A stretch of 64,000 nucleotides of DNA from Arcobacter sp. (lineage in GTDB: Bacteria > Campylobacterota > Campylobacteria > Campylobacterales > Arcobacteraceae). Shown here one piece after another: positions 1 to 64,000 of this stretch. The stretch covers positions 15,874 through 79,873 of the forward strand of contig JAAETO010000285.1 in NCBI GenBank assembly GCA_024228275.1. Reading direction: 5' to 3'. The number at the start of each line of letters is the position of its first letter. Within the stretch, counting starts at the first letter, position 1. The position numbers were made by a program, and so were the translations under genes. The notes under the pieces are model-generated. The model saw only the letters and a program-made list of their open reading frames with translations, made no database searches and was not told where the DNA came from.

Positions 1-302
1 CTTTTGAAAAGACTGCAGTAGCTCACATTATGCAAAAAGTTAAAAAACTTTTTAAGAAAAAAATACCTTTAAATTTTGCCATTGTTGGTGGTGCTAGTGC
101 TAATATAAGACTTAGAACTTCTATTGAAGAATTATGTAATAAAAATAAAACAAAACTTTTTTTAAGTGAACTAAAATATTGTAGTGATAATGCAGCTATG
201 ATAGGTCGTGTAGCAATTGAACAATATAAACAAAAAGATTTTATAAGTATAGAAGATATAGATATTCAAACGAGAATTAAAGAAAGGTCTTTACCTCTTT
301 AG
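1..302 (+). CDS. tsaD: tRNA N6-adenosine threonylcarbamoyltransferase TsaD (Kae1/Gcp family), C-terminal fragment; the 5' end lies outside the window
   Basis: The translation contains [14 protein letters not shown] and [12 protein letters not shown], typical TsaD C-terminal motifs. The reading frame is open back to the window edge ([12 protein letters not shown]...). Confidence 0.8.
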
Positions 303-374
303 AAATTGTTAATTTAAAATAACTTAGATATATCTATAAAGTATAAGTAAAAAGAGATTTAAAAAGGAATTTTA

Positions 375-701
375 ATGATATTTGAAATGGGAGCTAAATT
401 GGATGGTGATGATTTTAATACATCTAAAAATGATAAAAAAAATAAAACTTCATCTATAAAAGAAATACCTAAAAATCAACATCAATTAGTATTTACTTAT
501 GAAAAAAGAAAAGGTAAACCAGTAACACTTGTAGGAAGATTTAACATATCTGAAAAACAGAAAAAGGATATATTAAAACTTTTAAAGAAAAAACTAGCTT
601 GTGGCGGAGCAATAAAAGAAGAGTGGATTGAACTACAAGGTGATGTAAAAGATAAAATAAAAACAACTTTAGAATTGGATGGATGGAAATTTAAAAAATA
701 A
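375..701 (+). CDS. SUI1/YciH-family translation initiation factor-like protein
   Basis: 108 aa. KGKPVTLVGRF...LKKKLACGGAIKEEWIELQGD matches the SUI1 domain pattern (K-G-K-x-VT-x-V ... CGG ... IE-x-QGD). Confidence 0.8.
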   Translation: MIFEMGAKLDGDDFNTSKNDKKNKTSSIKEIPKNQHQLVFTYEKRKGKPVTLVGRFNISEKQKKDILKLLKKKLACGGAIKEEWIELQGDVKDKIKTTLELDGWKFKK

Positions 702-719
702 ACTTTTAAAGGGAAAGAG

Positions 720-2105
720 ATGAAAAAATTGTTTTATGAAGTAGGCAGTCTTGACAAAAGATGTTACGAAAAATTTTCTTTAACCGAAGATTTATTAATG
801 GAACATGCTAGTTTATCAATTTATTCATATATAGATAAAAATGTAAAAAGATCAAAATCAATATTAATAGTTTGTGGACCTGGAAACAATGGTGCTGATG
901 GTATTGCTCTTGCAAGATTACTTTATTTAAAATATGATGTCAAGCTTTATATCCCTTTTGGTGTAAAATCAAAAATGGCAATATTGCAATTAAAAAGAGT
1001 AAAGTTATTAGGAATAAATATCATTAAAGAATTTTCTTCTTCTGATGTAGTTATCGATTGTCTTTTTGGTAGTGGATTAAATAAAGATTTAGATAAAGAT
1101 TCTGAATTAATTATAGATAGTATGAACTCACTAAATGCTTTAAAAATAGCTTGTGATATTCCAAGTGGAATAAATAATAAAGGTCAAGTAACTAAAAAGG
1201 CTTTTGAAGCTAAGATAACAATTACTATGGGAGCATTAAAAGTTTCTTTATATACTGATATTGCAAAAGAGTATGTAGGTAAAATAATAGTTGCGAACTT
1301 AGGTATACAAAGAGATGTTTATGAAAGCAATACAAATATATATCTCTTAGAAAAAAGTGATATTAAACTACCTTTTAGAGATAAGAAAAATTCTCATAAA
1401 GGAGATTTTGGACATTTAAATGTCATAGCTGGTTGTAAAAAAGGAGCTGGAATAATTGCTTCTAAAGCTGCTTTTTCTTTTGGAGCGGGATTAGTGAGTA
1501 TTGTTTGTCATGAAGAAATACACCTACCTTCTTATATTATGCAAACACATTCTATAAGCAACAACTGTAGCGCTATTGCAATTGGAATGGGTTTAGGAAA
1601 CTATGAAAATGAAGAAATAAAGTCAATATTATCAAAAGATATCCCTCTTATAATTGATGCTGATTTATTTCATGAAGAAATTATTTTAGATGTATTAGAA
1701 AAAAATGTAGTATTAACTCCTCATCCTAAAGAGTTTTGTTCTTTATTAAAAATATCAGGTATTGATAATATTGATATTAAAACTTTACAAGATAATAGAT
1801 TTTTTTATGTAGAAAAGTTTTGTAAAAAATATCCTAATATAGTTTTATTATTAAAAGGTGCAAATGTACTAATATCAAAGGATAATAAAATTTATGTAAA
1901 TTGTTTTGGTAATTCAAATTTATCGAAAGCTGGAAGTGGAGATGTTCTAAGTGGACTTATCGGATCTTTATTATCTCAAGGTTATGATCCTTTACATGCA
2001 ACAATTAATTCAAGCTTAGCTCATGCCTTAGCTAGCAATAATTATAAGAGAAACAATTATTCTTTAATACCAGATGATTTAATACAGGAGATAGAAAAGT
2101 TATGA
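720..2105 (+). CDS. nnr: bifunctional NAD(P)H-hydrate repair enzyme Nnr (epimerase + ADP-dependent dehydratase)
   Basis: 461 aa. It has an N-terminal YjeF_N motif (CGPGNNGADG) and a C-terminal carbohydrate-kinase motif (GSGDVLSG). Confidence 0.85.
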   Translation: MKKLFYEVGSLDKRCYEKFSLTEDLLMEHASLSIYSYIDKNVKRSKSILIVCGPGNNGADGIALARLLYLKYDVKLYIPFGVKSKMAILQLKRVKLLGINIIKEFSSSDVVIDCLFGSGLNKDLDKDSELIIDSMNSLNALKIACDIPSGINNKGQVTKKAFEAKITITMGALKVSLYTDIAKEYVGKIIVANLGIQRDVYESNTNIYLLEKSDIKLPFRDKKNSHKGDFGHLNVIAGCKKGAGIIASKAAFSFGAGLVSIVCHEEIHLPSYIMQTHSISNNCSAIAIGMGLGNYENEEIKSILSKDIPLIIDADLFHEEIILDVLEKNVVLTPHPKEFCSLLKISGIDNIDIKTLQDNRFFYVEKFCKKYPNIVLLLKGANVLISKDNKIYVNCFGNSNLSKAGSGDVLSGLIGSLLSQGYDPLHATINSSLAHALASNNYKRNNYSLIPDDLIQEIEKL

Positions 2106-2416
2106 GTTTGATAATTATTCAAACTACTTGTACAAATAAAGATGAAGCATCTAAAATTGCTAAAGTACTTGTAGATAAAAAACTAGCAGCTTGTGTGCAA
2201 ATGAGTGAAATAGAATCTATATATAAGTGGGAAGGGGAATTTTGTAACGATAAAGAAATTTTATTAAATATAAAAACTAAAAAAGAAAATTTCAAAAAAA
2301 TAAAAAGCAAAATTAAAGAATTACATAGCTATGATTTGCCAGAAATAATATCTATTAATATAGATAATGTAAGTAAAGATTATAAAAAATTTATAGGAGA
2401 GAATACAAATGAGTGA
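2102..2416 (+). CDS. cutA: divalent-cation tolerance protein CutA
   Basis: 104 aa. KLAACVQ...SIYKWEG...E.LL.IKT...HSYDLPEII is the CutA1 pattern. There is a 4-nt overlap with nnr. Confidence 0.8.
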
Positions 2417-3188
2417 TATTCTAAAAATAGGAAATTATGAGTTTAATAGTAGACTAATTGTAGGTTCTGGAAAATATAGTGATTTCCAGACAACAAAAGA
2501 TGCCACACTTGCTTCAGGAAGTGAATTAATTACAGTTGCTATTAGAAGAGTAAATATTACAAATCCAAATGAAGAAAATTTATTAGATTACTTTAAAGAT
2601 ACTAATGTAAAACTACTTCCTAATAGTGCAGGTTGTTTTACAGCACAAGAAGCTATTACAACTTTTAGATTAATGAGAGAGGCAACTGGTATTGATATCA
2701 TTAAATTAGAAGTTATTGGAGATGCACAGAAAACTTTATATCCAGATGTTATTGAAACTATTATTGCTTGTGAAGTATTAAAGAAAGAAGGTTTTACTAT
2801 TATGGCGTATACAAGTGATGATCCAATAATAGCAAAAAGATTAGAAGATGCAGGTGCTGATGCAATTATGCCTTTAGCAGCTCCTATTGGCTCAGGTTTA
2901 GGTATTCAAAATCCTTATAATATTGCATTTATTAAAGATGCAGTAAAAGTTCCAGTTATTGTAGATGCCGGATTAGGTTGTGCTAGTGATGCATCATCAG
3001 CAATGGAATTAGGAGCAGAAGGAATTTTAGCTAATACAGCTATTGCACAAGCTCAAAATCCTATGGCAATGGCTGAAGCGTTTAAATATGCTACTGTTGC
3101 TGGAAGATTAAGTTATTTAGCTGGAAGAATACCTAAGAAACCATATGCAACTGCAAGTTCTCCAATTGATGGATTAATACAATTTTAA
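2409..3188 (+). CDS. thiG: thiazole synthase ThiG
   Basis: 259 aa. [23 protein letters not shown] and [12 protein letters not shown] are ThiG hallmarks. Confidence 0.9.
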
Positions 3189-3248
3189 ATAGTGAAACTG
3201 AAATCTAGGTAAATTTAACACATTTTTATAAATTTGTTAGATTTACCC

Positions 3249-3277
3249 TTGACAATTCTTTAAAAACATAATATAAT
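3249..3277 (+). promoter_or_regulatory. sigma70-type promoter for the tRNA cluster (TTGACA-17 nt-TATAAT)
   Basis: Exact TTGACA at 3249-3254 and exact TATAAT at 3272-3277 with a 17-nt spacer, about 33 nt upstream of the first tRNA. It is preceded by a 14-bp hairpin (3207-3248) that may terminate thiG. Confidence 0.55.
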
Positions 3278-3309
3278 TCCGTCCACTTTTTGAAAGAATT
3301 GTGATTGTT

Positions 3310-3387
3310 CGGGGCGTAGCGCAGTCTGGTTAGCGCACCTGGTTTGGGACCAGGGGGCCGGAGGTTCGAATCCTCTCGCCCCGACCA
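3310..3387 (+). tRNA. tRNA-Pro (anticodon UGG)
   Basis: Hand-folded cloverleaf. The acceptor cggggcg pairs with cgccccg, the anticodon arm is cctgg-tttggga-ccagg, the T-loop is ttcgaat and a 3' CCA is encoded. Confidence 0.9.
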
Positions 3388-3397
3388 TTTTTTTTAT

Positions 3398-3475
3398 GGT
3401 AGGTATAGCTCAGTTGGTTAGAGCATCTGGTTGTGGTTCAGAGGGCCGTGGGTTCAAATCCCATTACTTACCCCA
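3398..3475 (+). tRNA. tRNA-His (anticodon GUG)
   Basis: It has the extra 5' G(-1) typical of tRNA-His, an anticodon loop ttgtggt, a T-loop ttcaaat and an encoded CCA. Confidence 0.9.
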
Positions 3476-3484
3476 TTTTTATAA

Positions 3485-3561
<77 letters not shown>

Positions 3562-3631
3562 TTTTAAGATTTATGTTGAATTTTATCAACTAAATCTTTT
3601 TTTTTGTCTTTTTAAAAAGATATTTCAATGT

Positions 3632-3716
3632 GCGGATGTGGTGAAATTGGTAGACACGCCAGACTTAGGATCTGGTGCCTCGCGGTGTGGAGGTTCGAGT
3701 CCTCTCATCCGCACCA
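3632..3716 (+). tRNA. tRNA-Leu (anticodon UAG)
   Basis: 85 nt with a long variable arm. The anticodon arm is ccaga-cttagga-tctgg and CCA is encoded. Confidence 0.9.
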
Positions 3717-3722
3717 TTGCTT

Positions 3723-3771
3723 AAAGCTCTTTGAATATGATGTTTACATCTTATTCGAAGAGCTTTTTTTA
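3723..3771 (+). terminator. rho-independent terminator inside the tRNA cluster
   Basis: A 15-bp stem (aaagctctttgaata / tattcgaagagcttt, one G-U pair) is followed by a run of T's ending at 3770. Confidence 0.65.
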
Positions 3772-3782
3772 TCTTGTATATT

Positions 3783-3857
3783 TGGGGTATCGCCAAGTGG
3801 TAAGGCAACGGCTTTTGGTGCCGTTATTCGTAGGTTCGAATCCTACTACCCCATCCA
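3783..3857 (+). tRNA. tRNA-Gln (anticodon UUG)
   Basis: The acceptor tggggta pairs with tacccca, the anticodon arm is acggc-ttttggt-gccgt and CCA is encoded. Confidence 0.9.
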
Positions 3858-3879
3858 TTTAGTAGTAAATACTATTTAT

Positions 3880-3956
<77 letters not shown>

Positions 3957-3965
3957 ATTATTTAC

Positions 3966-4050
3966 GGTGAGGTTGGAGAGTGGTCAAATCCTGCGGATTG
4001 TAAATCCGCCGCCTTAGGCTTCGAAGGTTCAAATCCTTCTCTCACCACCA
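3966..4050 (+). tRNA. tRNA-Tyr (anticodon GUA)
   Basis: 85 nt with a long variable arm. The anticodon arm is gcgga-ttgtaaa-tccgc and CCA is encoded. Confidence 0.9.
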
Positions 4051-4062
4051 TTTTTAAAGTAT

Positions 4063-4138
4063 GGCTCGGTAGCTCAGTCGGTAGAGCAAAGGACTGAAAA
4101 TCCTTGTGTCGGCAGTTCGATTCTGCCCCGCGCCACCA
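4063..4138 (+). tRNA. tRNA-Phe (anticodon GAA)
   Basis: The anticodon arm is aagga-ctgaaaa-tcctt, the T-loop is ttcgatt and CCA is encoded. There is one mismatch in the acceptor stem. Confidence 0.85.
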
Positions 4139-4160
4139 CTTTAATAAAACTACCTCTAGT

Positions 4161-4247
4161 GCGAGTGTGGCGGAATAGGTAGACGCGTGGGACTTAAAAT
4201 CCCATTCCGGTTTCGGAGTGTGAGTTCGATTCTCACCATTCGCACCA
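4161..4247 (+). tRNA. tRNA-Leu (anticodon UAA)
   Basis: 87 nt with a long variable arm. The anticodon arm is tggga-cttaaaa-tccca and CCA is encoded. Confidence 0.9.
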
Positions 4248-4313
4248 TTTTTTGACAAAATCTTTTAAATATAATTTAAAAGATTAACGTCATCTTTCAA
4301 CAAATTTTTATAA

Positions 4314-4390
<77 letters not shown>

Positions 4391-4407
4391 CTTAATTAAA
4401 TATTATT

Positions 4408-6297
4408 TTAATCTATAGGTAAAATAACTTTAAATAATGCACCCGTATAATTTTTATTTTTATACTCAAAGGTATTGTTTTCTACTGTTATATCTCCATT
4501 TATATCATGCATCATTTTCTTACTTATATAAAGATCTAAACCTGTACCTTGGGATTTATGTTTTGTCGTAAAATAAGGTTCAAAAATTTTATTAATATAC
4601 TTTTCTTTTATTCCTCCTGCATTATCTTTAAAATTTATAATAATCTCTTTTTTATTTACTTCTAAGTTAATTAAAATTAATTTTTTAAAATCATTTTTTT
4701 GTTTCTTTAATTCATCGATTGAATTATTTATTATATGTATAAAGACTTGGATAATATTCTGTTCATTTAAATAAATTTTTACTTCATTTTTTAGATCCAA
4801 ATAAATTTTAATATTATTTGATATTATATTAGTATTTAATAGTTTAATACTTTTATGTAATAGGACATTTACATCAAAAAGATTAATCTCTTGAGTGTTT
4901 TTTGATAAATAGTTAAAAGTTTCTATTATATTAGATAAATTGTTACAATTTTCAATAATGCCATCAGTTAGTTTAATTAAAGTGCCTTTTTCTAAAATTT
5001 CATATTGCTCATGAAGTTTTATTCCACTAGCAGCTGTAGAAATAGCAGATAAAGGTTGTCTCCATTGATGAGCTATATTATCTATCATGTCATTTAAAGC
5101 AAGCATCTTCCTTTCATTAAAAAGAGAATTTTCTTGATCTTTTATTTTTGTAAAATCTGACATATATCCTATTAAAGATGTTAAGTTCCCTTCTTTATCT
5201 CTTACAATAAGCTTTCTTTCATATAACCACTTTATGTCTCCATTTTTATCAATAATTCTATATGGAGTATGTTCTATAAAGTCAAGTTTATTATTTCTTA
5301 CATTTTGATATTCAGCATTATATTTATCTAAATCTGCTTTATGAAGTAGATTACTAAAAATTATCTTTTTTTCTAATAAGTCTTTTTTCTCATATCCTAG
5401 GATAGAGTGTATATTACTTGATAAGTAAGAAAAATTATTTGATTTATAATCCCATTTAAAAAGCATTGTGTCTGCCTTATTAAATAATTCTAAGAGTGAA
5501 TTTTGCTCAGATGTTCTTTGTAATACTTTTTTTTCTAAATCAAAATTCTTACGCAAAATAGTATCTTGATATCTCTTAAAAATTTTATAAATATTTTTAG
5601 ACAAGTAGCTCATAATTATAATTCCAAAAATAGTAATTATGATTGAGATAAGAACTGTTTTTTTAATTGAGGATAACAGTTCCTCATTAACCTTTTTAAT
5701 TTGAAGTTTATTTATAGATTGAATTTCATTAATATATTCTCCTGTCCCTATAATCCAATCAAAATGATTTAATTTAGTTATATAAGATATTTTTTTTGCA
5801 GATAAATTAGTTTTTGGATTTATAGTTGCTTGATATTCATAAAAGAATCCATTTTTATTTTTTTTTGCTCTATTTATTAATTCTTGTACAATATAAATAT
5901 TATCTTTTTTTAACTTCCATCTGTTTTTACCTAAGAGATTCTTCTTGACATGGGCAATAGTATTTCCCTTAAAATCATAAGCAAATATGTATCCATCGTT
6001 TTGAAATTCAGTTTTGTTAATTAATTCTTGAATCTCTTTTTTAACTTCTCCAATTTTATGATGATTATTGAGTTTTATGAAATTGTCTATTAAATTTTTA
6101 GTTATATCTATTCTATTTCTTATAATATTTTTTAAATTTTCTTTATTAATTTTGTGTAAAGATTTTATTTCATCGTTGTAATGGGTTTTAATTTTATCTA
6201 CATAAAATATTGTAATTATGCAAGAGGTAAATATAATTCCCATAATGGGGATAATAATTATCCATTTATTAATATTGTTTTCTTTTATTTTAAACAT
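4408..6297 (-). CDS. sensor histidine kinase (N-terminal TM, Cache-like periplasmic domain, second TM, PAS, HisKA, HATPase_c)
   Basis: 629 aa. DGYIFAYDFKGNTIAH is Cache-like, TM segments flank that domain, and the H-box is IAHQWRQPLSAIS. The C-terminal FEPYFTTK...GTGLDLYISKK matches ATPase N/G boxes. No response regulator gene is adjacent. Confidence 0.8.
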   Translation of the reverse strand: MFKIKENNINKWIIIIPIMGIIFTSCIITIFYVDKIKTHYNDEIKSLHKINKENLKNIIRNRIDITKNLIDNFIKLNNHHKIGEVKKEIQELINKTEFQNDGYIFAYDFKGNTIAHVKKNLLGKNRWKLKKDNIYIVQELINRAKKNKNGFFYEYQATINPKTNLSAKKISYITKLNHFDWIIGTGEYINEIQSINKLQIKKVNEELLSSIKKTVLISIIITIFGIIIMSYLSKNIYKIFKRYQDTILRKNFDLEKKVLQRTSEQNSLLELFNKADTMLFKWDYKSNNFSYLSSNIHSILGYEKKDLLEKKIIFSNLLHKADLDKYNAEYQNVRNNKLDFIEHTPYRIIDKNGDIKWLYERKLIVRDKEGNLTSLIGYMSDFTKIKDQENSLFNERKMLALNDMIDNIAHQWRQPLSAISTAASGIKLHEQYEILEKGTLIKLTDGIIENCNNLSNIIETFNYLSKNTQEINLFDVNVLLHKSIKLLNTNIISNNIKIYLDLKNEVKIYLNEQNIIQVFIHIINNSIDELKKQKNDFKKLILINLEVNKKEIIINFKDNAGGIKEKYINKIFEPYFTTKHKSQGTGLDLYISKKMMHDINGDITVENNTFEYKNKNYTGALFKVILPID

Positions 6298-6472
6298 ATT
6301 TTCCTAATTAATTATTGATTTATTTAAAATCTTATCTATATTCTTTTTAAAATATCCTCAAATTAATCATAACTTTATATAATAGTTTCTACTTTCTTAA
6401 ACTGTAGTAAATATAAAGTATTTTTATTAAAACACTTCAGATATTATAGATAGATTTTTTATTTCCTAAGTG

Positions 6473-6820
6473 TTAGCTCTTTTTTCCATAGTGTATTTTA
6501 TTCCCATTTTTATCTAATAATGGATATTTTTTTTCATTAAGTTTCATTTTTTCTAAGATTGCATCTTCTAAATTTATATTTAGTTTCATACACATTCTAA
6601 TTAAGTATACTGCAATATCAGCTATTTCTTGTTTTGCGTGTTCTTTTTTCTCTTCACTTAAATTATTTGCTTCTTCTTGTTCTAACCATTGAAATATTTC
6701 AAGAAGTTCTGATGCTTCAACACTAAGTGCCATAGATAAATTTTTAGGGTTATGAAATTTATCCCAATCTCTTTGATTTGAAAAATCATTTATAATCGTT
6801 TGTATCATTTTCATGTTCAT
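6473..6820 (-). CDS. MazG-like nucleotide pyrophosphohydrolase (small all-alpha NTP-PPase)
   Basis: 115 aa. RDWDKFHNPKNLSMALSVEASELLEIFQW...EIADIAVYL matches the MazG/dCTPase-like EEXXE/D pattern. Confidence 0.75.
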   Translation of the reverse strand: MNMKMIQTIINDFSNQRDWDKFHNPKNLSMALSVEASELLEIFQWLEQEEANNLSEEKKEHAKQEIADIAVYLIRMCMKLNINLEDAILEKMKLNEKKYPLLDKNGNKIHYGKKS

Positions 6821-6881
6821 GTTAAACCTCTTTTACCAATTACTTATTATATAATACAAAAAATTTAATAAAGATATAAAA

Positions 6882-7883
6882 ATGATAAAAAGAGAGTTTT
6901 TACAAAAACACAAAGCACTAAATTTCAAGTTTTACCAAAATGTTGACGACTTTATTGTTGAAGAACAAGGAATAAAATTTGCAGGACGAGGAAATTTTAT
7001 TATAGCAAAAATAAAAAAGAGTAATTTGGGAACTTGGGATTTAATAGATAGTTTAGCTAGAGGATTACAAATTTATGAAAATGAAATTGGATATGCAGGT
7101 TTAAAAGACAAAAATGCAACTACAACTCAATATATATCAATTCCTAAAAAATATTCAAAAGATTTAAAAAAATTTAGACATAATAAAATTGAGATTTTAG
7201 AAACAACTTTACATGGAACTAAATTAAATATTGGAGATTTAATAGGAAATAGTTTTGAAATAAATTTGCATGAGGTCAAAGAAGAAGATGTAGGAAAAAT
7301 TGAAAAACTTTTAATTCAGATTTCCAAAATTGGAATGCCAAATTATTTTGGTTTTCAAAGGTTCGGTTACGAAGGATTGAAAAACTTAGAAAAAGCAAGA
7401 AAATATATTTATGAAGATTTAATAATAAAAGATAAAAAGATATCTAAAATGCTTATTTCTGCATATCAAAGTGATTTTTTTAATAAATGGCTTGTTGAAA
7501 GATTAAAAAACTCAAAAGAATCTTTTAAAGCTTTAAACGGTGATGTTTTTAGAGAATATTCAAAAGATAAATTTTTTACACCAAAAAACTTATCAGAAAA
7601 TATAATAAAAGATTTCGAGAATAAAAAAATAGTTCCTACTGGTTTGCTTCCAGGAAGACAAGCCTTTAGAAGTATGCATGATGCAAGGAAAATTGAAGAA
7701 AAATATGATGATACTTATATTCAAGAAAAAGGATTTAGAAGAGATGCTTTAGTTTATCCTTCTAACATTAGTGTTAAATATAATAAAAATACTAAGAAAT
7801 GTAAATTAAAATTTACACTTCCAAAAAGTTCATATGCAACAGTTTTAATAGAAAATATTGCAAATAGAAATCTAAAATCTTAG
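6882..7883 (+). CDS. truD: tRNA pseudouridine(13) synthase TruD
   Basis: 333 aa. GYAGLKDKNATTTQYISIP contains the TruD catalytic Asp motif, and NYFGFQRFG is also typical. Confidence 0.85.
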   Translation: MIKREFLQKHKALNFKFYQNVDDFIVEEQGIKFAGRGNFIIAKIKKSNLGTWDLIDSLARGLQIYENEIGYAGLKDKNATTTQYISIPKKYSKDLKKFRHNKIEILETTLHGTKLNIGDLIGNSFEINLHEVKEEDVGKIEKLLIQISKIGMPNYFGFQRFGYEGLKNLEKARKYIYEDLIIKDKKISKMLISAYQSDFFNKWLVERLKNSKESFKALNGDVFREYSKDKFFTPKNLSENIIKDFENKKIVPTGLLPGRQAFRSMHDARKIEEKYDDTYIQEKGFRRDALVYPSNISVKYNKNTKKCKLKFTLPKSSYATVLIENIANRNLKS

Positions 7884-7887
7884 ATTT

Positions 7888-8305
7888 CTATTTTAACGAT
7901 TTATTTTTTAAAACATAGAGAAAGTTTATTAAAAGTGTTGTTAATATAATAAATCCTCCAATAAAAGTAGTACTTGGTGGTAACTCTTTTAACACAAACC
8001 AAACCCAAATAGGTGCCATTACTGTTTCAATAATCATAAGTATACTAACTTTCACTAGCTGGAAGGCTTTTTGCTCCAATTCCCATTAGTACTCTTGCTA
8101 TGGGTGAAAAAATTGTTCCTGTTATTATTAATATAATGAGATTGTAATAATCAAGATAAAAACTATCAATTAATAATAAAGTTAATATTGAAGTAACAAA
8201 ACCTGAAAATGCAATTATTGGTAATCTATTAGCTTTAGTATACTTAGTAAGTATTACGAAAGCTAATGCAAAAAATATTAATAGATATAATAAGATTAAA
8301 ATATA
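7888..8305 (-). pseudogene. DMT/EamA-family transporter remnant (only about one EamA half, frameshifted)
   Basis: On the minus strand, 8305->8043 reads ...FFALAFVILTKYTKANRLPIIAFSGFVTSILT...GTIFSPIARVLMGIGAKSLPASES* and stops. The +1 frame continues VSILMIIETVMAPIWVWFVLKELPPSTTFIGGFIILT...NKSLK*. Together these give an EamA C-terminal half broken by a 1-nt indel in the A-run at 8050-8052. There is no ATG and no N-terminal half upstream. Confidence 0.6.
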
Positions 8306-8350
8306 ATATTTTTTATTTTAATCTTATTATAATCTTATTATAATAAGATT
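8287..8350. promoter_or_regulatory. cluster of four AATCTTATTAT half-sites, including a perfect 20-bp palindrome, upstream of GntR regulator 1
   Basis: aatcttattat occurs at 8320-8330 and 8331-8341. Its reverse complement ataataagatt occurs at 8287-8297 and 8340-8350. 8331-8350 (aatcttattataataagatt) is a perfect palindrome 18 nt before the ATG at 8369. Confidence 0.35.
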
Positions 8351-8368
8351 TTAAATATAGGTTATAAA

Positions 8369-9013
8369 ATGAAACAACAAAAAATTAAAAAATTAAAAAC
8401 TAAAACTATTACGGAACAAGTATATGAACAATTAGAGCAAAAGATAATTTTTTGTGAAATTGAACCTGGTACTATATTAACTGAAAAAGAGATTTGTGAT
8501 ATGATAGGAGCAGGAAGATCTCCTGTTCACGAAGCACTTTTATTATTAGAAAGAAGATTTTTAGTAAATTTTTCAAAATTAGGTATTATGATACCTGAAA
8601 TGAATTCTTCTCTTCAATTACAATTATTAGAACTAAGAAGACCTATTTTAAAAACTTGCGTAGAGTGTGCTATTAAAAGATTAACTCAAGTTGATAAAGA
8701 CAATATTGACGAATTATTATCTTGTGTAGATGAACTTAATGAACCAGAATTTTTAAATTGGCTGGATAGACGGCAAGATGTTTTATCAAAAGCGTCAAAA
8801 AACTTTTTCATATATGAAGAACTTAGAAATGTACAAGGCTTATCTCGTAGATTTTGGTATTATTATTCAAAAAAAGATGATCATAAAGTAGTAAGAAAAT
8901 TACATAAAAAAATATTAAAAGCTGTTTACAATGAAAATAAAGAAGATGCATTAAAATATGTGGATGAAATAATTAATTACTTTGAAAATTTTGTTAGAAA
9001 AAATTTAATTTAG
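8369..9013 (+). CDS. GntR-family transcriptional regulator, FadR/FCD subfamily (regulator 1)
   Basis: 214 aa. It has an N-terminal winged HTH (VYEQLEQKII...PGTILTEKEICDMIGAGRSPVHEAL) and an all-helical C-terminal domain. It is a paralog of 19239-19880. Confidence 0.8.
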   Translation: MKQQKIKKLKTKTITEQVYEQLEQKIIFCEIEPGTILTEKEICDMIGAGRSPVHEALLLLERRFLVNFSKLGIMIPEMNSSLQLQLLELRRPILKTCVECAIKRLTQVDKDNIDELLSCVDELNEPEFLNWLDRRQDVLSKASKNFFIYEELRNVQGLSRRFWYYYSKKDDHKVVRKLHKKILKAVYNENKEDALKYVDEIINYFENFVRKNLI

Positions 9014-9112
9014 TTTTAACATTACTAAATAAGCTAGCATGTAAATTAACAATCCTTTAATAAATTTAATATAAAATTTCAGCAAATTAAATAATATAAT
9101 ATTTAACTAAAA

Positions 9113-9157
9113 TAGAATATATCTTAAGTTTACATTAAGTAAACATCATGTAAACTT
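9113..9157 (+). promoter_or_regulatory. candidate operator region upstream of module 1 (17-mer shared with 20015-20031, plus a 10-bp inverted repeat)
   Basis: tagaatatatcttaagt (9113-9129) is identical to 20015-20031. aagtttacat (9126-9135) and atgtaaactt (9148-9157) form a perfect inverted repeat with a 12-nt spacer. The region lies 28-72 nt upstream of the ATG at 9185. Confidence 0.45.
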
Positions 9158-9184
9158 TTTATTATTATTAACATAAGGATAAAA

Positions 9185-9568
9185 ATGAGTACAAAGAAAG
9201 CTATTAAAACAGATTTATTTGAGTCAAGTTCACCTTTAGAGTGGGCAATAACTTCTAATAATACTTTGTATACAGCTCAAATACCAATTGATAAGAATGG
9301 TATTGTTGTAGAAGGAGGTATTGAAGAACAAACTAGACAAACTATGAATAATTTAGTACATACTTTAGAATCAGCAGGTGTTACTACAAATGAGGTCTTG
9401 CAAGTTTTGATTTATGTAACTAAGAGAGATTATTTATCAGTTGTAAACAAAATTTATGCAGAATATTTTGAAGCACCTTATCCAAATAGAGCAGCAGTTG
9501 TTGTTGCAGGTTTAGCACGAGAAAATATGTTAGTTGAGTTAGTAGTTTATGCTCAAGCAAGTAAATAA
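9185..9568 (+). CDS. RidA/YjgF/L-PSP family reactive-intermediate (enamine/imine) deaminase
   Basis: 127 aa. GGIEEQTRQTMNNLVHTLESAG...PNRAAVVVAGLARENMLVELVVYA is the YjgF/RidA pattern. Confidence 0.8.
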   Translation: MSTKKAIKTDLFESSSPLEWAITSNNTLYTAQIPIDKNGIVVEGGIEEQTRQTMNNLVHTLESAGVTTNEVLQVLIYVTKRDYLSVVNKIYAEYFEAPYPNRAAVVVAGLARENMLVELVVYAQASK

Positions 9569-9584
9569 AAAAAAAGGAAAATAG

Positions 9585-11033
9585 ATGACTTATAATTTTG
9601 AAGAGGGTATATTTATTAATGGAACTTGGCAAAAAGGTAGCTTTACTATTCCTAATATTAATCCTTCTGATATCTCTGAGAATATAGGTGATTTAGCGCA
9701 AGCTAATAGTAATCAAGTAGAAGAAGCAATAGTTGCAGCAAATAAAGCTCAACCTTTATGGGAAAAAACATCTTTAGAACATAAAGTTAATGTTTTACAA
9801 TCAATAGGAGATGAATTAATTCAAAGATGCGAAGAATTAGGTGAACTTTTAGCTAAAGAAGAAGGAAAATCAAAAGCAGAGGGTAAAGGTGAGATTTACA
9901 GATCTGGACAATTTTTTCAATATTATGCAGCTGAGGTATTACGACAAATTGGTGAAAATGCAGCTTCTGTTAGACCTGGAATTGATATTGAAGTTACAAG
10001 AGAAGCTGTTGGTGTTGTTGGTATTATCTCTCCTTGGAACTTTCCAACTGCGACTGCCGCTTGGAAAATTGCTCCTGCTTTAGCCTTTGGAAATTCAGTT
10101 ATTTGGAAACCAGCAAATTTAACAGCTGCTTCAGCTGTAGCATTAACTGAAATTATATCTCGACAAGATATACCAGAAGGGACTTTTAATTTGGTTCTAG
10201 GTTCAGGAGGAACAGTAGGTGATACATTGATTAATTCAAAAGATATTAATGCTATTTCATTTACGGGTTCTGTGGAAACGGGAAGAAAAATAGCTATTGC
10301 AACTTCTGCAAATTTTGTTAAATGTCAATTAGAAATGGGGAGTAAAAATTCACTTATAGTTGCTAATGATGCAGATATATCAGTTGCCGTAGAATCTGCA
10401 GTTATGGGAGCCTATTCAGGAACAGGACAGAAGTGTACGGCTTCATCAAGATTAATTGTAATGGATGATATACATGATGAATTTGTAGAAGCTTTAACTA
10501 AAAGAATATCTGAGTTAAAAGTTGGTCACTGTATGGAAGAAGGTATATTTATGGGACCTGTTTGTGACAAAGATCAATTTGAATCTAATTTTAAATGGAT
10601 ACAAAGAGCAAAAGATTTAGGAGGAAAATTAGTAATTGGAGGAGAAAAACTATCTTTAGAAAAAGAGGGATATTATATGTCTCCTGCATTATTTATTGAT
10701 ACAAAAAATGATTGGGACATTAATCAAGAAGAGATATTTGCTCCAATGGCTTGTGTAATAAAAGTTAAAGATTTAGATGAAGCAATAAAAACAGCAAATG
10801 ATACAAGGTTTGGATTAACAGCTGGAATTATTACTCAAAGTCTAAAAACTGCAGCAATCTTTAAAAAAGCTGCTCAAAGTGGTTGTGTTATGGTAAACCT
10901 TCCAACAGCTGGAACTGATTATCATGTTCCCTTTGGTGGAAGAAAAGAATCAAGCTTTGGTCCAAGAGAACAAGGTTCTTATGCAAAAGAATTTTACACT
11001 ATTGTAAAAACAGCATATCAAAAACCTTATTAG
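9585..11033 (+). CDS. NAD(P)+-dependent aldehyde dehydrogenase (substrate unknown)
   Basis: 482 aa. ISPWNFP, FTGSVETGRKI, the catalytic-Glu motif LEMGSKNS, the catalytic-Cys motif GQKCTASSR and EEIFAP are all present. Confidence 0.85.
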   Translation: MTYNFEEGIFINGTWQKGSFTIPNINPSDISENIGDLAQANSNQVEEAIVAANKAQPLWEKTSLEHKVNVLQSIGDELIQRCEELGELLAKEEGKSKAEGKGEIYRSGQFFQYYAAEVLRQIGENAASVRPGIDIEVTREAVGVVGIISPWNFPTATAAWKIAPALAFGNSVIWKPANLTAASAVALTEIISRQDIPEGTFNLVLGSGGTVGDTLINSKDINAISFTGSVETGRKIAIATSANFVKCQLEMGSKNSLIVANDADISVAVESAVMGAYSGTGQKCTASSRLIVMDDIHDEFVEALTKRISELKVGHCMEEGIFMGPVCDKDQFESNFKWIQRAKDLGGKLVIGGEKLSLEKEGYYMSPALFIDTKNDWDINQEEIFAPMACVIKVKDLDEAIKTANDTRFGLTAGIITQSLKTAAIFKKAAQSGCVMVNLPTAGTDYHVPFGGRKESSFGPREQGSYAKEFYTIVKTAYQKPY

Positions 11034-11041
11034 GAAAAAAT

Positions 11042-12037
11042 ATGTATAAAGATCAAATTATTATTGATGGTTTGCAATATTGTAATTGGAGCAGAGATTA
11101 TTTTCTTTCTTTAAAAAAGAGTGGGATAACTGCTGTTCACGTTACGATTGTTTATCATGAAATGGCAAGAGAAACTTTAAGTAGATTTGCTCAATGGAAT
11201 AAACTTTTTGAACAAAATAGTGATTTGATAATGCCCGTAATGAGTATGACTGATGTTGAATTAGCAAAATCTACTGGTAAAGTAGGAATTTTCTTTGGAG
11301 CTCAAAATTGCTCTCCAATTGATGATGAAATTGGCTTAGTTGAAGTAATGAAAAAACAAGGCTTACTTATTATGCAATTAACATATAATAACCAAAGTCT
11401 ATTAGCAACTGGGTGTTATGAACAACATGATAGTGGGATTACAAGATTTGGGAAGCAAGTAATTGCAGAGATGAATAGAGTTGGAATGATTGTAGATATG
11501 TCTCATAGTTCTGAAAAGTCTACACTTGAAGCTATTGAAATATCAGCTCGACCTATTTGCATATCACATGCAAATCCAACTTTTGCACATAATGCATTAA
11601 GAAATAAATCAAATGATGTTATTAAGGCATTAGCTTCAAAGGGTGGATTACTAGGTTTCTCACTTTATCCTTTTCATTTACCAAATGGTAGTGATTGTAC
11701 ACTCGATGATTTTTGTGAAATGATTGCACAAACAGCTGATTTAGTTGGTGTTGATCATCTAGGAATTGGTAGTGATTTATGTTTAAATCAATCACAAGAA
11801 GTTTTGGAATGGATGAGAAATGGTAAATGGTCAAAAGATATGGATTATGGAGAAGGAAATGCTTCAAATTCGGGATGGCCAGATGATTTACCTTGGTTTA
11901 AAGATGAGAATGGAATGGAAAATATATATAAAGGTTTATTAAAATATGGGTTTAAAGAGGAAGAAGCTAATCAAATTCTTGGTGGAAACTGGTTTAGCTT
12001 CTTAAGTGATGGTTTAAAGCCTAAAAATCTTTTTTAA
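11042..12037 (+). CDS. peptidase M19 (renal/membrane dipeptidase)-like amidohydrolase-fold protein, atypical N-terminal metal motif
   Basis: 331 aa. VDMSHSSEKS, PICISHANP and GIGSDL match M19 blocks. Where M19 enzymes carry DGHND, this protein has IIDGLQYCNW. Confidence 0.7.
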   Translation: MYKDQIIIDGLQYCNWSRDYFLSLKKSGITAVHVTIVYHEMARETLSRFAQWNKLFEQNSDLIMPVMSMTDVELAKSTGKVGIFFGAQNCSPIDDEIGLVEVMKKQGLLIMQLTYNNQSLLATGCYEQHDSGITRFGKQVIAEMNRVGMIVDMSHSSEKSTLEAIEISARPICISHANPTFAHNALRNKSNDVIKALASKGGLLGFSLYPFHLPNGSDCTLDDFCEMIAQTADLVGVDHLGIGSDLCLNQSQEVLEWMRNGKWSKDMDYGEGNASNSGWPDDLPWFKDENGMENIYKGLLKYGFKEEEANQILGGNWFSFLSDGLKPKNLF

Positions 12038-12094
12038 AAAATTAAAAATTATTTTGGGTGATATTATCAAAAATATCATAAAAAGGATATCAAA

Positions 12095-13654
12095 ATGGAA
12101 ATGTCAGATATTATAGAAAAAAAAGAAACATTGAAGGAATTAGATGAAGGAAAACATAAAGTTGATAAATTAACTTTAATCCTTAGTAGTGGTTTTTTAA
12201 TGGCTTTTGTTATTTTAGCATTGGTTGATGCAAAATTATTAAGTTCAATTGTAAATGGCGGGTTTGCGTGGTCAACAAAAATGTTTGGAGCATATTGGCA
12301 ATTTTTATTATTAGCAACATTTTTAATTGGAATTGGTTTATCTTGGGGAAGAACTGGTTCAGTAGTACTTGGAAATACAAAGGAACCTGAAATGAGTACT
12401 TTTCAATGGATTGCGATTATTCTTTGTACCTTACTTGCAGGTGGTGGAGTTTTTTGGGCTGCAGGTGAGCCTATAGCACATTTTGTTTCTCCTCCTCCTT
12501 TATATGGTGTAGAAACTGATATGTTTCAAAAAGCAGTAAATGCTCTATCTCAATCATTTATGCATTGGGGATTTTTAGCATGGGCAATATTAGGAACATT
12601 AACTGCAATTGTTTTAATGCATTTACATTATGACAAAGGATTACCTTTAAAACCAAGAACATTACTTTATCCTGTATTTGGAGATAAAGTTATACATGGT
12701 CCTTTAGGTTCAATTATTGATGCTTTCTGTCTTATTGCTGTTGCTGCAGGAACTATAGGCCCAATAGGATTTTTAGGTTTACAAATTTCATACGCATTAA
12801 ACGCTTTATTTGACTTACCAGATAGTTTCACTACGCAATTTATTATTGTTTTAATTGCTATTTGTATTTATGTAATTTCAGCATTAAGTGGTATTACAAG
12901 AGGAATTCAAATTTTAAGTAGATGGAATATTATTTTAGCAATTGGATTAATGTTCTTTATTTTTGTTTTTGGACCAACTTCATTTATTGTTGATGGATAT
13001 ATTCAAGGAGTTGGTGCAGCTATTCAAAACTTCATTCCCATGGCAACTTTCAGAGCTGACACTGGTTGGTTAGGATGGTGGACTGTATTCTTTTGGGGAT
13101 GGTTCTTAGGATATGGTCCAATTATGGCAATTTTTATTGCACGAATTTCAAGAGGTAGAACAATCAGAATGTTAATTTTAGCCGTAAGTATTTTTGCTCC
13201 ACTCATTACAATGTTCTGGTTTACTATTGTTGGAGGAGCTGGATTATCATTTGAGATTGCAAACCCTGGAGTTATTAGTGAGGCATTTAAAGGATTTAAT
13301 TTACCAGCAGCATTATTAGCTATTACTCAATCATTGCCATTACCTTTAATTACTTCGATATTATTTTTAATATTGACAACAATTTTTATTGTTACAACAG
13401 GAGATTCAATGACATATACTATGAGTGTAGTTGTAAGTGGTAGTACTGAACCAAGTCCTTATTTAAGAGTATTTTGGGGTATTTTAATGGGTATTTTAGC
13501 AATTATTCTTATATCAATTGGCTCAGGAGGAATCTCTGCATTACAATCATTTATTGTAATAACAGCCGTACCAGTGTCTCTTATATTATTACCTGCTCTT
13601 TGGAATGCACCTCAATTTGCTATTAAAATGGCTGATGAGCAAGGATTAAAATAA
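12095..13654 (+). CDS. BCCT-family (betaine/carnitine/choline-type) secondary transporter
   Basis: 519 aa and polytopic. GWWTVFFWGWFLGYGPIMAIFIARISRGRTIR is the BCCT signature (W-x-FYWxWW...FIARIS-GRTIR). Confidence 0.85.
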   Translation: MEMSDIIEKKETLKELDEGKHKVDKLTLILSSGFLMAFVILALVDAKLLSSIVNGGFAWSTKMFGAYWQFLLLATFLIGIGLSWGRTGSVVLGNTKEPEMSTFQWIAIILCTLLAGGGVFWAAGEPIAHFVSPPPLYGVETDMFQKAVNALSQSFMHWGFLAWAILGTLTAIVLMHLHYDKGLPLKPRTLLYPVFGDKVIHGPLGSIIDAFCLIAVAAGTIGPIGFLGLQISYALNALFDLPDSFTTQFIIVLIAICIYVISALSGITRGIQILSRWNIILAIGLMFFIFVFGPTSFIVDGYIQGVGAAIQNFIPMATFRADTGWLGWWTVFFWGWFLGYGPIMAIFIARISRGRTIRMLILAVSIFAPLITMFWFTIVGGAGLSFEIANPGVISEAFKGFNLPAALLAITQSLPLPLITSILFLILTTIFIVTTGDSMTYTMSVVVSGSTEPSPYLRVFWGILMGILAIILISIGSGGISALQSFIVITAVPVSLILLPALWNAPQFAIKMADEQGLK

Positions 13655-13726
13655 AAAATCTATATTTAAATTAGACTAAAAGAAGTATCTAGGTACTTCT
13701 TTTAGTGAAAAATTTGGGAGATAAGA

Positions 13727-16141
13727 ATGGGTAAAAATATTAATACTTTAGATAATACACAATTAAGAGATTCAAGTATAGTAATGGACTTAAAAAGAAT
13801 GGGTTCTATGCATCAATCAAGAATTAGTTTTACAAGAACTCTTGTAAGAAAAATGGCAAATGAAAATTGGACTGTTACAAAAACTAAATGGGATCTGTGT
13901 AAAGATGGATATGGTACTGCAATTTATGAACTTAGAACACCAAATAATATTTATAATCTAGTAATTTTTTCTAATAATATTAAAGATGAAGAGAGAAATG
14001 ATAGAGTTATTGCTGAAAAATGGGATATTACATTTACACTAATTGATGGTGAAGTTAGCGAAACTCTCTTAGAAATGTTAAAAAGTAATGTACCTTTGCA
14101 AGAAGCTGGAAGAAATACAAATCGAGCCTTAGTGCTAGCACGTGCTAATAAAAGTGTTAGAGTTTTTTCTCATATTATTGATTCATTATCAAGTGGGAAA
14201 CAACCAAATATTAAAGAAGTTTCAAAAGTTGGCTATATATTAAGAACAACTGCCGTTTACGGAAGTGGTAAATTTGGTATAAATGACTATGCTGCATTAA
14301 AAGAAAATCCTGATTTCTCTCAATCATTTTCTGCTGAAATGTGTGCTGTATATATTTTAAGACAATTCTCTTTAGATTGGGCAAATTATATTGCTAAAAG
14401 TCAAGGTGGAAATAATGCAGTATCTTTAGATAAAGATATACAAAGATTCCTTGGAATTGGTAATGCTACTGGTTTAGGAATGGCTCCATATTTAATTAGA
14501 CATCCTAAAGTTGTTGATAATTGGTTATACCAAAGAGAATTAGCTTTAAGTAAAGTATCGTTAGAAGAGATTACAAAAGAAAAATCAAAAGAATTAATAT
14601 CATATCTAAATAGAGCAATCACTCATTTAGAAGATGTTGTAACTATAAATGAAAAGCAAAAAGAATTAAATGCTCAAGCAGCTTTAGAAATTCCTACGCT
14701 TATTGAATCTATAAATGAACTACTTGGTAAAACATATAAAGATTTAATTCATAGTTCTACATCTGTTTCTTTAGAAGCACAAGAAATTCTTATTTCTTCA
14801 ATTATTGAGTTATTCCCAGAACTTGTAGATTTTCATGAAAATCATATGAGAGTTGATGAACAACCATTAGAGTTAACAGGTGTTACAATTGAAGCATTAA
14901 AAAGTAAAATTAAATCTTATTATTCATGGGCTTTAAAATATGATTTTTCAAAAGAGAAAAGTAATTATTGGTTTTGGTATGTATCTGAAGATAAAGGAGA
15001 ACCAAGACTTGGAATTAGAAATATTGATAAAGGATCGGAGTTAGAACTTCCTTTAGATATTGCAAGACAAGTTTCAAAATTAGAAAAGATATTGGCAGAT
15101 ATCTCAAATAATGAACCTATTACTAAGTTTTTATTAGAAAACCCTCAATACTCATCTATTATTAGAAGAGTTTGGACTATGGGTGCATGTAAGATGGGTG
15201 AAATTCAAGCAAATGTTTTAGATAAAGATTTTCTTCCTATGGATTTATTAAGAGCTAAACTTGCTATGTTTGGAGCGACAAAGTTTGATCCTAGATCTGA
15301 TAGATGGGTTCAAGTTACATTTTTTCAAAGTGCTCCATTATTGGATGAAATTCATAATGCAGAGTGGTTATTCCCTCAACTTCCCAAAAGTAAAGATGAT
15401 AGATTGACTGTAGAAAGTGGAAAAATATCTGTATCAAGAACAGAACTTACAACTATGTGTAATAATGCTTTTAATGCCTTAAAAAGGGATTCTGGTGAAT
15501 CAGATCTAATTTCAAAAATGGTAGTTGATTTACAAATGGTGGGACTAGGTGGTGTTAAACAATTTGTAAATGCCTTAAAATATTTAAAAAATATTAATGA
15601 TTTATCATTGAATATCTCATCTGAAGGTTCATATATTACTGCTGATTTAAATAATGACACAATTTTAGGTCATATACAAATTTTAGTTGCATATGCATTA
15701 GAATCTATTCCTAAATATGAAACTGTAACCTTAGAAATTAAAAATTGTCATAATAGATGGTTAGTATTTTCTCAAGCTTTAAGAATTGCAAAAAAAGGTC
15801 TTAATGCAAGATTCTCTTGGAATAACTCATCTGATAGTGATCGAATTTCATATTGTATAAATGCTAATGATGAATTCCCAACAGTTTACAAAAGTAGAAG
15901 TGATAATTCTAATTTAAGAACATTAATAATAGAAATTAGTAAAACAAAAATTAATAGAGAATCTGTTAAATCAGAAATTATTAGTTCAAAAACTTTAGAA
16001 AAATCATTTAATGATGCAGTTGAAAATGGTTTAGTTATTGATTTAAATGATTGGAATGATTTAAAAGAAGTTGCAAAAGCAATTTATGTTGCATCTAGTG
16101 AAACATCTAAAAATGATGCTGGTGGAGCTATTGAAAAATAA
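13727..16141 (+). CDS. large hypothetical protein (804 aa), no family recognised
   Basis: Long uninterrupted ORF in an operon-like position, with codon usage like its neighbours. I saw no TM segment, signal peptide or familiar cofactor motif. Confidence 0.7.
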   Translation: MGKNINTLDNTQLRDSSIVMDLKRMGSMHQSRISFTRTLVRKMANENWTVTKTKWDLCKDGYGTAIYELRTPNNIYNLVIFSNNIKDEERNDRVIAEKWDITFTLIDGEVSETLLEMLKSNVPLQEAGRNTNRALVLARANKSVRVFSHIIDSLSSGKQPNIKEVSKVGYILRTTAVYGSGKFGINDYAALKENPDFSQSFSAEMCAVYILRQFSLDWANYIAKSQGGNNAVSLDKDIQRFLGIGNATGLGMAPYLIRHPKVVDNWLYQRELALSKVSLEEITKEKSKELISYLNRAITHLEDVVTINEKQKELNAQAALEIPTLIESINELLGKTYKDLIHSSTSVSLEAQEILISSIIELFPELVDFHENHMRVDEQPLELTGVTIEALKSKIKSYYSWALKYDFSKEKSNYWFWYVSEDKGEPRLGIRNIDKGSELELPLDIARQVSKLEKILADISNNEPITKFLLENPQYSSIIRRVWTMGACKMGEIQANVLDKDFLPMDLLRAKLAMFGATKFDPRSDRWVQVTFFQSAPLLDEIHNAEWLFPQLPKSKDDRLTVESGKISVSRTELTTMCNNAFNALKRDSGESDLISKMVVDLQMVGLGGVKQFVNALKYLKNINDLSLNISSEGSYITADLNNDTILGHIQILVAYALESIPKYETVTLEIKNCHNRWLVFSQALRIAKKGLNARFSWNNSSDSDRISYCINANDEFPTVYKSRSDNSNLRTLIIEISKTKINRESVKSEIISSKTLEKSFNDAVENGLVIDLNDWNDLKEVAKAIYVASSETSKNDAGGAIEK

Positions 16142-16193
16142 AAAGTATAATAATTACTGAATATTTTTATAGTAATTAGTTTGAGGTAGGAAA

Positions 16194-18431
16194 ATGAAAA
16201 ATAACCATTTAAATATTAAAATAGCTGGCGGTTGGGGTGCGCTTATTTCATCAAATAAATTTTTACTAAAAGAAGGTTTTTTCAAGCCTTCTAAAACCTT
16301 GTTAAAATTAAATCAATCAAAAGGATTTGATTGTCCTGGATGTGCCTGGCCAGACCCTAAAAATAAAGAAAGATCTATAGCGGAGTTTTGCGAAAATGGT
16401 GTAAAAGCAATTGCCTTTGAAACTACAAAAAAAAGAGCTTCGAAGGAGTTTTTTTCAAAAAACACAGTTTCACAGTTAAATGAACTTGATGTTTATGATA
16501 TAACTAATCTTGGACGTTTAACTGAACCATTTTATTACAACAGTAAAATAGATAAATATGAAGCTATTTCTTGGGATAATGCGTTTAGTATAGTTGCAAA
16601 ACATTTAACTAATTTACCTAAACCTGATGATGCAATATTTTATACTTCAGGAAGAACAAGTAATGAAGCAGCATTTTTATATCAATTAATGGGAAGAATG
16701 ATTGGAACAAATAATTTCCCTGATTGTTCAAATATGTGTCACGAATCTTCTGGTGTTGGTATGAATGAATCAATTGGTATTGGAAAAGGTACAGTCTCTT
16801 TAGAAGATTTTGATAAAGCTGAACTTATAATGATTTTTGGACAAAACCCAGGAACTAATCATCCTAGAATGTTAAGTGAATTACAAAAAGCATCTAAACG
16901 AGGTGCTAGAATTGTCTCTATTAATCCATTAAAAGAAGCAGGTCTAGTATCTTTTATTCATCCTCAGGATATTCCTTCAATGTTAAGTAATAAAGCAACT
17001 TCAATTAGTAGCCATTATTATCAAGTAAAAGTTGGTAGTGACATGGCTTTAATTCAAGCAATAATTAAATATATTCTTGAAACTCATCCTTATGCAATTG
17101 ATAATGATTTTATTAGTGCTAATACTAATGGTTTTGAAGAGTATGAGGAAACAATTTTAAATAAATCATGGAGTGTCCTACTTGACGAAAGTTCTTTAAA
17201 AATGGATGATATTATCCAGATAAGTGAACTTTACATCTCTTCTAGTAAAACTATATGTTGCTGGGCAATGGGTTTAACTCAACATCAACATGGCGTAGCA
17301 ACAATTCAAGAAGTAATTAACTTATTGTTAATTAAAGGTAATATTGGAAAAAAAGGTGCTGGAGCATGTCCTGTTAGAGGGCATAGTAATGTTCAAGGAG
17401 ATAGAACTGTTGGAATCTCTGAGGCTCCAAAAGAAGAATTTCTAAAAAAAATAGATAGTGTGTTTGATTTTACAAGTCCTAGAAAACATGGTTATGATGT
17501 AGTTCATGCAATCAAAGCTATGCATAAAGAGAAAAACAAGGTATTTATAGGTCTTGGTGGAAATTTTGCGGATGCTGCACCTGATACTAAATTAACTTAT
17601 GAGGCTTTAAAATCATGTGCCTTAACAGTTCATATCTCTACTCATTTAAATAAAAGTCATTTAATTTGTGGAAAAGAAGCATTAATATTACCCTGTTTAG
17701 GACGAACTGAACTTGATATTCAATTAGGTGGGGTACAAAGTGTAACGGTAGAGGATTCAATGAGTATGGTTCATTCCTCTAAAGGGAGTAATATTCCTAT
17801 TTCACGAGATATTAAATCTGAACCAGCAATAATTGCTGGAATTGCTAATGCGACTTTAGGAAATGAAAAGGTAGATTTTTTAGATTTAATAAGTGATTAT
17901 AATAAAATTAGAGATAAGATAGAAGAAGTATTACCTTCTTTTTATTCTTACAATAAATCTGTACTTCAAGATGATGGATTTGAATTATATAATAGTGCTA
18001 AAAATAAAGTTTGGGATACTCCAACAAAAAAAGCTAATTTTTTAATTAATAATACACCGAATTTAAATTTAGAAGAGAATCATTTAGCTTTAATGACAAT
18101 TAGATCACATGACCAATTTAATACAACAGTGTATGATACAAATGATAGATATAGAGGAATTGTAAATAAAAGAAGAGTAATTTTTTTAAATAAAAATGAC
18201 ATGGAAAAACTTTCTTTAAAAGATTCAGATATTGTAAATATAAGATCATATTCTAAAGATAAAATTAAAAGAGAAGTATTTAATTTTGAAGTTATATCTT
18301 ATGATATTAGGGACGGGTGTGCAGCTTCATATTTCCCCGAAACTACACCTTTAGTATCTATAGAACATTATGATAAAAAAAGTTTTACACCCTCTTATAA
18401 ATTTATTGATATAACTATAGAAAAAGTTTAA
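16194..18431 (+). CDS. FdhF/YdeP-family molybdopterin (bis-MGD) oxidoreductase, cytoplasmic, substrate unknown
   Basis: 745 aa. NQSKGFDCPGCAWPDPK is the characteristic YdeP-type N-terminal Cys motif, and MGLTQHQHG and RGHSNVQGDR are typical blocks. There is no twin-arginine signal. Confidence 0.8.
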   Translation: MKNNHLNIKIAGGWGALISSNKFLLKEGFFKPSKTLLKLNQSKGFDCPGCAWPDPKNKERSIAEFCENGVKAIAFETTKKRASKEFFSKNTVSQLNELDVYDITNLGRLTEPFYYNSKIDKYEAISWDNAFSIVAKHLTNLPKPDDAIFYTSGRTSNEAAFLYQLMGRMIGTNNFPDCSNMCHESSGVGMNESIGIGKGTVSLEDFDKAELIMIFGQNPGTNHPRMLSELQKASKRGARIVSINPLKEAGLVSFIHPQDIPSMLSNKATSISSHYYQVKVGSDMALIQAIIKYILETHPYAIDNDFISANTNGFEEYEETILNKSWSVLLDESSLKMDDIIQISELYISSSKTICCWAMGLTQHQHGVATIQEVINLLLIKGNIGKKGAGACPVRGHSNVQGDRTVGISEAPKEEFLKKIDSVFDFTSPRKHGYDVVHAIKAMHKEKNKVFIGLGGNFADAAPDTKLTYEALKSCALTVHISTHLNKSHLICGKEALILPCLGRTELDIQLGGVQSVTVEDSMSMVHSSKGSNIPISRDIKSEPAIIAGIANATLGNEKVDFLDLISDYNKIRDKIEEVLPSFYSYNKSVLQDDGFELYNSAKNKVWDTPTKKANFLINNTPNLNLEENHLALMTIRSHDQFNTTVYDTNDRYRGIVNKRRVIFLNKNDMEKLSLKDSDIVNIRSYSKDKIKREVFNFEVISYDIRDGCAASYFPETTPLVSIEHYDKKSFTPSYKFIDITIEKV

Positions 18432-18447
18432 AAGATAACATACTTTG

Positions 18448-18481
18448 ACCCAAAGATAAACAGTAAAGGATATCTTTGGGT
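18448..18481 (+). terminator. hairpin downstream of the YdeP-like gene (possible operon end)
   Basis: An 11-bp perfect stem (acccaaagata / tatctttgggt) with a 12-nt loop. No clear T-tract follows, so terminator function is uncertain. Confidence 0.35.
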
Positions 18482-18603
18482 TAAAAACTAATTTAAAAAC
18501 TATTTAACATCGAATGCCCAAATATAAGAAGTAATTCTTGGTTCGAATTTAACTTTTTTGTTTGATGCATATAAATTTATAAGAGGGTGAAAAGCTTTTA
18601 CCT

Positions 18604-19149
18604 TTGGCAAAAAATTTAGAAAAAAAACTTGTGGAAATTAAATCAAAAATGAAAAATATCCATTCTCAAAAATTAAAATTAATAAGAGATAACAAGTATT
18701 CTATAATTGATGAACTATTGACTTTTAAAATAGATGTAGGTTTTATTGATTATAAACCAAATAATGATAAAGTTATAATTTTAAAAGAGTTTAAAAATGA
18801 ACTGTTATTTCTTGAAGAAAAAAATGCAAAAGAAGAAAATAATACTATTTTGTCATGTGGCGATTATTGTCAATTTTATGATGGTATAAAAGAATACTAT
18901 AAATATTTAGGTATTGTTGATTATGAAACAGTTCAAATTCCAGATTTTGAAATTATTCTAAGTTTTATTACCTATGGTATGGGTAAATAGGTATTACCAA
19001 AAATAATTGTTGAGAAACTAGGTTATATGGACAAATTAAAAACAACAAGAATTACTAACAAAGTTCTTAAAATAACTACATATTTGATTCGTAGAAAGGG
19101 TAGTATCCCTAAAATAAGTGATTATTTAAAAGAACTAGATATATCTTAG
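18604..19149 (+). pseudogene. LysR-family regulator remnant (effector-binding domain only, in-frame stop)
   Basis: The translation ...IDVGFIDYKPNNDKVIILKEF...FITYGMGK*VLPKIIVEKLGYMDKLKTTRI...YLIRRKGSIP resembles a LysR C-terminal domain (G-x-G-[IV]-x-x-LP motif). It is interrupted by TAG at 18988-18990. No N-terminal HTH is present, and the only start is a TTG. Confidence 0.55.
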
Positions 19150-19238
19150 ACTTATAATAACTCTTAATTTTTTTATTCAATATATTTAAGAGTTATTTAA
19201 TTATAATTTATGAAAAACTATAATGTAGGGAGGCAAAA

Positions 19239-19880
19239 ATGAAGAATAAATTAAAACGAGATAAGAATAAAACAATGACTAACCAAGTTTACGAAAAACT
19301 TGAAGATTTAATTGTATTTTGTAAAATAGAACCAGGTACAATTTTAACTGAATTAGAAATATCTGATATGATTGGAGCAGGGAGAACACCTGTTCGAGAA
19401 GCTTTAAGACTTTTAGCTAATGAATCTTTAGTTAGTATTTCACGAATTGGAATTCTAATTACTGAAACGAGTGCAACAACACAACTTCGACTTTTAGAAG
19501 TTCGAAGATCAATATTACATTTATGCATAGATAAAGCTATAGTTAGATTGACAGAATTAGATAAAAAAGATTTAAAAGAATTAATAGAATCTGTAGATGA
19601 AGTAGATGATGTAGAATTTTTGTATTGGCTGAAAAAAAGACATAGAATACTTGCAAATTGTTCTAAGAATCCATTTATATATGAAGAACTTAAGAATGTT
19701 CAAGGTTTGTCAAATAGGTTTTGGTACTTTTATGCAAAAAAAGAAGATCATAAAGATGGTCAAAGACTACATAAACAAATTCTAGAAGCAGTAATCAAAG
19801 AAGATAAAGATGAAGCTGTAAAAGCAGTAGATGAACTTATTGATTATTTAGAAGAATTTGTAAGAATCCATTCTATATAA
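19239..19880 (+). CDS. GntR-family transcriptional regulator, FadR/FCD subfamily (regulator 2)
   Basis: 213 aa. It is collinear with regulator 1 over its full length, with roughly half the residues identical by eye (e.g. IEPGTILTE.EI.DMIGAGR.PV.EAL, FIYEEL.NVQGLS.RFWY.Y.KK.DHK). Confidence 0.8.
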   Translation: MKNKLKRDKNKTMTNQVYEKLEDLIVFCKIEPGTILTELEISDMIGAGRTPVREALRLLANESLVSISRIGILITETSATTQLRLLEVRRSILHLCIDKAIVRLTELDKKDLKELIESVDEVDDVEFLYWLKKRHRILANCSKNPFIYEELKNVQGLSNRFWYFYAKKEDHKDGQRLHKQILEAVIKEDKDEAVKAVDELIDYLEEFVRIHSI

Positions 19881-19893
19881 CAAACCATATTAA

Positions 19894-19922
19894 AAGAAAG
19901 CCTATTTCTTAGGCTTTCTTTT
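19894..19922 (+). terminator. rho-independent terminator after GntR regulator 2
   Basis: A 10-bp perfect stem (aagaaagcct / aggctttctt) with a 7-nt loop, running into a T-rich tail. Confidence 0.6.
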
Positions 19923-20014
19923 AATCTTAATTATTAATTTCCCTCAATAAAACCAGCAGTAAAATTAAATCAGTCTAATATTAATTAAAAATCAAGATAT
20001 TTTTTAAGTATATC

Positions 20015-20031
20015 TAGAATATATCTTAAGT
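20015..20031 (+). promoter_or_regulatory. candidate operator upstream of module 2 (17-mer identical to 9113-9129)
   Basis: tagaatatatcttaagt lies 58 nt before the dctP ATG (the copy at 9113 lies 56 nt before its ATG). It sits inside the imperfect palindrome ttaagtatatctagaatatatcttaag (20005-20030). Confidence 0.45.
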
Positions 20032-20088
20032 ATATTTTAAGTTAGTGAAGCGTATACTTTCAATATATAAAATAAAAAAGGATGAAAG

Positions 20089-21141
20089 ATGTTAAGAAAT
20101 AAATTACTTGGTACAGCTTGTGCTTTACTATTAAGTGCAGTAACTTTAAGTGCAGAAACATGGAAATTTGCTAGTGAAGAAGCAAAAAAAGATGTACAAG
20201 ATATCTATGCTCAAGAGTTTGCAAAAGTTGTAAAAAAAGAGTCTAATGGAAAAATCAAAGTTAGAATTTATTATTATGGACAACTTGGTGGTGAAAATGA
20301 TATTGTTGAATTAACTTCAAATGGTTCAATTCAATTTGTATCAGTAGGAACTGGACATTTAGGTTCATATGTTCCAGAAGTTCAATCAATCTCGATTCCA
20401 TATGTATTAACAAATAATGAAGATGCAGCTTATGAAGTATTAACAACAAGTAAAACAATTTATAATGACTTAGCACCAAAATTTGAAAAAGCAAATTTAA
20501 AACTATTATCTATGATTAGTGAAGGTGAAATGGCATGGGGTGCAAACAAACCTATTAGAACTCCAGAAGATTTTGCTGGTCAAAAGATTAGAACATTCAC
20601 TTCAACTATTCCCGTTGAAACTTACAAAGCATTTGGAGCAGTTCCAACTCCTTTATCATGGGGAGAAGTTTACTCTTCATTACAACTAGGAACAGTAGAT
20701 GGTATGGTAAATCCAATGTACTTTATTTATAATGCAAAATGGCATATGGTTCAAAAATATATTATGTTCCCAGGTCAACAGCCATATATTGGGACTATTT
20801 CAACAAATTCAAAATGGTTTGCTAAACAAACACCAGAAAAACAAGCAATTATTAATAAAGCAATCAAAGCAGCAAATAAAGCAGCATTTATTTATCAAAA
20901 GAAAATCAATAAAGAAAATACTGCAAAAATGCTAGAAGAGAATAAAGAGTTAAAACTTATTACTTTAACACCAGAAGAGAGAAATAAATTTAAAGATATC
21001 AGTAAATCTTTACATGGGACTTTTTTAGATGTAGTAGCAAAAGCTTATCCTGATAATAAAAAAGAAGAAGCAAAAAAAGATGCTAAAAAAATATTAAATA
21101 ATTTAATTAAAGAAGTTAAAGAAGCTGAAAGTAGACACTAA
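20089..21141 (+). CDS. TRAP transporter substrate-binding protein (DctP family)
   Basis: 350 aa. It has an N-terminal signal peptide (LLSAVTLSAETW) and a DctP-type pattern (QLGGENDIVELTSNGSIQF, IRTF...AFGA.PTPL.WGEVY..LQ.G.VDG). Confidence 0.85.
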   Translation: MLRNKLLGTACALLLSAVTLSAETWKFASEEAKKDVQDIYAQEFAKVVKKESNGKIKVRIYYYGQLGGENDIVELTSNGSIQFVSVGTGHLGSYVPEVQSISIPYVLTNNEDAAYEVLTTSKTIYNDLAPKFEKANLKLLSMISEGEMAWGANKPIRTPEDFAGQKIRTFTSTIPVETYKAFGAVPTPLSWGEVYSSLQLGTVDGMVNPMYFIYNAKWHMVQKYIMFPGQQPYIGTISTNSKWFAKQTPEKQAIINKAIKAANKAAFIYQKKINKENTAKMLEENKELKLITLTPEERNKFKDISKSLHGTFLDVVAKAYPDNKKEEAKKDAKKILNNLIKEVKEAESRH

Positions 21142-21144
21142 TTA

Positions 21145-21167
21145 AAAAAGCCCTTTGGGCTTTTTTA
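21145..21167 (+). terminator. intra-operon hairpin/attenuator after the TRAP binding-protein gene
   Basis: aaaaagccc-ttt-gggcttttt followed by T's, immediately after the dctP stop. This arrangement commonly gives excess binding-protein mRNA. Confidence 0.6.
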
Positions 21168-21178
21168 AAGGAAAAATA

Positions 21179-21946
21179 ATGAAAATAAAAGTAATAGATA
21201 GTGAACTTAATAACACAATATCTCATAATGGAAAAATAGGTTTAATACTTCTTGCAACAGACCAAATTACGTTATATGAATTTGATGCAATTTTAAAAGA
21301 TACCGGAGTTTTATGTTTCCCTTCTAGGGTTATGATGGATTCTGTAGAACTTACACCTGAAGTTTTAATGGCGATAAAAAATGAATTAGCTTGCGCCACA
21401 AACACAATCTTACCAGGACTAACTTTAGATGTTGTTGCCTTATCTTGTACATCAGCTTCAATGACAATAGGTGAAGATGAAGTTGCAAGAATTATTAAAC
21501 AAAGTAATTCAAAAAGAGAGATAAAAGAAGTAACAAACCCATATACAGCAATTAAAAATGCATGTGAGTTTTTAAATATAAATGAGTTAGGAGTAATTAC
21601 TCCGTATAGTATAGAAGTAACACAAGGAATTATAGATGGTATGCAAGCAAATATCAAAACTATTAGTGCGGCGACATTTAATAATACAAATGACAATTTA
21701 GTTCCAAGTATTACCCCAGAGTCTATAAAAAATGCAGTAATTGAAATGGCAAAAGATGAAAAATTAAAAACCATTTTTGTCTCTTGTACAAATTTAAATA
21801 TAAGTAGATATATAGATGAATTAGAAAAAGTTACTGGTAAATTAATTTTATCAAGTAATCAAGTTATGGCTTGGGATATTTTAAGGTTAGCAAACTATAA
21901 AAAGCCAATTTTTGGTTTTGGTTCGCTTTTAAAGAAAGAGAGATAA
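21179..21946 (+). CDS. Asp/Glu/hydantoin racemase superfamily protein (maleate isomerase / EutA-like, two catalytic Cys)
   Basis: The start is moved to the ATG at 21179 (MKIKVID), which has an AGGA-type RBS and lies after the hairpin. The motifs VVALSCTSASM and IFVSCTNLN match the paired-cysteine motifs of maleate cis-trans isomerase-type enzymes. Confidence 0.7.
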   Translation: MKIKVIDSELNNTISHNGKIGLILLATDQITLYEFDAILKDTGVLCFPSRVMMDSVELTPEVLMAIKNELACATNTILPGLTLDVVALSCTSASMTIGEDEVARIIKQSNSKREIKEVTNPYTAIKNACEFLNINELGVITPYSIEVTQGIIDGMQANIKTISAATFNNTNDNLVPSITPESIKNAVIEMAKDEKLKTIFVSCTNLNISRYIDELEKVTGKLILSSNQVMAWDILRLANYKKPIFGFGSLLKKER

Positions 21947-21947
21947 T

Positions 21948-22499
21948 ATGAAAAATGTATTAGCAAAAGTTAATTATGTTACAGCAAAAATTGAGAAGAT
22001 AATTTTATCTATGTCTATTTTGTTGATGATGCTTAACACAACGGCAAATGCTTTAGGAAGATATATCTTTGATCAAAGTATATATTTTTCTGAGGAATTA
22101 AATCAGTTTTTGATGGTATCAGTAACTTTTATTGGATTAGCATATGCAGTTAGAAATGGAAGAAATATTCGTATGACTGCAATATATGATAACTTATCTC
22201 ATAAAAAGAAAAAGTTTTTGATGATTATAATTGCAATTACAACTTCTATGTTGATGTTTTTGTTAGCCTATGAAGCTTATAACTATGTGATGCAATTAAA
22301 AGAAATAAATAGATTAAGCCCAGCACTTCAAGTTGAAGTATACTTGGTATATATGATCGTACCTATAGGGTTTCTTATGGCTGGTATTCAATTTTTTATT
22401 AGGTTTATTCAAAATCTATTGCACGATGAAATTTATCTTTCTTTTGATGTTATTGAAGAGAAAGATTGTGATTCAACGATAGGTGATCAAGCATGTTAG
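21948..22499 (+). CDS. TRAP transporter small permease (DctQ family)
   Basis: 183 aa with four predicted TM segments. It sits immediately upstream of, and overlaps, the DctM gene. Confidence 0.8.
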   Translation: MKNVLAKVNYVTAKIEKIILSMSILLMMLNTTANALGRYIFDQSIYFSEELNQFLMVSVTFIGLAYAVRNGRNIRMTAIYDNLSHKKKKFLMIIIAITTSMLMFLLAYEAYNYVMQLKEINRLSPALQVEVYLVYMIVPIGFLMAGIQFFIRFIQNLLHDEIYLSFDVIEEKDCDSTIGDQAC

Positions 22500-23830
22500 A
22501 ATTTTTACAAAACGTAATAGCTGGTGAGCTTGATGTATATGTTATTACTTTTGCATTATTAACAGTAATGGTAATACTTCTATTTTTGAGTTTCCCAATG
22601 GTTGTACCTTTAACAATTGCAACAATGGTAGGGTTTTTACATTTTTCAGATTTGCCTCTGCAAAATATAATTCAACAAATGATTACAGGTATTACACCCA
22701 ATGCATTAATAGCAATACCAATGTTTATTTTTGCTGCAGATATTATGACCCGAGGCCATGCAGCTACAAGATTACTTGATTTGATTGAAGTATTTATTGG
22801 TCACTATAGAGGTGGATTACCAATTACTACTTGTATTTCATGTACTTTATTTGGTTCAGTTTCAGGTTCAACTCAAGCAACAGTTGTATCAGTGGGAACA
22901 ATTATGAGACCAAAATTATTAAAAGCTGGATATAAAGACAGTTTTATTTTAGGACTTATAATCAATGCAAGTGATATTGCTTGGTTAATTCCACCTAGTA
23001 TCGGACTTATTTTATACGGTGTTTTAGCAAATGCAAATATTGCAGAGTTATTTATCGCAGGAATTGGACCAGGACTTATATTAGCAGGTCTATTTTCAGT
23101 GTATTGTTACATTTATTCAATAACGCACCAAGATGAAATTACATTGGCTCCAAAAGCTGATTGGCCAAAAAGATTAAAAGCTGTAAAGAGTTCAATATTA
23201 CCAATGGGTTTCCCTATTTTAATTGTAGGTGGAATTTATTCAGGAGCATTTACTCCAACAGAAGCGGCAGCATTTTCAGTGTTATATGCGATTATTTTAG
23301 AAGTAGTGATATATAAAAAACTAGGACTAAAAGATTTAATTGATTCATCACTTAGTACGGGACTTATTACTGCTGTAGTATTTATTCTTGTTGGAGCTGG
23401 TCAAGCATTCTCTTGGTATATATCTTTTGAAATGATTCCTCAAGAATTATTAGGAGCACTTGATTTAGAAAATGCAAGTCCAGAGTTTATACTTTTTGTA
23501 ATCTCTCTTGCTTTTGTAATAGGGTGTATGTTTGTTGATTCAATTGTTGTATTACTGATTTTAACACCAGTATTTATGCCAATAATTGATTCATCTGGAC
23601 TGGATCCAGTATTAGTTGGAGTTGTAATTACTTTACAAATGGCAGTTGGTTCTGCAACACCACCATTTGGATGTGATATTTTTACTGCAATTGCAGTATT
23701 TAAAAAATCATATATGCAAGTAATAAGTGGGATATTCCCCTTCTTCATGATTTTAATGTTGATGTCGGCAATTTTAATATTCTTCCCTGATTCAGCTTTG
23801 TTTTTAAGGGATTTAGCGTTTGATAAGTAA
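22493..23830 (+). CDS. TRAP transporter large permease (DctM family)
   Basis: 445 aa and polytopic. FGSVSGSTQATV and PPFGCDIF are DctM-type blocks. Confidence 0.85.
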   Translation: MLEFLQNVIAGELDVYVITFALLTVMVILLFLSFPMVVPLTIATMVGFLHFSDLPLQNIIQQMITGITPNALIAIPMFIFAADIMTRGHAATRLLDLIEVFIGHYRGGLPITTCISCTLFGSVSGSTQATVVSVGTIMRPKLLKAGYKDSFILGLIINASDIAWLIPPSIGLILYGVLANANIAELFIAGIGPGLILAGLFSVYCYIYSITHQDEITLAPKADWPKRLKAVKSSILPMGFPILIVGGIYSGAFTPTEAAAFSVLYAIILEVVIYKKLGLKDLIDSSLSTGLITAVVFILVGAGQAFSWYISFEMIPQELLGALDLENASPEFILFVISLAFVIGCMFVDSIVVLLILTPVFMPIIDSSGLDPVLVGVVITLQMAVGSATPPFGCDIFTAIAVFKKSYMQVISGIFPFFMILMLMSAILIFFPDSALFLRDLAFDK

Positions 23831-24203
23831 ATAATAAAAAGTAAAAGAAATAAAATTTAATAAAAGTAAGGACAAAAAAATGATAAACAATTTTAAACAA
23901 TATTTAAAGAATATATAATTTTTTATAATACATCTAACGCAGTAGTAGGTAAATACGAACACCAAGATATTTTAAGTTTAGAGGGATTTCAGAAAGCATC
24001 TAAAGGGATTTAGCGTTTGATAAGTAAATAATAAAAAGTAAAATAAATAAAATTTAATAAAAGTAAGGACAAATAAATGATAAACAATTTTAAACAATAT
24101 TTAGAAAATACAGAATTTTTTGATAATACATCTAACACAGTAGTAGGTAAATACGAACACCAAGATATTTTAAGTTTAGAGGGATTTCAGAAAGCATCTA
24201 AAG
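23806..24203 (+). repeat. diverged tandem duplication (~197-198 bp unit) of the dctM 3' end, the intergenic region and the dpaL 5' end
   Basis: 23806-24004 and 24003-24203 align end to end, with about 10 substitutions/indels by eye. Copy 1 carries a decayed dpaL start (ATG 23880, MINNFKQYLKNI*). Copy 2 carries the functional start (ATG 24077). Confidence 0.9.
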
Positions 24204-25288
24204 AGATTACATCTTGGGAAGAGTATAAAGTTACTCCACTTGTAAGCTTAGATGAATTAGCTAAGCAAACAGGTGTTTCAAAACTATATTACAAAAATGA
24301 ACACTTTAGATTCTCACTTAAAAGTTTCAAAGCTTTAGGTGGAGCGTATGCTGTTGCAAATTTATTAATTAATAAATTAAAAGATGAAGGAATTGAAGCA
24401 AATTCATCTGATTTATTAGATGGTAAATATAAAGATATTACAAGTAAAATTACAGTTTCTTGTGCAACTGATGGAAATCATGGAAAATCTGTAGCTTGGG
24501 GAGCATCAAACTTTGGATGTAATTGTGAGATATTTATACATAGTCATGTAAGTATAAGTAGGGAAAAAGAAATAGAAAAGTATGGTGCTATTATGCATAG
24601 AATTAAAGGTAATTATGATGATTCTGTACATGAAGCAGCAAGAGTAGCTAAAGAAAAAGGCTTTTTTACAGTTTCTGATACATCTTATGAAGGTTACACA
24701 GAAGTTCCAAAAGATGTAATGCAAGGTTATACTGTAATGGTAGATGAAGCATTGAATCAGATGGATGAAAAACCAACTCATGTATTTTTACAAGGTGGAG
24801 TTGGAGGAATGGCTGCTGCAGTTGCATCTTTTATTCTTGAAACATATGAAGAGGAATCACCAATATTTGTAATGATTGAACCTACTAATGCAGATTGTTT
24901 ACTTCAAAGTGCAAAGAATGGAGAAGCAACTGTAGTTCATGGAGATTTAGATACAGTAATGGCTGGTCTTTCTTGTGGAGAGGTTTCTCTTCTTGCCTGG
25001 CAAATATTAGAAAATAAAACAAAAGCATTTTTTTCAATTCCTGATGAACCAATTGCAAAAGTCATGAAATATTTAGCAAACCTTCCTGAACCAATAGTTG
25101 CTGGTGAATCTGCCGTTGCTGGACTTGCTGGATATATGATTACTCAATTTAGTGAAGAGTATAGAAAAATATTAGAAATTGATGAAAACTCTAAGATTCT
25201 TTTTTTAGGGACAGAGGGAGATACGGATGCTCTTGTATATGAAGAGATGGTTGGTAAAAGTTCTTCAGAGGTTCTAAAAAAGGTTTAA
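24077..25288 (+). CDS. dpaL: diaminopropionate ammonia-lyase (PLP-dependent; YgeX/DpaL family)
   Basis: 403 aa. NEHFRFSLKSFKALGGAYAV contains the PLP-lysine motif of DpaL. ATDGNHG and the Gly-rich GGVGGMAAAV are also typical. Confidence 0.8.
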   Translation: MINNFKQYLENTEFFDNTSNTVVGKYEHQDILSLEGFQKASKEITSWEEYKVTPLVSLDELAKQTGVSKLYYKNEHFRFSLKSFKALGGAYAVANLLINKLKDEGIEANSSDLLDGKYKDITSKITVSCATDGNHGKSVAWGASNFGCNCEIFIHSHVSISREKEIEKYGAIMHRIKGNYDDSVHEAARVAKEKGFFTVSDTSYEGYTEVPKDVMQGYTVMVDEALNQMDEKPTHVFLQGGVGGMAAAVASFILETYEEESPIFVMIEPTNADCLLQSAKNGEATVVHGDLDTVMAGLSCGEVSLLAWQILENKTKAFFSIPDEPIAKVMKYLANLPEPIVAGESAVAGLAGYMITQFSEEYRKILEIDENSKILFLGTEGDTDALVYEEMVGKSSSEVLKKV

Positions 25289-25290
25289 TT

Positions 25291-26520
25291 ATGGAAAAAA
25301 TATTTGAAGGCATTCCTTTTGAGGAAATTAAAGAAAGAGCAGAATATTATAAAGATGATATTTATAAATTCACTCGAGACTTAGTTAGATGTCCAGGTGG
25401 TTCAGGAGATGAATCAAAAGCTGCAAAATGTACTATTGATGAGATGAAAAAACTTGGGTTCGATAAAATAGATATTGATCCAATGGGAAATATTTTAGCA
25501 TATATAGGAAATGGAAAACATCTAGTTGCAATGGATGGACATTTAGATGTAGTAGGAGCTGGGAGTCTCGATAATTGGAATTATGACCCTTATGAAGGCT
25601 ATGAAGATGAAGAAAAAATTATAGGTCGAGGAACAACAGATATGAAAGGTGCTATTGCATCTATTGTATATGCTGCAAAAATAATTATTGATTTGGATAT
25701 AAAGGATGATTTTACTTTGTTAGTATCTGCTTCAGTTGCTGAAGAAGATTGTGATGGATTGTCGTGGAAGTATATGATTGAAGAACAAAATATTAGACCA
25801 GAATTTGTCCTTTTAGCTGAACCAAGTGATGGAAAAATATGTAGAGCTCAAAAAGGTAGAATGGAAATTTCAGTTAGTACATATGGGACATCAGCACATG
25901 GTTCTATACCTCATACAGGAGATAATGCTATTTATAAGATGTCAGGGATATTACAAGAACTTAGAGCTTTAAATGAGAATTTATTAGTAGATGATCTACT
26001 TGGTAAAGGATGCTTAACTGTTTCTGAAATTAGCTCAACGTCACCATCTAGATGTGCAGTATCAGATTCTTGTACTATTTCTATTGATAGACGTTTAACT
26101 TGGGGTGAAAAACCTGATGATGCGTTACAAGAGATTAGAAATTTACCTGCTATAAAACTAGCAGATGCCCAAGTTTCTATTTATAATTATGAAGAGCCAT
26201 CTTATACTGGTTTAGAATATGGACAAGAGTGTTCGTTTAAACCTTGGAAAATGGAAGAAACACATGACGTTACACAAAGTGTTGCAAATGCATATCGAGA
26301 GCTATTTAAAAAAGATGCAGTTATTGATATTTGGCCATTTTCTACAAATGGAGTATCTATTATGGGTGAACACAATATTCCTGTAATTGGATATGGACCA
26401 GGAGAATTGAAATTTGCCCATGCCCCAAATGAAGAAGTAAAGAAAGTAGATTTAATTTTATGTGCTGCTTTATATGCGGCAATTCCTTCTGTATATGTAA
26501 GAATGTTAGAGGATAAATAA
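25291..26520 (+). CDS. ygeY: YgeY-family M20 metallohydrolase (deacylase/peptidase)
   Basis: 409 aa. As I recall E. coli YgeY, there is long-range block identity: IDPMGN, LVAMDGH.D.VG, NW.YDPYEG, GRGT.DMKG, EEDCDGL.W, IRPEFV, GRMEI, GDNAI.KM, LTVSEI..TSPSRCAV.DSC..SIDRRLTWGE, FSTNGVSIMG, HAPNE. Confidence 0.8.
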   Translation: MEKIFEGIPFEEIKERAEYYKDDIYKFTRDLVRCPGGSGDESKAAKCTIDEMKKLGFDKIDIDPMGNILAYIGNGKHLVAMDGHLDVVGAGSLDNWNYDPYEGYEDEEKIIGRGTTDMKGAIASIVYAAKIIIDLDIKDDFTLLVSASVAEEDCDGLSWKYMIEEQNIRPEFVLLAEPSDGKICRAQKGRMEISVSTYGTSAHGSIPHTGDNAIYKMSGILQELRALNENLLVDDLLGKGCLTVSEISSTSPSRCAVSDSCTISIDRRLTWGEKPDDALQEIRNLPAIKLADAQVSIYNYEEPSYTGLEYGQECSFKPWKMEETHDVTQSVANAYRELFKKDAVIDIWPFSTNGVSIMGEHNIPVIGYGPGELKFAHAPNEEVKKVDLILCAALYAAIPSVYVRMLEDK

Positions 26521-26521
26521 T

Positions 26522-27688
26522 ATGTTAGTAGCACCCAAGAGAGGATTTATTCAAAAAGAATATGAAAATAGATTATCAAAAATTCAAAAACTTATGTTTA
26601 AAGAAAAAATGGATGCTATTTTATTAACAACTCAAGTTGACATAGAATACTATACAGGGTTTAAGACACAATTTTTTGTAAGTCCAACAAGACCCTGGTT
26701 CGTATTAATTCCCTTAGATGGTAAACCAAAAGCAATTATTCCTGTAATTGGAAAAAGTGGTATGAAAGAAACTTGGATTGATGATATTCAAACTTGGGTA
26801 TCTCCAAATCCAGATGATGAAGGCGTAAGCTTATTAATAAGTTCAATTAATAATTTAAGGAAGAGATTTAATTCACTTGGCATTCCTCAAGGTCATGAAA
26901 GTAATCTAAGAATGCCCATATCTGATTACAATAAATTAATCTCAAGTTTAAATGATGTACAGATAAAAGATGCTACGAAAATTTTAAGATATGTTAGGTA
27001 TATAAAATCACCAGCAGAGATTGAAAAAATATCATATATTTGTCAAATAGCATCTCAGGGTTTTGAAGATTTGCCAAAACTTTTAAAAGTAGGTGAAAGT
27101 GAAAGTGAAAATTGCCAGAGATTTAAAAAACATTTATTAAATTTAGGGGTAGATGATTTCCCTTATTTGATTTCAGGTTCTGGTCAAGGTGGATATGGAT
27201 CAATTATAATGGGTCCAACTGAAAGGATTTTAGATGATGGAGATATTTTTATCATTGATACAGGTTGTGTGTATGATAGTTACTTCTGTGATTTTGACAG
27301 AAATTACGCATTCTCTTACGCAAGTGAGGAATCAAAAAGAGCTTATGAAGTAGTTTATAAGGCAACTGATGCAGGATTTGAAGCATCAAAAGTAGGTAAT
27401 ACTACTAGTGATGTATTTAATGCTATGAATAAAGTACTACAAAATGGTGGTGCTTTAGGAAATAGTGTAGGAAGACTAGGTCATGGTTTAGGAATGCAAT
27501 TAACTGAATGGCCTTCAAATACTATAAATGATAATACTATTTTAGAAGAAGGAGTAATTATAACATTAGAGCCTGGAATGGAATATCTTCCTAATAAAGA
27601 GATGGTTCATGAAGAGAATATTTTAATTACTAATAGTGGTCCAGTATGGTTATCAAAACGTGCCCCAAAAGAACTTCCAATTATTTAA
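26522..27688 (+). CDS. M24-family hydrolase (Xaa-Pro peptidase / creatinase / ectoine-hydrolase-like)
   Basis: 388 aa. It has an N-terminal creatinase-like domain and a C-terminal pita-bread motif set: IIDTGCVYDSYFCDFDRNY, GHGLGMQL, ITLEPGMEY, HEENILIT. Confidence 0.75.
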   Translation: MLVAPKRGFIQKEYENRLSKIQKLMFKEKMDAILLTTQVDIEYYTGFKTQFFVSPTRPWFVLIPLDGKPKAIIPVIGKSGMKETWIDDIQTWVSPNPDDEGVSLLISSINNLRKRFNSLGIPQGHESNLRMPISDYNKLISSLNDVQIKDATKILRYVRYIKSPAEIEKISYICQIASQGFEDLPKLLKVGESESENCQRFKKHLLNLGVDDFPYLISGSGQGGYGSIIMGPTERILDDGDIFIIDTGCVYDSYFCDFDRNYAFSYASEESKRAYEVVYKATDAGFEASKVGNTTSDVFNAMNKVLQNGGALGNSVGRLGHGLGMQLTEWPSNTINDNTILEEGVIITLEPGMEYLPNKEMVHEENILITNSGPVWLSKRAPKELPII

Positions 27689-27727
27689 TATGTATTATTC
27701 TTTTTCTAATTATTTTAACGATCTATA

Positions 27728-27754
27728 AATAGAAAAGCTTAGCTTCTCTATTTA
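27728..27754. terminator. bidirectional hairpin between the convergent M24 gene and nirD
   Basis: aatagaaaagc-tta-gcttctctatt (10 of 11 bp paired) with A/T runs on both sides. It overlaps the nirD stop codon. Confidence 0.45.
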
Positions 27755-28060
27755 TATTGCTATATATAAAATATCTTTTTCTATTTTACTCTCATAAGTT
27801 TTTGTACAACCACAATCATTTCCTTGTGCTTCTCCTGTTTTTAAATCGATATCCCAGTTATGTAAAGGACAAGTTACTTGATTCTCATGAACTAATCCTT
27901 CACTTAGATTACCTTGCTTATGAGGACATTCGTTATTTACAGCAAAGATAGAATTGTCTTTTGTTTTGAAAACAGCAATCTCTTTATCTTTTATTAAAAT
28001 TTTTCTTGAACCCATAAATGGGATTTCATCTATATTCGTTATTTTTACCCAGTTTGCCAT
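27752..28060 (-). CDS. nirD: nitrite reductase [NAD(P)H] small subunit NirD (Rieske-like)
   Basis: The start is placed at MANWVKI (ATG 28058-28060), 1 nt after the nirB stop, with AGGAG inside the nirB end. NECPHKQGNLSEG...TCPLHNW is the NirD Rieske-like motif. Confidence 0.85.
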   Translation of the reverse strand: MANWVKITNIDEIPFMGSRKILIKDKEIAVFKTKDNSIFAVNNECPHKQGNLSEGLVHENQVTCPLHNWDIDLKTGEAQGNDCGCTKTYESKIEKDILYIAI

Positions 28061-28061
28061 T

Positions 28062-30527
28062 TTATATCTCCTTTGCTTCAAAGTTTGTTAAGTTTTTTGT
28101 ATCAATTACAATTGGGTTGAACTCTTTTGTAAATCCAGATTCATTTGCCTCTTGCCACGGATCAACTTGTGCATATTTTTGCGATTCTTCAAATCTTAAA
28201 GCACAAGCTTCTCTATTTTTTTCATCATTTAAAATTGCATCTTTTACATAATCTAAACCAACTCTTTCTACCCAATGAGCAGTTCTTTCTAAGTAATATG
28301 CATCTTCTCTATAAAATTGTGTTAGAGCTTTTACATATTCAAAAAGTTCTTCATCTGTTTGTACTTTTGTAAAAAAGTCAGTTACTCTAACTTTTATTCC
28401 ACCATTACCAGCTATATGAATTTCCCAACCTGAATCAACGCCAATAACGCCAATATCTTTAATAGTAGCTTCTGCACAATTTCTAGGACATCCAGATACA
28501 GCTAGTTTAAATTTATGAGGAGTCCATGAACCCCAAGTTAGTCTTTCTAAATCTACACCCATTTGCATAGAGTCTTGTGTTCCAAATCTACACCATTGAT
28601 TACCAACACAAGTTTTTACTGTTCTTAGCCCTTTTGCATATGCTTGTCCTGAAACAAAACCACAATCATTTAAATCTTGCCACATAGGACCTAATTGCTC
28701 TTTTTTTACACCTAATAAATCTAATCTTTGACCACCAGTAAATTTGACAGTTGGTACATCATATTTAACAGCTATATTTGCGATATCCTTAAGTTCTTTA
28801 GGGCTTGTTAGTCCTCCCCAAATTCTAGGAACTACAGAATATGTACCATCTTTTTGTATATTTGCAGATAATCTATCATTTACTAATGCACTTCTTTTAT
28901 CATTTTTGTATTTATTGTCATTATATTTTACAAGTAAGTAATAGTTTACAGCAGGTCTACATTTTGCACACCCATCTTTAGTTTTCCAGTCAAGTTTTTT
29001 AAATACCTCATATACATTATTAAATTCATATTCATTTATATGTTTTTTAATTTCTTTATGTCCAACATCACAACAGTCACAAATACCTTCTACTGTATCT
29101 TGGTATTCATCCCCTAAAGTGTTCACTAAAATTTGTTCAACTAATCCTAGACAAGAACCACATGAAGCACCAGCTTTTGTACATGATTTTACTTCTGTTA
29201 AAGTTTTTAAGTCATTTTCTTTAATTGCATTTACGACATCGCCTTTGCATACGCCATTACATCCACAAACTTCTTCATCGTCACTCATAGAATTAACATC
29301 GTCTCCACCATGTCCTGAATCACCTAAAAGAGCAGCTTTTCCAAATAAAATCTTAGTTCTTAAATCACTTATATCAGTATGTTCTTTTAATAATTTTAAA
29401 TACCATGAAGCATCAGCTGTATCTCCATATAAAACTATACCAATAATTTTGTTATCATAAATTACAAGTTTTTTATATACTCCAACTTTTTCATCAAGTA
29501 AGATTAATTCTTCAGTTGTTTCATCTCCTAGATAATCTCCTGCTGAAAATAAATCAATTCCAGAAATTTTTAATCTTGTTGATAAGGTTGAACCTTTATA
29601 TCCTTCACTATCTTTATTAGCTAATTTCTTAGCACAAAATTTAGCTTGTTCATAAAGAGGAGCTACTAGACCATAAGTATTACCTTTATGTTCTGCACAC
29701 TCTCCAATAGCAAAAATATCTTCATCACTTGTTTGTAAGTGATCATTGACGACAATACCTTTTTTTATTTCAAGTCCTGCTTCATTTGCAAGAATAGTAT
29801 TTGGAATAATTCCAGTTGCAAAGACTACAATATTTGATATTACTTTTTCACCATCTGTAAAGCTAACTTGTTCAACTTTTTGTGAACCATGAATTTCTTC
29901 AATTGTGGTATTTAATTTAAATTCAATACCGTAACTTTCTAAATTTTTTTGTAATAATTTACCAGCAGTTGAGTCTAATTGTTGACTCATAATTGAAGCA
30001 CTTCTATGTACTAAAATAGTTTTAATACCATGCATAGCAATACCATAAGCAGCTTCAAGTCCAAGAAGACCACCACCTACAACTACAGCAGTTTTATCTT
30101 TTGAAATAAGTTCTAAAATAGTATCACTATCTAGTTTTGTTCTAAAACCAATAACGTTTTCTAAGTCACTTCCTTTTGTTTTAGGTACAAAAGAGTTTGA
30201 ACCAGTTGCAATTAAAAGTTTGTCATAGTTTAACTCTAATCCACTTTGGCTTTTAACTGTTTTTTTATTTTTATTTATAGCAATTACTTTATCACCTTTA
30301 TGCAAAGTAATATTATGTTGTTCGTACCATGTTTGATGATTTATTATTGTATCTTCAAAAGTTTTTTCACCTGATAAAAGGTATGACAACATTATTCTGT
30401 TATAGTTGAAGTGGGGTTCATCTCCAAAAATTGTGATATCATATTTATCTGTAGTAATATCAAAAAGATCTTCAATAGTACGAAGACCACTCATTCCATT
30501 TCCTATAACTATTAGTTTCTCTTTCAC
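28062..30527 (-). CDS. nirB: assimilatory nitrite reductase [NAD(P)H] large subunit NirB
   Basis: 821 aa. It has an N-terminal FAD/NAD Rossmann fold (VIGNGMSG), a BFD-like 2Fe-2S region (CGCNGVCKG, CGSCLG) and a siroheme/4Fe-4S motif (GCPRNCAE, TCVGNQWCRFG). Confidence 0.9.
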   Translation of the reverse strand: MKEKLIVIGNGMSGLRTIEDLFDITTDKYDITIFGDEPHFNYNRIMLSYLLSGEKTFEDTIINHQTWYEQHNITLHKGDKVIAINKNKKTVKSQSGLELNYDKLLIATGSNSFVPKTKGSDLENVIGFRTKLDSDTILELISKDKTAVVVGGGLLGLEAAYGIAMHGIKTILVHRSASIMSQQLDSTAGKLLQKNLESYGIEFKLNTTIEEIHGSQKVEQVSFTDGEKVISNIVVFATGIIPNTILANEAGLEIKKGIVVNDHLQTSDEDIFAIGECAEHKGNTYGLVAPLYEQAKFCAKKLANKDSEGYKGSTLSTRLKISGIDLFSAGDYLGDETTEELILLDEKVGVYKKLVIYDNKIIGIVLYGDTADASWYLKLLKEHTDISDLRTKILFGKAALLGDSGHGGDDVNSMSDDEEVCGCNGVCKGDVVNAIKENDLKTLTEVKSCTKAGASCGSCLGLVEQILVNTLGDEYQDTVEGICDCCDVGHKEIKKHINEYEFNNVYEVFKKLDWKTKDGCAKCRPAVNYYLLVKYNDNKYKNDKRSALVNDRLSANIQKDGTYSVVPRIWGGLTSPKELKDIANIAVKYDVPTVKFTGGQRLDLLGVKKEQLGPMWQDLNDCGFVSGQAYAKGLRTVKTCVGNQWCRFGTQDSMQMGVDLERLTWGSWTPHKFKLAVSGCPRNCAEATIKDIGVIGVDSGWEIHIAGNGGIKVRVTDFFTKVQTDEELFEYVKALTQFYREDAYYLERTAHWVERVGLDYVKDAILNDEKNREACALRFEESQKYAQVDPWQEANESGFTKEFNPIVIDTKNLTNFEAKEI

Positions 30528-30592
30528 TATATTTCCTTAATATCTTATAGTGTAATTATAACAAAACTGTAAATATTTTAATCTTGTCATCT

Positions 30593-30622
30593 GTATAAAA
30601 AATAATCAGTATAAAAAATAAT
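30593..30622. repeat. 14-nt direct repeat (period 16) in the nirB upstream region
   Basis: gtataaaaaataat occurs at 30593-30606 and again at 30609-30622, 66-95 nt upstream of the nirB start (30527, minus strand). Confidence 0.8.
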
Positions 30623-30755
30623 ATAGAGATATTGAATGAATATTATGGAATTTATAAATAATACTTGTGTTATCTATAATAAAAATTTAATAATTTGAGT
30701 AGGTATAAAAAATACATGTATTGAACCTATATCATAAAGCTTAAAGGATGATAGT

Positions 30756-30977
30756 TTATAGTCTAACTTGCCATTCATCCAAATCTTTAGGTTTTAGAAT
30801 AGAAGTATTATTATCCAAATCTTCTAATCCTGATGCACATTCATAAACTTGTTGGGCTAATTCATCTGGAGTATTTGCCCAGTTAATTGTATCTTCTTCT
30901 AAGTTTAAATTGTATCCACCATATGGAGCTGTTGATATATATAAAATTCCAAAAGGTGTCTTGTAATAGTACTTCAT
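30756..30977 (-). CDS. small acidic hypothetical protein (73 aa)
   Basis: The ORF stands alone between the lipoprotein operon and nirB. No family was recognised, and coding status is unverified. Confidence 0.4.
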   Translation of the reverse strand: MKYYYKTPFGILYISTAPYGGYNLNLEEDTINWANTPDELAQQVYECASGLEDLDNNTSILKPKDLDEWQVRL

Positions 30978-31126
30978 TTTTTAGTTCCTTCTTTGTTATA
31001 TATTCATTTTATCTAAACTTTGTTTAGGGAAAACGATTTGCAGCATAAAATATTTAGTTCGTTTTGTAGTTTCTATTAAGTTAGGGTATATATTGATTTT
31101 ATTATATACCCCAAGTTGCTTTAAAA

Positions 31127-32167
31127 TTAAGTCTTATCTTTTGATAGTTCGACTATTTTTTCAATATTAAAATAATATTTACCATCCTCTTCACTATATG
31201 GTATAGTACCATCTACTTCTGTAAAAACAAAAACTTTTTTGTCCTTACTTAATAGGTATGGTCTATTATTCTCATATTTAAAAAATCTATTTTTTAAATA
31301 TCTTTTATTATTTACTTCTTCACTAATATAATAATTTGAATAACCATTATGATTAAACATATTTAGATTGTGAACTGGAAAAGCATGATAGCCTTTTGCA
31401 TGATTTCTTATGGTTAATGCAACTTTTTCGTCTTTGCCGTTACCTTTAATAAAATAGTCATTTACGTAAAGTCGTTCCTCTTCAAGTGTTGCTATATCAT
31501 ATAAGATTAATTTTTCTTCGTTATCTTTTAAGAATTTTGGATGATATTGACCTGAAGCTAATCCGTAAACTCCCGCTTTATTAGCTACATGAGAGAGTTT
31601 TGTATAATCTGTTGCTGTATTAATTGCAACCTGAATTGCTGAAACAACTAATCCAATTAATCCGTTATTTCCGTCAAGTCCAGAATAAGAATAAGCATAG
31701 GCATTATTTTGCCATATTTCTTCTCCTGTATTTGCATCAAGTAAAGAAAACGATAATCCTACATCAACACTACTAGATACAACAGCATAATTAGTATCCC
31801 AGGCATTGATATCTACGTAAAGAATTGCATCAGGATTAAAAATTTCTTTCAGTTTTGATACAGGTATGCTTCTAATAAGTTCTGCATCAACTAGATTTTC
31901 ACTTTTAAAGAAACTGTCAACTAAATGGACAGGAAATACGTAATATCCTTTTTCTGACAAGGGCTTAGATATTGTATATCGAAAATGGTCAGTAGCATCT
32001 ACTGATGTTGTAGTATTTTTTGCCGGTAAAACTAAAATTGATTTAGGATGTTTAGAATATATTTTTGGGTATAAACTTCCTTTCGAAATTTGAGATTGTG
32101 ACGGAGCACAACCTGTTAAAACCATCATTGATAAAACCGCAATGATTATATAAATTGTATTTTTCAT
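31127..32167 (-). CDS. DUF799-like lipoprotein (GNA1162-type) with a ~130-aa C-terminal extension
   Basis: 346 aa with lipobox VLTGC. SILVLPAKNTTTSVDATDHF...SEKGYYVFPV...NPDAILYVDINAWDT fits the DUF799 pattern as I remember it. There is a 4-nt overlap with the upstream gene. Confidence 0.65.
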   Translation of the reverse strand: MKNTIYIIIAVLSMMVLTGCAPSQSQISKGSLYPKIYSKHPKSILVLPAKNTTTSVDATDHFRYTISKPLSEKGYYVFPVHLVDSFFKSENLVDAELIRSIPVSKLKEIFNPDAILYVDINAWDTNYAVVSSSVDVGLSFSLLDANTGEEIWQNNAYAYSYSGLDGNNGLIGLVVSAIQVAINTATDYTKLSHVANKAGVYGLASGQYHPKFLKDNEEKLILYDIATLEEERLYVNDYFIKGNGKDEKVALTIRNHAKGYHAFPVHNLNMFNHNGYSNYYISEEVNNKRYLKNRFFKYENNRPYLLSKDKKVFVFTEVDGTIPYSEEDGKYYFNIEKIVELSKDKT

Positions 32168-32532
32168 GATTCCTCACCATATAATTTTCTAATAACTCTA
32201 TTTATAAATACACTTGATTCAGGATAAGTCTCTTTTTCAAGAAGAAAATACTTTTTTGCTTTTAAAGTTTTGTTAGTTTCAAAAAGCATTTGTCCATATT
32301 CAGCGTATATACCTGGTGCAACTCTTTTTTTGGCTTCATTAGATTGAGTAATTATTTTTTTTAATTCTAATAAGTGTTCCTCTAAAACTTTCTTTTCATG
32401 ACCTTTCATACCATATTCAGACGAACTTTCAACATAATTATTCCATAAGTATAAAGGAGGTTGAGTTTGTTGACACCCTGTAAAAAGAACTATAAAAGAT
32501 GTAAATAATATAGTTTTAATATAATATTTCAT
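32164..32532 (-). CDS. DUF4810-like small lipoprotein
   Basis: 122 aa with lipobox LFTGC. YLWNNY...EEHL.EL..II....K.R.V.PGIYAEYG.ML fits the DUF4810 pattern. Its start overlaps the upstream stop (TAATG). Confidence 0.6.
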   Translation of the reverse strand: MKYYIKTILFTSFIVLFTGCQQTQPPLYLWNNYVESSSEYGMKGHEKKVLEEHLLELKKIITQSNEAKKRVAPGIYAEYGQMLFETNKTLKAKKYFLLEKETYPESSVFINRVIRKLYGEES

Positions 32533-32900
32533 TATAAATTAACCTCCACTGTGCTATTTGAACCTAAGTAAATATTTTTATTTAAAATAAAGTTGTTATT
32601 GAAATCATATACTTTTAGATTAATATTACCACTTTGAACTTCGTATAACTTATTAACTGTATCATCCTGACAATTACCAGTTTTTTTATTAACTGAACAA
32701 GCTTCTAATTGAAATTTATAGTTATCATTGATTATAATTAATAAACTTTCTTTTGCTTCTTTTGTAAATTTTAAATATCCAATATCTCTTATTTGTGTAT
32801 TTGTAGTTTTGTAATTACAACCAACAAACAATGTAGTAAATAATATTATTAATATAACAAACTTATTTTTGAACATATAATTCATCTTTTTTTGCTCCAT
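32532..32900 (-). CDS. small lipoprotein, unknown family
   Basis: Lipobox LFVGC. The true start is probably an internal Met (MNYMFKNKF or MFKNKF, 32885 or 32876). Either way it overlaps the 3' end of the CsgG-like gene. Confidence 0.55.
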   Translation of the reverse strand: MEQKKMNYMFKNKFVILIILFTTLFVGCNYKTTNTQIRDIGYLKFTKEAKESLLIIINDNYKFQLEACSVNKKTGNCQDDTVNKLYEVQSGNINLKVYDFNNNFILNKNIYLGSNSTVEVNL

Positions 32901-33813
32901 TTAAATTTCCTTCAACAAAAGTACAAATTGAACCTTCATCTGTATAGTTTGTACCAAACTGATTTAATATCTGAAGTTTAGCAATTTTTGCTCCAGGTAA
33001 TTCAACTGTCATACCTGTTTGAGGATTTTTAATACTTTTTCCCTTTTTATAAACAAATAAAGTATCTCCAATTCTAAGTCCTTGTTTAGCTCCTCCTGCA
33101 ATCATTATTGAATCGTTATTAATATCTAGAACATATGATCTCCAAGGTTTATTTAATAAGTTTTGCATTATTCCATCTACTACACTACTAATTGCTGTAG
33201 ATATTGCTTTATCATTTAAAGTTGAATCATATCCAACATGTTTACCTAAGCCAAAAGAAGTACCAGCTTCACTTTTAGCTTCACCCGCACCTTCTTGAGC
33301 AAAGATAATTTGTCCTGTTTTAACATCAATTAATCTGACACTTACTTTTGCATATGCTGTTTGAACTTTAGTTCTAGAAAAAACTCCTGTATCTGACATA
33401 TTTTTTCTGCCAAATTCAGTAACTGAACCAACAATAAGATAGTCTGAACCAATTTTTAATGATTTCAAGTTATAATCTTGTATTTCATTATTTACAATAT
33501 TAATATCATCTCTTTCAAGTAAAATAAACTTTCCTGAATTTGCAAGTTTTGCTGATAAGATATCGGTAGCTTGTTTCTCAGCAACATAATTATTGTTTAA
33601 ACCAAATAGCTTAGACTTACCATATTGAGCTTCATTACTAAATCTGGTAATTGCAACTTTTCTTTTTAAAAGAGGTTCCTCTTTTTTTATAATAAGTTTT
33701 GGTTTTTCAATTGTAGGTTTTTCAACTTTTACTATTTTATTAGAGCTTGTGGCACAACCTGTAATAAAAATAGATACTAAAACACTAATTGCAATTAATG
33801 TATATTTTCTCAT
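32863..33813 (-). CDS. CsgG/HfaB-family outer-membrane lipoprotein (curli-secretion-channel-like)
   Basis: 316 aa with lipobox FITGC. KVAITRFSNEAQYGK...ATDILSAKLANSGKFILLERDDI...YLIVGSVTEFG matches the CsgG family pattern. Confidence 0.7.
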   Translation of the reverse strand: MRKYTLIAISVLVSIFITGCATSSNKIVKVEKPTIEKPKLIIKKEEPLLKRKVAITRFSNEAQYGKSKLFGLNNNYVAEKQATDILSAKLANSGKFILLERDDINIVNNEIQDYNLKSLKIGSDYLIVGSVTEFGRKNMSDTGVFSRTKVQTAYAKVSVRLIDVKTGQIIFAQEGAGEAKSEAGTSFGLGKHVGYDSTLNDKAISTAISSVVDGIMQNLLNKPWRSYVLDINNDSIMIAGGAKQGLRIGDTLFVYKKGKSIKNPQTGMTVELPGAKIAKLQILNQFGTNYTDEGSICTFVEGNLNGAKKDELYVQK

Positions 33814-33823
33814 TTAATTCCTT

Positions 33824-33865
33824 TTTTATATGAATTTTAACAAATTTTATATGAATTTTAACAAA
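33824..33865. repeat. perfect 21-bp tandem duplication directly upstream of the CsgG-like gene
   Basis: ttttatatgaattttaacaaa occurs at 33824-33844 and 33845-33865. The start codon of the minus-strand gene is at 33813. Confidence 0.9.
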
Positions 33866-34080
33866 AGAATGACTCCTAAATGTCTCAATCAAAATAAGAT
33901 TTAAAAATTTATATAAATAATTTAAATCCTATATGAAGTTGGTTACATATAAAATCATTAGAATAATGTAGTGTACTTTAGTTTTTGAAGATATTTTTAT
34001 AACCATTGAGACTTTTTATATATTTGTTTTTTGTGAATGCCTACTTGTAAAAACACGCTTATTTTTTATAAGCATGTTTT

Positions 34081-36291
34081 CTAAACCCCATCAGGAACAT
34101 TAACACTATGAAGTTGAACTGCACACTGTTTGTAATTTGGTTCAAAAGATTTTGGATCAAAATCATCTATTGTAATGATATTTATTAATTGTTCATTATA
34201 ATGAAAAGGAATAAATATAGCTCCAGGTCTTACATTTTGAGACTCTCTTACTATAATATTTTTTATTTTTCCTCTTATAGATGATATATCCATTCTATCT
34301 CCACTTTTAACTTTTAATTTCAAAGCATCTGTTGGATTAATCTCAATCCACGCTTCAGGAGCAAGATCATTTAATATTGATATTGTTTTTGTTTTAGTTC
34401 TTGTATGCCATTGTTCAACTGTACGACCTGTATTTAACATAAAAGGAAAATCTTTATTTTCTTCTTCTTTTAGTGGTAACCAATCTAAAGCTAAAAGTTT
34501 TGCTTTTCCATCTTGTGTAGGGCAAGACATATCCTCACTATAAAGTCTACTTGTACCTTTTGGATTAGCTTCATTACATGGCCATTGGATACCACCTAGT
34601 TCTTCAATAAGTTCATATGTCATACCAGTATAATCACAAAGTCTACCTCGACTAACTTTTTTCCATTCGTTAAAGGCGTCTTTTGGTTCTTTCCAGTTTG
34701 GATATAATTTTTCTTTAAGGTCAAAGTATTTTGAAAATTCTAATACAATATTAAAATCACTTTTTGTATTTACTAAGGGGTCAACAGCTTTTTTAGCATA
34801 ATTACATCTTCTTTCACTATTTGTATAAGTACCCTCTTTTTCACTCCATGTTGCAGCAGAAAAAACTATATCGGCATTTAATGCAGTATCGCTTTTAAAA
34901 GCATCTTGAACTACAAGTAAGTCTAGTTTTCTTAGTGCACGTCTAAGTTTATTTTGATCAGGAAATGATACAAGAGGATTAGTTGCTACAATCCATAAAG
35001 CTTTTATTTCACCTTTATCAATTGCATCAATTATTTGAGGATAGGAATATCCCCTAGAACTTGGTACATCTTCTACAGGAAGATTTACAATATTTGCATA
35101 TTCTTCTCTATCTTGTAAACTAGCAAAGTTTCTATATCCTGGTATTGATGAAGTAAAACCAGTCTCTCTTGTACCCATAGCATTACATTGACCAGTAATT
35201 GAAAGTGCTGTCGCACCTTTACGTCCAAGATTTCCAGTAATAAGTGCAAGATTACAAATAGAACTTACCGTATCTGTTCCAATAGAACTTTGGTTTACTC
35301 CCATAGTCCAAGCACTCATTGCAGCAGGAGATGAAGCATAAATTTTAGCAATATTATATAACTCTTGAACTTCTATACCTGTAATGTTTGCAACTTTTTC
35401 TGGTGTGTAGTTTTCTATTATATGTTTTTCAAACTCTTCATATCCACTCGTTCTAGTTTTAATAAATTTCTCATCTTGCCAACCTTGTTTTAAGATTATG
35501 TGACAAAGACCATTGATAAGAGCTAAATCGCTTCTAGGTTTCAACGGTACATAAATATCTGCCATTTTTGCTGTTTTAGAAACTCTAGGGTCTATAACTA
35601 TAATTGTAGGTTTTTTACCGGTTGTTTTTTCATTTTTTGCAATATGTAATTTTAAAATAGGGTGGTTATCTGCAATATTTGCTCCTATTAGCATAATTAC
35701 ATCTGCGTATGAAAAATCTTCATAACAACCAACTGGACCATCACTTCCAAAAGTCTGTTTATATCCCATAACTGCACTTGCCATACATAAAGTTGTATTT
35801 CCGTCATAGTTATTTGTTTTAAGACCCATTTGTACAAATTTTCCAAGTGTATAAAACTCTTCAGTTAAAAGTTGACCAGTTGAGATGCAGGCAATTGCTT
35901 TATTTCCATATTTCTTTTGTATATCTTTAAACTTGTCACTTGTAGTTTGAAATACTTCATTCCAAGTAGAATCTATAAGTTGACCTTGTTTTCTTATCAT
36001 AGGTTTTGTAAATCTATTTTCACTTTGAACCATCTCATGCTCACTTAATCCTTTTGGGCAAAGTGTACCTTTGTTTACAGGATGAGATGGGTCACCTTTT
36101 ATATAAACAGGTTTATTATTCTTCGTTCCTATATATAAACCACAACCCACACCACAATAACCGCAAGTACTTCTTACCCAATTAGTTGGTGCTTTATGTT
36201 TTGATATTCTTCCAAAGGTCTTGTCATTAGTTAAAGAGTATTCCTCTTCTTTTATACTTACACCTAAAAAGTTTTTAATTTTATTAATCAT
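34081..36291 (-). CDS. nasA: assimilatory nitrate reductase catalytic subunit (Mo-bisMGD, NasA/NarB type)
   Basis: 736 aa. It has the N-terminal 4Fe-4S motif CGYCGVGCG...CPKG and no twin-arginine signal. It has typical molybdopterin oxidoreductase blocks and a C-terminal beta-barrel domain. Confidence 0.85.
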   Translation of the reverse strand: MINKIKNFLGVSIKEEEYSLTNDKTFGRISKHKAPTNWVRSTCGYCGVGCGLYIGTKNNKPVYIKGDPSHPVNKGTLCPKGLSEHEMVQSENRFTKPMIRKQGQLIDSTWNEVFQTTSDKFKDIQKKYGNKAIACISTGQLLTEEFYTLGKFVQMGLKTNNYDGNTTLCMASAVMGYKQTFGSDGPVGCYEDFSYADVIMLIGANIADNHPILKLHIAKNEKTTGKKPTIIVIDPRVSKTAKMADIYVPLKPRSDLALINGLCHIILKQGWQDEKFIKTRTSGYEEFEKHIIENYTPEKVANITGIEVQELYNIAKIYASSPAAMSAWTMGVNQSSIGTDTVSSICNLALITGNLGRKGATALSITGQCNAMGTRETGFTSSIPGYRNFASLQDREEYANIVNLPVEDVPSSRGYSYPQIIDAIDKGEIKALWIVATNPLVSFPDQNKLRRALRKLDLLVVQDAFKSDTALNADIVFSAATWSEKEGTYTNSERRCNYAKKAVDPLVNTKSDFNIVLEFSKYFDLKEKLYPNWKEPKDAFNEWKKVSRGRLCDYTGMTYELIEELGGIQWPCNEANPKGTSRLYSEDMSCPTQDGKAKLLALDWLPLKEEENKDFPFMLNTGRTVEQWHTRTKTKTISILNDLAPEAWIEINPTDALKLKVKSGDRMDISSIRGKIKNIIVRESQNVRPGAIFIPFHYNEQLINIITIDDFDPKSFEPNYKQCAVQLHSVNVPDGV

Positions 36292-36303
36292 GATTATTCC
36301 TAT

Positions 36304-37896
36304 TTATGTACGTTGGTTACCAGCAAAAAAATTACCCGCAAGTCCCTGTGCTACAGCCGTTTTATAAAATAGAAGTCTTGATACTATTTCACTTGAAAAT
36401 GAAATAACAAAAGCCAAAGACAATAAAATAATAGCCTCTGTATAATTTTCAGAAGCAATAAGTAGCATTGTTAACAATGGAAGTCCAAGAGCTCCTATAT
36501 AAAGTGTAATTTCTCTATATAAGGTGTGTTTTTTAAAGTTTTTTTCATATAATGTTTTCGTTTTATTTAATTGATAAAAATTAGAATTATTTTTATCTAA
36601 ATATTTATAAAAATCACTTTCTTTAGTAAACTCTGTATATTGTAAATATGAAATAAATATTGCTATTGATATAAGAAAACTAGCACTTAAATAACAAGTA
36701 TTTACAATTAAAATAATTGATACTAATAACATACCAATATAAGATACATTGAAAAAGATTTTTGTAGTTTCTTTTTTATTCCAAGATGGTCTAGCTTTTA
36801 TTCTATAAATCATAGATTGTGAATATATACCATATATTCCAATGCTTAAAATAATTATTTCAAGACTAAGTTTAAATAATTGATTAAATTCAAAAAAGAA
36901 AACTATTAGTAATAGTGTTAATCCTAAAGCATAAAGACCTAAAGCTAAAGCTTCTCTACTTAACCATGAAGTTTTAATATTCTTCATAGCAGTATGTGCT
37001 AATATTGGACGACCTAAATGAAGTGCTGAAAGTGGTAACCCAATTGCAACAGGAATAAAAACAGCAAGAATCATCCATATATTTGGCTGATTTAAATTAA
37101 AGCCTAGAAAATTTATTAATTCATTAGCCACTATTGCAGCAAATCCACCAAGTGATATTTGAGTTAGTACTGTCATAAATACTAAAGGCAATTCAGAGTG
37201 GTTTGGTTTTATTATATGTGCATCTGCTGGAATCACTTCTTCACTTTTTTCATTTATTGTATATCTTGTTGTTGGTTTTGTTATATTTACATCTGGAAGA
37301 TGAGGTGCAATACCTTCTTTTTCTAAACCTTCATTTAACCAATCTTTAGTATTTACAACTTCAATTTCAATTGCACCTGCTGGACAGGCTTGAATACAGG
37401 CTGGTGTTTCACTTACTTCAAGTTTTTCATGACACATATGACATTTTGTTACTATTCCTCTATTATGATTAAAAACAGGAACTTCATAAGGGCAATTCCA
37501 AGTACAGTATTGACACCCTATACATGTTTCATCTTCATGGTATACTATTCCATTATCGAATTTTATATAAGATTCTGTTGGACAGCCTTTTAAACATTCA
37601 GGATCTATACAGTGATTACATGACATTGAATTAAAATGGTTTGATACATTAGGAAAAATACCACTTTGAGTTTCTCCAACTCTTCTCCATTTTATATCTG
37701 AAGGATTGTTATTTTGTTCATTACATGCAACTTCACAACAGTGGCATCCTACACAAGCTGTTGCATCAAAATGAAATCTATATTGTTCACCTTTTTTAGG
37801 CTTTTCTATATCGATACTATAGTTACCACATTGCATATCAGTTTGTGCTTTTTTATTTATAAAGCTTTCTAAAGGAGTTGATTCTTTTATACTCAT
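36304..37896 (-). CDS. fusion of a four-cluster [4Fe-4S] ferredoxin (DmsB/NrfC-like) to an eight-helix DmsC-like membrane anchor
   Basis: 530 aa. There are four Cys groups: CVGCHCCEVAC, CNHCIDPECLKGCP, CIGCQYCTWNCP, CHMC...CIQACP. About eight hydrophobic helices follow. There is no signal peptide. The stop lies 12 nt before the nasA start. Confidence 0.75.
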   Translation of the reverse strand: MSIKESTPLESFINKKAQTDMQCGNYSIDIEKPKKGEQYRFHFDATACVGCHCCEVACNEQNNNPSDIKWRRVGETQSGIFPNVSNHFNSMSCNHCIDPECLKGCPTESYIKFDNGIVYHEDETCIGCQYCTWNCPYEVPVFNHNRGIVTKCHMCHEKLEVSETPACIQACPAGAIEIEVVNTKDWLNEGLEKEGIAPHLPDVNITKPTTRYTINEKSEEVIPADAHIIKPNHSELPLVFMTVLTQISLGGFAAIVANELINFLGFNLNQPNIWMILAVFIPVAIGLPLSALHLGRPILAHTAMKNIKTSWLSREALALGLYALGLTLLLIVFFFEFNQLFKLSLEIIILSIGIYGIYSQSMIYRIKARPSWNKKETTKIFFNVSYIGMLLVSIILIVNTCYLSASFLISIAIFISYLQYTEFTKESDFYKYLDKNNSNFYQLNKTKTLYEKNFKKHTLYREITLYIGALGLPLLTMLLIASENYTEAIILLSLAFVISFSSEIVSRLLFYKTAVAQGLAGNFFAGNQRT

Positions 37897-38125
37897 GTTA
37901 GTATCCTAGTTTTTATTTTATTTGTTTAATTGATAGTTTAAATAATACTTTAGAATCAAAACTTTCAAAACTCTCTTTTTCTAATTTTTAGTAACTCTTT
38001 TGTTATAAGATTTGCTTTATATATATTATTATAACAGTTAAAAAAAGCATAAATAAAATTTGTTTGTATATTATATATACAATATTAGATTAAATAGCTG
38101 TATAATTAAAAAACAAAAATAATTA

Positions 38126-39748
38126 TCAATTATTTATTAATAAAATTATATTAATAATCAATAAAAAATAAAATCCAACTTTATAAAATTTTAATGGATC
38201 TCTTTGTAAAAGAGGAGTTTCCTTATTAAAAAATGGTTTAATTTTATTTGTATTTTCAAGTTCAAAAAGCATATGCGAATAGTTTTTATATCTTAAGTCT
38301 TCATCTACACTTATAGCTCTTAAAATTAGACTTTCTAACCAATTTGGTAGATTGTTATTATATGTTTTTGGATTTTTAGCTTTTTTAAAATTAGGATTTT
38401 GAAATGGTTCTATATCTCCATATGGAAGTTTTCTTGTAAGACTTTCGTAAAGGCTTACCCCTATAGAAAATACTTCTGTTTTTTCATTTATAAAAGAATC
38501 TTTAAATCGTTCAGGTGCTAAATATGTAGGAGTTCCAGCTCTAGAGTTTACAGAATAAATTTCTGTAATAGAACCAAAATCAATTACTTTAAATATTTTT
38601 TTACCATCACGTTCTAAGATAATTATATTTTCAGGTTTTATATCTCCATGAACTAAATCATATTTTAGTAAATATTGACTCATATGCAAAAGTGTTTTTG
38701 CTAATAAAATAGTTTCTTCAATAGATAAAGCTCTTTTCTTTAGGTATGATTTTAACGTGATACCATCAAGTCTTGTCATAAGATAATATCTTGCAGTACG
38801 ATTTTTAGGTACAACTGTTTTTGGAAAGAATCCAGCTTTTAGTCTCTTTGCATTCCATACTTCTTTTACAAATAAATCTAAAATCTCTTCGTTGTCTATT
38901 GCTTCAAGTGGAGCAAATTTAATTACATATTCGATACCTTTTTTTTCACAAAGCCAAGTTCTATTATTTTGTATTAAAGATAGTTTTAATTTATAACCGT
39001 CAATTTCATCGTCTTTTTTTAATTTTTTAGGAATACTTAGAGATAATTTTTTAAGCTTTGAAACTTCATCAGTATCTAAAATATCAATTATAATAGCACT
39101 AGTGTCATCTGGCAGATTGTCCTTTACTGTTTTACTAGCTTTTTTTACGAGTACACTAGCACTATATTTCATATATTTTAATAACGATTCATCATCTAAT
39201 AGTGAATATAAACCATCACTACAAAGTAAAATAGAGTCATCTTTTAGTATATTATTTTCAAAATAAAAGATTTCTACATCTTCTTCTATACCAATTGCAT
39301 TGCTTAAAACATTATCCATTCCATCTTCATTGTGATCAAGAGATAGTTGTTTTAGTTTATTATCTCTTTTTATATAAATTCTACTATCACCAACATTTGC
39401 ACCATATAATCTATCTCCATCAATTACAACGATAGCTAAGGTAGTTACAAGTTCTGGTCTTTGATATTGAACAATAGATTCTTGATATAAAATTGTGTTA
39501 ATAGAGTTTATAAAAAATTTTATTGATTTTTCTACACTCCAAGCAAGTGGCCTATTTTTAAAATTATTTATAAGATGAGTACTTACTCTTTTAGCGGCTT
39601 CAGCTCCAGCACTAGCTGATCCAACTCCATCACATAAAACTGCAATAGCAATATTATTTGTAATTTTAATATCAATAAAATCATCACCTACAAGTTCTTG
39701 CCTTTTTGCAAGTGTAAATCCTGATGTTTTAATATTACTTTTAGCCAT
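38126..39748 (-). CDS. bifunctional PP2C-type Ser/Thr phosphatase + Hanks-type Ser/Thr kinase with a C-terminal TM anchor
   Basis: 540 aa. PP2C motifs are LCDGVGS, GDSRIYI, LLCSDGLYS and DDTSAIII. Kinase motifs are HGDIKPENIII, DFGS and GTPTYLAPE. The C-terminal hydrophobic tail is VGFYFLLIINIILLI. Confidence 0.8.
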   Translation of the reverse strand: MAKSNIKTSGFTLAKRQELVGDDFIDIKITNNIAIAVLCDGVGSASAGAEAAKRVSTHLINNFKNRPLAWSVEKSIKFFINSINTILYQESIVQYQRPELVTTLAIVVIDGDRLYGANVGDSRIYIKRDNKLKQLSLDHNEDGMDNVLSNAIGIEEDVEIFYFENNILKDDSILLCSDGLYSLLDDESLLKYMKYSASVLVKKASKTVKDNLPDDTSAIIIDILDTDEVSKLKKLSLSIPKKLKKDDEIDGYKLKLSLIQNNRTWLCEKKGIEYVIKFAPLEAIDNEEILDLFVKEVWNAKRLKAGFFPKTVVPKNRTARYYLMTRLDGITLKSYLKKRALSIEETILLAKTLLHMSQYLLKYDLVHGDIKPENIIILERDGKKIFKVIDFGSITEIYSVNSRAGTPTYLAPERFKDSFINEKTEVFSIGVSLYESLTRKLPYGDIEPFQNPNFKKAKNPKTYNNNLPNWLESLILRAISVDEDLRYKNYSHMLFELENTNKIKPFFNKETPLLQRDPLKFYKVGFYFLLIINIILLINN

Positions 39749-39832
39749 TGTATAACCTTTTAATATCTAAATTAAATTTTCTAAAAATACTTAATTTAGA
39801 TATAAAAAGAGGCAAGCTCTTTTTATATTATT

Positions 39833-41113
39833 TTAAATTCTTCCACCTGCGACAACTCCCCAAGTAGTTCTCCATCTAGTTTTAACTAAACTAATTCCAG
39901 AAATTGCGATTACTACAACACCTGCAAAAATTAAAAATCCAGCACTGTATCCATCAAAAGCACCTTTTGACCATCCTAAAGTTTGAATTAATGCTGTTCC
40001 TCCAAGACCACCTGCACATCCTACTAGACCCGTCATGATACCTATATCTTTTCCAAACCTTTGAGGTACTAGTTGAAAAACAGCTCCATTAGCCATACCA
40101 AGACATGCCATAGTTAAAAATAGGATAATAATAGCAACAAAAAATGGTAGTATAACTAATGCATTAATAACAGCTAGACAAACAACCATTCCATAGAAGA
40201 AGTATAAAGATTTTACTCCACCGATTTTATCAGCAATATTACCACCAACAGGTCTTAATATAGCACCTGCAAAAATACATAAAGCTCCAAAATAACCCGC
40301 AATAACTTTTACATTACTTTCATTTAACATGTCTAATCCAAATACAGACATATCAGCTTGATATGTGTTCATTAAATATACTTTCATGTATCCTGCAAAG
40401 CCAACAAAGCCACCAAATGAAACTGCATAAAATAGCGAAAACCACCATGTATCTTTATCTTTTAATAGTTTACCATAATCCGATAACTTTTTTGGGTTTG
40501 CTTTATATACAGATTCAGGCGCATCTTTTGCTAGGAATAAATATGCAATAAATACAATAATTGCCATAAATGCTCCAACCCCAAATACTGTATTCCAACC
40601 CCAAATTTCAGCAATTTTTGGTGCAAATAAGAAATCAACAACAACACCAATATTACCAGCTCCTGCAATACCAAGTACAACTCCTTGAAGTTTTGGTGGA
40701 TACCATTGACCAGCTTGTGGAAGTGCAACTGCAAATGAAGCTCCTGCAAAACCAAGACCCAGTGCAACTATAAGAAGTTGATTATAAGTAATACTATCAC
40801 CTTGTAAATAAGTACTTAAAAGTGCAGCTATTACAATAGATTGAGAAATAAGCGCAGTTGTTTTCGCACCTAATTTATCTACACCAAAACCTAATACAAT
40901 TCTTAAAATTGCTCCTGATAGTATTGGAAGTGACAGTAATGTAGCTTTTTCGCTTGCAGACATTATATAACCATTTAAAGCTAATGCTTCACTTATTTCA
41001 GTACTTAAAGGGCCTAACATTGTCCATACCATAAAACTCATATCAAAATATAAGAAAGCCATAAACAGTGTTGCTGTATGTCCTTGACCTTTTAAATCCT
41101 TTAATCCTGCCAT
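39833..41113 (-). CDS. narK: MFS nitrate/nitrite transporter (NarK/NasA-transporter family)
   Basis: 426 aa with 12 TM segments. The Gly-rich NNP signatures are GFGVDKLGAK and GLVGCAGGLGG. Confidence 0.8.
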   Translation of the reverse strand: MAGLKDLKGQGHTATLFMAFLYFDMSFMVWTMLGPLSTEISEALALNGYIMSASEKATLLSLPILSGAILRIVLGFGVDKLGAKTTALISQSIVIAALLSTYLQGDSITYNQLLIVALGLGFAGASFAVALPQAGQWYPPKLQGVVLGIAGAGNIGVVVDFLFAPKIAEIWGWNTVFGVGAFMAIIVFIAYLFLAKDAPESVYKANPKKLSDYGKLLKDKDTWWFSLFYAVSFGGFVGFAGYMKVYLMNTYQADMSVFGLDMLNESNVKVIAGYFGALCIFAGAILRPVGGNIADKIGGVKSLYFFYGMVVCLAVINALVILPFFVAIIILFLTMACLGMANGAVFQLVPQRFGKDIGIMTGLVGCAGGLGGTALIQTLGWSKGAFDGYSAGFLIFAGVVVIAISGISLVKTRWRTTWGVVAGGRI

Positions 41114-41374
41114 TAAAAATTCCTTTTAAATATTCTTAAAATAATTATATAATGAAAAGTATGAAATTTTGGCATTTGTCTGTATAAAATATATCCAATA
41201 TTTTAAAAATATTAGTATATAAAATATTGATTATATTGTATACACAATATTTCTTAATGATTATATCACTTCAAAAGATTAAATAAATAAAACATGATAT
41301 TATTAAATAGGGTGGATAGAGCTTTTATATAATAGAGATTATAAGAGAAGAATAAATCTTCTCTTATATATTTG

Positions 41375-42349
41375 TTATTTTAAAATGATAGCTTCATTAT
41401 CATAATAGATTGTATTATCAATAGCTATTACTTTTTCTTCATTGTCAAAATCAAAATCATATATCTTATCAGATTTAAAATCTTTTGAAATATTAATTAA
41501 ATAACCTTCAGATTCAAGTGCATACAAAGATGAACCATATGCAAGAACATAAAATTTTGCAAATTTATATTTTTTTCTGTTAATAATATTTAAAGAAATA
41601 TCAGTTTTAATTATTTGACCATCAATTGTAGCAATATAAATAAAATTGTCATGTGAAATAATATCACGTACAGAATAATCTTTTATATTTAAAACTCCAT
41701 CCCCTACAGATATAACTTTATTAGCTGTTGCTGCTACTAGAGTGTCATTTATCACATCTAAAAATATAATATTGTTAAACTGTCCATTTGGATCAACTAC
41801 AATATTTTTTATTATTTGGTTGTCTTCTTTTGAAACTACAACTATTTTTCCATCTAAAGTTGGGAAAAGAATAATATTACTCATGTAATAAGGATTTGCA
41901 ATTCTTGTATCGTTAACAAATGAGTGAGTAAAATATTCTTTTAATAATATTTTTTCTTCATTAATATCATACAGTTCAATTGAGTTATCAGAATATAATA
42001 AGGCTAACTTATTATCTTTTAATGTAGCAGCAACTACTACACCACTTACATTTATTTCTTTACTATCTACTAAGACCTTATCTTTATAGTTTGATGATAT
42101 AACTATATTATCGCTAATATTTAAAAAGTTATACCCTTTAGGAACTTTTATTTTAGATAAACCTCTTTTACTAATAATTTGACCATTATTTAGCGTTGCA
42201 CCGTCTTTATTCATAGAAATTATATCACCTTTTAAAGAAACAGTATCACTATTGTAATTACCTTTTGTATCTTCTGGTTCATAATATTTTTTTGAAGAAC
42301 ACCCTGCAAAAATAAAAATTAAAGTTAAAAACAATAGTAAATGTTTCAT
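41375..42349 (-). CDS. beta-propeller (PQQ-repeat-like) lipoprotein, possibly BamB-like
   Basis: 324 aa with lipobox IFAGC. It shows repeated short beta-strand/turn periodicity and sits directly downstream of a YfgM-like gene, as in the enterobacterial yfgM-bamB arrangement. Confidence 0.45.
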   Translation of the reverse strand: MKHLLLFLTLIFIFAGCSSKKYYEPEDTKGNYNSDTVSLKGDIISMNKDGATLNNGQIISKRGLSKIKVPKGYNFLNISDNIVISSNYKDKVLVDSKEINVSGVVVAATLKDNKLALLYSDNSIELYDINEEKILLKEYFTHSFVNDTRIANPYYMSNIILFPTLDGKIVVVSKEDNQIIKNIVVDPNGQFNNIIFLDVINDTLVAATANKVISVGDGVLNIKDYSVRDIISHDNFIYIATIDGQIIKTDISLNIINRKKYKFAKFYVLAYGSSLYALESEGYLINISKDFKSDKIYDFDFDNEEKVIAIDNTIYYDNEAIILK

Positions 42350-42358
42350 AAATATCCT

Positions 42359-42940
42359 TTATTTAGTGATTAAATAATGTTTTAAAATATTAACTAAATC
42401 ATTTGCTTTTGATGTTTCAGGGATAAGATTTAAAGTAGCCTTAGCATCTTCATATTTTCCTGAGTCTACCTCTAATAAAGCCTTATTTAATATAGCAAAT
42501 TCTTTTAGTAAAAAGTCTTTTTGCATAGAGACTGAATTTAATTTGTTAATATCTTTTGAATCTAATGCTTTTTGATAGTCCACTAAATCTTTTAAATATT
42601 TTAATTTAATATCAGATGTATTACCTTCTTTTAAGCCTTGCATAAATTGTGCAACTTGATAAAGTTGAATATTTTTTTCTTTTAATATATTTAAAGCATC
42701 CTCATCTTTTTGATTTTCTAATACTTTATTAAAAGCAATATTCGCTTCTAATTTATTTTTATCTTGAATACTTTTTGTTACGTAAAGACCAATAATAGAA
42801 CCTATAACTATCACTACTGCAGCAATTATAATAAGCTTATTTTTTTTATAAAATCGCTCTACTCTAACAAAGCCTTCAAGAAACTTTTCTTCACTATTTA
42901 ATTCTTCTTTTACATATTTTGCATTTTCTTTTAAACTCAT
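42359..42940 (-). CDS. single-pass membrane protein with a TPR-like helical domain (YfgM-like)
   Basis: 193 aa. It has an N-terminal cytoplasmic stretch, one TM segment (IIIAAVVIVIGSIIGLYV) and a helical C-terminal domain. Confidence 0.5.
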   Translation of the reverse strand: MSLKENAKYVKEELNSEEKFLEGFVRVERFYKKNKLIIIAAVVIVIGSIIGLYVTKSIQDKNKLEANIAFNKVLENQKDEDALNILKEKNIQLYQVAQFMQGLKEGNTSDIKLKYLKDLVDYQKALDSKDINKLNSVSMQKDFLLKEFAILNKALLEVDSGKYEDAKATLNLIPETSKANDLVNILKHYLITK

Positions 42941-43052
42941 TTAAAACCTTCTTAAAAAATTAGACATTATAATACAAAAAAAATTATAAAATCTTACTTT
43001 TATATTAATTTTTATATAATGCCTACTCTTAATAATCAACAAAAGGCAAATA

Positions 43053-44342
43053 ATGAACAAGTTTTTATTAATTTCATCATTAGTTTTATTTTTATCACAA
43101 TCAATAGTAGCAAAAGAGGAAAAAGAAGAGTTAACTCAAACAAGATTTGAATCTTTATCAAAACTTACTCAAGTTATAGGTACAGTAGAAAAATATTATG
43201 TTGATGAGATAAAGCTTCAAGAAATAGTAAATAAGGCTTTAAAAGGTTTAATGCAAGAGTTAGATGCACACTCAACTTTTCTTGATAAAAAGTCTTCAAA
43301 AGAGATGAGTATTCAAACTCAAGGAGAATTTGGAGGTTTAGGTATAACTGTTGGAATGAGAGATGGAGCATTAACTGTTATTTCACCTATTGATGATACC
43401 CCTGCATTTAAAGCAGGTATAAAAGCTGGAGATATAATTTTAAAAATCGATAGTAACTCAACATTAAATATGACTTTAGATGAAGCTGTATCATTAATGA
43501 GAGGTAAACCAAAAACGCCCATAGTTTTAACTATTGTTAGAAAAGGTGAAAATAAACCAATTAAAATTGATATAGTTCGAGATATTATAAAAATACAATC
43601 TGTATTTGCGAAAACGATTGAAAATGAAGATCTATTATATTTAAGAGTTTCAAGTTTCGATAGAAAAGTAACGAATAATTTAAGAAAAGAGATTAAAAAT
43701 AGACCAAAGATAAAAGGAATTATTTTAGATTTAAGAAATAATCCAGGAGGATTATTAACTCAAGCTATTGGTGTAGTTGATCTTTTTATTGACGAAGGAA
43801 TTGTAGTTTCTCAAAAAGGTAGAAAAAAAGAAGACGAAGAAAAATTTTATGCAAAGAAATCAACTACTGTTTCTAAAGTACCTTTAGTTGTTCTTGTAAA
43901 TGGTGGTTCTGCTTCTGCTTCGGAGATTGTAAGTGGAGCTTTACAAGATCATAAAAGAGCTATAGTTATTGGAGAGAAGACATTTGGAAAAGGTTCTGTT
44001 CAAGCTATTTTGCCAGTTAGAGAAGATAGAAGTGAAAATATTAAATTAACAATTGCAAAATATTATTTACCAAGTGGTAGAACAATACAAGCAAAAGGTA
44101 TAAATCCGGATGTAATCTCTTATGAAGGAGAGAGTGTTCATGAGAAAAATTCTGAATTTAAATTAAAAGAAGCTGATCTTAAAAAACATCTAGAAGTTGA
44201 GTTAGAAAAAGATAATAGTGTAAAAAAAGCAAAAATTGAACCTATGAATAAAAAATTAATCAACAAAGAAGATATAGAAAACGATAATCAACTTAATACT
44301 GCTTTAGGTATTTTAAAATCATTAATAATTATTAACAAATAA
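43053..44342 (+). CDS. ctpA: carboxy-terminal processing protease (S41 family, PDZ domain)
   Basis: 429 aa with a signal peptide. GGLGITVG with GDIILKID marks the PDZ domain. LDLRNNPGGLL, GGSASASEIVSGALQD and FGKGSVQ are S41 catalytic blocks. Confidence 0.85.
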   Translation: MNKFLLISSLVLFLSQSIVAKEEKEELTQTRFESLSKLTQVIGTVEKYYVDEIKLQEIVNKALKGLMQELDAHSTFLDKKSSKEMSIQTQGEFGGLGITVGMRDGALTVISPIDDTPAFKAGIKAGDIILKIDSNSTLNMTLDEAVSLMRGKPKTPIVLTIVRKGENKPIKIDIVRDIIKIQSVFAKTIENEDLLYLRVSSFDRKVTNNLRKEIKNRPKIKGIILDLRNNPGGLLTQAIGVVDLFIDEGIVVSQKGRKKEDEEKFYAKKSTTVSKVPLVVLVNGGSASASEIVSGALQDHKRAIVIGEKTFGKGSVQAILPVREDRSENIKLTIAKYYLPSGRTIQAKGINPDVISYEGESVHEKNSEFKLKEADLKKHLEVELEKDNSVKKAKIEPMNKKLINKEDIENDNQLNTALGILKSLIIINK

Positions 44343-44354
44343 ATAGGAGAGTAA

Positions 44355-45308
44355 ATGAAAATAAGAGATATTGTTGAACTTGGACTTTGGCCTGAATCAA
44401 AAAAAACCACATCTCAAAAAGGTATTTCGCAATTAGAAGAGTTAGGGTATAACCTATTTTACATTGGTAAGAATGCAGATCTTTATACATGCCCAGGTGA
44501 GGAACAAAAAGTTCTTTTAGTAAGAAGTGATAGATGTTCAGTATTTGATATTCCATTAAATCTTGAAATTAATGGAAAAGGTGTTTCTCAAACTGCTATT
44601 TCAAATAATGGTGCCAAATTTGCTTTAGAATCAGGTATTAGAACAGCTATACTAACTGAAAGTATTGATCAAAGTTTAGAGATTGCTCCAAGATGTCAAC
44701 TTATGGAATTATGTAAACCATTAGAAGCAGAAATAGATGGAGATGTTGTTCAGTTTGAATTTATTTTTAGAAATTATTTAACAGGTTCATTATTTGAAGC
44801 ATGTCAAAATGGAAACGATCCTTATGGATTAGAGTTGCCTTCAAATTTATCTCAATGGCATAAATTTGAAACACCAATTTTTACGCCAACAACAAAAGGA
44901 ATTAAAGATGAGCCTTTGAATTCTGCAAAAGTTAGAGAGCTTTTCCCTGAAATTATTTCAAGTTTAGAAAAACTATTTAAAGATTTTACGAAATATGCTG
45001 AAGAAAATGGAATTGTTATTGTTGATACAAAATTTGAAATTTTTATTAATTCACAAAATGAGTGGGTTTTAGGTGATGAAGTTTTAACACCTGAAAGTTC
45101 AAGGTTTATATCACTTGAAGAGTTTAATGCTGGAAATTATATCTCAATGGATAAACAAATTCTACGTAATTTTGCAAAAAAGAATAGTTGGAAAGAAAAA
45201 TCAAAAGATTTAAAAGTTGGAGAAAAATTAGACGTAGAAGTTCCAGACTCTATTAAAAATACAATTTTAGATGGATACAGTACTATTTATAATAGGTTAA
45301 GTAAGTAG
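44355..45308 (+). CDS. purC: phosphoribosylaminoimidazole-succinocarboxamide (SAICAR) synthase
   Basis: 317 aa. SDRCSVFD, the GSLFE-type loop and DTKFEIF...LGDEVLTPESSRF are SAICAR synthase motifs. It lies adjacent to purS and purQ. Confidence 0.8.
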   Translation: MKIRDIVELGLWPESKKTTSQKGISQLEELGYNLFYIGKNADLYTCPGEEQKVLLVRSDRCSVFDIPLNLEINGKGVSQTAISNNGAKFALESGIRTAILTESIDQSLEIAPRCQLMELCKPLEAEIDGDVVQFEFIFRNYLTGSLFEACQNGNDPYGLELPSNLSQWHKFETPIFTPTTKGIKDEPLNSAKVRELFPEIISSLEKLFKDFTKYAEENGIVIVDTKFEIFINSQNEWVLGDEVLTPESSRFISLEEFNAGNYISMDKQILRNFAKKNSWKEKSKDLKVGEKLDVEVPDSIKNTILDGYSTIYNRLSK

Positions 45309-45403
45309 TTCTAGAGTAGAGCATAACTGCTCTTTATAATCTAAAACTGATATAAATCAGTTTTAGATATAATCGCAAAAATATAAATATTAAAAGGTAA
45401 TAA

Positions 45404-45649
45404 ATGAAAGCAATTGTAAACGTAGCATTAAAACAAGGTGTATTAGATGATCAAGGTAAGGCAACACATCATGCTTTAGATACCTTAGGATTTAAAGAAG
45501 TTGTTAAAGATGTTAGAATTGGAAAACAAATAATTATGGAATTAAATGCTACGAGTAAAGAAGAGGCAAATGAGCAAGTTGTAAAAATGTGTGAGAAACT
45601 TTTAGCTAACACTGTAATTGAAGATTACGATATTGAAATTTTAGGTTAA
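45404..45649 (+). CDS. purS: phosphoribosylformylglycinamidine synthase subunit PurS
   Basis: 81 aa. KQGVLDDQGKATHHAL..LGF is the PurS pattern. Confidence 0.85.
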   Translation: MKAIVNVALKQGVLDDQGKATHHALDTLGFKEVVKDVRIGKQIIMELNATSKEEANEQVVKMCEKLLANTVIEDYDIEILG

Positions 45650-45653
45650 TATT

Positions 45654-46325
45654 ATGAATGTAACTGTATTACAATTTCCCGGAACAAACTGTGAATATGA
45701 CACTCAATATGCTTTTGAAAAGATAGGATGTGATGTAACAATTGTTTGGCATAAAGATACTAATCTTCCTGAAAACACAGATTTATTAGTTATTCCTGGA
45801 GGATTCTCATATGGAGACTATTTAAGAAGTGGTGCTATTGCAAGATTTGCAAATATAATGGAATCTGTTCAATCATATGCTGCAAATGGCGGAAAAGTAT
45901 TAGGTATTTGTAATGGATTTCAAATTCTTTTAGAAGCTGGATTATTACCTGGGGCAATGAAAAGAAATGATACTTTACACTTTATTTCAAAATTTAATAA
46001 TTTAAAAGTCGTAAGTAATGAAAATATATTTTTATCAAGACTTAAAAATGATGAAATAGTAAATATTCCTGTTGCACATCATGATGGTAATTACTTTATT
46101 GATAATGATGGTTTAAAAGACTTAGAAAAAAACAACCAAATTATTTTAAAGTATTGTGATGAAAATGGTAATGAAAATAGTTTAAATGGTTCAGTTTCTA
46201 ATATTGCTGGTATTTGTAATAAGGAAAAGAATATATTTGGATTAATGCCCCATCCTGAACGAGCAATTGAAAAACTACTGGGTTGTGATGACGGTATAAT
46301 TATGTTAAAAGGGTTTTTAAAGTAG
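45654..46325 (+). CDS. purQ: phosphoribosylformylglycinamidine synthase glutaminase subunit PurQ
   Basis: 223 aa. FPGTNCEYD, IPGGFSYGDYLR, the catalytic Cys in GICNGFQ and MPHPER are present. Confidence 0.9.
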   Translation: MNVTVLQFPGTNCEYDTQYAFEKIGCDVTIVWHKDTNLPENTDLLVIPGGFSYGDYLRSGAIARFANIMESVQSYAANGGKVLGICNGFQILLEAGLLPGAMKRNDTLHFISKFNNLKVVSNENIFLSRLKNDEIVNIPVAHHDGNYFIDNDGLKDLEKNNQIILKYCDENGNENSLNGSVSNIAGICNKEKNIFGLMPHPERAIEKLLGCDDGIIMLKGFLK

Positions 46326-47479
46326 TGAAGACAATATTAGTAATTTTCTTATTTATTACAAATTTTTTATTTGCAAATGAACTAAATACAAAAGAAAGTT
46401 CTGCTTTTGGAATGCCCTTAAATAATGAAATTACTAGTAAACATAATGAATATGTTGCTGCAAAAAATTTATATTTGTCTTATTTATCTAATCCTAAGCA
46501 TATTTATAAAAACCAAAGATTTGGAATTGAAGTAAAAGCTTTAATTACAAGAACTAATTATGATTATATAAAAACTGATTTTATTAATGGCAAAAACATG
46601 ATTCCATTAAATCCAAATCAATCTTGGAAAAAATCTGAATTCTCATCTAATATATATACTAATAAATATTATTTTAAAGCTTATGAAAAAAAGTTCACAA
46701 TGCCATCTTTAAAAGTTAGATTATATAAAAATAAAAAATTAGTTGAAGTAAGAGTTCTTTCTTCATTAAAAATGACTTTTTCGGAAATTGCAAAAAGTGA
46801 TGAAAGATTTTCAAATATAATTGCAAAAGATTTGAAAGTTGTAATGTCAAAAACTAAACAATATACAAATAAAGAAGCCTTGACTATAATAAATATAGAA
46901 GCAACACAATCTAACTTGGAAGACTTTTATATTAAAGGTATTAAAGAACAAGGTTTTACAATAATTGAAGATAATTATCCAAATCAGCATATCATATATT
47001 TTTTGGTTATTCCTATACATAAAAAATCTATAGTATTTAATTATTATAATACGACAAAGAATAACTTTGAAAAAATTATTCTCCCAATTACCTTATCTGA
47101 AGAGTTAGTAAGTACTCAAACTGATTTAAATCCAAATAATTCTAATTTCGAATTTTATAAAAAGATTGCAGTTGGAGTCTTGTCATTATTTACTCTAATC
47201 CTTTTTATTTGGAAAAGAAAATATACTTTTTTAGTTTTATTTTTATTATTAGCAATAGTATTTACTTTTTTTGTCATTCCTAATAAGACAATAAAATTAA
47301 AAGTAAATAGTGTAATTTATCTTCTACCTACAAAAAATTCAACAATATTTAAAAAGACAAAAAATGAAATTGTAGTTGAATATATGAAAAGAAAAAATAA
47401 TTTTATAAAAATAATGTTTGGTAGTAGTGAAAAAAAATATATAGGATGGGTAAAAGAAAAAGATGTTATCAAGAATTAG
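46325..47479 (+). CDS. hypothetical exported/membrane protein (signal peptide, two C-proximal TM helices, short SH3-like tail)
   Basis: 384 aa. The GTG start overlaps the purQ stop. No family was recognised. Confidence 0.55.
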   Translation: MKTILVIFLFITNFLFANELNTKESSAFGMPLNNEITSKHNEYVAAKNLYLSYLSNPKHIYKNQRFGIEVKALITRTNYDYIKTDFINGKNMIPLNPNQSWKKSEFSSNIYTNKYYFKAYEKKFTMPSLKVRLYKNKKLVEVRVLSSLKMTFSEIAKSDERFSNIIAKDLKVVMSKTKQYTNKEALTIINIEATQSNLEDFYIKGIKEQGFTIIEDNYPNQHIIYFLVIPIHKKSIVFNYYNTTKNNFEKIILPITLSEELVSTQTDLNPNNSNFEFYKKIAVGVLSLFTLILFIWKRKYTFLVLFLLLAIVFTFFVIPNKTIKLKVNSVIYLLPTKNSTIFKKTKNEIVVEYMKRKNNFIKIMFGSSEKKYIGWVKEKDVIKN

Positions 47480-48140
47480 ATGTATTTTTGTTTTTATACA
47501 GTTTTCTTTAACTGTAGCTTTTATTATTATTGCAATGTATTTTTTTAAAAACTATACTCATAATATAATAAAGTTTTGGATGAAAATTCAAATATATTTA
47601 CTTGGTATTAAACTTGAAGTCCATGGAAAATTAGATGATTCAGCTGAAATGATAATTATTAATCATCAAAGTATACTAGATATAATTGTTATGGAGCATT
47701 TACACTCTAAAAATTTAGCATGGGTTGCTAAAAAAGAGATTTCAGATATCGTATTTTTTGGACATATAATAAAAATTCCTAAAATGATTTCTGTAGATAG
47801 ACATAATAAAGCAGGTATTTTAAAGCTTTTAAAAGATGTTAAAAGTAGGTTAAATCTTGGAAGGCCAATTGCAATGTTTCCTGAAGGTACAAGATCTACT
47901 GGAAAAAAAATGCTTAAATTTAAATCAGGTGCCGCAATGGTTGCAAATAAATTAAAATTAAAGGTTCAACCAGTAGTAATAATTAATACAAAAGATGTAC
48001 TGGATTCTCAAAAACTAACTGCTACTCCAGGAATAGTAAAAGTTATATATTTAGATACAATTCAAGCTGATAGAAATACAAATTGGTTTGAAGAGACTGA
48101 AAAAAACATGAATGAAGTTTTTAATAAAGAGATGAATTAG
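47463..48140 (+). CDS. plsC: 1-acyl-sn-glycerol-3-phosphate acyltransferase
   Basis: 225 aa. The NHQSILD (HX4D) and FPEGTRS motifs are present. Confidence 0.85.
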   Translation: MLSRIRCIFVFIQFSLTVAFIIIAMYFFKNYTHNIIKFWMKIQIYLLGIKLEVHGKLDDSAEMIIINHQSILDIIVMEHLHSKNLAWVAKKEISDIVFFGHIIKIPKMISVDRHNKAGILKLLKDVKSRLNLGRPIAMFPEGTRSTGKKMLKFKSGAAMVANKLKLKVQPVVIINTKDVLDSQKLTATPGIVKVIYLDTIQADRNTNWFEETEKNMNEVFNKEMN

Positions 48141-48141
48141 A

Positions 48142-48528
48142 ATGTCTTTAAGCTGGCAAACTATTTTAGCAATAGGAACAGGAGGCTTTTTAGGAGCAAT
48201 AGCAAGAGCTTACGTTGTTCATATGTCAAATAAACATCTCTCGTATGAATTTCCAATTGGTATTCTTTTTGTAAATATTTTAGGAAGCTTTTTAATAGGG
48301 ATATTATTTGCTATATTTACTCACTATTCAGTTAATGATTCTTTGAAATCTTTTCTTACTACGGGTTTTTTAGGGGCTTTGACGACATATTCTACCTTTG
48401 CAATTGAGAGTTTCTTTTTATTAGAAAGATCATTTTTTTTAGGAATTAGTAATATGGTTTTAAATCTACTTGGTACAGTTTTAGCTGCTGGAAGTGGTTA
48501 TAAAATATTACATTTTTTTATCAAATAG
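48142..48528 (+). CDS. crcB: fluoride ion channel CrcB/FluC
   Basis: 128 aa with four TM segments. GGFLGAIARA and GFLGALTTYSTF are CrcB motifs. Confidence 0.85.
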   Translation: MSLSWQTILAIGTGGFLGAIARAYVVHMSNKHLSYEFPIGILFVNILGSFLIGILFAIFTHYSVNDSLKSFLTTGFLGALTTYSTFAIESFFLLERSFFLGISNMVLNLLGTVLAAGSGYKILHFFIK

Positions 48529-48619
48529 ATAGAAGACTGGCTATACAAGTTGATTTGAATCATTTTGTTTAAGCTTCAAAAAGATATAATAATCGCTAAA
48601 AATAAGATAAGGATTTAAT

Positions 48620-48847
48620 ATGGGTATGCCAGGAGGTATGGAGTGGATACTAATTGCACTAGTAGTATTACTATTGTTTGGAGGAAAGAAAATTCCTGAA
48701 TTAGCAAAAGGTTTAGGTAGCGGAATTAAGAATTTCAAAAAAGCAATAAAAGAAGATGATGATGTTGTATCATCTGATAAAGCTGACGAAATCGAAAAAA
48801 AATCTGAAACTAAAACAGAAGATCCAGACAAAACGAAGACTGTTTAA
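48620..48847 (+). CDS. tatA: twin-arginine translocase subunit TatA/E
   Basis: 75 aa. [35 protein letters not shown] is the TatA TM plus amphipathic helix. Confidence 0.9.
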
Positions 48848-48858
48848 AAGATGAAATA

Positions 48859-50448
48859 TTGCAAAATATAGTAAAAAATCATATTGAAAAAATTTTAGAA
48901 GCTGATGTTGTATTAGAAAAACCCAAAGATATTTCATTAGGTCACTTTGCAACTCCCGTTGCATTCTCTTTGGCAAAAGAACTTAGAAAATCACCAATGA
49001 TTATTGCAAATGAATTGGCAAGCAAATTTTCTGATACTGATATGTTTGAAAAAGTAGAAGCTGTAAAAGGTTTTATTAATTTTAAACTTTCAAATAATTT
49101 TTTAGAAAAGTTATCAAAAGAAGTTTTATTATCTGGTGACAATTTCGCAAAAGAAAATTCTAAAGGTCAAAAAATACTTTTAGAATATGTTTCAGCTAAT
49201 CCAACAGGACCATTACATATTGGACATGCAAGAGGCGCTGTTATAGGTGATTCTATAGCAAGTGTAGGGAAACATCTTGGATATGATATTACAACTGAAT
49301 ATTATGTAAATGATGCTGGTGCTCAAATGGATATGCTAGGATTATCTGTATCTTTAGCAGGAAGAGACTTTATTCTTAATGAAGATGTTGAATATCCAGA
49401 AACTTATTATAGAGGTGATTATTTAGTTGATATTGCTAAAAGAATTTTTGAAATACATGGAAAAGAAATTTTTTATGATGAGTCAAAATTTAGAGAAATG
49501 GCAGTATTTGCAAAAGATATAGTTATTGAAATAATTACAAGTGACTTAAAAGATGCTGGAATAGAATTTGATAATTTTGTTTCTGAAGCTTCTTTATATG
49601 ATGCTTGGTTAGATACTAAAGCTGTTTTATTAGAAAATGGTTCTTTATACACAAAAGATGATAAATTATATTTAAAATCTACTTTACATGGAGATGATTC
49701 AGATAGAGTGGTAGTTAGAGAAAATGGAATACCAACTTATTTAGCAGGTGATATTATTTATCACAAAAATAAATTTGATAGAGGATATGACCATTATATA
49801 AATATTTGGGGTGCTGACCATCATGGTTATATAAAAAGAGTTCATTCTGCAATAGAATTTTTAGGATATAAAGCTGAAAACCTCGAAATATTGTTATCTC
49901 AAATGGTACAATTGTTAAAAGGTGGTGAACCTTATAAAATGAGTAAACGTGCAGGTAATGTAATTTTAATGAGTGAAATAGTTGAAGAAGTAGGTGCCGA
50001 TAGTTTAAGGTTTATTTTTCTTACTAAAAAAAGTGATACACACTTAGAATTTGATTTAGATATGTTAACAAATCAAGATAGTACCAATCCAATTTTTTAT
50101 ATTAATTATGCATATGCTAGAATTAACCAAATATTTAAAAAAGCACAAAAAACTTTTGATGATGTAATAGATATTTCTTATGAAAATTTAAATCAAGATG
50201 CTTTAAATTTAGTGTATGAATCTTTATTAGTTCCTTCAGTTTTAAATGAAGCATTTAATAAAAGAGATATGCAAAAAATAACTGAATATTTATATAGTTT
50301 AGCATCTTCAATTCATAGATTTTACAATGCATATAAAATAGTAGGTAGTAATGAAGAAGAGCAGTATTTAAAAGTTCTTAGTTTGGCTGGATTAAGTATT
50401 AAAGTGTGTTTAAATTTATTAGGTATAAAAGCAAAGGAGACGATGTAG
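48859..50448 (+). CDS. argS: arginine--tRNA ligase
   Basis: 529 aa with a TTG start. It has the class I motifs SANPTGPLHIGHARG (HIGH) and MSKRAG (KMSK). Confidence 0.9.
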   Translation: MQNIVKNHIEKILEADVVLEKPKDISLGHFATPVAFSLAKELRKSPMIIANELASKFSDTDMFEKVEAVKGFINFKLSNNFLEKLSKEVLLSGDNFAKENSKGQKILLEYVSANPTGPLHIGHARGAVIGDSIASVGKHLGYDITTEYYVNDAGAQMDMLGLSVSLAGRDFILNEDVEYPETYYRGDYLVDIAKRIFEIHGKEIFYDESKFREMAVFAKDIVIEIITSDLKDAGIEFDNFVSEASLYDAWLDTKAVLLENGSLYTKDDKLYLKSTLHGDDSDRVVVRENGIPTYLAGDIIYHKNKFDRGYDHYINIWGADHHGYIKRVHSAIEFLGYKAENLEILLSQMVQLLKGGEPYKMSKRAGNVILMSEIVEEVGADSLRFIFLTKKSDTHLEFDLDMLTNQDSTNPIFYINYAYARINQIFKKAQKTFDDVIDISYENLNQDALNLVYESLLVPSVLNEAFNKRDMQKITEYLYSLASSIHRFYNAYKIVGSNEEEQYLKVLSLAGLSIKVCLNLLGIKAKETM

Positions 50449-50567
50449 TGAAATGGTTTATTATTATATTAGTGATTGGTATTGGAATTGCAATATTAAC
50501 AGGTAACATGGGTGGAGCAAAAGATGCAGCAGGTAATTATAACAAAATATTAAGGGGAGATAAGTAA
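50448..50567 (+). CDS. possible 39-aa hydrophobic peptide (GTG start overlapping the argS stop)
   Basis: Reads VKWFIIILVIGIGIAILTGNMGGAKDAAGNYNKILRGDK*. It has one TM-like helix and is followed by a terminator hairpin. There is no other support. Confidence 0.25.
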   Translation: MKWFIIILVIGIGIAILTGNMGGAKDAAGNYNKILRGDK

Positions 50568-50584
50568 ATCTCAATATAAATTTT

Positions 50585-50606
50585 AGTAGGAGAAATCCTA
50601 CTTTAA
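50585..50606 (+). terminator. rho-independent terminator after argS and the small ORF
   Basis: agtagga-gaaa-tcctact followed by ttt. Confidence 0.5.
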
Positions 50607-50621
50607 ATATATTTAAAAATA

Positions 50622-50647
50622 AAAAGGAATCTCCTTTTTATTTTTTT
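50622..50647. terminator. hairpin with T/A runs on both sides (likely the rsfS terminator on the minus strand)
   Basis: aaaagga-atc-tcctttt is flanked by an A-run upstream and a T-run downstream. It abuts the rsfS stop at 50646. Confidence 0.5.
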
Positions 50648-50969
50648 AAGATTGTTTATTCTCAAGCTCACTTAAAAATTCTTCAATAGAGTATTTGTCT
50701 CTATATGACTCACTAATTAAGTGAATAAAAATGTCGCCTAAATCAACAATAGTCCAATTATCATCATCATCAACTCTTAAAAATTCTTCTTCCGATTTTA
50801 AATCAGTTTTTAAGTAATTTAATAGTGCAAACGCATGTTTAGGGTTTAATGTTGTTGCAATAACAACGTAATCAACAATATAATCTTTTGATGTAAGATC
50901 AATTACTTCAATATCTTCTGCTTTCTTTTCAGTTAAAATATTTTTAATATTTTCTAATCTTGTATTCAA
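50646..50969 (-). CDS. rsfS: ribosome silencing factor RsfS (iojap family)
   Basis: 107 aa. KKAEDIEVIDL...DYVVIATT.N..H and WTIVDLGDIFIHL are RsfS patterns. Confidence 0.85.
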   Translation of the reverse strand: MNTRLENIKNILTEKKAEDIEVIDLTSKDYIVDYVVIATTLNPKHAFALLNYLKTDLKSEEEFLRVDDDDNWTIVDLGDIFIHLISESYRDKYSIEEFLSELENKQS

Positions 50970-51517
50970 GTTTTTCCTTTTTTATGCCATATGTTTTCGA
51001 CATCTTTTCTAATTTTTTTTGGTATAAATTTTAAATTAAAAGTATTTCTAAATTCAGTAGAACTAATATTTATATCTACTTTTAACTGTTTTACATCATT
51101 ATGATGTTCATATTTAAAGCCATCTCGTGCTACAACAACTAATGTAACTAATTTAGCAATCTCTTCATGTCTTTCCCATAAATGAAATGATTTATAGTTA
51201 TCTGCTCCTATAATTAAATAAACTTTTGAAGGATTATATTTATTAATCATATGTTTAATAGTTTCAACTGAATAAACAACTCTATTTTTTTTAATTTCAA
51301 AATTTGAAACTTTTATTTTTTCTTTTTTTGAAAAGAGTTTTTTTATAAGTTTGAATCTAGTTTTTGCATCTAAAAAAGATTGAATTTTTAGTGGATTTAA
51401 ATATGCTGGTACAACTAATAGTAAATCAATATCAAGTTTTTTGATAATTTTCTTAGCTATAGTTTGATGACCTATATGAGGTGGGTCAAAACTACCTCCA
51501 AAAATCGCTATTTGCAC
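50966..51517 (-). CDS. nadD: nicotinate-nucleotide adenylyltransferase
   Basis: 183 aa. IFGGSFDPPHIGH and ISSTEFR motifs are present. There is a 4-nt overlap with rsfS. Confidence 0.85.
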   Translation of the reverse strand: MQIAIFGGSFDPPHIGHQTIAKKIIKKLDIDLLLVVPAYLNPLKIQSFLDAKTRFKLIKKLFSKKEKIKVSNFEIKKNRVVYSVETIKHMINKYNPSKVYLIIGADNYKSFHLWERHEEIAKLVTLVVVARDGFKYEHHNDVKQLKVDINISSTEFRNTFNLKFIPKKIRKDVENIWHKKGKT

Positions 51518-51606
51518 CTAAATTTTACCTTTGTTATTTAATTAACTAATATTATAGCAAGATTTGGATAAAATATCCCCCAAATTATTATTACAAAAGG
51601 GAAAAT

Positions 51607-52605
51607 ATGGCTGTTAAAGTTGCAATCAATGGTTTTGGTAGAATTGGTAGATGTGTTGCTAGAATTATTGCAAATAGAGATGATGTTGAATTAGTTGCTA
51701 TTAATGATACTGCAAAACCTGATATGTTGGAGTATATAACAAAATATGATACTGTACATGGGACATTTGATGGGGACTTAAAAGTAGAAAACGGCTATCT
51801 AAAAATGGGAAAAGTAAATGCGAAACTTTACTCTACTAGAGATGCAAATGAATTAACTTTTTCTAAAGAGTGTGGAGCTGAAGTTGTTTTAGAATGTACT
51901 GGAGCTTATCTTACACAAGAAAAATGTCAAGTTCACTTAGATAATGGAGCTAAAAAAGTTGTTATGTCTGCTCCTGCAAAAGATGATACTCCAACTTTTG
52001 TTATGGGTGTAAATGATAGTGAATATAAGGGACAAGATATTGTTTCTAATGCTTCTTGTACTACTAACTGTTTAGGTCCTGTTGCAAAAATTATTGACGA
52101 TGCTTTTGGAATAGAAAAAGGCTTAATGACTACAATTCATTCATATACTAATGACCAAAATATTTTAGATGTAAAACATAAATCAGATAAAAGAAGAGCT
52201 AGAGCAGGGGCTCAAAATATGATACCTACAACAACTGGTGCGGCAAAAGCTATGAGATTAGTTATGCCACAATTAGATGGAAAATTACATGGTCAAAGTG
52301 TTAGAGTTCCAACTCCAAATGTTTCAATGGTTGATGTGAACTTTGTAGTAAGTAAAAAAACGTCAAAAGAAGAGATTAACGCTTTATTTGAATCAAAAGC
52401 AAAAGAACTCAAGGGAGTAGTTGCTGTTGATAATGATATGTTAGTATCTTCTGATTTAGTTGGTAATACAAACTCTACAATTGTTGCTTCTGATTTAACT
52501 CAAGTAATTGGTGAAGATATGATTAAAATTATGACATGGTACGATAATGAATGGGGATACTCTTCTAGATTAATCGATATGGCAGTATTTGTAGCCAATA
52601 AATAA
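51607..52605 (+). CDS. gapA: glyceraldehyde-3-phosphate dehydrogenase
   Basis: 332 aa. INGFGRIGR, the active site SNASCTTNCL and WYDNEWGYS are present. Confidence 0.95.
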   Translation: MAVKVAINGFGRIGRCVARIIANRDDVELVAINDTAKPDMLEYITKYDTVHGTFDGDLKVENGYLKMGKVNAKLYSTRDANELTFSKECGAEVVLECTGAYLTQEKCQVHLDNGAKKVVMSAPAKDDTPTFVMGVNDSEYKGQDIVSNASCTTNCLGPVAKIIDDAFGIEKGLMTTIHSYTNDQNILDVKHKSDKRRARAGAQNMIPTTTGAAKAMRLVMPQLDGKLHGQSVRVPTPNVSMVDVNFVVSKKTSKEEINALFESKAKELKGVVAVDNDMLVSSDLVGNTNSTIVASDLTQVIGEDMIKIMTWYDNEWGYSSRLIDMAVFVANK

Positions 52606-52618
52606 GGATTTAAATTAA

Positions 52619-53817
52619 ATGAAATTACAAGAAATAAAAAATATTGATATATCAGGTAAAAAAGTATTTATAAGATGTGATTTTAATGTACCAATGGATG
52701 AGTACAGTAATATTACGGACGATAGAAGAATTAGAAGTGCATTAAATACAATAAGATACTGTATTGATAATGATTGTTCTATAATTTTAGCTTCACATTT
52801 TGGTAGACCAAAAGAGCCTTTTGAAGAAAGATACTCACTTAAGCCTATTGCAAAAAGGTTACATACTCTTTTAAAACAAGAGATTAAAATGGCTAAAAAT
52901 GTTATGCAACCTGATACATTAGAATTAGCAGCTTCTTTAGAGGCTGGTGAAATTTTACTTCTTGAGAATTTAAGATATAATCCTGGTGAAACTAAAAATA
53001 ATGAAGAACTAGCTAGAACTTTAGCTTCAATGGCTGACGTCTATATAAACGACGCCTTTGGAGTTTCTCATAGAGCTCATGCTTCAGTTGAAGGTATTAC
53101 TAAATATTTTGATAAAGATAGTAAAGCAGCTGGGTTTTTACTTGCAAAAGAGATAAAGTTTTTTCATCATATTGTACATGAACCTAAAAGACCTTTTGTT
53201 TCTATTGTTGGTGGATCAAAAGTCTCTGGAAAACTTGAAGCTTTATATAATCTTGTTCCAAAAGTTGATAAAATTTTAATTGGTGGAGGTATGGCCTTCA
53301 CATTTTTAAAAGCTTTAGGTCATGAAATTGGTAACTCTTTAGTTGAATTAGATTTAATTCCTGAAGCTATAAAAATTATGGACGAAGCAAAAGAACTTGG
53401 TGTTAAACTATATTTACCTGTTGATGTAGTTGCTGCTGAAGCCTTTGATGCAGAAGCTATAGCAAAACTTGTTACTGTACAAGAAATACCAAAGAATTGG
53501 ATGGGCTTAGATATTGGACCAGCAACAGCTTTAATGTTTAATTTAGCACTAAATGATGCAAATACAATTTTATGGAATGGACCAATGGGTGTATATGAAA
53601 TGGATAAATTTGCTAAAGGGAGTACAAAAATTTCGCATGCAGTAGCTTCATCTTTTGCAACAACAGTAGTTGGTGGTGGAGATACAGCTGATTTAGTAAG
53701 AGTAACTGGAGATGAAGATGAAATGACTTTCATCTCTACAGGAGGAGGTGCTTCACTAGAACTAATTGAAGGAAAAATATTGCCAGGTGTTAAAGCACTT
53801 GTTCTGGAGGAAGATTA

Positions 53818-53818
<1 letters not shown>
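52619..53818 (+). CDS. pgk: phosphoglycerate kinase
   Basis: 399 aa. RCDFNVP, SHFGRPK, NDAFG.SHRAHAS and GGGDT are present. Confidence 0.95.
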
Positions 53819-55357
<1,539 letters not shown>

Positions 55358-55362
55358 TAATC

Positions 55363-55481
55363 AAGTGTAATCTTTTTGCGAATTTCTTCGTTGAAGTAAA
55401 ATATTAATGCTCACTTACTTTCTGTAAGCTTAAGTTTAATATTTTACTTCTGCCTTGAACTTCACTCAAAATCTCACACTT
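55363..55481. repeat. ~119-nt imperfect inverted repeat (long hairpin) in the fabI-lysA intergenic region
   Basis: The arms are 55363-55407 and 55436-55481. The stem core is a perfect 15 bp (gaagtaaaatattaa / ttaatattttacttc) and the outer end aagtgt/acactt is also complementary. The middle is partly mismatched, and a small cttac/gtaag hairpin sits at the apex. Confidence 0.7.
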
Positions 55482-55569
55482 TCTAACAACTTATACTTAG
55501 AAAGAATAGAAGTTTTTGTTTTAAATTTATTAAAATTTAGAGTAAAGATTTTATAAAGTAGGGAAAAAA

Positions 55570-56778
55570 ATGGGAATTAATTTTCAAGAATTAGCAAATA
55601 AATATCAAACACCTTATTATGTGTATGATTTTGATCATATTACGGATCAATATAATGAATTAAAAAGTGCATTTAACGCAAGAAAATCTCTAGTAGCATA
55701 TGCTGTTAAAGCAAATTCAAATTTATCTGTTATTAAACATTTAGCAAAGCAAGGAGCAGGGGCTGATTGTGTTTCAATTGGAGAAGTTAAACGTGCTTTA
55801 AAAGTTGGTATTGCACCATATAAAATTATTTTTTCAGGTGTTGGAAAGATAGATGATGAGATTAGACAAGCTCTTGAGTTAGATATCCTAATGATAAATG
55901 TTGAGAGTGAAGCAGAATTAGGTCGTGTAGAAATAATTGCACAAGAGTTAGAAAAAATGGCTCGAATTTCTATTAGAGTTAATCCTAATATTGACCCTAA
56001 AACTCATCCTTATATTTCAACAGGATTACATGAAAATAAATTTGGTGTTGATATTGATACAGCAAAAAGAATGTATATAAAGTGTAAAAACTCAGATAAT
56101 TTAGAAGCAGTTGGAATTCATTGTCATATTGGATCTCAATTGACTGAACTTGAACCAATAAAAGAGTCTATAAAAATTGTTGCAGATTTAGTAAGAAATT
56201 TAAAAGCTATTAACATGGACATATCTTTCTTTGATGTTGGTGGTGGTTTAGGTATTGTTTATGATGATGAAACACTTATTGATACAAATGAGTATGGTCA
56301 AATGATTTTAGAAGCTTTATTTGGACTTGATATAACAATAGTTTGTGAGCCAGGAAGATTCATAGTTGGTAATAGTGGAACATTTGTAACTAAAGTATTA
56401 TATGAGAAAATAAATGGAGACAAAAGATTTGTAATTGTAGATGGGGCTATGAATGATTTAATTAGACCATCATTATATAACGCATCTCATAAACTTGAAG
56501 TCTTAGATAAAAGTGATGATGTAAGTGATTGTAACTTAGTTGGACCTATTTGTGAAAGTGGAGATTTCTTCGCAAAAAATATTCAACTTCCAAAAACTGA
56601 GCATAATGATTTAGTAGCTATTTATAGTGCAGGTGCATACTGTTTCACAATGGCAAGCAATTATAATACAAGAGGAAAAGTTGCTGAAATTGCAATAGAA
56701 AGTGGTGAGTATAGATTAATTAGAAAAAGAGAAACTTTTGAAGATATAATTGCTTTAGAAGAAGAATTTATCAAATAA
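55570..56778 (+). CDS. lysA: diaminopimelate decarboxylase
   Basis: 402 aa. YAVKANSN carries the PLP lysine. HCHIGSQ, DVGGGLG, EPGR and CESGD are present. Confidence 0.9.
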   Translation: MGINFQELANKYQTPYYVYDFDHITDQYNELKSAFNARKSLVAYAVKANSNLSVIKHLAKQGAGADCVSIGEVKRALKVGIAPYKIIFSGVGKIDDEIRQALELDILMINVESEAELGRVEIIAQELEKMARISIRVNPNIDPKTHPYISTGLHENKFGVDIDTAKRMYIKCKNSDNLEAVGIHCHIGSQLTELEPIKESIKIVADLVRNLKAINMDISFFDVGGGLGIVYDDETLIDTNEYGQMILEALFGLDITIVCEPGRFIVGNSGTFVTKVLYEKINGDKRFVIVDGAMNDLIRPSLYNASHKLEVLDKSDDVSDCNLVGPICESGDFFAKNIQLPKTEHNDLVAIYSAGAYCFTMASNYNTRGKVAEIAIESGEYRLIRKRETFEDIIALEEEFIK

Positions 56779-56781
56779 TTT

Positions 56782-57570
56782 ATGCATACTACAATAAAAG
56801 GATATTTTATTGATGTACAAGGTACATTGATTGATGATATAGATAAAGAACCTATAAATGGGGCATGTGATTTAATAGATTATTTAAATAATAATGATAT
56901 TCCTTATGTCGTAATTACAAATAATACTAAGCAGAATAGTGATGTCTTTTTACAGAATTTAAAAAATAAAGGTCTTGATATAAAAAATTATATTGATCCT
57001 TTTTTTATATTAAAAGATATTGTAAAAAGTAAAAAAGTAGCTGCCTTTGGAACATTAGATTTTTTAAATGTTTTAAATAAAATGGGATATGAATTAGATT
57101 TTCAGGATTATGAAGCATTAATAGTTTCAATAAAAAAAGATTATAATAATGAGGAATACTCTTCAATGATAGAGTGTGCTATTAAAACAAATAATTTAAT
57201 TGCGATGCATGAAACGTCAGTTTATTGTAAAAACGAAAAAAGATATCCTGGAGTTGGGGCAATTATGAATATGATTAAATTTGCTGTTAACAAAGATTAT
57301 AAAGTTGTAGGTAAACCAAGTTTACAGTTTTTTAAAAAAGCGAAAGAGCTAATTAATATAGAATTTAAAGATATAACTGTTATTAGTGATGATATGATTG
57401 GTGATTTAATTGGGGCATCTAAATTAAATATGAAAACATGTTTAGTTTTAAGTGGAAAAATAAAAGAAGAAAATGAAATTATAGATACTTTAAGTGAAGA
57501 AGAGCTTCCTAATTATATTTGTAAAGATATGAGTAAAGTTTTAGAACTTTTAAAAAAAGGTGAAGTATGA
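56782..57570 (+). CDS. HAD-superfamily subfamily IIA hydrolase (NagD/LHPP-like)
   Basis: 262 aa. Motif I is FIDVQGTL (D-x-Q instead of D-x-D), with TNN as motif II, KP as motif III and a C-terminal SDDMIGD motif IV. Confidence 0.65.
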   Translation: MHTTIKGYFIDVQGTLIDDIDKEPINGACDLIDYLNNNDIPYVVITNNTKQNSDVFLQNLKNKGLDIKNYIDPFFILKDIVKSKKVAAFGTLDFLNVLNKMGYELDFQDYEALIVSIKKDYNNEEYSSMIECAIKTNNLIAMHETSVYCKNEKRYPGVGAIMNMIKFAVNKDYKVVGKPSLQFFKKAKELINIEFKDITVISDDMIGDLIGASKLNMKTCLVLSGKIKEENEIIDTLSEEELPNYICKDMSKVLELLKKGEV

Positions 57571-58634
57571 GTGAAGATGGATTAAAACAATTACGAGATA
57601 AATTGGACTTTATTGATAATGAAATGTTAAAACTTATTAATGAAAGAATGGAAATAGTTCATCAAGTTGGTGTATTAAAAGCGCAAAGTGGTGGGGCGAT
57701 TTATAGACCAGAAAGAGAAAGAGCAATAATTGATAGATTAGAATCTTTAAACAAAGGAAAATTAAATAGAAATGCTATAGAAGCTTTGTTTTTAGAAATC
57801 TTTGCAATATCAAGAAATCTAGAATTACCAGAAAATATTGCGTATCTTGGACCTGAAGGTAGCTTTACACATCAAGCAGCAGAAGCTAGATTTGGAGCTA
57901 TGAGTTCATATATATCAATTGGTTCTATAAGAGGTATTTTTAGAGAAGTTAGTACTAATAAAGCAAAATTTGGTGTTATTCCAATAGAAAATTCTTCGAA
58001 TGGAATAGTAAGTGATACTATCTCATGTTTAAGTAATTATAATTTAAAAATTATTGCTGAAGTAGTTCTAGATATTCATCATACCTTAGCTACAACTTGT
58101 GATAAAGTTTCAGATGTTAAAAGAATATATTCAAAAGATATTGCTTTCGAACAGTGTCGCAGATTTTTAGAAAATTTTGGGCTTGATGAAGTTGAGCATA
58201 TACCCGTTGAATCAACAACAAAAGCAGCAAAATTAGCTTTAAAAGAAGAGGGTAGTGCTGCAATTTGTTCTCATGTTGGAGCTAAACTTCATAATCTTCC
58301 AATATTATTTGAAAATATTGAAGATAAAGATAATAATAAAACTAGATTTTTTATAGTTAGTGATTTTGAAAATGCACAAAGCGGTAATGACAAAACATCC
58401 ATATTAGCAAAGTTACCAAATACACCTGGAGCCTTAGTTGATTTCTTAACAGATTTTGACAATGCAGGTATTAATTTAACAAAAATTAAATCACATATTG
58501 TTGAGGGAGTTTCAATTTTCTTTATTGATTTTAATGGTCATAAAGATGATAAGAATGTTAAAGGTATATTAAATAAACATGCTGATTCTATTAAATTTTT
58601 AGGATCATATGTAAAAGAAGTTGAAGATATATAA
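57567..58634 (+). CDS. pheA: bifunctional chorismate mutase / prephenate dehydratase (P-protein)
   Basis: 355 aa. The N-terminal CM domain has LRDKLDFIDNEMLKLINERM. The PDT domain has YLGPEGSFTHQAA and IENSSNG. A C-terminal ACT domain has the TRFF motif. Confidence 0.9.
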   Translation: MSEDGLKQLRDKLDFIDNEMLKLINERMEIVHQVGVLKAQSGGAIYRPERERAIIDRLESLNKGKLNRNAIEALFLEIFAISRNLELPENIAYLGPEGSFTHQAAEARFGAMSSYISIGSIRGIFREVSTNKAKFGVIPIENSSNGIVSDTISCLSNYNLKIIAEVVLDIHHTLATTCDKVSDVKRIYSKDIAFEQCRRFLENFGLDEVEHIPVESTTKAAKLALKEEGSAAICSHVGAKLHNLPILFENIEDKDNNKTRFFIVSDFENAQSGNDKTSILAKLPNTPGALVDFLTDFDNAGINLTKIKSHIVEGVSIFFIDFNGHKDDKNVKGILNKHADSIKFLGSYVKEVEDI

Positions 58635-58651
58635 TTAATAAAGGGGAGAGG

Positions 58652-59773
58652 ATGGAATTTAATAAAGTATTAAATGACTGTAAAATTTACGAAGCAGGTA
58701 AACCTATTGAACTTGTAGTTCGTGAATATGGAGTGGATGAAAAAGATATTATAAAATTAGCGTCAAATGAGAATCCATATGGTACCTCACCAGATGTAAC
58801 AAAAAAAATTCAAACATTAGCACAAAATATGTTTGTATATCCAGATGATTCTATGTATGAATTAAAAGAAGCACTTTCATCTAAGTTTTCTGTTCACAGT
58901 GAAAATGTAATTATTGGTGCGGGAAGTGATCAAATTCTTGATTTTGTAATAAAAGCTAAGTGTGATGAAAATTCAAAAATGCTAATGAGCAAAACAACAT
59001 TTGCAATGTACGAAATATATGGAAGACAAACTGGTGCTAAGATTTTAAAAACTGTCGATGATGAACATAATTTAGAACAATTTGAAGCTATGTATAAAGA
59101 ACACGGTGCTGATATTATATTTTTATGTTTACCAAATAATCCATTAGGAGAGTGTTTGGATAAAGAGGAAGTATATAATTTCCTATCAAAAATAGATAAA
59201 AACACTTTAGTTGTAGTTGATGGGGCTTATCAAGAGTACGCAAGTTTTAAAAATACAAAAAAAGCTATTAGCCCATCTGATTTAATTGAACAATTTCCTA
59301 ATACTATTTATTTAGGAACTTTTTCTAAAGCCTACGCTTTAGGTGGTATGAGAACTGGTTATGGCATTGCGCAAAAAAATATTATAAAAACTATGTACAA
59401 ATTAAGACCTCCTTTTAATATTACAACTTTATCTTTAGCTGCTTGTATTGAGGCATTAAAAGATGAAGAATTTGTTAATAAATGTATAGCTAAGAATTTT
59501 GAACAGATGAAAAGATATGAGGAGTATGCAAAAAATAAAGGCTTCTCTTATATAGAGAGTTATACAAACTTTATAACAATAAAATTCGATAATAAATATA
59601 TATCTTCTGAAGTTGCACAACAATTACTTCAAAGAGGTATAATAGTTAGGGATTTAACTGGCTATGGAGTAAATGCAATCAGAATAACAATTGGTACAAA
59701 TGTTCAAAATACGAGAGTATTTAAAGTTTTAGATACTGTATTTGAAGAATTAGACAAAGAAGAGAATTTATAA
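58652..59773 (+). CDS. hisC: histidinol-phosphate aminotransferase
   Basis: 373 aa. LASNENPYG, PNNPLG, and the PLP lysine in GTFSKAYALGGMRTGY are present. Confidence 0.85.
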   Translation: MEFNKVLNDCKIYEAGKPIELVVREYGVDEKDIIKLASNENPYGTSPDVTKKIQTLAQNMFVYPDDSMYELKEALSSKFSVHSENVIIGAGSDQILDFVIKAKCDENSKMLMSKTTFAMYEIYGRQTGAKILKTVDDEHNLEQFEAMYKEHGADIIFLCLPNNPLGECLDKEEVYNFLSKIDKNTLVVVDGAYQEYASFKNTKKAISPSDLIEQFPNTIYLGTFSKAYALGGMRTGYGIAQKNIIKTMYKLRPPFNITTLSLAACIEALKDEEFVNKCIAKNFEQMKRYEEYAKNKGFSYIESYTNFITIKFDNKYISSEVAQQLLQRGIIVRDLTGYGVNAIRITIGTNVQNTRVFKVLDTVFEELDKEENL

Positions 59774-59778
59774 GTAAT

Positions 59779-61581
59779 ATGGAAATCAAAAATAAAAATC
59801 TAGAAGAATTGGAACAGATTAGTTCTGATATTAGGGCTAGAATTATTGATGTAGTTTCAAGAAAAGGGGGACATTTTTCGTCAACGCTAGGAGCAGTAGA
59901 ATTAACTGTTGCTATGCATAAAGTGTTTGATGTAAAAAAAGATCCTTTCATCTATGATGTATCTCATCAATGTTATCCTCATAAATTAATAAATGATAGA
60001 TGGGATGAATTTGAAACAATTAGACAGTTTGATGGTTTGAGTGGATTTACGAAACCAAAAGAATCTGATTCTGATTATTTCGTTGCTGGCCATAGTTCAA
60101 CATCTATTTCTTTAGCAGTTGGAGCTGCTAAGAGTATAAAGTTAAAGAAAGAGGATAGAATACCTGTTGTAATGATAGGGGATGGTTCTATGACTGCTGG
60201 AATGGTATATGAAGCCTTAAATGAATTAGGTGATTTAAAATTACCAGTTGTGATTATATTAAATGATAATGAAATGTCAATTGCAAAACCAATAGGAGCA
60301 ATATCTAAATATCTTTCAAAAATACTTGCTGGAAAGTTTTATCAAAATTTAAGAGATAGAATTGATAGAAATATTGTTCAAAAACTTCCTGAAGGTGCAA
60401 CATATATTGCTAAGAAGATAGAAGAGAGTTTGAAACTTATTACACCTGGAATATTATTTGAAGAAATGGGTATAGATTATATTGGTCCAATAGACGGTCA
60501 TAATATTGAAGAAGTTATAGAAACTCTTGAACTTGCTAGAGATATTGGTAAACCTGTAATTGTACATGCGAAAACAGTAAAAGGAAAAGGTTATTCTATT
60601 GCAGAAGGTCATCATGAACATTGGCATGGAGTTGGTCCTTTTAATATTGAAGATGGAAAATTTGTAAAAAAATCTTCTAGTAAATCTGCAACTTCTATTT
60701 TTGCAGACTCTTTATTAAATTTAGCAAAAAAACATGAGAATGTTGTTGGTATAACAGCAGCTATGCCAAGTGGAACGGGGATAGATAAACTAATGGAAGA
60801 GTTTCCAGATAGGTTTTGGGATGTTGCTATTGCTGAGCAACATGCAATTACCTCTATGGCTGCAATGGCAAAAGAGGGTTTTAAACCATTTATTACAATT
60901 TATTCTACATTTTTACAAAGAGGCTTTGATCAAATAGTTCATGATGTTTGTTTAATGGATCTTCCTGTTGTTTTTGCAATTGATAGAGCAGGTATTGTTG
61001 GAAATGATGGTGAAACACATCAAGGAGCATTTGATATATCTTATTTAAGATTTATTCCAAATATGATTTTATGTGCTCCAAGAGATAATAAAACTTTAGA
61101 GTATGCATTAGATTTTGGATATGAAGCTAAAAGTCCCTGTGCTATTAGATATCCTAGAGGAGCTTTTGCTCAATTAGAGTATGAATCTAAAGAGTTTGAA
61201 CTTGGACGTTCTGAGCTTTTAAAATCTGGTAGTTCTAAAAAACTTTTTATTGGATATGGGGCTGGAGTAAGTAGGGCTATTGAAACTGAGAAATTACATG
61301 AAGAAGATATTGCTATCTTAGACTTACGTTTTGTAAAACCACTTGATAAGCAGATGTTAAAACAATTATCTAAGGAATATATGAATTGGTATATTTTTTC
61401 TGATTCTCAACTTGAAGGCGGAGTTGCTAGTGCTATATTAGAATTTTTAAATAAAGAAAATATTTATATTAATATTACATCTTTTGAATATGCAGATGAT
61501 TTTATACCACATGGTGACACATCTAAAGTAGAAGAAAGTTTATCTTTACTGCCTTCTCAGTTAGTTAAAAAAATATTATAA
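59779..61581 (+). CDS. dxs: 1-deoxy-D-xylulose-5-phosphate synthase
   Basis: 600 aa. GGHFSSTLG, the ThDP motif GDGSMTAGMVYEALN, IAEQHA and DRAGIVGNDGETHQG are present. Confidence 0.95.
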   Translation: MEIKNKNLEELEQISSDIRARIIDVVSRKGGHFSSTLGAVELTVAMHKVFDVKKDPFIYDVSHQCYPHKLINDRWDEFETIRQFDGLSGFTKPKESDSDYFVAGHSSTSISLAVGAAKSIKLKKEDRIPVVMIGDGSMTAGMVYEALNELGDLKLPVVIILNDNEMSIAKPIGAISKYLSKILAGKFYQNLRDRIDRNIVQKLPEGATYIAKKIEESLKLITPGILFEEMGIDYIGPIDGHNIEEVIETLELARDIGKPVIVHAKTVKGKGYSIAEGHHEHWHGVGPFNIEDGKFVKKSSSKSATSIFADSLLNLAKKHENVVGITAAMPSGTGIDKLMEEFPDRFWDVAIAEQHAITSMAAMAKEGFKPFITIYSTFLQRGFDQIVHDVCLMDLPVVFAIDRAGIVGNDGETHQGAFDISYLRFIPNMILCAPRDNKTLEYALDFGYEAKSPCAIRYPRGAFAQLEYESKEFELGRSELLKSGSSKKLFIGYGAGVSRAIETEKLHEEDIAILDLRFVKPLDKQMLKQLSKEYMNWYIFSDSQLEGGVASAILEFLNKENIYINITSFEYADDFIPHGDTSKVEESLSLLPSQLVKKIL

Positions 61582-61583
61582 TA

Positions 61584-61607
61584 ATGAATAGCCAAAGGGC
61601 TATTCAT
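61584..61607. terminator. bidirectional hairpin between convergent dxs and the secretin gene
   Basis: atgaatagcc-aaag-ggctattcat forms a 10-bp perfect stem. It overlaps the secretin stop codon. Confidence 0.5.
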
Positions 61608-63171
61608 ATCCTAAGATTTTATTTACTCTTTGTTTGTGTTCTTCTTCTTTTGTTAATTTTTTATTGTAATTTTCTTCTTTATCTTTTTTGAGAATTTCCT
61701 CTTGTTTTATTATAGTTTTTTTTTCAGGCAAAAGTTTCTTCTTCTTAATTTCTTTTTTATTATAATTTCTCTCAAAAATATTGTCTTGGTCTCTGTATTT
61801 AGATGTATCTAGCATTTCTTTACGTAGTTTATTATACGGTTTAGTTTGATTATTTTCAGCAGGGTCGACAACTTCAGGAGTAATAAAAAATACTAATTCA
61901 CTTTTCCCTTCTTTAAACGACTTACTTCTAAATAAAAAACCTAATATAGGGATATCACCCAGTGCAGGTATTTTATTTATATCTTTTGAATTTTGTTGAT
62001 TTATCAATCCACCTAAAACTATTGTTGATCTGTCTTTAGCTAAAACATTTGTAATCACTTCACTATCTAGAAAACTTGGTATATTATCAACTTGGTTAGC
62101 CCAATCAATCTTAGTATTAATGGTTTTTATTTCTAAATCAATATAATTGTTTTTCATTACATTTTTTGCTTTTATATCAAGTTGTAAACCATATTTAATT
62201 TTTTCAATTTTTATAACTGGAGCTCCTGCCGCTGTAAGTGCAGCTGCTTTTACTCTTATTGTTCCTCCTGCTCTAAATGTAGCATTTTTATTTTCTAAAG
62301 TAATTAAAGTTGTTTCTTCTAGTATATTTGCTACTCCTTCATTTGCTAAATATTGCAAAATAAGACCTGTATTAAAATACTTACCTAAATAATTCGCAAT
62401 TCCACTTAGTCCTCCACTTAAAGAGACTGCATTAGTTAATGTTTTGTCAAGTGCATCGTCAAGTTCAATTATTCTTTGATTATTAACCTTCCCCCATAAT
62501 GAACTTGTATCAATTGGATTATTGTGAAATAACCCATCTGAATCAACTGATTGAAAAAAGTTTTTACTTGATAATGTCCAATTATTTTTTAAATCCAGTC
62601 CTTCATCATTTTTAATCTCAACTACATATAATTTAACTCTTATCATCTTTGAGGGAGTAGATGTTTCAATCATATCTACAAGTTTTTCTTCAATTTTTAT
62701 ACCTGATTTTTTAAAAATATCTAATACTAAATCTTTCTCTTTATAATCTCTAACTGAACCTTTTAATATTATTGTGTCGTTTGCTTGTTCAATAATAAGA
62801 TTAGGATAAGTATGTTTAAGCAATGAAATTATGCTATTTAAATTTTGTATGATATTAAAATTAATTTGAAGAGAGCCTCCATTTTCAAGAATTATAATTG
62901 CACTCTCATTCCCTATAGTTTTACCTAATACTTTTAAAACTTTTAATGTATTATGCTCATTTGAAATAAATTCAGCATGTATATTTTTGCTGTTTGTTAA
63001 TTTAATATCTTTTATTCTCTTATCAAAAATCAATGTTCTATAGTTATGTAATGGTAAATATATAGTTTTATTTTCAAAATCTTTTTGATAAATGATTTTG
63101 TCACTTATATCGTAGGCATAACTTGATATGGTAAAGACCAGTAAAAATATCATTATTATAATTTTTTTCAT
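61600..63171 (-). CDS. cpaC: type II/III secretion-system secretin family protein, Tad/Flp pilus type (CpaC/RcpA-like)
   Basis: 523 aa with a signal peptide. It has an N-terminal pilus-assembly N-domain pattern (LPLHNYRTLIFDKRIKDIKL...LKVLGKTIGNESAII) and a C-terminal secretin motif (VLGGLI...KIPALGDIPILGFLFRS...ELVFFITP). It also has a Lys/Glu-rich C-terminal tail. Confidence 0.8.
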   Translation of the reverse strand: MKKIIIMIFLLVFTISSYAYDISDKIIYQKDFENKTIYLPLHNYRTLIFDKRIKDIKLTNSKNIHAEFISNEHNTLKVLKVLGKTIGNESAIIILENGGSLQINFNIIQNLNSIISLLKHTYPNLIIEQANDTIILKGSVRDYKEKDLVLDIFKKSGIKIEEKLVDMIETSTPSKMIRVKLYVVEIKNDEGLDLKNNWTLSSKNFFQSVDSDGLFHNNPIDTSSLWGKVNNQRIIELDDALDKTLTNAVSLSGGLSGIANYLGKYFNTGLILQYLANEGVANILEETTLITLENKNATFRAGGTIRVKAAALTAAGAPVIKIEKIKYGLQLDIKAKNVMKNNYIDLEIKTINTKIDWANQVDNIPSFLDSEVITNVLAKDRSTIVLGGLINQQNSKDINKIPALGDIPILGFLFRSKSFKEGKSELVFFITPEVVDPAENNQTKPYNKLRKEMLDTSKYRDQDNIFERNYNKKEIKKKKLLPEKKTIIKQEEILKKDKEENYNKKLTKEEEHKQRVNKILGYE

Positions 63172-63182
63172 ATATATCCTTA

Positions 63183-63638
63183 TTATTTTAACTCTAACTC
63201 TAAGTCACATTCAATGGAATCACTTCCATTTTGATTAAATACAATTTTAGTACTTGAAATAGTTTCTTTAAAAAATTTGAAATTAGTGTCATTTTTATCT
63301 AAAATAGTAGTAAATATCACTTGATAATTTCCATCAGCAGTTGTCTCACATAAATCAGCAGCATTACCATCTATGGTATCTATACTATTATGCGCTATAT
63401 TGTTAAGTGAATCAGATATATCATCTTCTCCTTCAATAGCTATATAATTTACTGCAAAACTTGATATGGAGTCAATGTTATTCTTGATTTTAAGAACTGC
63501 TGCATAGTCTAAAATATAAAAAAATGCATAAACTGAACATATAAAAGTAAAAACCCATACAATAATCATCTCTAAAGCAGCAGCTTTCATATTAGGGTTT
63601 GTTTTATTTATTTCGCTTATTGTCATAGTATTTATCAT
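63183..63638 (-). CDS. hypothetical protein with an N-terminal hydrophobic segment (possibly a TadE/pseudopilin-like pilus accessory protein)
   Basis: 151 aa. KAAALEMIIVWVFTFICSVYAFFYIL loosely resembles the TadE-like N-terminal helix. It sits next to the secretin gene. Confidence 0.4.
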   Translation of the reverse strand: MINTMTISEINKTNPNMKAAALEMIIVWVFTFICSVYAFFYILDYAAVLKIKNNIDSISSFAVNYIAIEGEDDISDSLNNIAHNSIDTIDGNAADLCETTADGNYQVIFTTILDKNDTNFKFFKETISSTKIVFNQNGSDSIECDLELELK

Positions 63639-63985
63639 CTCTTTAAATTTTTATACTCTTCATAGTTTATTAATCTAACATCTTTTCCATTTACATAACT
63701 ACTATCACATAATCTATACCACGAATTATTTATTTTAGAAATACCAATATATGGGATTATATAATTTTTATTTAAATTGATATGTTGTTTCGCTCTTCTC
63801 GATGGATTTGTTCTTAAAGTAGTACTATTTTTTACAACAATTAAAAGTTTATCTGTTTTCAAACACTCTTTTGCTTCTTTTGATTGTATTTTAATTTTCT
63901 TAGTTTGATTTAATTCTTTATTATCTTCATATGATATTGTTACAGTTTTAGTATGTACTGAGTTTTTAGGCTTATACCATATCAA
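63635..63985 (-). CDS. hypothetical protein (possible SH3-like C-terminal domain), near the window edge
   Basis: 116 aa. There is a 4-nt overlap with the downstream gene. No family was recognised, and the true start could lie further upstream. Confidence 0.4.
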   Translation of the reverse strand: MIWYKPKNSVHTKTVTISYEDNKELNQTKKIKIQSKEAKECLKTDKLLIVVKNSTTLRTNPSRRAKQHINLNKNYIIPYIGISKINNSWYRLCDSSYVNGKDVRLINYEEYKNLKR

Positions 63986-64000
63986 TGGATAATTTTTAGG

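Follow-up and report, generated by a model that had tools for sequence, protein, structure and literature searches.

The 64-kb stretch of Arcobacter DNA analyzed here (the window), whose open reading frames (ORFs) were profiled against Pfam and NCBIfam models, carries six tightly spaced genes on the + strand (9185-18431), downstream of a regulator of the GntR/FCD type. The features of this locus, named after the hom operon discussed below, are the following:

8369..9013, + strand: GntR/FCD transcriptional regulator (PF00392 and PF07729), in the HomR position
9126..9157, no strand assigned: candidate operator, inverted repeat AAGTTTACATTAAGT / ACATCATGTAAACTT between the regulator gene and that of RidA
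9185..9568, + strand: RidA-family imine/enamine deaminase (PF01042, 80 bits)
9585..11033, + strand: aldehyde dehydrogenase, HomD (PF00171, Aldedh, 491 bits)
11042..12037, + strand: M19-fold amidohydrolase, HomC (PF01244, Peptidase_M19, 248 bits)
12095..13654, + strand: BCCT-family transporter, HomT (PF02028, 498 bits)
13727..16141, + strand: 804-aa HomB::HomA fusion protein (ORF, with DUF3726 at residues 569-633)
13727..15421, + strand: HomB domain (residues 1-565), the signature enzyme of the pathway
15422..16141, + strand: HomA domain (DUF3726, residues 566-804; PF12525, 37-40 bits)
16194..18431, + strand: FdhF/YdeP-family Mo-bisPGD oxidoreductase (TIGR01701, 890 bits versus a cutoff of 582)
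18444..18485, + strand: hairpin closing the unit (15-bp stem, -20.2 kcal/mol)

A re-check of the ORFs confirmed the positions given in the original prediction, from the regulator (8369-9013) through 18431, and the spacing of 8-72 nt announced there, the gaps within the unit being 16, 8, 57, 72, and 52 nt; the regulator is separated from the RidA gene by 171 nt. Seven genes had been counted behind the regulator, a number reached if the regulator itself is included, as only six follow it. The hairpin previously placed at 18448-18481 is real (18444-18485, z = -6.1, with none of 200 shuffles folding equally well); a T-run is missing, and no terminator was called there by the scan. The regulator is 64-82% identical to its positional counterparts in loci of C. 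lari, Poseidonibacter, and Arcobacter, and would act as the local regulator of the cluster. The inverted repeat downstream of its gene (15-nt arms, 87% complementary) may be its operator, and a comparable element, CTTAAGTTTACAYTAAGTAAACAT, is found 5' of the RidA gene in a Poseidonibacter locus (L006, 5356-5382).

Three of the first four proteins of the unit score under the cutoffs of more specific models. This is the case for the RidA protein with TIGR00004 (75 bits versus 106), for the aldehyde dehydrogenase (ALDH) with its top NCBIfam models, those of 2-oxoglutarate-semialdehyde and 2,5-dioxovalerate dehydrogenases (477 and 446 bits), and for the BCCT protein with the glycine-betaine, choline, and carnitine equivalogs. 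The closeness of the ALDH to 2-oxoglutarate-semialdehyde dehydrogenases was counted for the chemistry proposed below. This protein shares 58-59% identity with its counterparts in hom-type loci of Phaeobacter and Ruegeria; with those of the remaining full-cluster loci the figure is 66-88%. The BCCT protein is 57% identical to the one within the Phaeobacter hom-type cluster. The match of the amidohydrolase to PF01244 begins only at profile position 36, and its closest solved structure is 2I5G, annotated "amidohydrolase" (E 2e-68). When aligned with the dipeptidase Sco3058 it displays GAQN in place of GAEG and retains the VDxSH, SH, and GIGSD motifs; its metal site is non-canonical.

The fifth gene had been regarded as an orphan. 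Its 804-aa product has more than 7,750 database homologues, the N-terminal 565 aa alone corresponding to 1,274 clusters at 50% identity, and carries a DUF3726 domain. The N-terminal part (HomB) has no match in Pfam, and its AlphaFold model (pLDDT 94.7, pTM 0.93) finds no structural counterpart in the PDB (best Foldseek E-value 0.44). It is 55-57% identical to stand-alone proteins of 560-580 aa from Vibrio, Shewanella, and others; its identity to the Phaeobacter and Ruegeria counterparts is only 39%. DUF3726 (HomA) is encoded by a separate gene (216-264 aa) directly 3' of HomB in 75 loci, and the two are fused in nine loci and in the window. The model of the full-length fusion matches folds of the type-2 malate/lactate dehydrogenases (Ldh_2; DpkA, AllD, YiaK; E 3e-6 to 4e-4), while the HomB-only model gives no Ldh_2 match. 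At the sequence level the link between HomA and Ldh_2 is weak (hhalign probability 7%), and no pairwise similarity is found between the HomA of the window and that of Ruegeria (E 5.9), the PF12525 profile alone being common to both.

We surveyed 80 species loci, 75 of them with enough flanking sequence. Of the 80, 72 have RidA-ALDH-M19-BCCT-HomB-HomA in colinear order; they come from Vibrionaceae, Psychrobacter, Shewanella, Moritella, Psychromonas, Campylobacterota, one Spirochaetia MAG, and one Alphaproteobacteria MAG. The RidA gene adjoins that of the ALDH in 73. Two species available in culture, Poseidonibacter lekithochrous and P. ostreae, carry the cluster as well. This clustering lies far above chance and bears out the single operon-like unit originally proposed. 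The ALDH, M19, and BCCT proteins of the window are 65-80% identical to gammaproteobacterial proteins and 55-59% to those of Rhodobacterales (39% for HomB). In a Ruegeria sp. locus (L094), a LysR gene is followed by ALDH-M19-563 aa-DUF3726, with neither BCCT nor RidA, which is the layout published for R. pomeroyi SPO3188-3192; in Phaeobacter pGal_A255, a Ruegeria-type cluster with a BCCT gene adjoins sarcosine-oxidase-like genes.

This comparison leads to a very probably orthologous operon with a described pathway, homABCDER/homT, by which Cobetia sp. OBi1 and Ruegeria pomeroyi DSS-3 break down homarine (Ferrer-Gonzalez et al., Nat Microbiol 2026, PMC13236597). According to that paper, homA and homB measure ∼700 and ∼1,700 nt, the products of homC, homD, and homT are a peptidase, an ALDH, and a "glycine betaine transporter", and the genes of Cobetia are ordered homE-A-B-T-C-D-R. 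There, homA and homB lie side by side in 97.7% of the genomes, homE lies upstream of homA or downstream of homD (93% of gammaproteobacteria, rare in alphaproteobacteria), and gammaproteobacteria, Vibrionales included, account for 68.9% of hom genomes, the sources of the operon including oysters, cheese, and clinical ones. Genetics and metabolomics reported for this operon show that growth on homarine requires homB, homC, homD, and homR, with a contribution of homT, whose deletion in Cobetia slows growth on homarine, and that the products are N-methylglutamate and glutamate.

The cluster of the window shares with this operon a HomB of ∼566 aa, a DUF3726 HomA of ∼230 aa, a peptidase-like HomC, an ALDH as HomD, and a transporter of the BCCT type as HomT. 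Their relative order, D-C-T-B-A, is also shared, as are a small, variable auxiliary gene adjoining homD (the RidA gene is probably homE) and a regulator at the end. Because the match extends to gene lengths and order, to the predicted functions, to the adjacency of HomA and HomB, and to the spread over taxa, we consider it very probable, from synteny and homology, that this is the operon for homarine (N-methylpicolinate) catabolism in its Campylobacterota version. Orthology was judged via congeneric Ruegeria and Phaeobacter loci and the published descriptions, rather than the sequences of SPO3188-3192 or ACFLL8_11490-11520 themselves. The cluster is a variant of a known system, and the unusual parts of the Arcobacter copy are the HomB::HomA fusion, which makes one polypeptide of the two proteins, and the appended formate-dehydrogenase-like molybdoenzyme of the FdhF/YdeP type. 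It also differs by its GntR/FCD regulator, which is replaced by a divergent LysR-type one in the gammaproteobacterial and Rhodobacterales loci examined, and by its host, as the main text of PMC13236597 mentions neither Campylobacterota nor formate nor a product of homE. No mgd or sox genes for N-methylglutamate demethylation lie within the 64-kb window. HomA and HomB were predicted to form a heterodimer (PMC13236597), which the existence of a natural fusion supports. FAD-binding motifs were reported in the published HomA, whereas the model of the window HomA resembles NAD(P)H-dependent Ldh_2 folds.

The genes had originally been read as a new seven-gene osmolyte or amine pathway for an unrecognized substrate, outside the described routes and with the orphan and a Mo step by the YdeP-like enzyme as integral parts. 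The betaine, carnitine, ectoine, and DMSP routes had all failed to match the gene set at that time, and the lack of a Pfam family or PDB fold match for HomB would suit such a novelty; yet five or six of the genes are explained by the published operon (PMC13236597), the YdeP-like gene is dispensable in >95% of loci, and the supposed orphan is a large family. This reading now has next to nothing to recommend it, since both the synteny data and published work refute it. The steps it listed, i.e., BCCT uptake, hydrolysis of a C-N bond by the M19-like protein, oxidation of an aldehyde, and quenching of an imine/enamine by RidA, broadly fit the homarine intermediates given in PMC13236597.

It is improbable that the Campylobacterota cluster acts on a related solute, for instance another N-methylated heterocyclic or zwitterionic BCCT substrate, instead of homarine. 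HomB-like/M19 sets do exist beside other transporters and regulators (an ABC system on S. meliloti pSymB, at 26% identity; LacI/GST/ABC in L088; OCD/Ldh_2-like/BCCT in L089), but these paralogous systems are far more distant (26-33% identity) than the gammaproteobacterial type, with which the window groups by HomB (55-57%), by ALDH, M19, and BCCT (65-80%), and by an identical gene order. The distance of HomB from the Rhodobacterales type and the different regulator family would speak for another solute, as would V. natriegens BCCT4, BCCT6, and BCCT7, whose specificity is unusual since they carried none of six common osmolytes (homarine not among the six). Against this, a Vibrio isolate with the hom operon grows on homarine, and Vibrionales express homB in situ, according to PMC13236597.

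The YdeP-like gene had originally been counted as a member of the unit. It comes after the operon in just two of the 80 species loci, in L006, and in the window, an adjacency limited to Poseidonibacter (L006-L008) and this window. It is a lineage-specific addition outside the operon core, and the redox step at a Mo center therefore falls outside the conserved pathway. The encoded protein shares 44% identity with E. coli YdeP and 25% with FdhF, weakly matches TIGR03129, and shows no twin-arginine motif at its N-terminus; no FdhD gene was found among the annotated ORFs of the window. In the alignment with FdhF, a Cys occupies the position of U140, and His141 and Arg333 are conserved. The absence of an established substrate, once stated for the YdeP family, is partly outdated, as M. 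extorquens Fdh4A is reported to act in formate oxidation and P. putida members of the family are formate-induced (PMC10308882).

There is about an even chance that this gene is an unrelated neighbor of the homarine operon, perhaps a neutral insertion, encoding a stress-related or other oxidoreductase with no role in the pathway. Its adjacency in a single lineage fits such a view, as do a related Arcobacter locus without it (L030), where HomBA is directly followed by the next GntR gene, its absence from C. lari, Helicobacteraceae, and all gammaproteobacterial and alphaproteobacterial loci, and a score under the YdeP equivalog cutoff (739 bits versus 1473). A TATAAT-like box in the 52-nt gap that precedes it, possibly a -10 box, would make independent transcription possible. 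On the other hand, the gene lies on the same strand at a short distance (2-73 nt in Poseidonibacter), no hairpin intervenes and the only strong one comes after it, the catalytic residues of formate dehydrogenases are kept, family members respond to formate (PMC10308882), and the carbon balance of the pathway needs a one-carbon outlet. We tentatively propose, with rather less than even confidence, that it is a cytoplasmic formate dehydrogenase oxidizing formate released by the pathway, a role suggested because the published intermediates imply one-carbon loss by deformylation. The gene stands between the hom operon and a downstream GntR/TRAP module.

In the homarine pathway that we infer, HomT would import homarine and HomB::HomA would open the N-methylpyridinium ring with the N-methyl group kept, after which HomD would oxidize the resulting C5 aldehyde and HomC would remove the former ring C6. 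An N-formyl enamide may release this carbon as formate (C7H9NO5 + H2O -> C6H9NO4 + HCOOH), a deformylation that fits the mass balance of the published intermediates (C7H9NO5, C6H9NO4, C6H9NO3, and N-methylglutamate; PMC13236597). The role of HomC as "deformylase" is uncertain because the canonical M19 metal ligands are absent. The putative C6H9NO4 enamine/imine could be reduced to N-methylglutamate or hydrolyzed to 2-oxoglutarate and methylamine, the latter possibly by the RidA-family protein, and in Poseidonibacter and the Arcobacter of the window the molybdoenzyme would dispose of the formate.

The same logic applies to the way in which Acinetobacter baylyi ADP1 degrades trigonelline (N-methylnicotinate), the TgnA-F pathway reportedly described by Perchat et al. 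in PNAS in 2018. There, the ring of an N-methylpyridinium carboxylate is reportedly opened with the methyl group retained, an N-methylformamido intermediate also has the formula C7H9NO5, its hydrolysis is said to yield formate and methylamine, and a semialdehyde dehydrogenase acts last. TgnAB are reportedly a flavin reductase/oxygenase pair, whereas no solved structure is detectably related to HomB, and HomA looks Ldh_2-like; the hydrolase families differ as well, and the end product proposed here is N-methylglutamate or 2-oxoglutarate, not the succinate reported for trigonelline. Formylmethanofuran dehydrogenase associates an amidohydrolase (FwdA) with a formate-dehydrogenase-like Mo/W subunit (FwdB/D) that interconverts formate and CO2. 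The pairing of an N-formyl-acting amidohydrolase with a Mo-bisPGD enzyme of the formate dehydrogenase type is in our case an analogy only, as the reaction direction would be opposite and the proteins are non-orthologous, and neither a complex nor a formate tunnel is implied by the genes of the window. The YdeP-like protein passes TIGR01701 and so joins E. coli YdeP, M. extorquens Fdh4A, and P. putida PP_4596/PP_0256 in one family, but its gene ends a heterocycle-catabolic operon instead of belonging to an acid-resistance or C1 regulon. In the P. aeruginosa dgc operon, and likewise in V. natriegens, PA5396 (an M19-like "dipeptidase") and PA5397 lie upstream of dgcAB; HomB is missing there and the substrate is dimethylglycine, yet an M19-fold protein again accompanies a small hypothetical protein within an operon for methylated-amine catabolism, and 2I5G, the closest structure to HomC, has 325 aa, the length coded by the 978-bp PA5396.

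The genes behind the GntR/FCD regulator constitute a variant of a known system, the hom operon for homarine catabolism, which here has a fused HomBA protein, a regulator of another family, a host in a new phylum and an appended formate dehydrogenase (FDH)-like enzyme. Homarine is among the most abundant small nitrogen-containing metabolites of marine phytoplankton and invertebrates, and shellfish and other animals are known sources of several hom-carrying genera of Campylobacterota. The original prediction of an undescribed pathway with unknown substrate, which had been made subject to there being no orthologous cluster already assigned to a known pathway, is refuted, as such a cluster exists and is the one for homarine. 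The gene positions proved right, since open reading frames and domain searches agree with them, and the hairpin behind the unit was recovered. The tight run of same-strand genes also stands (intergenic gaps of 16, 8, 57, 72 and 52 nt), but the genes that follow the regulator number six rather than seven:

8369-9013, plus strand: GntR+FCD regulator (domain search)
9185-9568, plus strand: RidA family protein (PF01042)
9585-11033, plus strand: aldehyde dehydrogenase (ALDH); best models 2-oxoglutarate-semialdehyde and 2,5-dioxovalerate dehydrogenase, below their cutoffs
11042-12037, plus strand: Peptidase_M19 protein (Pfam, 248 bits)
12095-13654, plus strand: BCCT transporter (PF02028, 498 bits)
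13727-16141, plus strand: 804-aa protein, sole domain match DUF3726 at residues 569-633
16194-18431, plus strand: FdhF/YdeP family protein (TIGR01701, 890.6 bits; family cutoff 582)
18444-18485, plus strand: closing hairpin (-20.2 kcal/mol, z = -6.1)

The G+C content of the hom genes (0.30-0.33) is slightly above that of their flanks (0.23-0.26), in a window of approximately 28% overall. The closing hairpin lacks a T-run. Scanning for consensus terminators and promoters gave no usable information in DNA of 28% GC, where promoter-like sites were not commoner than in shuffles.

The bacterial breakdown route of homarine was identified only in 2026, in an article that defines homABCDER and homT (PMC13236597). 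According to that article, the genes of Cobetia sp. OBi1 (ACFLL8_11490-11520) follow the order homE, homA, homB, homT, homC, homD, homR, where homA has ∼700 nt, homB (∼1,700 nt, unknown function) encodes a modelled heterodimer partner of HomA, homT is a "glycine betaine transporter", homC a peptidase and homD an ALDH; in R. pomeroyi, SPO3188-3192 correspond to homA, B, C, D and R, and the transporter and homE are absent. Mutants in homB, homC, homD or homR did not grow on homarine and deletion of homT slowed growth, the products being N-methylglutamate and then glutamate (PMC13236597). The same source reports adjacency of homA and homB in 97.7% of 11,755 genomes, of which 68.9% are gammaproteobacterial, Vibrionales included, with isolation sources such as oysters, cheese and clinical samples.

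Read in reverse, the Cobetia order as described becomes ALDH-peptidase-BCCT-1,700 nt-700 nt and coincides with that of the window cluster. A hom operon is expected to have homC and homD within 10 kb of homAB; here, the M19 and ALDH genes lie 1.7-4.1 kb upstream of homAB on the same strand, and the BCCT gene separates homC from homB, a placement shared with Cobetia and Phaeobacter. Residues 1-565 of the 804-aa protein have no Pfam match and form a family-specific part of ∼1,700 nt, as expected from the description of homB, and the DUF3726 domain that corresponds to HomA is joined straight onto it. The assignment was made through relatives in Ruegeria and Phaeobacter together with the published descriptions of the Cobetia and R. 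pomeroyi genes. The locus of a Ruegeria sp. (LysR / ALDH-M19-563 aa-DUF3726-Ldh_2, without BCCT and RidA) has the layout published for R. pomeroyi, and Phaeobacter gallaeciensis pGal_A255 carries a Ruegeria-type cluster with a BCCT gene, beside sarcosine-oxidase-like genes. The window proteins are 58-59% (ALDH), 55% (M19), 57% (BCCT) and 39% (HomB) identical to those of Ruegeria/Phaeobacter. On these grounds, the window genes very probably encode HomD, HomC, HomT and HomB::HomA. The RidA protein is a probable HomE, based on its position next to homD and on its taxonomic pattern, as RidA occurs in most gammaproteobacterial and few alphaproteobacterial loci, which fits the pattern published for homE; the homE product itself is not stated in the accessible text of PMC13236597. 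Literature searches on DUF3726, and on BCCT, RidA, dipeptidase and ALDH jointly, returned nothing.

The unit is widespread. In a synteny scan using one genome per species, which gave at least 581 confirmed relatives, 72 of the best 80 loci showed RidA-ALDH-M19-BCCT-566 aa-DUF3726 in identical order on one strand. The locus extends the hom operon to Campylobacterota, with hosts including Arcobacter, Poseidonibacter, Campylobacter lari and Helicobacteraceae metagenome-assembled genomes (MAGs), and thousands of clusters annotated as [quoted passage not shown] can now be named. ALDH, M19 and BCCT of Campylobacterota share 65-80% identity with those of Gammaproteobacteria, from which we infer that the hom unit moves horizontally. 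The Campylobacterota loci have a GntR/FCD regulator, versus a divergent LysR elsewhere (Vibrio, Shewanella, Phaeobacter, Ruegeria); the window regulator is therefore not of the family of homR, and in this type of locus the regulator has been swapped, its position alone being kept. An inverted repeat with 15-nt arms (9126-9157) upstream of the RidA gene, with a similar element in Poseidonibacter, is a candidate GntR operator. More distant HomB-like proteins (26-33% identity) lie beside an M19-like gene with other transporters and regulators and constitute paralogous systems: IclR and an ABC transporter in S. meliloti pSymB (locus L091), LacI, GST and an ABC transporter next to a 936-aa HomB-like protein (L088), and OCD, an Ldh_2-like protein and BCCT (L089). 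They come with a partner gene, which is small and hypothetical or Ldh_2-like, or else carry a C-terminal extension.

The 804-aa protein, considered an orphan in the original prediction, is 100% identical to an NCBI entry from an Arcobacter sp. and has more than 7,750 homologues; for its residues 1-565, the matches amount to 1,274 clusters at the 50% identity level. This HomB part is 39% identical (E ∼1e-118) to a 563-aa Phaeobacter/Ruegeria protein that sits in LysR-ALDH-M19-(BCCT)-X-DUF3726 clusters, and 55-57% identical to proteins of Vibrio and Shewanella. In these two genera as well as in Aliivibrio, Photobacterium, Moritella, Psychromonas and Psychrobacter, the split form is found, a "hypothetical protein" of ∼566 aa (55-57% identity) followed by a DUF3726 protein of ∼240 aa. 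Among the loci compared, a separate DUF3726 gene follows homB in 75, and the two are fused in the window and nine others (C. lari, three Poseidonibacter loci, an Arcobacter MAG, two Helicobacteraceae MAGs, a Cardiobacteriaceae isolate and a Spirochaetia MAG). The natural fusion is independent evidence for the HomA-HomB heterodimer, which had previously only been modelled. No pairwise similarity was detected between the HomA part of the window protein and Ruegeria HomA, which have only the PF12525 profile in common.

HomB, modelled with high confidence (pLDDT 94.7, pTM 0.93), apparently has a fold without solved relative: Foldseek found no structural relative in the PDB (best E 0.44), the HomBA family profile matched only noise among PDB sequences (T-cell receptor chains at E of at least 0.19), and the HomB halves gave merely a sub-threshold "HisKin-conflict" match in Pfam at E up to 10, which we disregarded. 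The conserved residues of this domain include many Arg and a Gly-rich loop, GxGNATGLGMAP, at 243-254. Ldh_2 is the type-2 malate/lactate dehydrogenase family, which includes the imine reductase / N-methyl-amino-acid dehydrogenase DpkA. The full-length model matches Ldh_2 folds (DpkA, AllD, YiaK) with Foldseek E of 3e-6 to 4e-4, probability 1.0 and target TM-scores of 0.44-0.53. As the HomB-only model has no such matches, the similarity is attributed to the HomA/DUF3726 part, which in the model looks Ldh_2-like. At the sequence level, the fusion protein has no PF02615 (Ldh_2) match, hhalign of HomA with four Ldh_2 proteins gave a weak N-terminal match of 41 columns (probability 7%), and that of the HomBA family with E. 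coli AllD gave no match; one distant homologue of HomB has as its next gene one for a 320-aa protein that matches PF02615 weakly. The Ldh_2-like model differs from the published view, in which HomA carries FAD motifs (PMC13236597).

HomC departs from its family at the metal site. Compared with Sco3058, the metal-bridging Glu is replaced by Gln (GAEG to GAQN), and the N-terminal motif reads DGLQY, without the His-x-Asp of the canonical M19 motif, DGHND; the VDxSH, SH and GIGSD motifs, with two His and the Asp of GIGSD, are retained. Despite the Pfam score of 248 bits, the full set of binuclear-zinc ligands (His-x-Asp, bridging Glu, two His) is therefore lacking, and HomC combines the M19 fold with a site that is not that of a canonical dipeptidase. 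Together with HomB and its lack of a solved relative, these non-canonical metal ligands make the enzymology worth solving. The closest solved structure to HomC is 2I5G, an uncharacterised 325-aa "amidohydrolase" (E 2e-68), whose length is that of the product of the 978-bp P. aeruginosa gene PA5396, the first of the dgc operon. Dimethylglycine catabolism, which the association of PA5396/PA5397 with dgcAB would suggest, was rejected because neither dgcAB nor etf is present here. The ALDH, resembling 2-oxoglutarate-semialdehyde dehydrogenase, would point to hydroxyproline betaine or hydroxyproline, but the gene set does not match, nor does it match those for ectoine, creatine, carnosine/anserine, opines or the conversion of carnitine to TMA.

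HomT scores below all equivalog cutoffs for betaine, choline and carnitine transporters (NF047988, 329 against 650; BetT, 258 against 695; CaiT, 223 against 541). Its TM4 and TM8 motifs (HWGFLAWAILG, FFWGWFLGYGP), compared by eye with a complete Trp/Tyr aromatic box, show an altered one (Tyr to Leu, Trp to Phe, Trp to Tyr), and HomT does not class with the transporters specific for glycine betaine, choline or carnitine. In this respect HomT agrees with V. natriegens BCCT4, BCCT6 and BCCT7, which are likewise reported to have altered boxes and to carry none of six common osmolytes.

The proposed chemistry starts from the reported opening of the homarine ring with retention of the N-methyl group, and from the accumulating features C7H9NO5, C6H9NO4, C6H9NO3 and N-methylglutamate (C6H11NO4), as given in PMC13236597. 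Homarine has seven carbons and N-methylglutamate six, so that ring carbon C6 must leave. By mass balance (C7H9NO5 + H2O = C6H9NO4 + CH2O2), this could occur through hydrolytic deformylation of 2-(N-methylformamido)pentenedioate, an isomer of MFMS, an intermediate of the trigonelline pathway. N-acyl dehydroamino acids are the substrate type of the "dehydropeptidase" M19 enzymes, and a substrate of this kind would thus suit HomC, just as the aldehyde precursor, which resembles 2-oxoglutarate semialdehyde, would suit the nearest relatives of the ALDH. The enamine/imine C6H9NO4 could then take up 2[H] to yield N-methylglutamate, or be hydrolysed with H2O to 2-oxoglutarate and methylamine in a RidA-type reaction. 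The latter route would explain the growth on homarine of a Vibrio isolate that has hom without mgd (PMC13236597); no mgd- or sox-like genes were found within the 64-kb window. Two Rhodobacterales loci without RidA carry a genuine Ldh_2-family oxidoreductase gene straight after homA (L090, 9387-10394; the Ruegeria locus L094, 9389-10396), while the hom loci of Gammaproteobacteria and Campylobacterota have RidA and no Ldh_2 gene at this place; Ldh_2 and RidA may represent alternative fates of the imine, reduction versus hydrolysis. Regarding the first step, an O2-independent hydrolytic opening (hydrolysis of an N-C6 lactam) was rejected, because it keeps seven carbons, contrary to the reported C6 products. 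The TgnAB flavin oxygenase is the ring opener proposed by analogy; the modelled HomB fold, unmatched in the PDB, and the Ldh_2-like module raise the possibility of a ring opening unlike that of TgnAB.

The enzyme appended to the unit points to the one-carbon unit that the homarine pathway leaves unaccounted for; in the accessible text of PMC13236597, formate is not discussed as a product and the word appears solely for a solvent or buffer component. The YdeP-like protein belongs to the TIGR01701 family and shares 44% identity with YdeP of E. coli, scoring below the level of the equivalog (NF007406, 739 bits; cutoff 1473), and blastn of its gene against E. coli genomes gave no DNA-level match. 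Its NMC[H]ESSG aligns with FdhF RVU[H]GPS (Cys-His versus Sec140-His141) and its V[R]GHSNV with V[R]GQNNV (Arg versus Arg333), which predicts an FdhF-like active site with a Cys/Sec Mo ligand, His and Arg. No Tat motif is evident in the protein. Relatives in the FdhF/YdeP family are induced by formate in P. putida and share 59% identity with Fdh4A of M. extorquens, which is reported to act in formate oxidation (PMC10308882). If the preceding pathway step releases formate in the cytoplasm, its oxidation would be the simplest role of the YdeP-like enzyme. We propose this role only tentatively; the adjacency is limited to one lineage, and a possible -10 box lies ahead of the gene. Among the loci compared, a YdeP-like gene follows the hom unit only in the window and three Poseidonibacter loci, and on a related Arcobacter contig the 804-aa gene is directly followed by the next GntR gene. 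The cluster with its YdeP-like gene is carried by Poseidonibacter lekithochrous and P. ostreae. The more specific scenario, that the hom operon of Poseidonibacter and of the window Arcobacter recruited a cytoplasmic, pathway-dedicated FDH of YdeP type, a molybdoenzyme oxidising the C6 formate released by HomC, is more doubtful still. If true, the YdeP branch, so far poorly understood, would gain a defined source of its physiological substrate, and the deformylation step left unassigned in the published pathway would be confirmed. By analogy, such a pair would resemble formylmethanofuran dehydrogenase run backwards, which likewise combines an amidohydrolase with an FDH-like module.

Several other features of the window surround the hom unit. 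An array of ten tRNA genes (3310-4387, plus strand) lies ∼4 kb upstream of the regulator. Directly downstream, a second catabolic module (19239-27688, plus strand), syntenic in Poseidonibacter at 75-96% identity, encodes a GntR/FCD regulator, a TRAP transporter (DctP/Q/M), an Amdase-like protein of the Asp/Glu-racemase superfamily, a PLP (PALP) enzyme, an M20 peptidase and an M24+Creatinase_N hydrolase, and resembles ectoine/hydroxyectoine degradation genes (doeA/eutA/eutB-like). Beyond it are found, all on the minus strand, an 821-aa NirB-like protein with Pyr_redox_2, BFD-like 2Fe-2S and NIR_SIR domains (28062-30527), a second Mo-bisPGD enzyme with an Fe4S4 domain beside a protein in which a 4Fe-4S dicluster domain is joined to a DmsC-type membrane anchor (34081-37896), and a 540-aa protein combining PP2C phosphatase and Ser/Thr protein kinase domains (38126-39748).

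Follow-up and report, generated by a model that had tools for sequence, protein, structure and literature searches.

An 804-residue protein of Arcobacter sp. is very probably (roughly 80%) a single-chain fusion of HomB (residues 1–557) and HomA (residues 569–804), the paired proteins of the homarine operon homABCDER/homT (Ferrer-Gonzalez et al., Nat Microbiol 2026; PMC13236597), a reading that rests on synteny, on published descriptions of the genes, and on locus-tag order. The gene, hereafter homBA, occupies positions 13727–16141 of the + strand of the window, that is, the 64,000-nucleotide stretch of contig JAAETO010000285.1 (positions 15,874 to 79,873) that was analysed, where it begins with ATG and continues as the long uninterrupted reading frame described in the first-pass annotation. 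That annotation had presented the product as an orphan unplaceable in any family. Here, a homologue search revealed more than 7,750 homologues in a family that clustering at 50% identity reduces to 1,327 representatives, and NCBI already lists the identical protein under the name 'DUF3726 domain-containing protein [Arcobacter sp.]'. Instead of an orphan, the chain joins two widespread proteins, most probably those named HomB and HomA in PMC13236597, and adds a member to an enzyme system that has already been described.

Sequence comparisons divided the protein into two domains, each homologous to a protein that is encoded separately elsewhere. Residues 1–557 (13727–15397, + strand) matched by BLASTP a stand-alone protein of about 570 residues from Vibrio natriegens, hereafter protein X (55% identity, E = 0), and stand-alone counterparts of this length were also found in Shewanella and roseobacters. 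Residues 569–804 (15431–16141, + strand, the end including the stop codon) form the HomA-like domain, which was delimited by Pfam, BLASTP, and Foldseek. The Pfam DUF3726 model (PF12525; cut-off 22.1 bits) scored 37 bits over residues 569–633, or 39.7 bits for the isolated domain, while residues 569–799 aligned at 34% identity (BLASTP, E 1e-42) to the V. natriegens DUF3726 protein that is encoded directly after X. Between the two BLASTP matches, residues 558–568 (15398–15430, + strand) form a linker of lower pLDDT. A homologue search with the C-terminal 246 residues by themselves yielded a single fragment, probably an effect of length or word filtering. DUF3726 was unmentioned in the literature searched, and no credible match emerged when the PDB was searched by sequence, whether with the whole protein or with profiles of its C- and N-domains.

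Several general features of the chain agree with their first description. The protein was taken to be soluble and lacks any hydrophobic 19-mer (maximum Kyte-Doolittle value of 1.12), and neither a P-loop nor a Cys cluster (no CxxC) is found in its 804 residues. Its supposed lack of a GxGxxG motif does not hold, since a literal and family-invariant GSGKFG is located at residues 179–184, outside any recognisable Rossmann unit. A kinase-like reading of this loop, prompted by several protein kinases low in the Foldseek lists, was rejected as unsupported (E ~1, TM ~0.1).

The gene had been placed in a 'transporter plus oxidoreductase' operon; instead, it belongs to a seven-gene unit on the + strand, whose conserved core of aldehyde dehydrogenase, M19 hydrolase, transporter, HomB, and HomA had been overlooked. 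The unit opens with a GntR/FCD-family gene (8369–9013; Pfam GntR and FCD), likely the operon's regulator, which occupies the same position in five other loci (L008, L010, L072, L073, and L074). It is followed by a RidA-family imine/enamine deaminase (9185–9568; Pfam Ribonuc_L-PSP, 80 bits) and by an aldehyde dehydrogenase, the HomD equivalent (9585–11033; Pfam Aldedh, 491 bits), which shares 57–87% identity with the syntenic gene across all loci and whose best NCBIfam match, alpha-ketoglutaric semialdehyde dehydrogenase, falls below its cut-off. An M19 'membrane dipeptidase' family hydrolase, the HomC equivalent (11042–12037; Pfam Peptidase_M19, 248 bits), and a BCCT betaine transporter, the HomT equivalent (12095–13654; Pfam BCCT, 498 bits), precede homBA, and an FdhF/YdeP-family molybdoenzyme (16194–18431; TIGR01701, 890 bits, cut-off 582) closes the unit.

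Comparison across genomes revealed X and DUF3726 in one operon in more than 70 loci, in the order regulator, (RidA), aldehyde dehydrogenase, M19 hydrolase, betaine transporter, X, DUF3726. The series from (RidA) to DUF3726 recurs in Vibrio, Shewanella, a Pseudomonas plasmid, Aminobacter, and Phaeobacter, as well as in Campylobacter lari, Poseidonibacter, Arcobacter, Cardiobacteriaceae, and 59 further loci (mostly Rhodobacterales), so that gene-for-gene synteny spans four bacterial classes. The 59-locus set was obtained by a contig scan seeded with the Phaeobacter HomB, and R. pomeroyi DSS-3 is not among its members. Within it, the M19 gene is syntenic in 59 of 59 Rhodobacterales loci, as it is in all other loci, and the aldehyde dehydrogenase is linked to HomB in 54 of 59. 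Linkage to a BCCT gene is likewise conserved, an orthologue with more than 50% identity being situated between the M19 and HomB genes in 28 of 59 Rhodobacterales loci, in Vibrio, and in Shewanella; Aminobacter carries a betaine ABC transporter in its place.

The published hom operon matches this arrangement. Homarine is N-methylpicolinate, and its catabolism has been tied genetically to the hom genes, which comprise homR, the aldehyde dehydrogenase-like homD, the peptidase homC, the glycine-betaine-type transporter homT, and the homA and homB genes, which are adjacent in 97.7% of genomes and are predicted to encode a heterodimer (PMC13236597). Both operons share, in the same order, an aldehyde dehydrogenase, a peptidase, a betaine transporter, adjacent HomB and HomA partners, and an auxiliary small gene; both have a regulator, of differing type, at the expected position, and both come from a marine setting. 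The auxiliary gene homE was reported in 93% of Gammaproteobacteria and as missing from 94% of Alphaproteobacteria (PMC13236597); the RidA gene, which we found in 4 of 4 gammaproteobacterial, 6 of 6 Campylobacterota, and 0 of 59 Rhodobacterales loci, agrees with these figures and is therefore likely homE. The much stronger E-values of the homB HMM compared with the homA HMM (PMC13236597) also agree with a long and conserved X and a short and divergent DUF3726 protein. Pathways for ectoine, hydroxyproline-betaine, DMSP, and creatinine had been considered for the operon and were dropped once the hom paper matched it gene for gene.

Locus-tag order provides a further link to the proteins tested in that work, R. 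pomeroyi SPO3189 (HomB) and SPO3188 (HomA) and Cobetia ACFLL8_11500 and ACFLL8_11495 (PMC13236597). According to the literature, the R. pomeroyi genes run from SPO3186, a BCCT transporter (dmdT), through SPO3187, an Ldh_2-type 'comC', and the hypothetical SPO3188 to SPO3189–SPO3192, which are homB, homC, homD, and homR. A Ruegeria sp. locus (L051) has the same order, namely BCCT, Ldh_2, DUF3726, X, M19, aldehyde dehydrogenase, and LysR, and the X protein encoded there shares 39% identity with residues 1–565 of the window protein. A homologue search with the Ruegeria sp. HomB returned no R. pomeroyi protein among the 120 relatives listed.

The window differs from the published operon in carrying HomB and HomA in one polypeptide and in its host, as the hom survey covers Alpha- and Gammaproteobacteria and mentions neither Campylobacterota nor fusions (PMC13236597). 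Unfused X and DUF3726 genes overlap or abut, with overlaps of 1–4 nt in four loci (L001, L004, L005, and L007). Independent fusions were found in Cardiobacteriaceae and in one further locus (L042), which brings the HomB-HomA fusions to at least three independent origins, and 43 long forms occur among the best 150 cluster representatives; together, these fusions support a physical partnership of HomA and HomB. The fused protein of Poseidonibacter lekithochrous is 86% identical to that of the window.

The spacing of the genes was as originally described, with 72 nt separating the BCCT stop (13654) from homBA and 52 nt separating homBA from the YdeP-family start (16194), all on the same strand. 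Shine-Dalgarno-like GGGAG and GAGG sequences are located upstream of the homBA and YdeP starts. A search of the + strand from the RidA gene to the YdeP gene (9185–18431) found no terminator-like site, the nearest one downstream being at 19889–19925, which fits co-transcription of homBA with its operon neighbours. Both gaps had been said to be free of hairpins and T-tracts. This holds for the homBA-YdeP gap, which is featureless (z = −0.3); the BCCT-homBA gap, however, contains a hairpin at 13675–13706 (+ strand) with a 14-bp stem (−19.4 kcal/mol, z = −3.7 relative to shuffles), which has no T-tract in the window, is unique there, and whose arms are kept in three related loci (L008, L072, and L074).

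The closest competitor to homarine as the substrate is another betaine-like heterocycle, such as trigonelline, another N-methylpyridinium, or an N-methylated cyclic imino acid, handled by the same machinery. The HomB domain of the window is only 38–39% identical to roseobacter HomB, which leaves room for a shifted substrate specificity, the regulator at the homR position is of the GntR/FCD type whereas gammaproteobacterial and alphaproteobacterial loci have a LysR-type gene there, and the YdeP gene is an addition to the published set. Furthermore, paralogous branches are associated with other transporters, as on S. meliloti pSymB (27% identity, with an ABC transporter and an aminotransferase), and a clade of 840–960-residue proteins lies at 28–31% identity. 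Against this stands the observation that every catabolic gene of the window is the syntenic counterpart of a gene in the Vibrio operon, at 55–78% identity, and a Vibrio isolate with the hom operon grew on homarine (PMC13236597). In addition, about 140–150 columns of HomB are invariant in two alignments, and this constancy from Arcobacter to Ruegeria argues for an unchanged active site. A different substrate is therefore improbable, and homarine is retained in what follows.

This conservation gives the HomB domain a catalytic look at the sequence level. Its AF2 model has a pLDDT of 86 and a pTM of 0.88, and Foldseek found no fold match for it in the PDB (best E 0.32), just as no Pfam family is shared among 37 HomB homologues. 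The situation is different for the HomA-like domain. Ldh_2 enzymes filled the top 27 places when the full predicted model was compared with the PDB by Foldseek (E 1e-6 to 5e-3, TM on target 0.36–0.52), and these matches disappeared when the N-domain was searched alone. Within this family (PF02615), DpkA (1wtj), a delta1-piperideine-2-carboxylate/N-methyl-amino-acid reductase, AllD, a ureidoglycolate dehydrogenase, YiaK, and ComC, a sulfolactate dehydrogenase, resemble the predicted fold of residues ~566–804 with E 1e-6 to 1e-4 and TM on target 0.44–0.52, and their N-terminal pair of helices lines up with the corresponding part of the window domain. The C-domain is thus predicted to have an Ldh_2-like fold that lacks the SHG catalytic histidine. 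An Ldh_2 resemblance had been suggested by eye for residues ~575–700, with the SHG motif replaced; the resemblance is borne out for the fold and not for the sequence. Pfam Ldh_2 matched neither the whole protein nor the C-domain at E ≤ 0.1, compared with 315 bits for the true Ldh_2 neighbour in Phaeobacter, and five HomA-type proteins yielded DUF3726 as their only Pfam family. An hhalign comparison of DUF3726 with hom-linked Ldh_2 proteins aligned 37 N-terminal columns only and was non-significant (E 0.016, probability 2.9%). SHG occurs nowhere in the 804 residues; where the Ldh_2 set has ASHGL, the window protein has VGLGG and the alphaproteobacterial proteins have FGFPG.

The fold match raises the question of whether the C-domain is itself a working NAD(P)H imine reductase of the Ldh_2 type, converting an N-methyl-imine to N-methylglutamate much as DpkA-type enzymes act on cyclic imines, and leaving ring opening to HomB alone. 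Apart from the similarity to Pip2C reductase and other Ldh_2 enzymes, this idea draws on the genuine Ldh_2 gene that follows homA in 42 of 59 alphaproteobacterial loci, as though such chemistry were wanted in the pathway. However, the domain has 239 residues, about 100 fewer than the ~335 of Ldh_2 enzymes, it lacks the SHG histidine as well as the GTNP and DQS motifs, all invariant in the hom-linked Ldh_2 set, and, beyond the missing profile match, the true Ldh_2 protein, where present, accompanies DUF3726 and never replaces it. We consider a working reductase very unlikely and keep to HomA as a partner of HomB. HomA has been said to carry FAD-binding motifs (PMC13236597); in contrast, its fold matches NAD(P)H-dependent Ldh_2 enzymes, and judging from the model it is probably an Ldh_2-like, dinucleotide-binding protein rather than a classical flavoprotein.

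The appended YdeP gene is a further difference from the published operon, and its distribution marks it, on the sequence evidence, as a clade-specific accessory. It follows homBA in the window and in loci L008, L072, L073, and L074, that is, in 5 of 6 Campylobacterota contexts, and its linkage extends no further across phyla, since it is absent from C. lari (L010) and occurs in 0 of 65 loci outside Campylobacterota. These 65 include Cardiobacteriaceae (L071) and every locus from Vibrio, Shewanella, Pseudomonas, and the alphaproteobacteria. The suggestion that the 804-residue protein serves YdeP as scaffold, chaperone, or maturation factor, or forms one oxidoreductase with it, can be set aside for practical purposes: although YdeP lies within 2–52 nt of the gene in five Campylobacterota contexts with differing outer flanks, with no terminator in between, the protein or its unfused parts occur without YdeP in all those other loci, it is linked to M19 in every case and to the aldehyde dehydrogenase in almost every one, and its invariant polar and aromatic positions are enzyme-like and not chaperone-like.

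For the HomBA fusion, the operon suggests the following route. The BCCT transporter would import homarine or a very close analogue, and HomBA would open the N-methylpyridinium ring between C5 and C6, with the novel-fold HomB domain holding the substrate and the Ldh_2-like HomA serving either as a dinucleotide-binding partner that supplies reductant or as a structural one. The expected product, N-formyl-N-methyl-dehydroglutamate semialdehyde, would be oxidised by the HomD aldehyde dehydrogenase, and the HomC M19 hydrolase would remove the N-formyl group as formate through a dehydropeptidase-like action on the enamide. M19 hydrolases classically cleave dehydropeptides, as renal dipeptidase (dehydropeptidase I) does, and the pairing of an M19 hydrolase with an imine deaminase fits a sequence from enamide to enamine/imine to 2-oxo acid; this likeness concerns neighbours of the 804-residue protein and not the protein itself, with presumed substrates. 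The resulting enamine/imine would either be hydrolysed by RidA to 2-oxoglutarate and methylamine or be reduced to N-methylglutamate; the scanned part of the window contains no N-methylglutamate dehydrogenase (mgd) or sox genes. In Arcobacteraceae, the appended YdeP-family enzyme may oxidise the released formate, an activity in which the family members Fdh4A and PP_4596 have been implicated. By our own formula arithmetic, the intermediates reported for homarine degradation, C7H9NO5, C6H9NO4, and C6H9NO3 (PMC13236597), correspond in composition to N-formyl-N-methyl-dehydroglutamate, to N-methyl-dehydroglutamate, and to the semialdehyde of the latter or N-methylpyroglutamate, respectively.

The biochemical function of HomA and HomB was put forward only as a hypothesis in PMC13236597, which draws an analogy with TgnAB of Acinetobacter baylyi, a two-component oxygenase that cleaves the ring of trigonelline. 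By description, the two systems are alike in that a pair of partner proteins acts first on an N-methylpyridinium carboxylate, that downstream intermediates share the formula C7H9NO5, and that an aldehyde dehydrogenase and a hydrolase follow; they differ in that HomB has no known fold relative. Pfam and NCBIfam searches for flavin reductase or flavin mono-oxygenase domains found none in the 804-residue protein or among 37 homologues of HomB and 5 of HomA, although the proteins may still be functionally analogous to TgnAB. We tentatively propose, as a conjecture well short of an even chance, that HomB has a fold not seen before and uses reducing equivalents from a degenerate, Ldh_2-like dinucleotide-binding HomA to dearomatise and open the N-methylpyridinium ring without a canonical flavin oxygenase, and that microaerophilic Arcobacteraceae finish the pathway via RidA, bypassing N-methylglutamate, and via a formate dehydrogenase of the YdeP type, which would regain electrons from the excised C6.

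Homarine is among the most abundant small nitrogen metabolites of marine plankton. It took until 2026 for the operon for its degradation to be defined genetically, and the window extends the pathway to Campylobacterota, a phylum not previously reported for it, while suggesting accessory steps in which RidA or Ldh_2 would act on the imine and YdeP on formate. A 'DUF3726 domain-containing protein' and an unnamed 'hypothetical protein' of about 570 residues can now be tied to homarine catabolism, and the fusions offer Rosetta-stone support for the predicted HomA-HomB heterodimer. The natural single-chain HomBA is a convenient target for enzymology and structure determination, and should the proposed mechanism be true, it would represent a new class of enzymes that cleave heteroaromatic rings, for which the fusion would be ideal in biochemical and structural work.

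The open reading frame under study runs on the + strand from an ATG at 13727 to a stop at 16141 and encodes 804 residues; as the first-pass annotation had read it, 72 nt separate it from a BCCT transporter gene (12095–13654, + strand; Pfam BCCT, 498 bits) and 52 nt from an FdhF/YdeP-family molybdoenzyme gene (16194–18431, + strand; TIGR01701, 890 bits against a cut-off of 582). Shine–Dalgarno-like sequences precede its start and that of YdeP, and a + strand scan reaching from RidA to the end of YdeP found no terminator-like site. The BCCT gap, previously described as free of hairpins, does contain a 14-bp stem at 13675–13706 (−19.4 kcal/mol, z = −3.7). This AT-rich hairpin occurs once in the window. 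Three related loci share its conserved arms, AAGAAGTA/TACTTCTT: Poseidonibacter (L008, ~9951–9978), Arcobacter sp. YIC-310 (L072, ~9950–9978) and one Campylobacteraceae MAG (L074, ~6351–6384); in each of these the hairpin is followed by a T-run, which is missing in the window. The element may serve in attenuation, in stabilising the mRNA or as an operator.

The protein had been called an orphan, a description that gave way to more than 7,750 homologues among 5.8 billion proteins. When 1.84 billion cluster representatives were searched exhaustively, 1,327 matched at E ≤ 1e-3, of which 351 had E ≤ 1e-30, and the identical sequence is already on record under the name 'DUF3726 domain-containing protein [Arcobacter sp.]' (P0001). 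Arcobacter, Poseidonibacter, Campylobacter lari and Cardiobacteriaceae have relatives of full length (~800 aa); for Vibrio, Aliivibrio, Shewanella, Moritella and Photobacterium the match is limited to the first ~70% of the window protein and falls on a stand-alone 560–580-aa 'hypothetical protein' without a Pfam domain. At the level of sequence, BLASTP against two adjacent V. natriegens genes settles a two-part architecture: residues 1–557 match gene 1 (55% identity, E = 0), and residues 569–799 match gene 2, a 245-aa DUF3726 protein (34% identity, E 1e-42), with Pfam placing DUF3726 at residues 569–633 (37 bits, cut-off 22.1). Where the two are separate genes they overlap by 1–4 nt, so that losing one stop codon would suffice for fusion.

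At all loci examined, the homologue of the first part recurs in a unit with a regulator, sometimes RidA, an aldehyde dehydrogenase, an M19 peptidase, a betaine transporter and DUF3726. Such loci were compared from Gammaproteobacteria (V. natriegens, L001; S. woodyi, L002; a Pseudomonas plasmid, L004, where the unit is split into two divergent halves; a fused Cardiobacteriaceae locus, L071), Alphaproteobacteria (Phaeobacter, L007; Aminobacter, L005, where a betaine ABC transporter replaces BCCT) and Campylobacterota (C. lari, L010; L008; L072; two further members, L073 and L074), together with 59 further loci, mostly from Rhodobacterales (L012–L070). Among these 59, M19 is present in all, DUF3726 in 58 (the 59th, L042, being a fusion), the aldehyde dehydrogenase in 54, an orthologous BCCT gene upstream in 28, and an Ldh_2 gene (PF02615) immediately 3' of DUF3726 in 42; RidA occurs in none of the 59, and in 4/4 gammaproteobacterial and 6/6 Campylobacterota loci. 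A true Ldh_2 gene also follows DUF3726 in Aminobacter (L005 11249–12253), and that of Phaeobacter (L007 11384–12391) scores 315 bits for PF02615; RidA is missing where this gene occurs. Separately, S. meliloti 1021 pSymB 388063–407808 (L006) holds at 8139–19744 a paralogous module with a protein of 27% identity to the first part, alongside IclR, a 251-aa protein without a Pfam match, M19, an ABC transporter (SBP_bac_8), a class-III aminotransferase, an aldehyde dehydrogenase and RidA; this module seems to turn a like set of enzymes on a different substrate.

This unit fits the published description of the homABCDER operon with homT. In Cobetia sp. OBi1 and Ruegeria pomeroyi, that operon was assigned to the breakdown of homarine (N-methylpicolinate) by transcriptomics, by homB, homC, homD, homR and homT knockouts, and by following isotope label into N-methylglutamate and glutamate (Ferrer-Gonzalez et al., Nat Microbiol 2026; PMC13236597). 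There, HomD is aldehyde-dehydrogenase-like, HomC a peptidase and HomT a glycine-betaine-type transporter (encoded between homB and homC in Cobetia), and homA adjoins homB in 97.7% of 11,755 genomes, the products being a predicted heterodimer. The variable homE, present in 93% of Gammaproteobacteria, missing from 94% of Alphaproteobacteria and adjoining homA or homD, is distributed and placed exactly as RidA in our loci. The HMM E-values reported in PMC13236597, down to 1e-240 for homB versus 1e-57 for homA, likewise fit a long conserved protein beside a short divergent DUF3726 protein. Independent papers name R. pomeroyi SPO3186 as the BCCT dmdT, SPO3187 as 'comC' (sulfolactate dehydrogenase, which makes it an Ldh_2 enzyme), and SPO3188 as a hypothetical protein. 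The gene order of a Ruegeria sp. locus (L051: BCCT, Ldh_2, DUF3726, the ~570-aa gene, M19, aldehyde dehydrogenase, LysR) agrees gene by gene with SPO3186–SPO3192, which identifies the ~570-aa protein as HomB and DUF3726 as HomA. We therefore read the window protein as HomB joined to HomA (HomBA) with a probability of about 0.8, the final step being made by synteny and not by alignment. On this reading it adds a fused form from Campylobacterota to the recently described HomB/HomA pair and is not a new kind of system.

Fusion has occurred elsewhere. L071 (10001–12418) carries a fused HomB-HomA inside a LysR-type gammaproteobacterial operon without YdeP, and L042 (6866–9424) joins a roseobacter-like HomB to HomA by an Asp/Ala/Met/Gly-rich low-complexity linker; these two fusions are independent. 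Among the best 150 cluster representatives, 74 are HomB-sized and 43 reach at least 700 aa, several of the latter matching DUF3726. The long forms include a distant HomB-like clade (28–31% identity, 840–960 aa; P0311–P0387) with a 300–400-aa C-terminal extension and weak DUF3726 matches in 2 of 6 tested. Recurrent independent fusion is classical evidence that HomA and HomB act as one unit, in agreement with the heterodimer predicted in PMC13236597.

The first-pass annotation had also noted a by-eye resemblance to Ldh_2 enzymes, which survives as predicted fold and as a replaced catalytic motif, and fails as family membership. For the full-length AF2 model (pLDDT 83.8, pTM 0.67), the first 27 Foldseek matches in the PDB were all Ldh_2-family enzymes (E 1e-6 to 5e-3, TM on target 0.36–0.52), among them Pip2C/N-methyl-amino-acid reductase 1wtj, AllD, YiaK, ComC and type-2 malate/lactate dehydrogenases. 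The N-domain alone, modelled with a deeper alignment (pLDDT 86.1, pTM 0.88), gave no fold relative in the PDB (best E 0.32, TM ~0.1); the Ldh_2 similarity thus comes from HomA, at the C-terminal end, and for the HomB domain as modelled no PDB fold relative is detectable. Neither the SHG histidine nor other invariant Ldh_2 motifs were found in the C-domain, five HomA-type proteins matched only DUF3726 in Pfam, and hhalign of DUF3726 with hom-linked Ldh_2 aligned 37 N-terminal columns at the equivalent position (E 0.016, probability 2.9%). The C-domain is not an Ldh_2 family member.

For HomB, Pfam returned no family for 37 homologues, and no sequence relatives were found in the PDB. The window protein lacks a hydrophobic segment and a P-loop, as had been claimed, and neither CxxC nor SHG was found in its 804 residues; the accompanying denial of GxGxxG overlooked a literal GSGKFG at residues 179–184, invariant across the family. 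From Arcobacter to Ruegeria some 140–150 HomB positions are invariant, many of them Arg, Asp/Glu, His, Trp or Tyr and none Cys, with two Gly-rich loops (GxGKFG, 179–184; GxGNATGLGMAP, 243–254). This pattern of conservation is typical of an enzyme binding an anionic cofactor or substrate and argues against an Fe–S protein. The GxGKFG loop (window 14261–14278) follows a beta-strand, is modelled at pLDDT <50 and resembles nucleotide-binding glycine loops; kinase matches in the Foldseek lists were low-ranking and non-significant.

A defining partnership with YdeP was not borne out. A YdeP-family gene lies 2–52 nt 3' of homBA in the window, L008, L072, L073 and L074, and the outer flanks of these five loci differ, indicating that the seven-gene unit travels as a module. 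No YdeP was found at the C. lari locus, at the fused Cardiobacteriaceae locus or in any other phylum examined, and YdeP is thus a clade-specific accessory. Its relatives Fdh4A (M. extorquens) and PP_4596 (P. putida) have been implicated in formate oxidation. Downstream of YdeP, a 128-aa ORF (18604–18990; TTG start, no Pfam match) occupies a place held in L008 and L072 by a 139–142-aa gene with a weak Trans_reg_C match. An ectoine/hydroxyectoine-utilisation-like cluster follows directly (19239–27688: TRAP DctP/Q/M, EutA-like Amdase, EutB-like PALP, M20, DoeA-like M24/Creatinase_N) behind a second GntR/FCD regulator, 59% identical to that heading the hom-like operon; this pairing recurs in Poseidonibacter (L008) and Arcobacter sp. 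YIC-310 (L072). Minus-strand genes at 28062–30527 and 34081–37896, for a NirB-like nitrite/sulfite reductase, a second Fe4S4-containing molybdopterin oxidoreductase and a fused 4Fe-4S/DmsC-like subunit, appear unrelated to HomBA.

Isotope tracing placed the N-methyl group, N, C2 and carboxylate of homarine in N-methylglutamate (PMC13236597), so one ring carbon must leave, which we infer to be C6. Intermediates detected in PMC13236597 were C7H9NO5, C6H9NO4 and C6H9NO3. By formula arithmetic, these fit N-formyl-N-methyl-dehydroglutamate, N-methyl-dehydroglutamate, and N-methyl-dehydroglutamate semialdehyde or N-methylpyroglutamate, respectively. MFMS, a trigonelline intermediate reportedly described by Perchat et al. 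in 2018, has a formula equal to C7H9NO5. HomBA would cleave C5–C6 to an N-formyl enamide aldehyde, HomD would oxidise the aldehyde, and the M19 enzyme, from the family of renal dehydropeptidase I, a cleaver of dehydropeptides, would remove formate, which YdeP may oxidise. The enamine/imine would then be hydrolysed by RidA to 2-oxoglutarate and methylamine, or reduced to N-methylglutamate, in alphaproteobacteria possibly by the Ldh_2 enzyme encoded 3' of homA; DpkA-type Ldh_2 enzymes are N-methyl-amino-acid dehydrogenases. The conserved position after homA suggests that SPO3187-type Ldh_2 enzymes have a role in homarine catabolism, instead of or besides sulfolactate, for instance in taking the imine to N-methylglutamate. 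The RidA branch would explain how a Vibrio isolate grows on homarine without mgdABCD (PMC13236597). The ring opening itself may need O2 and flavin, as proposed in PMC13236597 by analogy with TgnAB, or may draw on NAD(P)H, which the Ldh_2-like HomA domain would bind; no recognisable flavin domain was found in the HomB or HomA half. The detailed mechanism is tentative, with the odds somewhat against it.

In both V. natriegens and P. aeruginosa, dgcAB-fixAB is preceded by a gene pair given as 'hypothetical protein plus predicted dipeptidase' (PMC12093977); should that hypothetical protein be DUF3726-like, the link between M19 and DUF3726 would extend beyond the hom operon. The chemistry and fold of HomB are the interesting remaining question, already part of the published hom system, to which the window adds the HomB-HomA fusion, the Ldh_2-like HomA, the RidA/Ldh_2 dichotomy and the hypothesis that YdeP acts on formate.

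Follow-up and report, generated by a model that had tools for sequence, protein, structure and literature searches.

A gene module of marine Arcobacteraceae predicted to degrade an ectoine-like compound with a 2,3-diaminopropionate backbone

The described systems closest to the gene cluster presented here are ectoine catabolism, encoded by uehABC-eutABCDE, and the reductive (2,8-dioxopurine) pathway of uric acid degradation. The former comprises a TeaA/UehA-type TRAP or EhuB-type ABC receptor, the two-cysteine protein EutA, a fold-type-II PLP enzyme, an M24 hydrolase, a metallo-deacylase and a regulator of the GntR superfamily or AsnC type. Diaminobutyrate transaminase (Atf) and aspartate-semialdehyde dehydrogenase are needed downstream of ectoine ring opening, and the end product is aspartate. 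The latter pathway is known from the E. coli genes ygeW-ygeX-ygeY-hyuA-yqeA and from Clostridium clusters, in which a YgeY-family M20 gene directly adjoins the gene of the lyase DpaL (YgeX). The YgeY family takes its name from a genomic link to selenium-dependent molybdenum hydroxylase or uric acid genes. Two 2025 studies assigned N-carbamoyl-2,3-diaminopropionate as the substrate of YgeY and found that YgeY and YgeX jointly convert it to pyruvate, CO2 and ammonium (PMC12507026; bioRxiv 10.1101/2025.04.24.650524). The description of the YgeY substrate as poorly defined, given in the original prediction for this DNA, is therefore outdated.

We analysed a window of 64,000 nucleotides from a marine member of the Arcobacteraceae, which probably belongs to Poseidonibacter. 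The cluster found in it has the cast of ectoine catabolism, and its predicted route ends with YgeY and DpaL. We estimate, with a probability of roughly one half, that this operon would serve the substrate-inducible catabolism of an ectoine-like zwitterion with a 2,3-diaminopropionate (DAP) backbone.

Gene content and conservation of the module

All eight open reading frames of the original prediction were recovered on the + strand with the content and coordinates it had reported. They encode, in order, a GntR/FCD regulator, the TRAP binding protein DctP, a EutA-like protein, the small TRAP membrane subunit DctQ (21948-22499; PF04290, 98 bits), the large subunit DctM (22493-23830; PF06808, 347 bits; TIGR00786, 345 bits, above the cutoff of 268), DpaL, a YgeY-family deacylase and an M24 metallohydrolase. 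The spacing is tight, with gaps of 13 bp (dctP-eutA), 1 bp (eutA-dctQ), 2 bp (dpaL-ygeY) and 1 bp (ygeY-M24) and a 7-bp overlap of dctQ and dctM, which fits co-transcription. The 246-bp gap upstream of dpaL is due to a tandem duplication (23806..24208, + strand; period about 197 bp; repeat families D1 and D2, 95-97% identity), in which the 3' end of dctM, the spacer and the first ~125 nt of dpaL are repeated. Of the two dpaL starts, the upstream one ends early at a stop codon, as reading of the sequence showed. In Malaciobacter the dctM-dpaL gap is just 32 bp.

The regulator gene (19239-19880, Pfam GntR and FCD) is parted from the transport and catabolic genes by a hairpin 3' of it (19889..19925), which has a 16-bp stem and was terminator-like on both strands in the terminator scan. 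In a paralogue comparison the regulator was 58% identical to a second GntR protein encoded at 8369-9013, and it adjoins the cluster across Arcobacteraceae with 62-81% identity. It is likely a substrate-responsive repressor of the operon, and repression would probably be lifted when the substrate or an intermediate appears.

Gene order was the same in 14 other Arcobacteraceae loci (protein identity 62-95%), and therefore the association of these genes is far beyond chance. Mapping of the neighbourhood in other genomes, proposed in the original prediction, showed M24 next to a DpaL-family lyase at 53 of the 61 related loci, which come from three phyla (Campylobacterota, Gamma- and Alphaproteobacteria, Desulfobacterota), while the partners vary by lineage. 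The M24 orthologues were 46-85% identical over these phyla and nearly always had a DpaL neighbour. The proposed joining of a YgeX-YgeY pair to a TRAP system, a EutA-like protein and an M24 enzyme thus held in that all of them occur together here, but the invariant core of the module is M24 and DpaL; the TRAP system, YgeY and the EutA-like protein can be exchanged.

Depending on lineage, uptake would be by a TRAP, an EhuB-like ABC, a BCCT or an SNF transporter, with BCCT or SNF carriers in Desulfobacterota other than Halodesulfovibrio. The lyase slot is filled by three DpaL clades, namely the E. coli type (53-55% identical to YgeX), the Arcobacter/SUP05/Vibrio type and a short alphaproteobacterial type. 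The same M24 orthologue pairs with each of them, and in DpaL's place two loci have a CysK-like PLP enzyme of the kind that uses beta-substituted alanines. Therefore selection seems to act on C3 beta-elimination chemistry. RidA was found in several of the related loci, as expected, because the lyase releases an enamine. The M20 partner is likewise not orthologous across lineages: it is of the YgeY type in some and DoeB2-like in others (Vibrio, Marinomonas, Labrenzia), where it reached 310-322 bits against the N2-acetyl-diaminobutyrate deacetylase model. The conserved element among these M20 enzymes is the deacylation step. Near the M24-DpaL pair of SUP05 we found neither an M20 nor a EutA-like gene; there, either M24 gives DAP directly or the deacylase is encoded elsewhere.

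Uptake protein and comparison with ectoine catabolism

DctP (20089-21141; PF03480, 228 bits) carries a signal peptide. Its best matches in the PDB were UehA 3FXB (204 bits), TeaA 3GYY (199 bits), 2VPN (193 bits) and 4PFI (192 bits), followed by an unrelated TRAP receptor at 128 bits. Among receptors with known ligands, its nearest sequence relatives are thus the ectoine-binding TRAP receptors TeaA and UehA, whose PDB identities were confirmed in a review (PMC5924519). The Halodesulfovibrio DctP gave 173-155 bits with 4PFI, TeaA and UehA. In SUP05, the M24-DpaL pair lies behind an EhuB-like ABC transporter, the binding protein of which scored 260.7 bits with EhuB and 57 bits with the next match. 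Relatives of ectoine receptors therefore serve as uptake proteins in three independent architectures, which supports a DAP-based, ectoine-like substrate.

We compared the pockets using TeaA numbering, with residue positions checked on the 2VPN sequence. DctP retains E9, R144, W167 and N184, and the carboxylate- and cation-binding E9, R144 and N184 are invariant in its subfamily. The aromatic box of TeaA and UehA (F66, F187, W188, F209) was not kept: DctP and 120/120 of its closest homologues have H66, Y187, F188 and Y209, and in addition V instead of E at position 183. Similarly, the SUP05 EhuB-like protein keeps E21, Y60 and R85 and shows the aromatic changes F24Y and F80Y. Since the charge-binding residues are kept and the aromatic box is altered alike, the sequences argue for a ligand related to ectoine and not identical to it. 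DctP is a member of the TeaA/UehA clade with its own invariant pocket.

The EutA-like protein (21155-21946; PF17645, 39 bits) belongs to the Asp/Glu-racemase/AMDase superfamily. Its start is probably ATG 21179 (MKIK..., 255 aa), which matches the starts of the orthologues. The two catalytic cysteines noticed earlier are present in the motifs ALSCTSAS and FVSCTNLN, and both motifs are invariant in 10 orthologues from three phyla. TIGR02990 (EutA) was the best-scoring family, although with 134 bits the protein stayed below the cutoff of 318; orthologues scored 223 (Vibrio jasicida) and 179 (Halodesulfovibrio). The protein probably acts as an epimerase or racemase.

The parallel with ectoine catabolism drawn in the original prediction turned out to be stronger than claimed, given the UehA/TeaA-like DctP, the EhuB-like ABC system of SUP05 and the DoeB2-like M20 enzymes. 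The operon could instead degrade ectoine or 5-hydroxyectoine as such by a non-canonical route, in which M24 would be a divergent ectoine hydrolase, YgeY a deacetylase, and the DpaL-like enzyme would act on 2,4-diaminobutyrate (gamma-elimination) or 3-hydroxy-2,4-diaminobutyrate (beta-elimination). Ectoine is a known and available marine solute, UehA, TeaA and EhuB are the closest relatives of the binding proteins of the module, the cast of genes matches that of uehABC-eutABCDE down to the AsnC or GntR regulator, and in Malaciobacter ectABC-ask genes lie 2 kb downstream. We nevertheless regard this route as unlikely. All four catabolic proteins fell far below the curated ectoine cutoffs: in addition to EutA, the values were 56 against 613 for EutD (TIGR02993), 65 against 575 for DoeA_2 (NF038259) and 44-55 against 413 for EutB. 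Four or five contact positions of the receptor pocket differ invariantly from those of TeaA/UehA. The PLP enzyme is DpaL instead of the threonine-dehydratase-type EutB; its DAP-specific catalytic residues are retained, and the Desulfobacterota version is of the strict E. coli type. EutC, Atf and Ssd are absent from the module; neither a diaminobutyrate transaminase nor an aspartate-semialdehyde dehydrogenase, which would handle a C4 product, was found in the loci examined, and it is not obvious which enzyme would take over a keto-acid formed from hydroxy-diaminobutyrate. If the intermediate is DAP, DpaL suffices to complete the route to pyruvate.

The M24, YgeY and DpaL enzymes

The M24 protein (26522-27688; PF00557 and PF01321) has a Creatinase_N and a pita-bread domain, and its metal ligands D246, D257, H321, E350 and E364 are invariant. 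It had been described as creatinase/ectoine-hydrolase-like; its best matches among solved structures were prolidases (103 bits), which were nearer than creatinase or the ectoine hydrolase DoeA (6TWK, 52 bits). Ring opening by this enzyme is therefore an analogy and not a family assignment. The prolidase/Xaa-Pro dipeptidase branch (Pyrococcus furiosus, PDB 1PV9) shares both domains and the five ligands, but the similarity is just ~100 bits, and the M24 gene of the window sits amid transport and DAP catabolism rather than peptide turnover. The identity of its orthologues across phyla marks a separate, tightly conserved subfamily. We predict that M24, as the signature enzyme of the module, acts first among its hydrolases, by opening a ring or by cleaving the first N-C bond.

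The relationship to Xaa-Pro dipeptidases, with the complete metal pentad, and the occurrence of dipeptidases among M20 enzymes would also suit the use of peptides or N-acyl-amino acids, with M24 as a prolidase-type dipeptidase, YgeY as a dipeptidase or deacylase, and DpaL deaminating the freed D/L-serine or DAP. This is very improbable. Peptides are not carried by DctP receptors of the TeaA clade, by BCCT carriers or by the EhuB-like protein; such a system would account neither for the EutA-like enzyme nor for the invariant pairing with DpaL; and the module has no proline-catabolic gene.

YgeY (25291-26520) belongs to its family with 599 bits for TIGR03526 (cutoff 321.5) and 559 for NF009555 (cutoff 321). 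Its predicted reaction frees DAP by cleaving off an N-carbamoyl or N-acyl group. DpaL (24077-25288, PRK08206 clade, PLP-dependent) exceeded the family cutoffs of NF006058 (485 bits, cutoff 276) and TIGR01747 (306 bits, cutoff 274). Against the narrow E. coli-type model TIGR03528 it reached 340 bits, below the cutoff of 532, whereas the Halodesulfovibrio enzyme reached 646. It is in a different clade from E. coli YgeX, to which it is 39% identical (PDB 4D9G, 238 bits). In alignments to this structure K77, D120 and D189 were all conserved; in the E. coli enzyme Lys77 binds PLP, and Asp120 and Asp189 are the acid/base residues. The alphaproteobacterial DpaL partners carry D120A. A DAP-specific lyase as the end point, as originally proposed, gains support from these kept residues and from the pairing of three DpaL clades with one M24 orthologue. 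DpaL is predicted to convert DAP to pyruvate and two NH4+.

Since YgeY and DpaL exceed their curated cutoffs and the two enzymes of E. coli use N-carbamoyl-DAP, the operon could also scavenge open-chain N-carbamoyl-diaminopropionates (albizziin, 2-ureido-3-aminopropionate, 2,3-diureidopropionate) that other microbes release when they degrade purines (uric acid) reductively. YgeY and DpaL would then keep their established roles and M24 would strip a second ureido group. There is little chance that this is the case. We did not find ssnA, hyuA, ygeW/uacY, ygfK/uacX, xdh-like (xdhD) or selenium-cofactor genes, nor the selenium-dependent molybdenum hydroxylase link of YgeY, among the window ORFs scanned, which were most of those above 100 aa; ssnA, hyuA, ygeW/uacY, ygfK/uacX and xdh-like genes were equally missing from the related loci examined. 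The YgeY-DpaL pair is tied here to an ectoine-type transporter, a EutA-like protein and M24, the last of which is superfluous for albizziin. In many lineages a DoeB2-like M20 substitutes for YgeY, and SUP05 lacks YgeY. BCCT carriers and ectoine-type receptors fit a cationic or zwitterionic ligand, unlike the anionic diureidopropionate, and the hosts are marine rather than gut bacteria or bacteria of uricotelic hosts.

Proposed route and its meaning

We return to the DAP-based, ectoine-like substrate. The ligand would carry a carboxylate and a delocalised cationic N-C-N group, and the simplest candidates are imidazoline-type 'nor-ectoines', i.e. 2-methyl-, 2-amino- or 2-H-4,5-dihydroimidazole-4-carboxylate. 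It would be imported by the TeaA/UehA-type TRAP system, and the EutA-like enzyme may adjust the configuration of the imported compound or of the first intermediate. The binuclear-metal M24 would then open the ring or strip the first N-substituent, a role suggested by its invariant pairing with DpaL, to give N-acyl- or N-carbamoyl-DAP. YgeY would free DAP, in line with the activity of the E. coli enzyme on N-carbamoyl-DAP, and DpaL, as its family and catalytic residues suggest, would yield pyruvate and two ammonium. Against this reading, we know of no DAP-based ectoine analogue as a natural marine metabolite, and the review mentioning DHMICA places it among synthetic analogues. A BisC/TorA-type molybdoenzyme inside SUP05 and Sneathiella clusters is not explained by this scheme.

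Going further, we suggest tentatively, and with considerable doubt, that a widespread marine metabolite, so far overlooked, lies behind the module. It would be a cyclic amidine or guanidine on DAP, a 'nor-ectoine' of the imidazoline type, with its own receptor subfamily (H66/Y187/Y209) and a dedicated M24 ring hydrolase. In some SUP05 and Sneathiella genomes the BisC-type molybdoenzyme may, on this view, also reduce an oxidised form of it. The metabolite would be consumed by, among others, Arcobacteraceae, Vibrionaceae, Oceanospirillales, Stappiaceae, Desulfobacterota and the abundant SUP05 sulfur oxidisers.

If true, the module would represent a sister pathway of ectoine catabolism whose end products are pyruvate and ammonium instead of aspartate, and YgeY and DpaL would gain a second physiological setting outside purine degradation. 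It would also define a testable specificity code for ectoine-type binding proteins. A nitrogen-rich dissolved compound of seawater, missing from current metabolite lists, would be implied. Carriers of the module include SUP05, a dominant group of oxygen-deficient waters, as well as culturable bacteria, and a new way in which organic nitrogen reaches these communities could thus come to light.

Genes of the operon and their neighbours

We assigned genes with Pfam and NCBIfam scans of the open reading frames of the window. Eight + strand genes lie at 19239-27688, exactly at the coordinates given. The first encodes a GntR/FCD regulator (19239-19880; Pfam GntR and FCD) and has a strong hairpin 3' of it. 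The other genes form two blocks, dctP-eutA-dctQM and dpaL-ygeY-M24, inside each of which they overlap or are separated by at most 13 bp. The first block encodes a DctP binding protein (20089-21141; PF03480, 228 bits), an Asp/Glu-racemase/AMDase-superfamily protein (21155-21946), DctQ (21948-22499; PF04290, 98 bits) and DctM (22493-23830; PF06808, 347 bits). EutA was the top-scoring family for the racemase-superfamily protein, though its cutoff was missed (TIGR02990, 134 bits, cutoff 318). The two catalytic cysteines pointed out earlier in this EutA-like protein were retained in all lineages compared. The second block encodes a diaminopropionate ammonia-lyase, DpaL (24077-25288; NF006058, 485 bits, cutoff 276), a YgeY-family M20 hydrolase (25291-26520; TIGR03526, 599 bits, cutoff 321.5) and a Creatinase_N plus M24 hydrolase (26522-27688), which scored under all curated NCBIfam cutoffs.

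About 197 bp of sequence is duplicated in tandem (23806-24208, 95-97% identity). The duplication copies the 3' end of dctM, the spacer and the first approximately 125 nt of dpaL, and leaves a truncated decoy dpaL start upstream of the real one. In Malaciobacter the dctM-dpaL gap is only 32 bp. The motif TAAGTATAT, repeated upstream of dctP, was rejected as a shared operator, as it was present there only and at the frequency of chance. The G+C content of the window is about 28%. Its proteins share 83-96% identity with sequences from Poseidonibacter, Malaciobacter, Halarcobacter and Arcobacter, and we therefore take the host to be a marine member of the Arcobacteraceae.

Upstream lies another cluster, module 1 (8369-18431), encoding a GntR regulator, RidA, an aldehyde dehydrogenase, an M19 dipeptidase, a BCCT carrier, an 804-aa DUF3726 protein and a YdeP/FdhF-type molybdoenzyme. 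Its GntR regulator shares 58% identity with that of the operon, so both clusters may react to related compounds. The 804-aa protein (13727-16141) had a short DUF3726 match only (residues 569-633), with no match in NCBIfam and none by sequence among solved structures. YdeP was found upstream of the module in some Arcobacteraceae only; in Malaciobacter and some others its gene was accompanied by the end of the DUF3726 gene. Beyond the 3' end of the operon and convergent with it, on the - strand (28062-37896), are genes for NirB (821 aa), a molybdopterin/Fe4S4 oxidoreductase and a ferredoxin-DmsC fusion, which look like nitrogen-oxide reduction or assimilation, with a CsgG/GNA1162-type lipoprotein cluster between them. 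Further on (38126-39748, - strand), one 540-aa protein carries a PP2C phosphatase domain fused to a Ser/Thr protein kinase domain.

Conservation of M24 and DpaL across lineages

We assembled 57 genome loci that encode close relatives of M24, together with loci from exact-protein look-ups, and compared their open reading frames with the window proteins. A DpaL-family gene lay beside M24 in 53 of the 61 M24 loci, and the remaining eight were mostly contig ends. Two of the eight (L010, L058) were stand-alone M24 genes that lay in unrelated contexts and gave no clue. The genes form a conserved group with M24 and DpaL as its core.

We sorted the locus architectures into five groups. Arcobacteraceae (L004-L009, L011-L015, L026) showed the complete gene order of the window at 62-95% identity. 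About 35 loci of SUP05/Thioglobus/Pseudothioglobus and other marine Gammaproteobacteria carried, of the module, only DpaL (59-67%) and M24 (68-72%), always with an EamA-family carrier ahead; seven of them additionally had an AsnC regulator, an ABC transporter and an inserted BisC-type molybdoenzyme. Desulfoluna, Halodesulfovibrio and relatives (L050-L056, L060) had a sigma-54 activator, DpaL, M24, a YgeY-like M20 and either DctQMP or a BCCT carrier, often with RidA and a EutA-like gene. In two Desulfobacterota loci (L057, L061) DpaL was missing nearby and a 486-aa CysK-like PLP enzyme was found instead, with an SNF carrier in L057. Sneathiella (L048) had ABC permeases, a short DpaL-like enzyme, a BisC-type molybdoenzyme, M24 and a EutA-like gene. 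With the window DctP as query, we found orthologues of 66-72% identity in many cultured marine bacteria, Vibrio jasicida, Marinomonas sp. MED121 and Labrenzia among them. Their neighbourhoods contained AsnC, EutA-like, M20, DctPQM and M24 genes and usually a DpaL-family enzyme, and their M24 was 46-52% identical to that of the window.

In L001 (1817-2689) and some 28 further SUP05-type loci, the gene next upstream of DpaL-M24 was always that of the EamA (DMT-superfamily) carrier, which also adjoins the module in Sneathiella (L048, 11914-12834). It may be the importer where the ABC system is absent. A cytoplasmic BisC/TorA-type molybdopterin S/N-oxide reductase lies inside the M24-DpaL cluster in SUP05 (L001, 5638-7920) and Sneathiella (L048, 7622-9967), and scored barely below the TIGR00509 cutoff (902-937 bits). 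Its placing differs: between the ABC permease and ATPase genes in some SUP05 genomes, between DpaL and M24 in Sneathiella. The window YdeP/FdhF-type enzyme (16194-18431) was rejected as the counterpart of the SUP05 enzyme, which is of BisC/TorA type and 21% identical to it over a short stretch. The pathway proposed below explains neither the role of the BisC/TorA-type enzyme nor the reliance of SUP05 on M24 and DpaL alone, with no M20 near these genes.

Two further neighbourhoods were recorded. In Malaciobacter (L004, 13391-17945), ectA, ectB, ectC and an aspartokinase gene follow the M24 gene at a distance of about 2 kb; ectoine biosynthesis genes were found near M24 in this lineage only (L004, L005, L008). 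In Labrenzia (L065, 1-2909) the same strand continues with a GNAT acetyltransferase, a histone-deacetylase-family amidohydrolase, a DAO-type flavoprotein and RidA.

Receptors, carriers and the ligand

Among solved structures, the window DctP best matched the ectoine receptors UehA (3FXB, 204 bits) and TeaA (3GYY, 199; 2VPN, 193) and the entry 4PFI (192), while the next TRAP receptor reached 128 bits. The top matches of the Halodesulfovibrio DctP were likewise 4PFI, TeaA and UehA. The SUP05 ABC binding protein matched EhuB at 260.7 bits, with the next match at 57. Structures 3FXB, 2VPN/2VPO and 2Q88/2Q89 are ectoine/hydroxyectoine complexes of UehA, TeaA and EhuB, respectively, and BCCT carriers are another known class of ectoine importer (PMC5924519). 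Unrelated transporter types from different phyla (EhuB-like ABC, TeaA/UehA-like TRAP, BCCT) therefore converge on one ligand class, and as judged by homology the transporters point to an ectoine-like ligand.

Ligand-contact residues were numbered as in the TeaA and EhuB structures, and each position was checked against residue identities in the PDB sequences. Carboxylate- and cation-binding residues were retained, namely TeaA E9, R144 and N184 in the window DctP and EhuB E21, Y60 and R85 in the SUP05 protein. The aromatic box and pocket were altered, with F66H, E183V, F187Y, W188F and F209Y in the window DctP and in 120 of its 120 closest homologues, and F24Y, F80Y and T133A in the SUP05 protein. 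By these residues, the window DctP group is a separate receptor subfamily with a fixed pocket, and its ligand is probably related to ectoine, yet not identical to it. That the substrate is ectoine or hydroxyectoine itself is unlikely given this altered pocket, the family scores below cutoffs and the lack of enzymes for C4 products in the loci examined.

Enzymes and the proposed pathway

The window DpaL shares 39% identity with E. coli YgeX and retains K77, D120 and D189. The same M24 orthologue is paired with three DpaL-family clades: an E. coli type found in Desulfobacterota, which shares 53-55% identity with YgeX and whose Halodesulfovibrio member scores above the cutoff of the strict TIGR03528 model (646 bits, cutoff 532), an Arcobacter/SUP05/Vibrio type, and a short alphaproteobacterial type with D120A. 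In sulfate reducers we observed the 486-aa CysK/cystathionine-beta-synthase-like PLP enzyme (L053, 16719-18179; L057, 12376-13836; L061, 12790-14250), which replaces DpaL in the latter two loci. The CysK-like family also acts on beta-substituted alanines. Because enzymes of these families were recruited repeatedly, the last intermediate would be a C3 beta-substituted alanine, most simply 2,3-diaminopropionate (DAP), and the enzymes thus seem to point to DAP.

The M20 partner is of YgeY type in Arcobacteraceae and Desulfobacterota, and resembles the deacetylase DoeB2 in Vibrio, Marinomonas and Labrenzia, with no BLASTP match (E < 1e-5) to the window YgeY. What is conserved is a predicted deacylation step and no particular enzyme. 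The substrate of YgeY had been called poorly defined, which is outdated by two 2025 studies: in E. coli, YgeY and YgeX turn N-carbamoyl-diaminopropionate into pyruvate in the final steps of reductive uric-acid degradation (PMC12507026; bioRxiv 10.1101/2025.04.24.650524). Other genes of that pathway were not found among the window open reading frames scanned (most of those over 100 aa), and membership in it was rejected for this reason. It is improbable that the operon scavenges ureido-propionates from purine degradation, which would leave M24, the BCCT/ectoine-type carriers and the replaceable M20 without explanation.

M24 is conserved more strongly than any other member of the module and carries the full set of five metal ligands. 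Its nearest solved relatives were prolidases (103 bits), then the ectoine hydrolase DoeA (52) and creatinase (45). An AlphaFold2 model from a 13-sequence alignment was too poor for a fold search (mean pLDDT 54, pTM 0.51). Peptide utilisation would fit these sequence neighbours of M24 and no other part of the evidence, and we consider it improbable as well.

The canonical ectoine operon has the same cast as the module (receptor, EutA-like protein, PLP enzyme, M24, deacylase). In the loci examined, the module lacks the enzymes for processing the four-carbon product diaminobutyrate, and it ends in a diaminopropionate lyase. In our literature search we found no publication that describes this module, ties DpaL to ectoine or reports that SUP05 or Arcobacter use ectoine. 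Unusual clusters in Thermodesulfobacteriota were described in a 2026 survey of ectoine catabolism; they were found through EutD homology and usually have two eutD copies, an architecture that differs from the module. We regard the module as a variant of the ectoine-type catabolic cluster.

From the family memberships, catalytic residues, receptor relationships and gene associations observed here, the simplest reading would be a sister pathway for an ectoine-like compound with a backbone one carbon shorter (probability about 0.5), because the cast is that of the ectoine operon, diaminobutyrate-processing enzymes are absent and a diaminopropionate lyase is terminal. Its main weakness is that no natural compound of the required type is known. 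The obvious candidate, DHMICA, is counted among synthetic analogues in a review, and our literature search found no natural occurrence of it. The original prediction of a route to DAP, apart from its remark on YgeY, appears largely supported by independent comparative evidence. In the sister pathway, the compound would be taken up by the ectoine-type receptor system, the EutA-like enzyme may adjust its stereochemistry, and M24 would hydrolyse it to N-acyl- or N-carbamoyl-diaminopropionate. Deacylation by the M20 enzyme would then free DAP, which DpaL would cleave to pyruvate and two ammonium ions.
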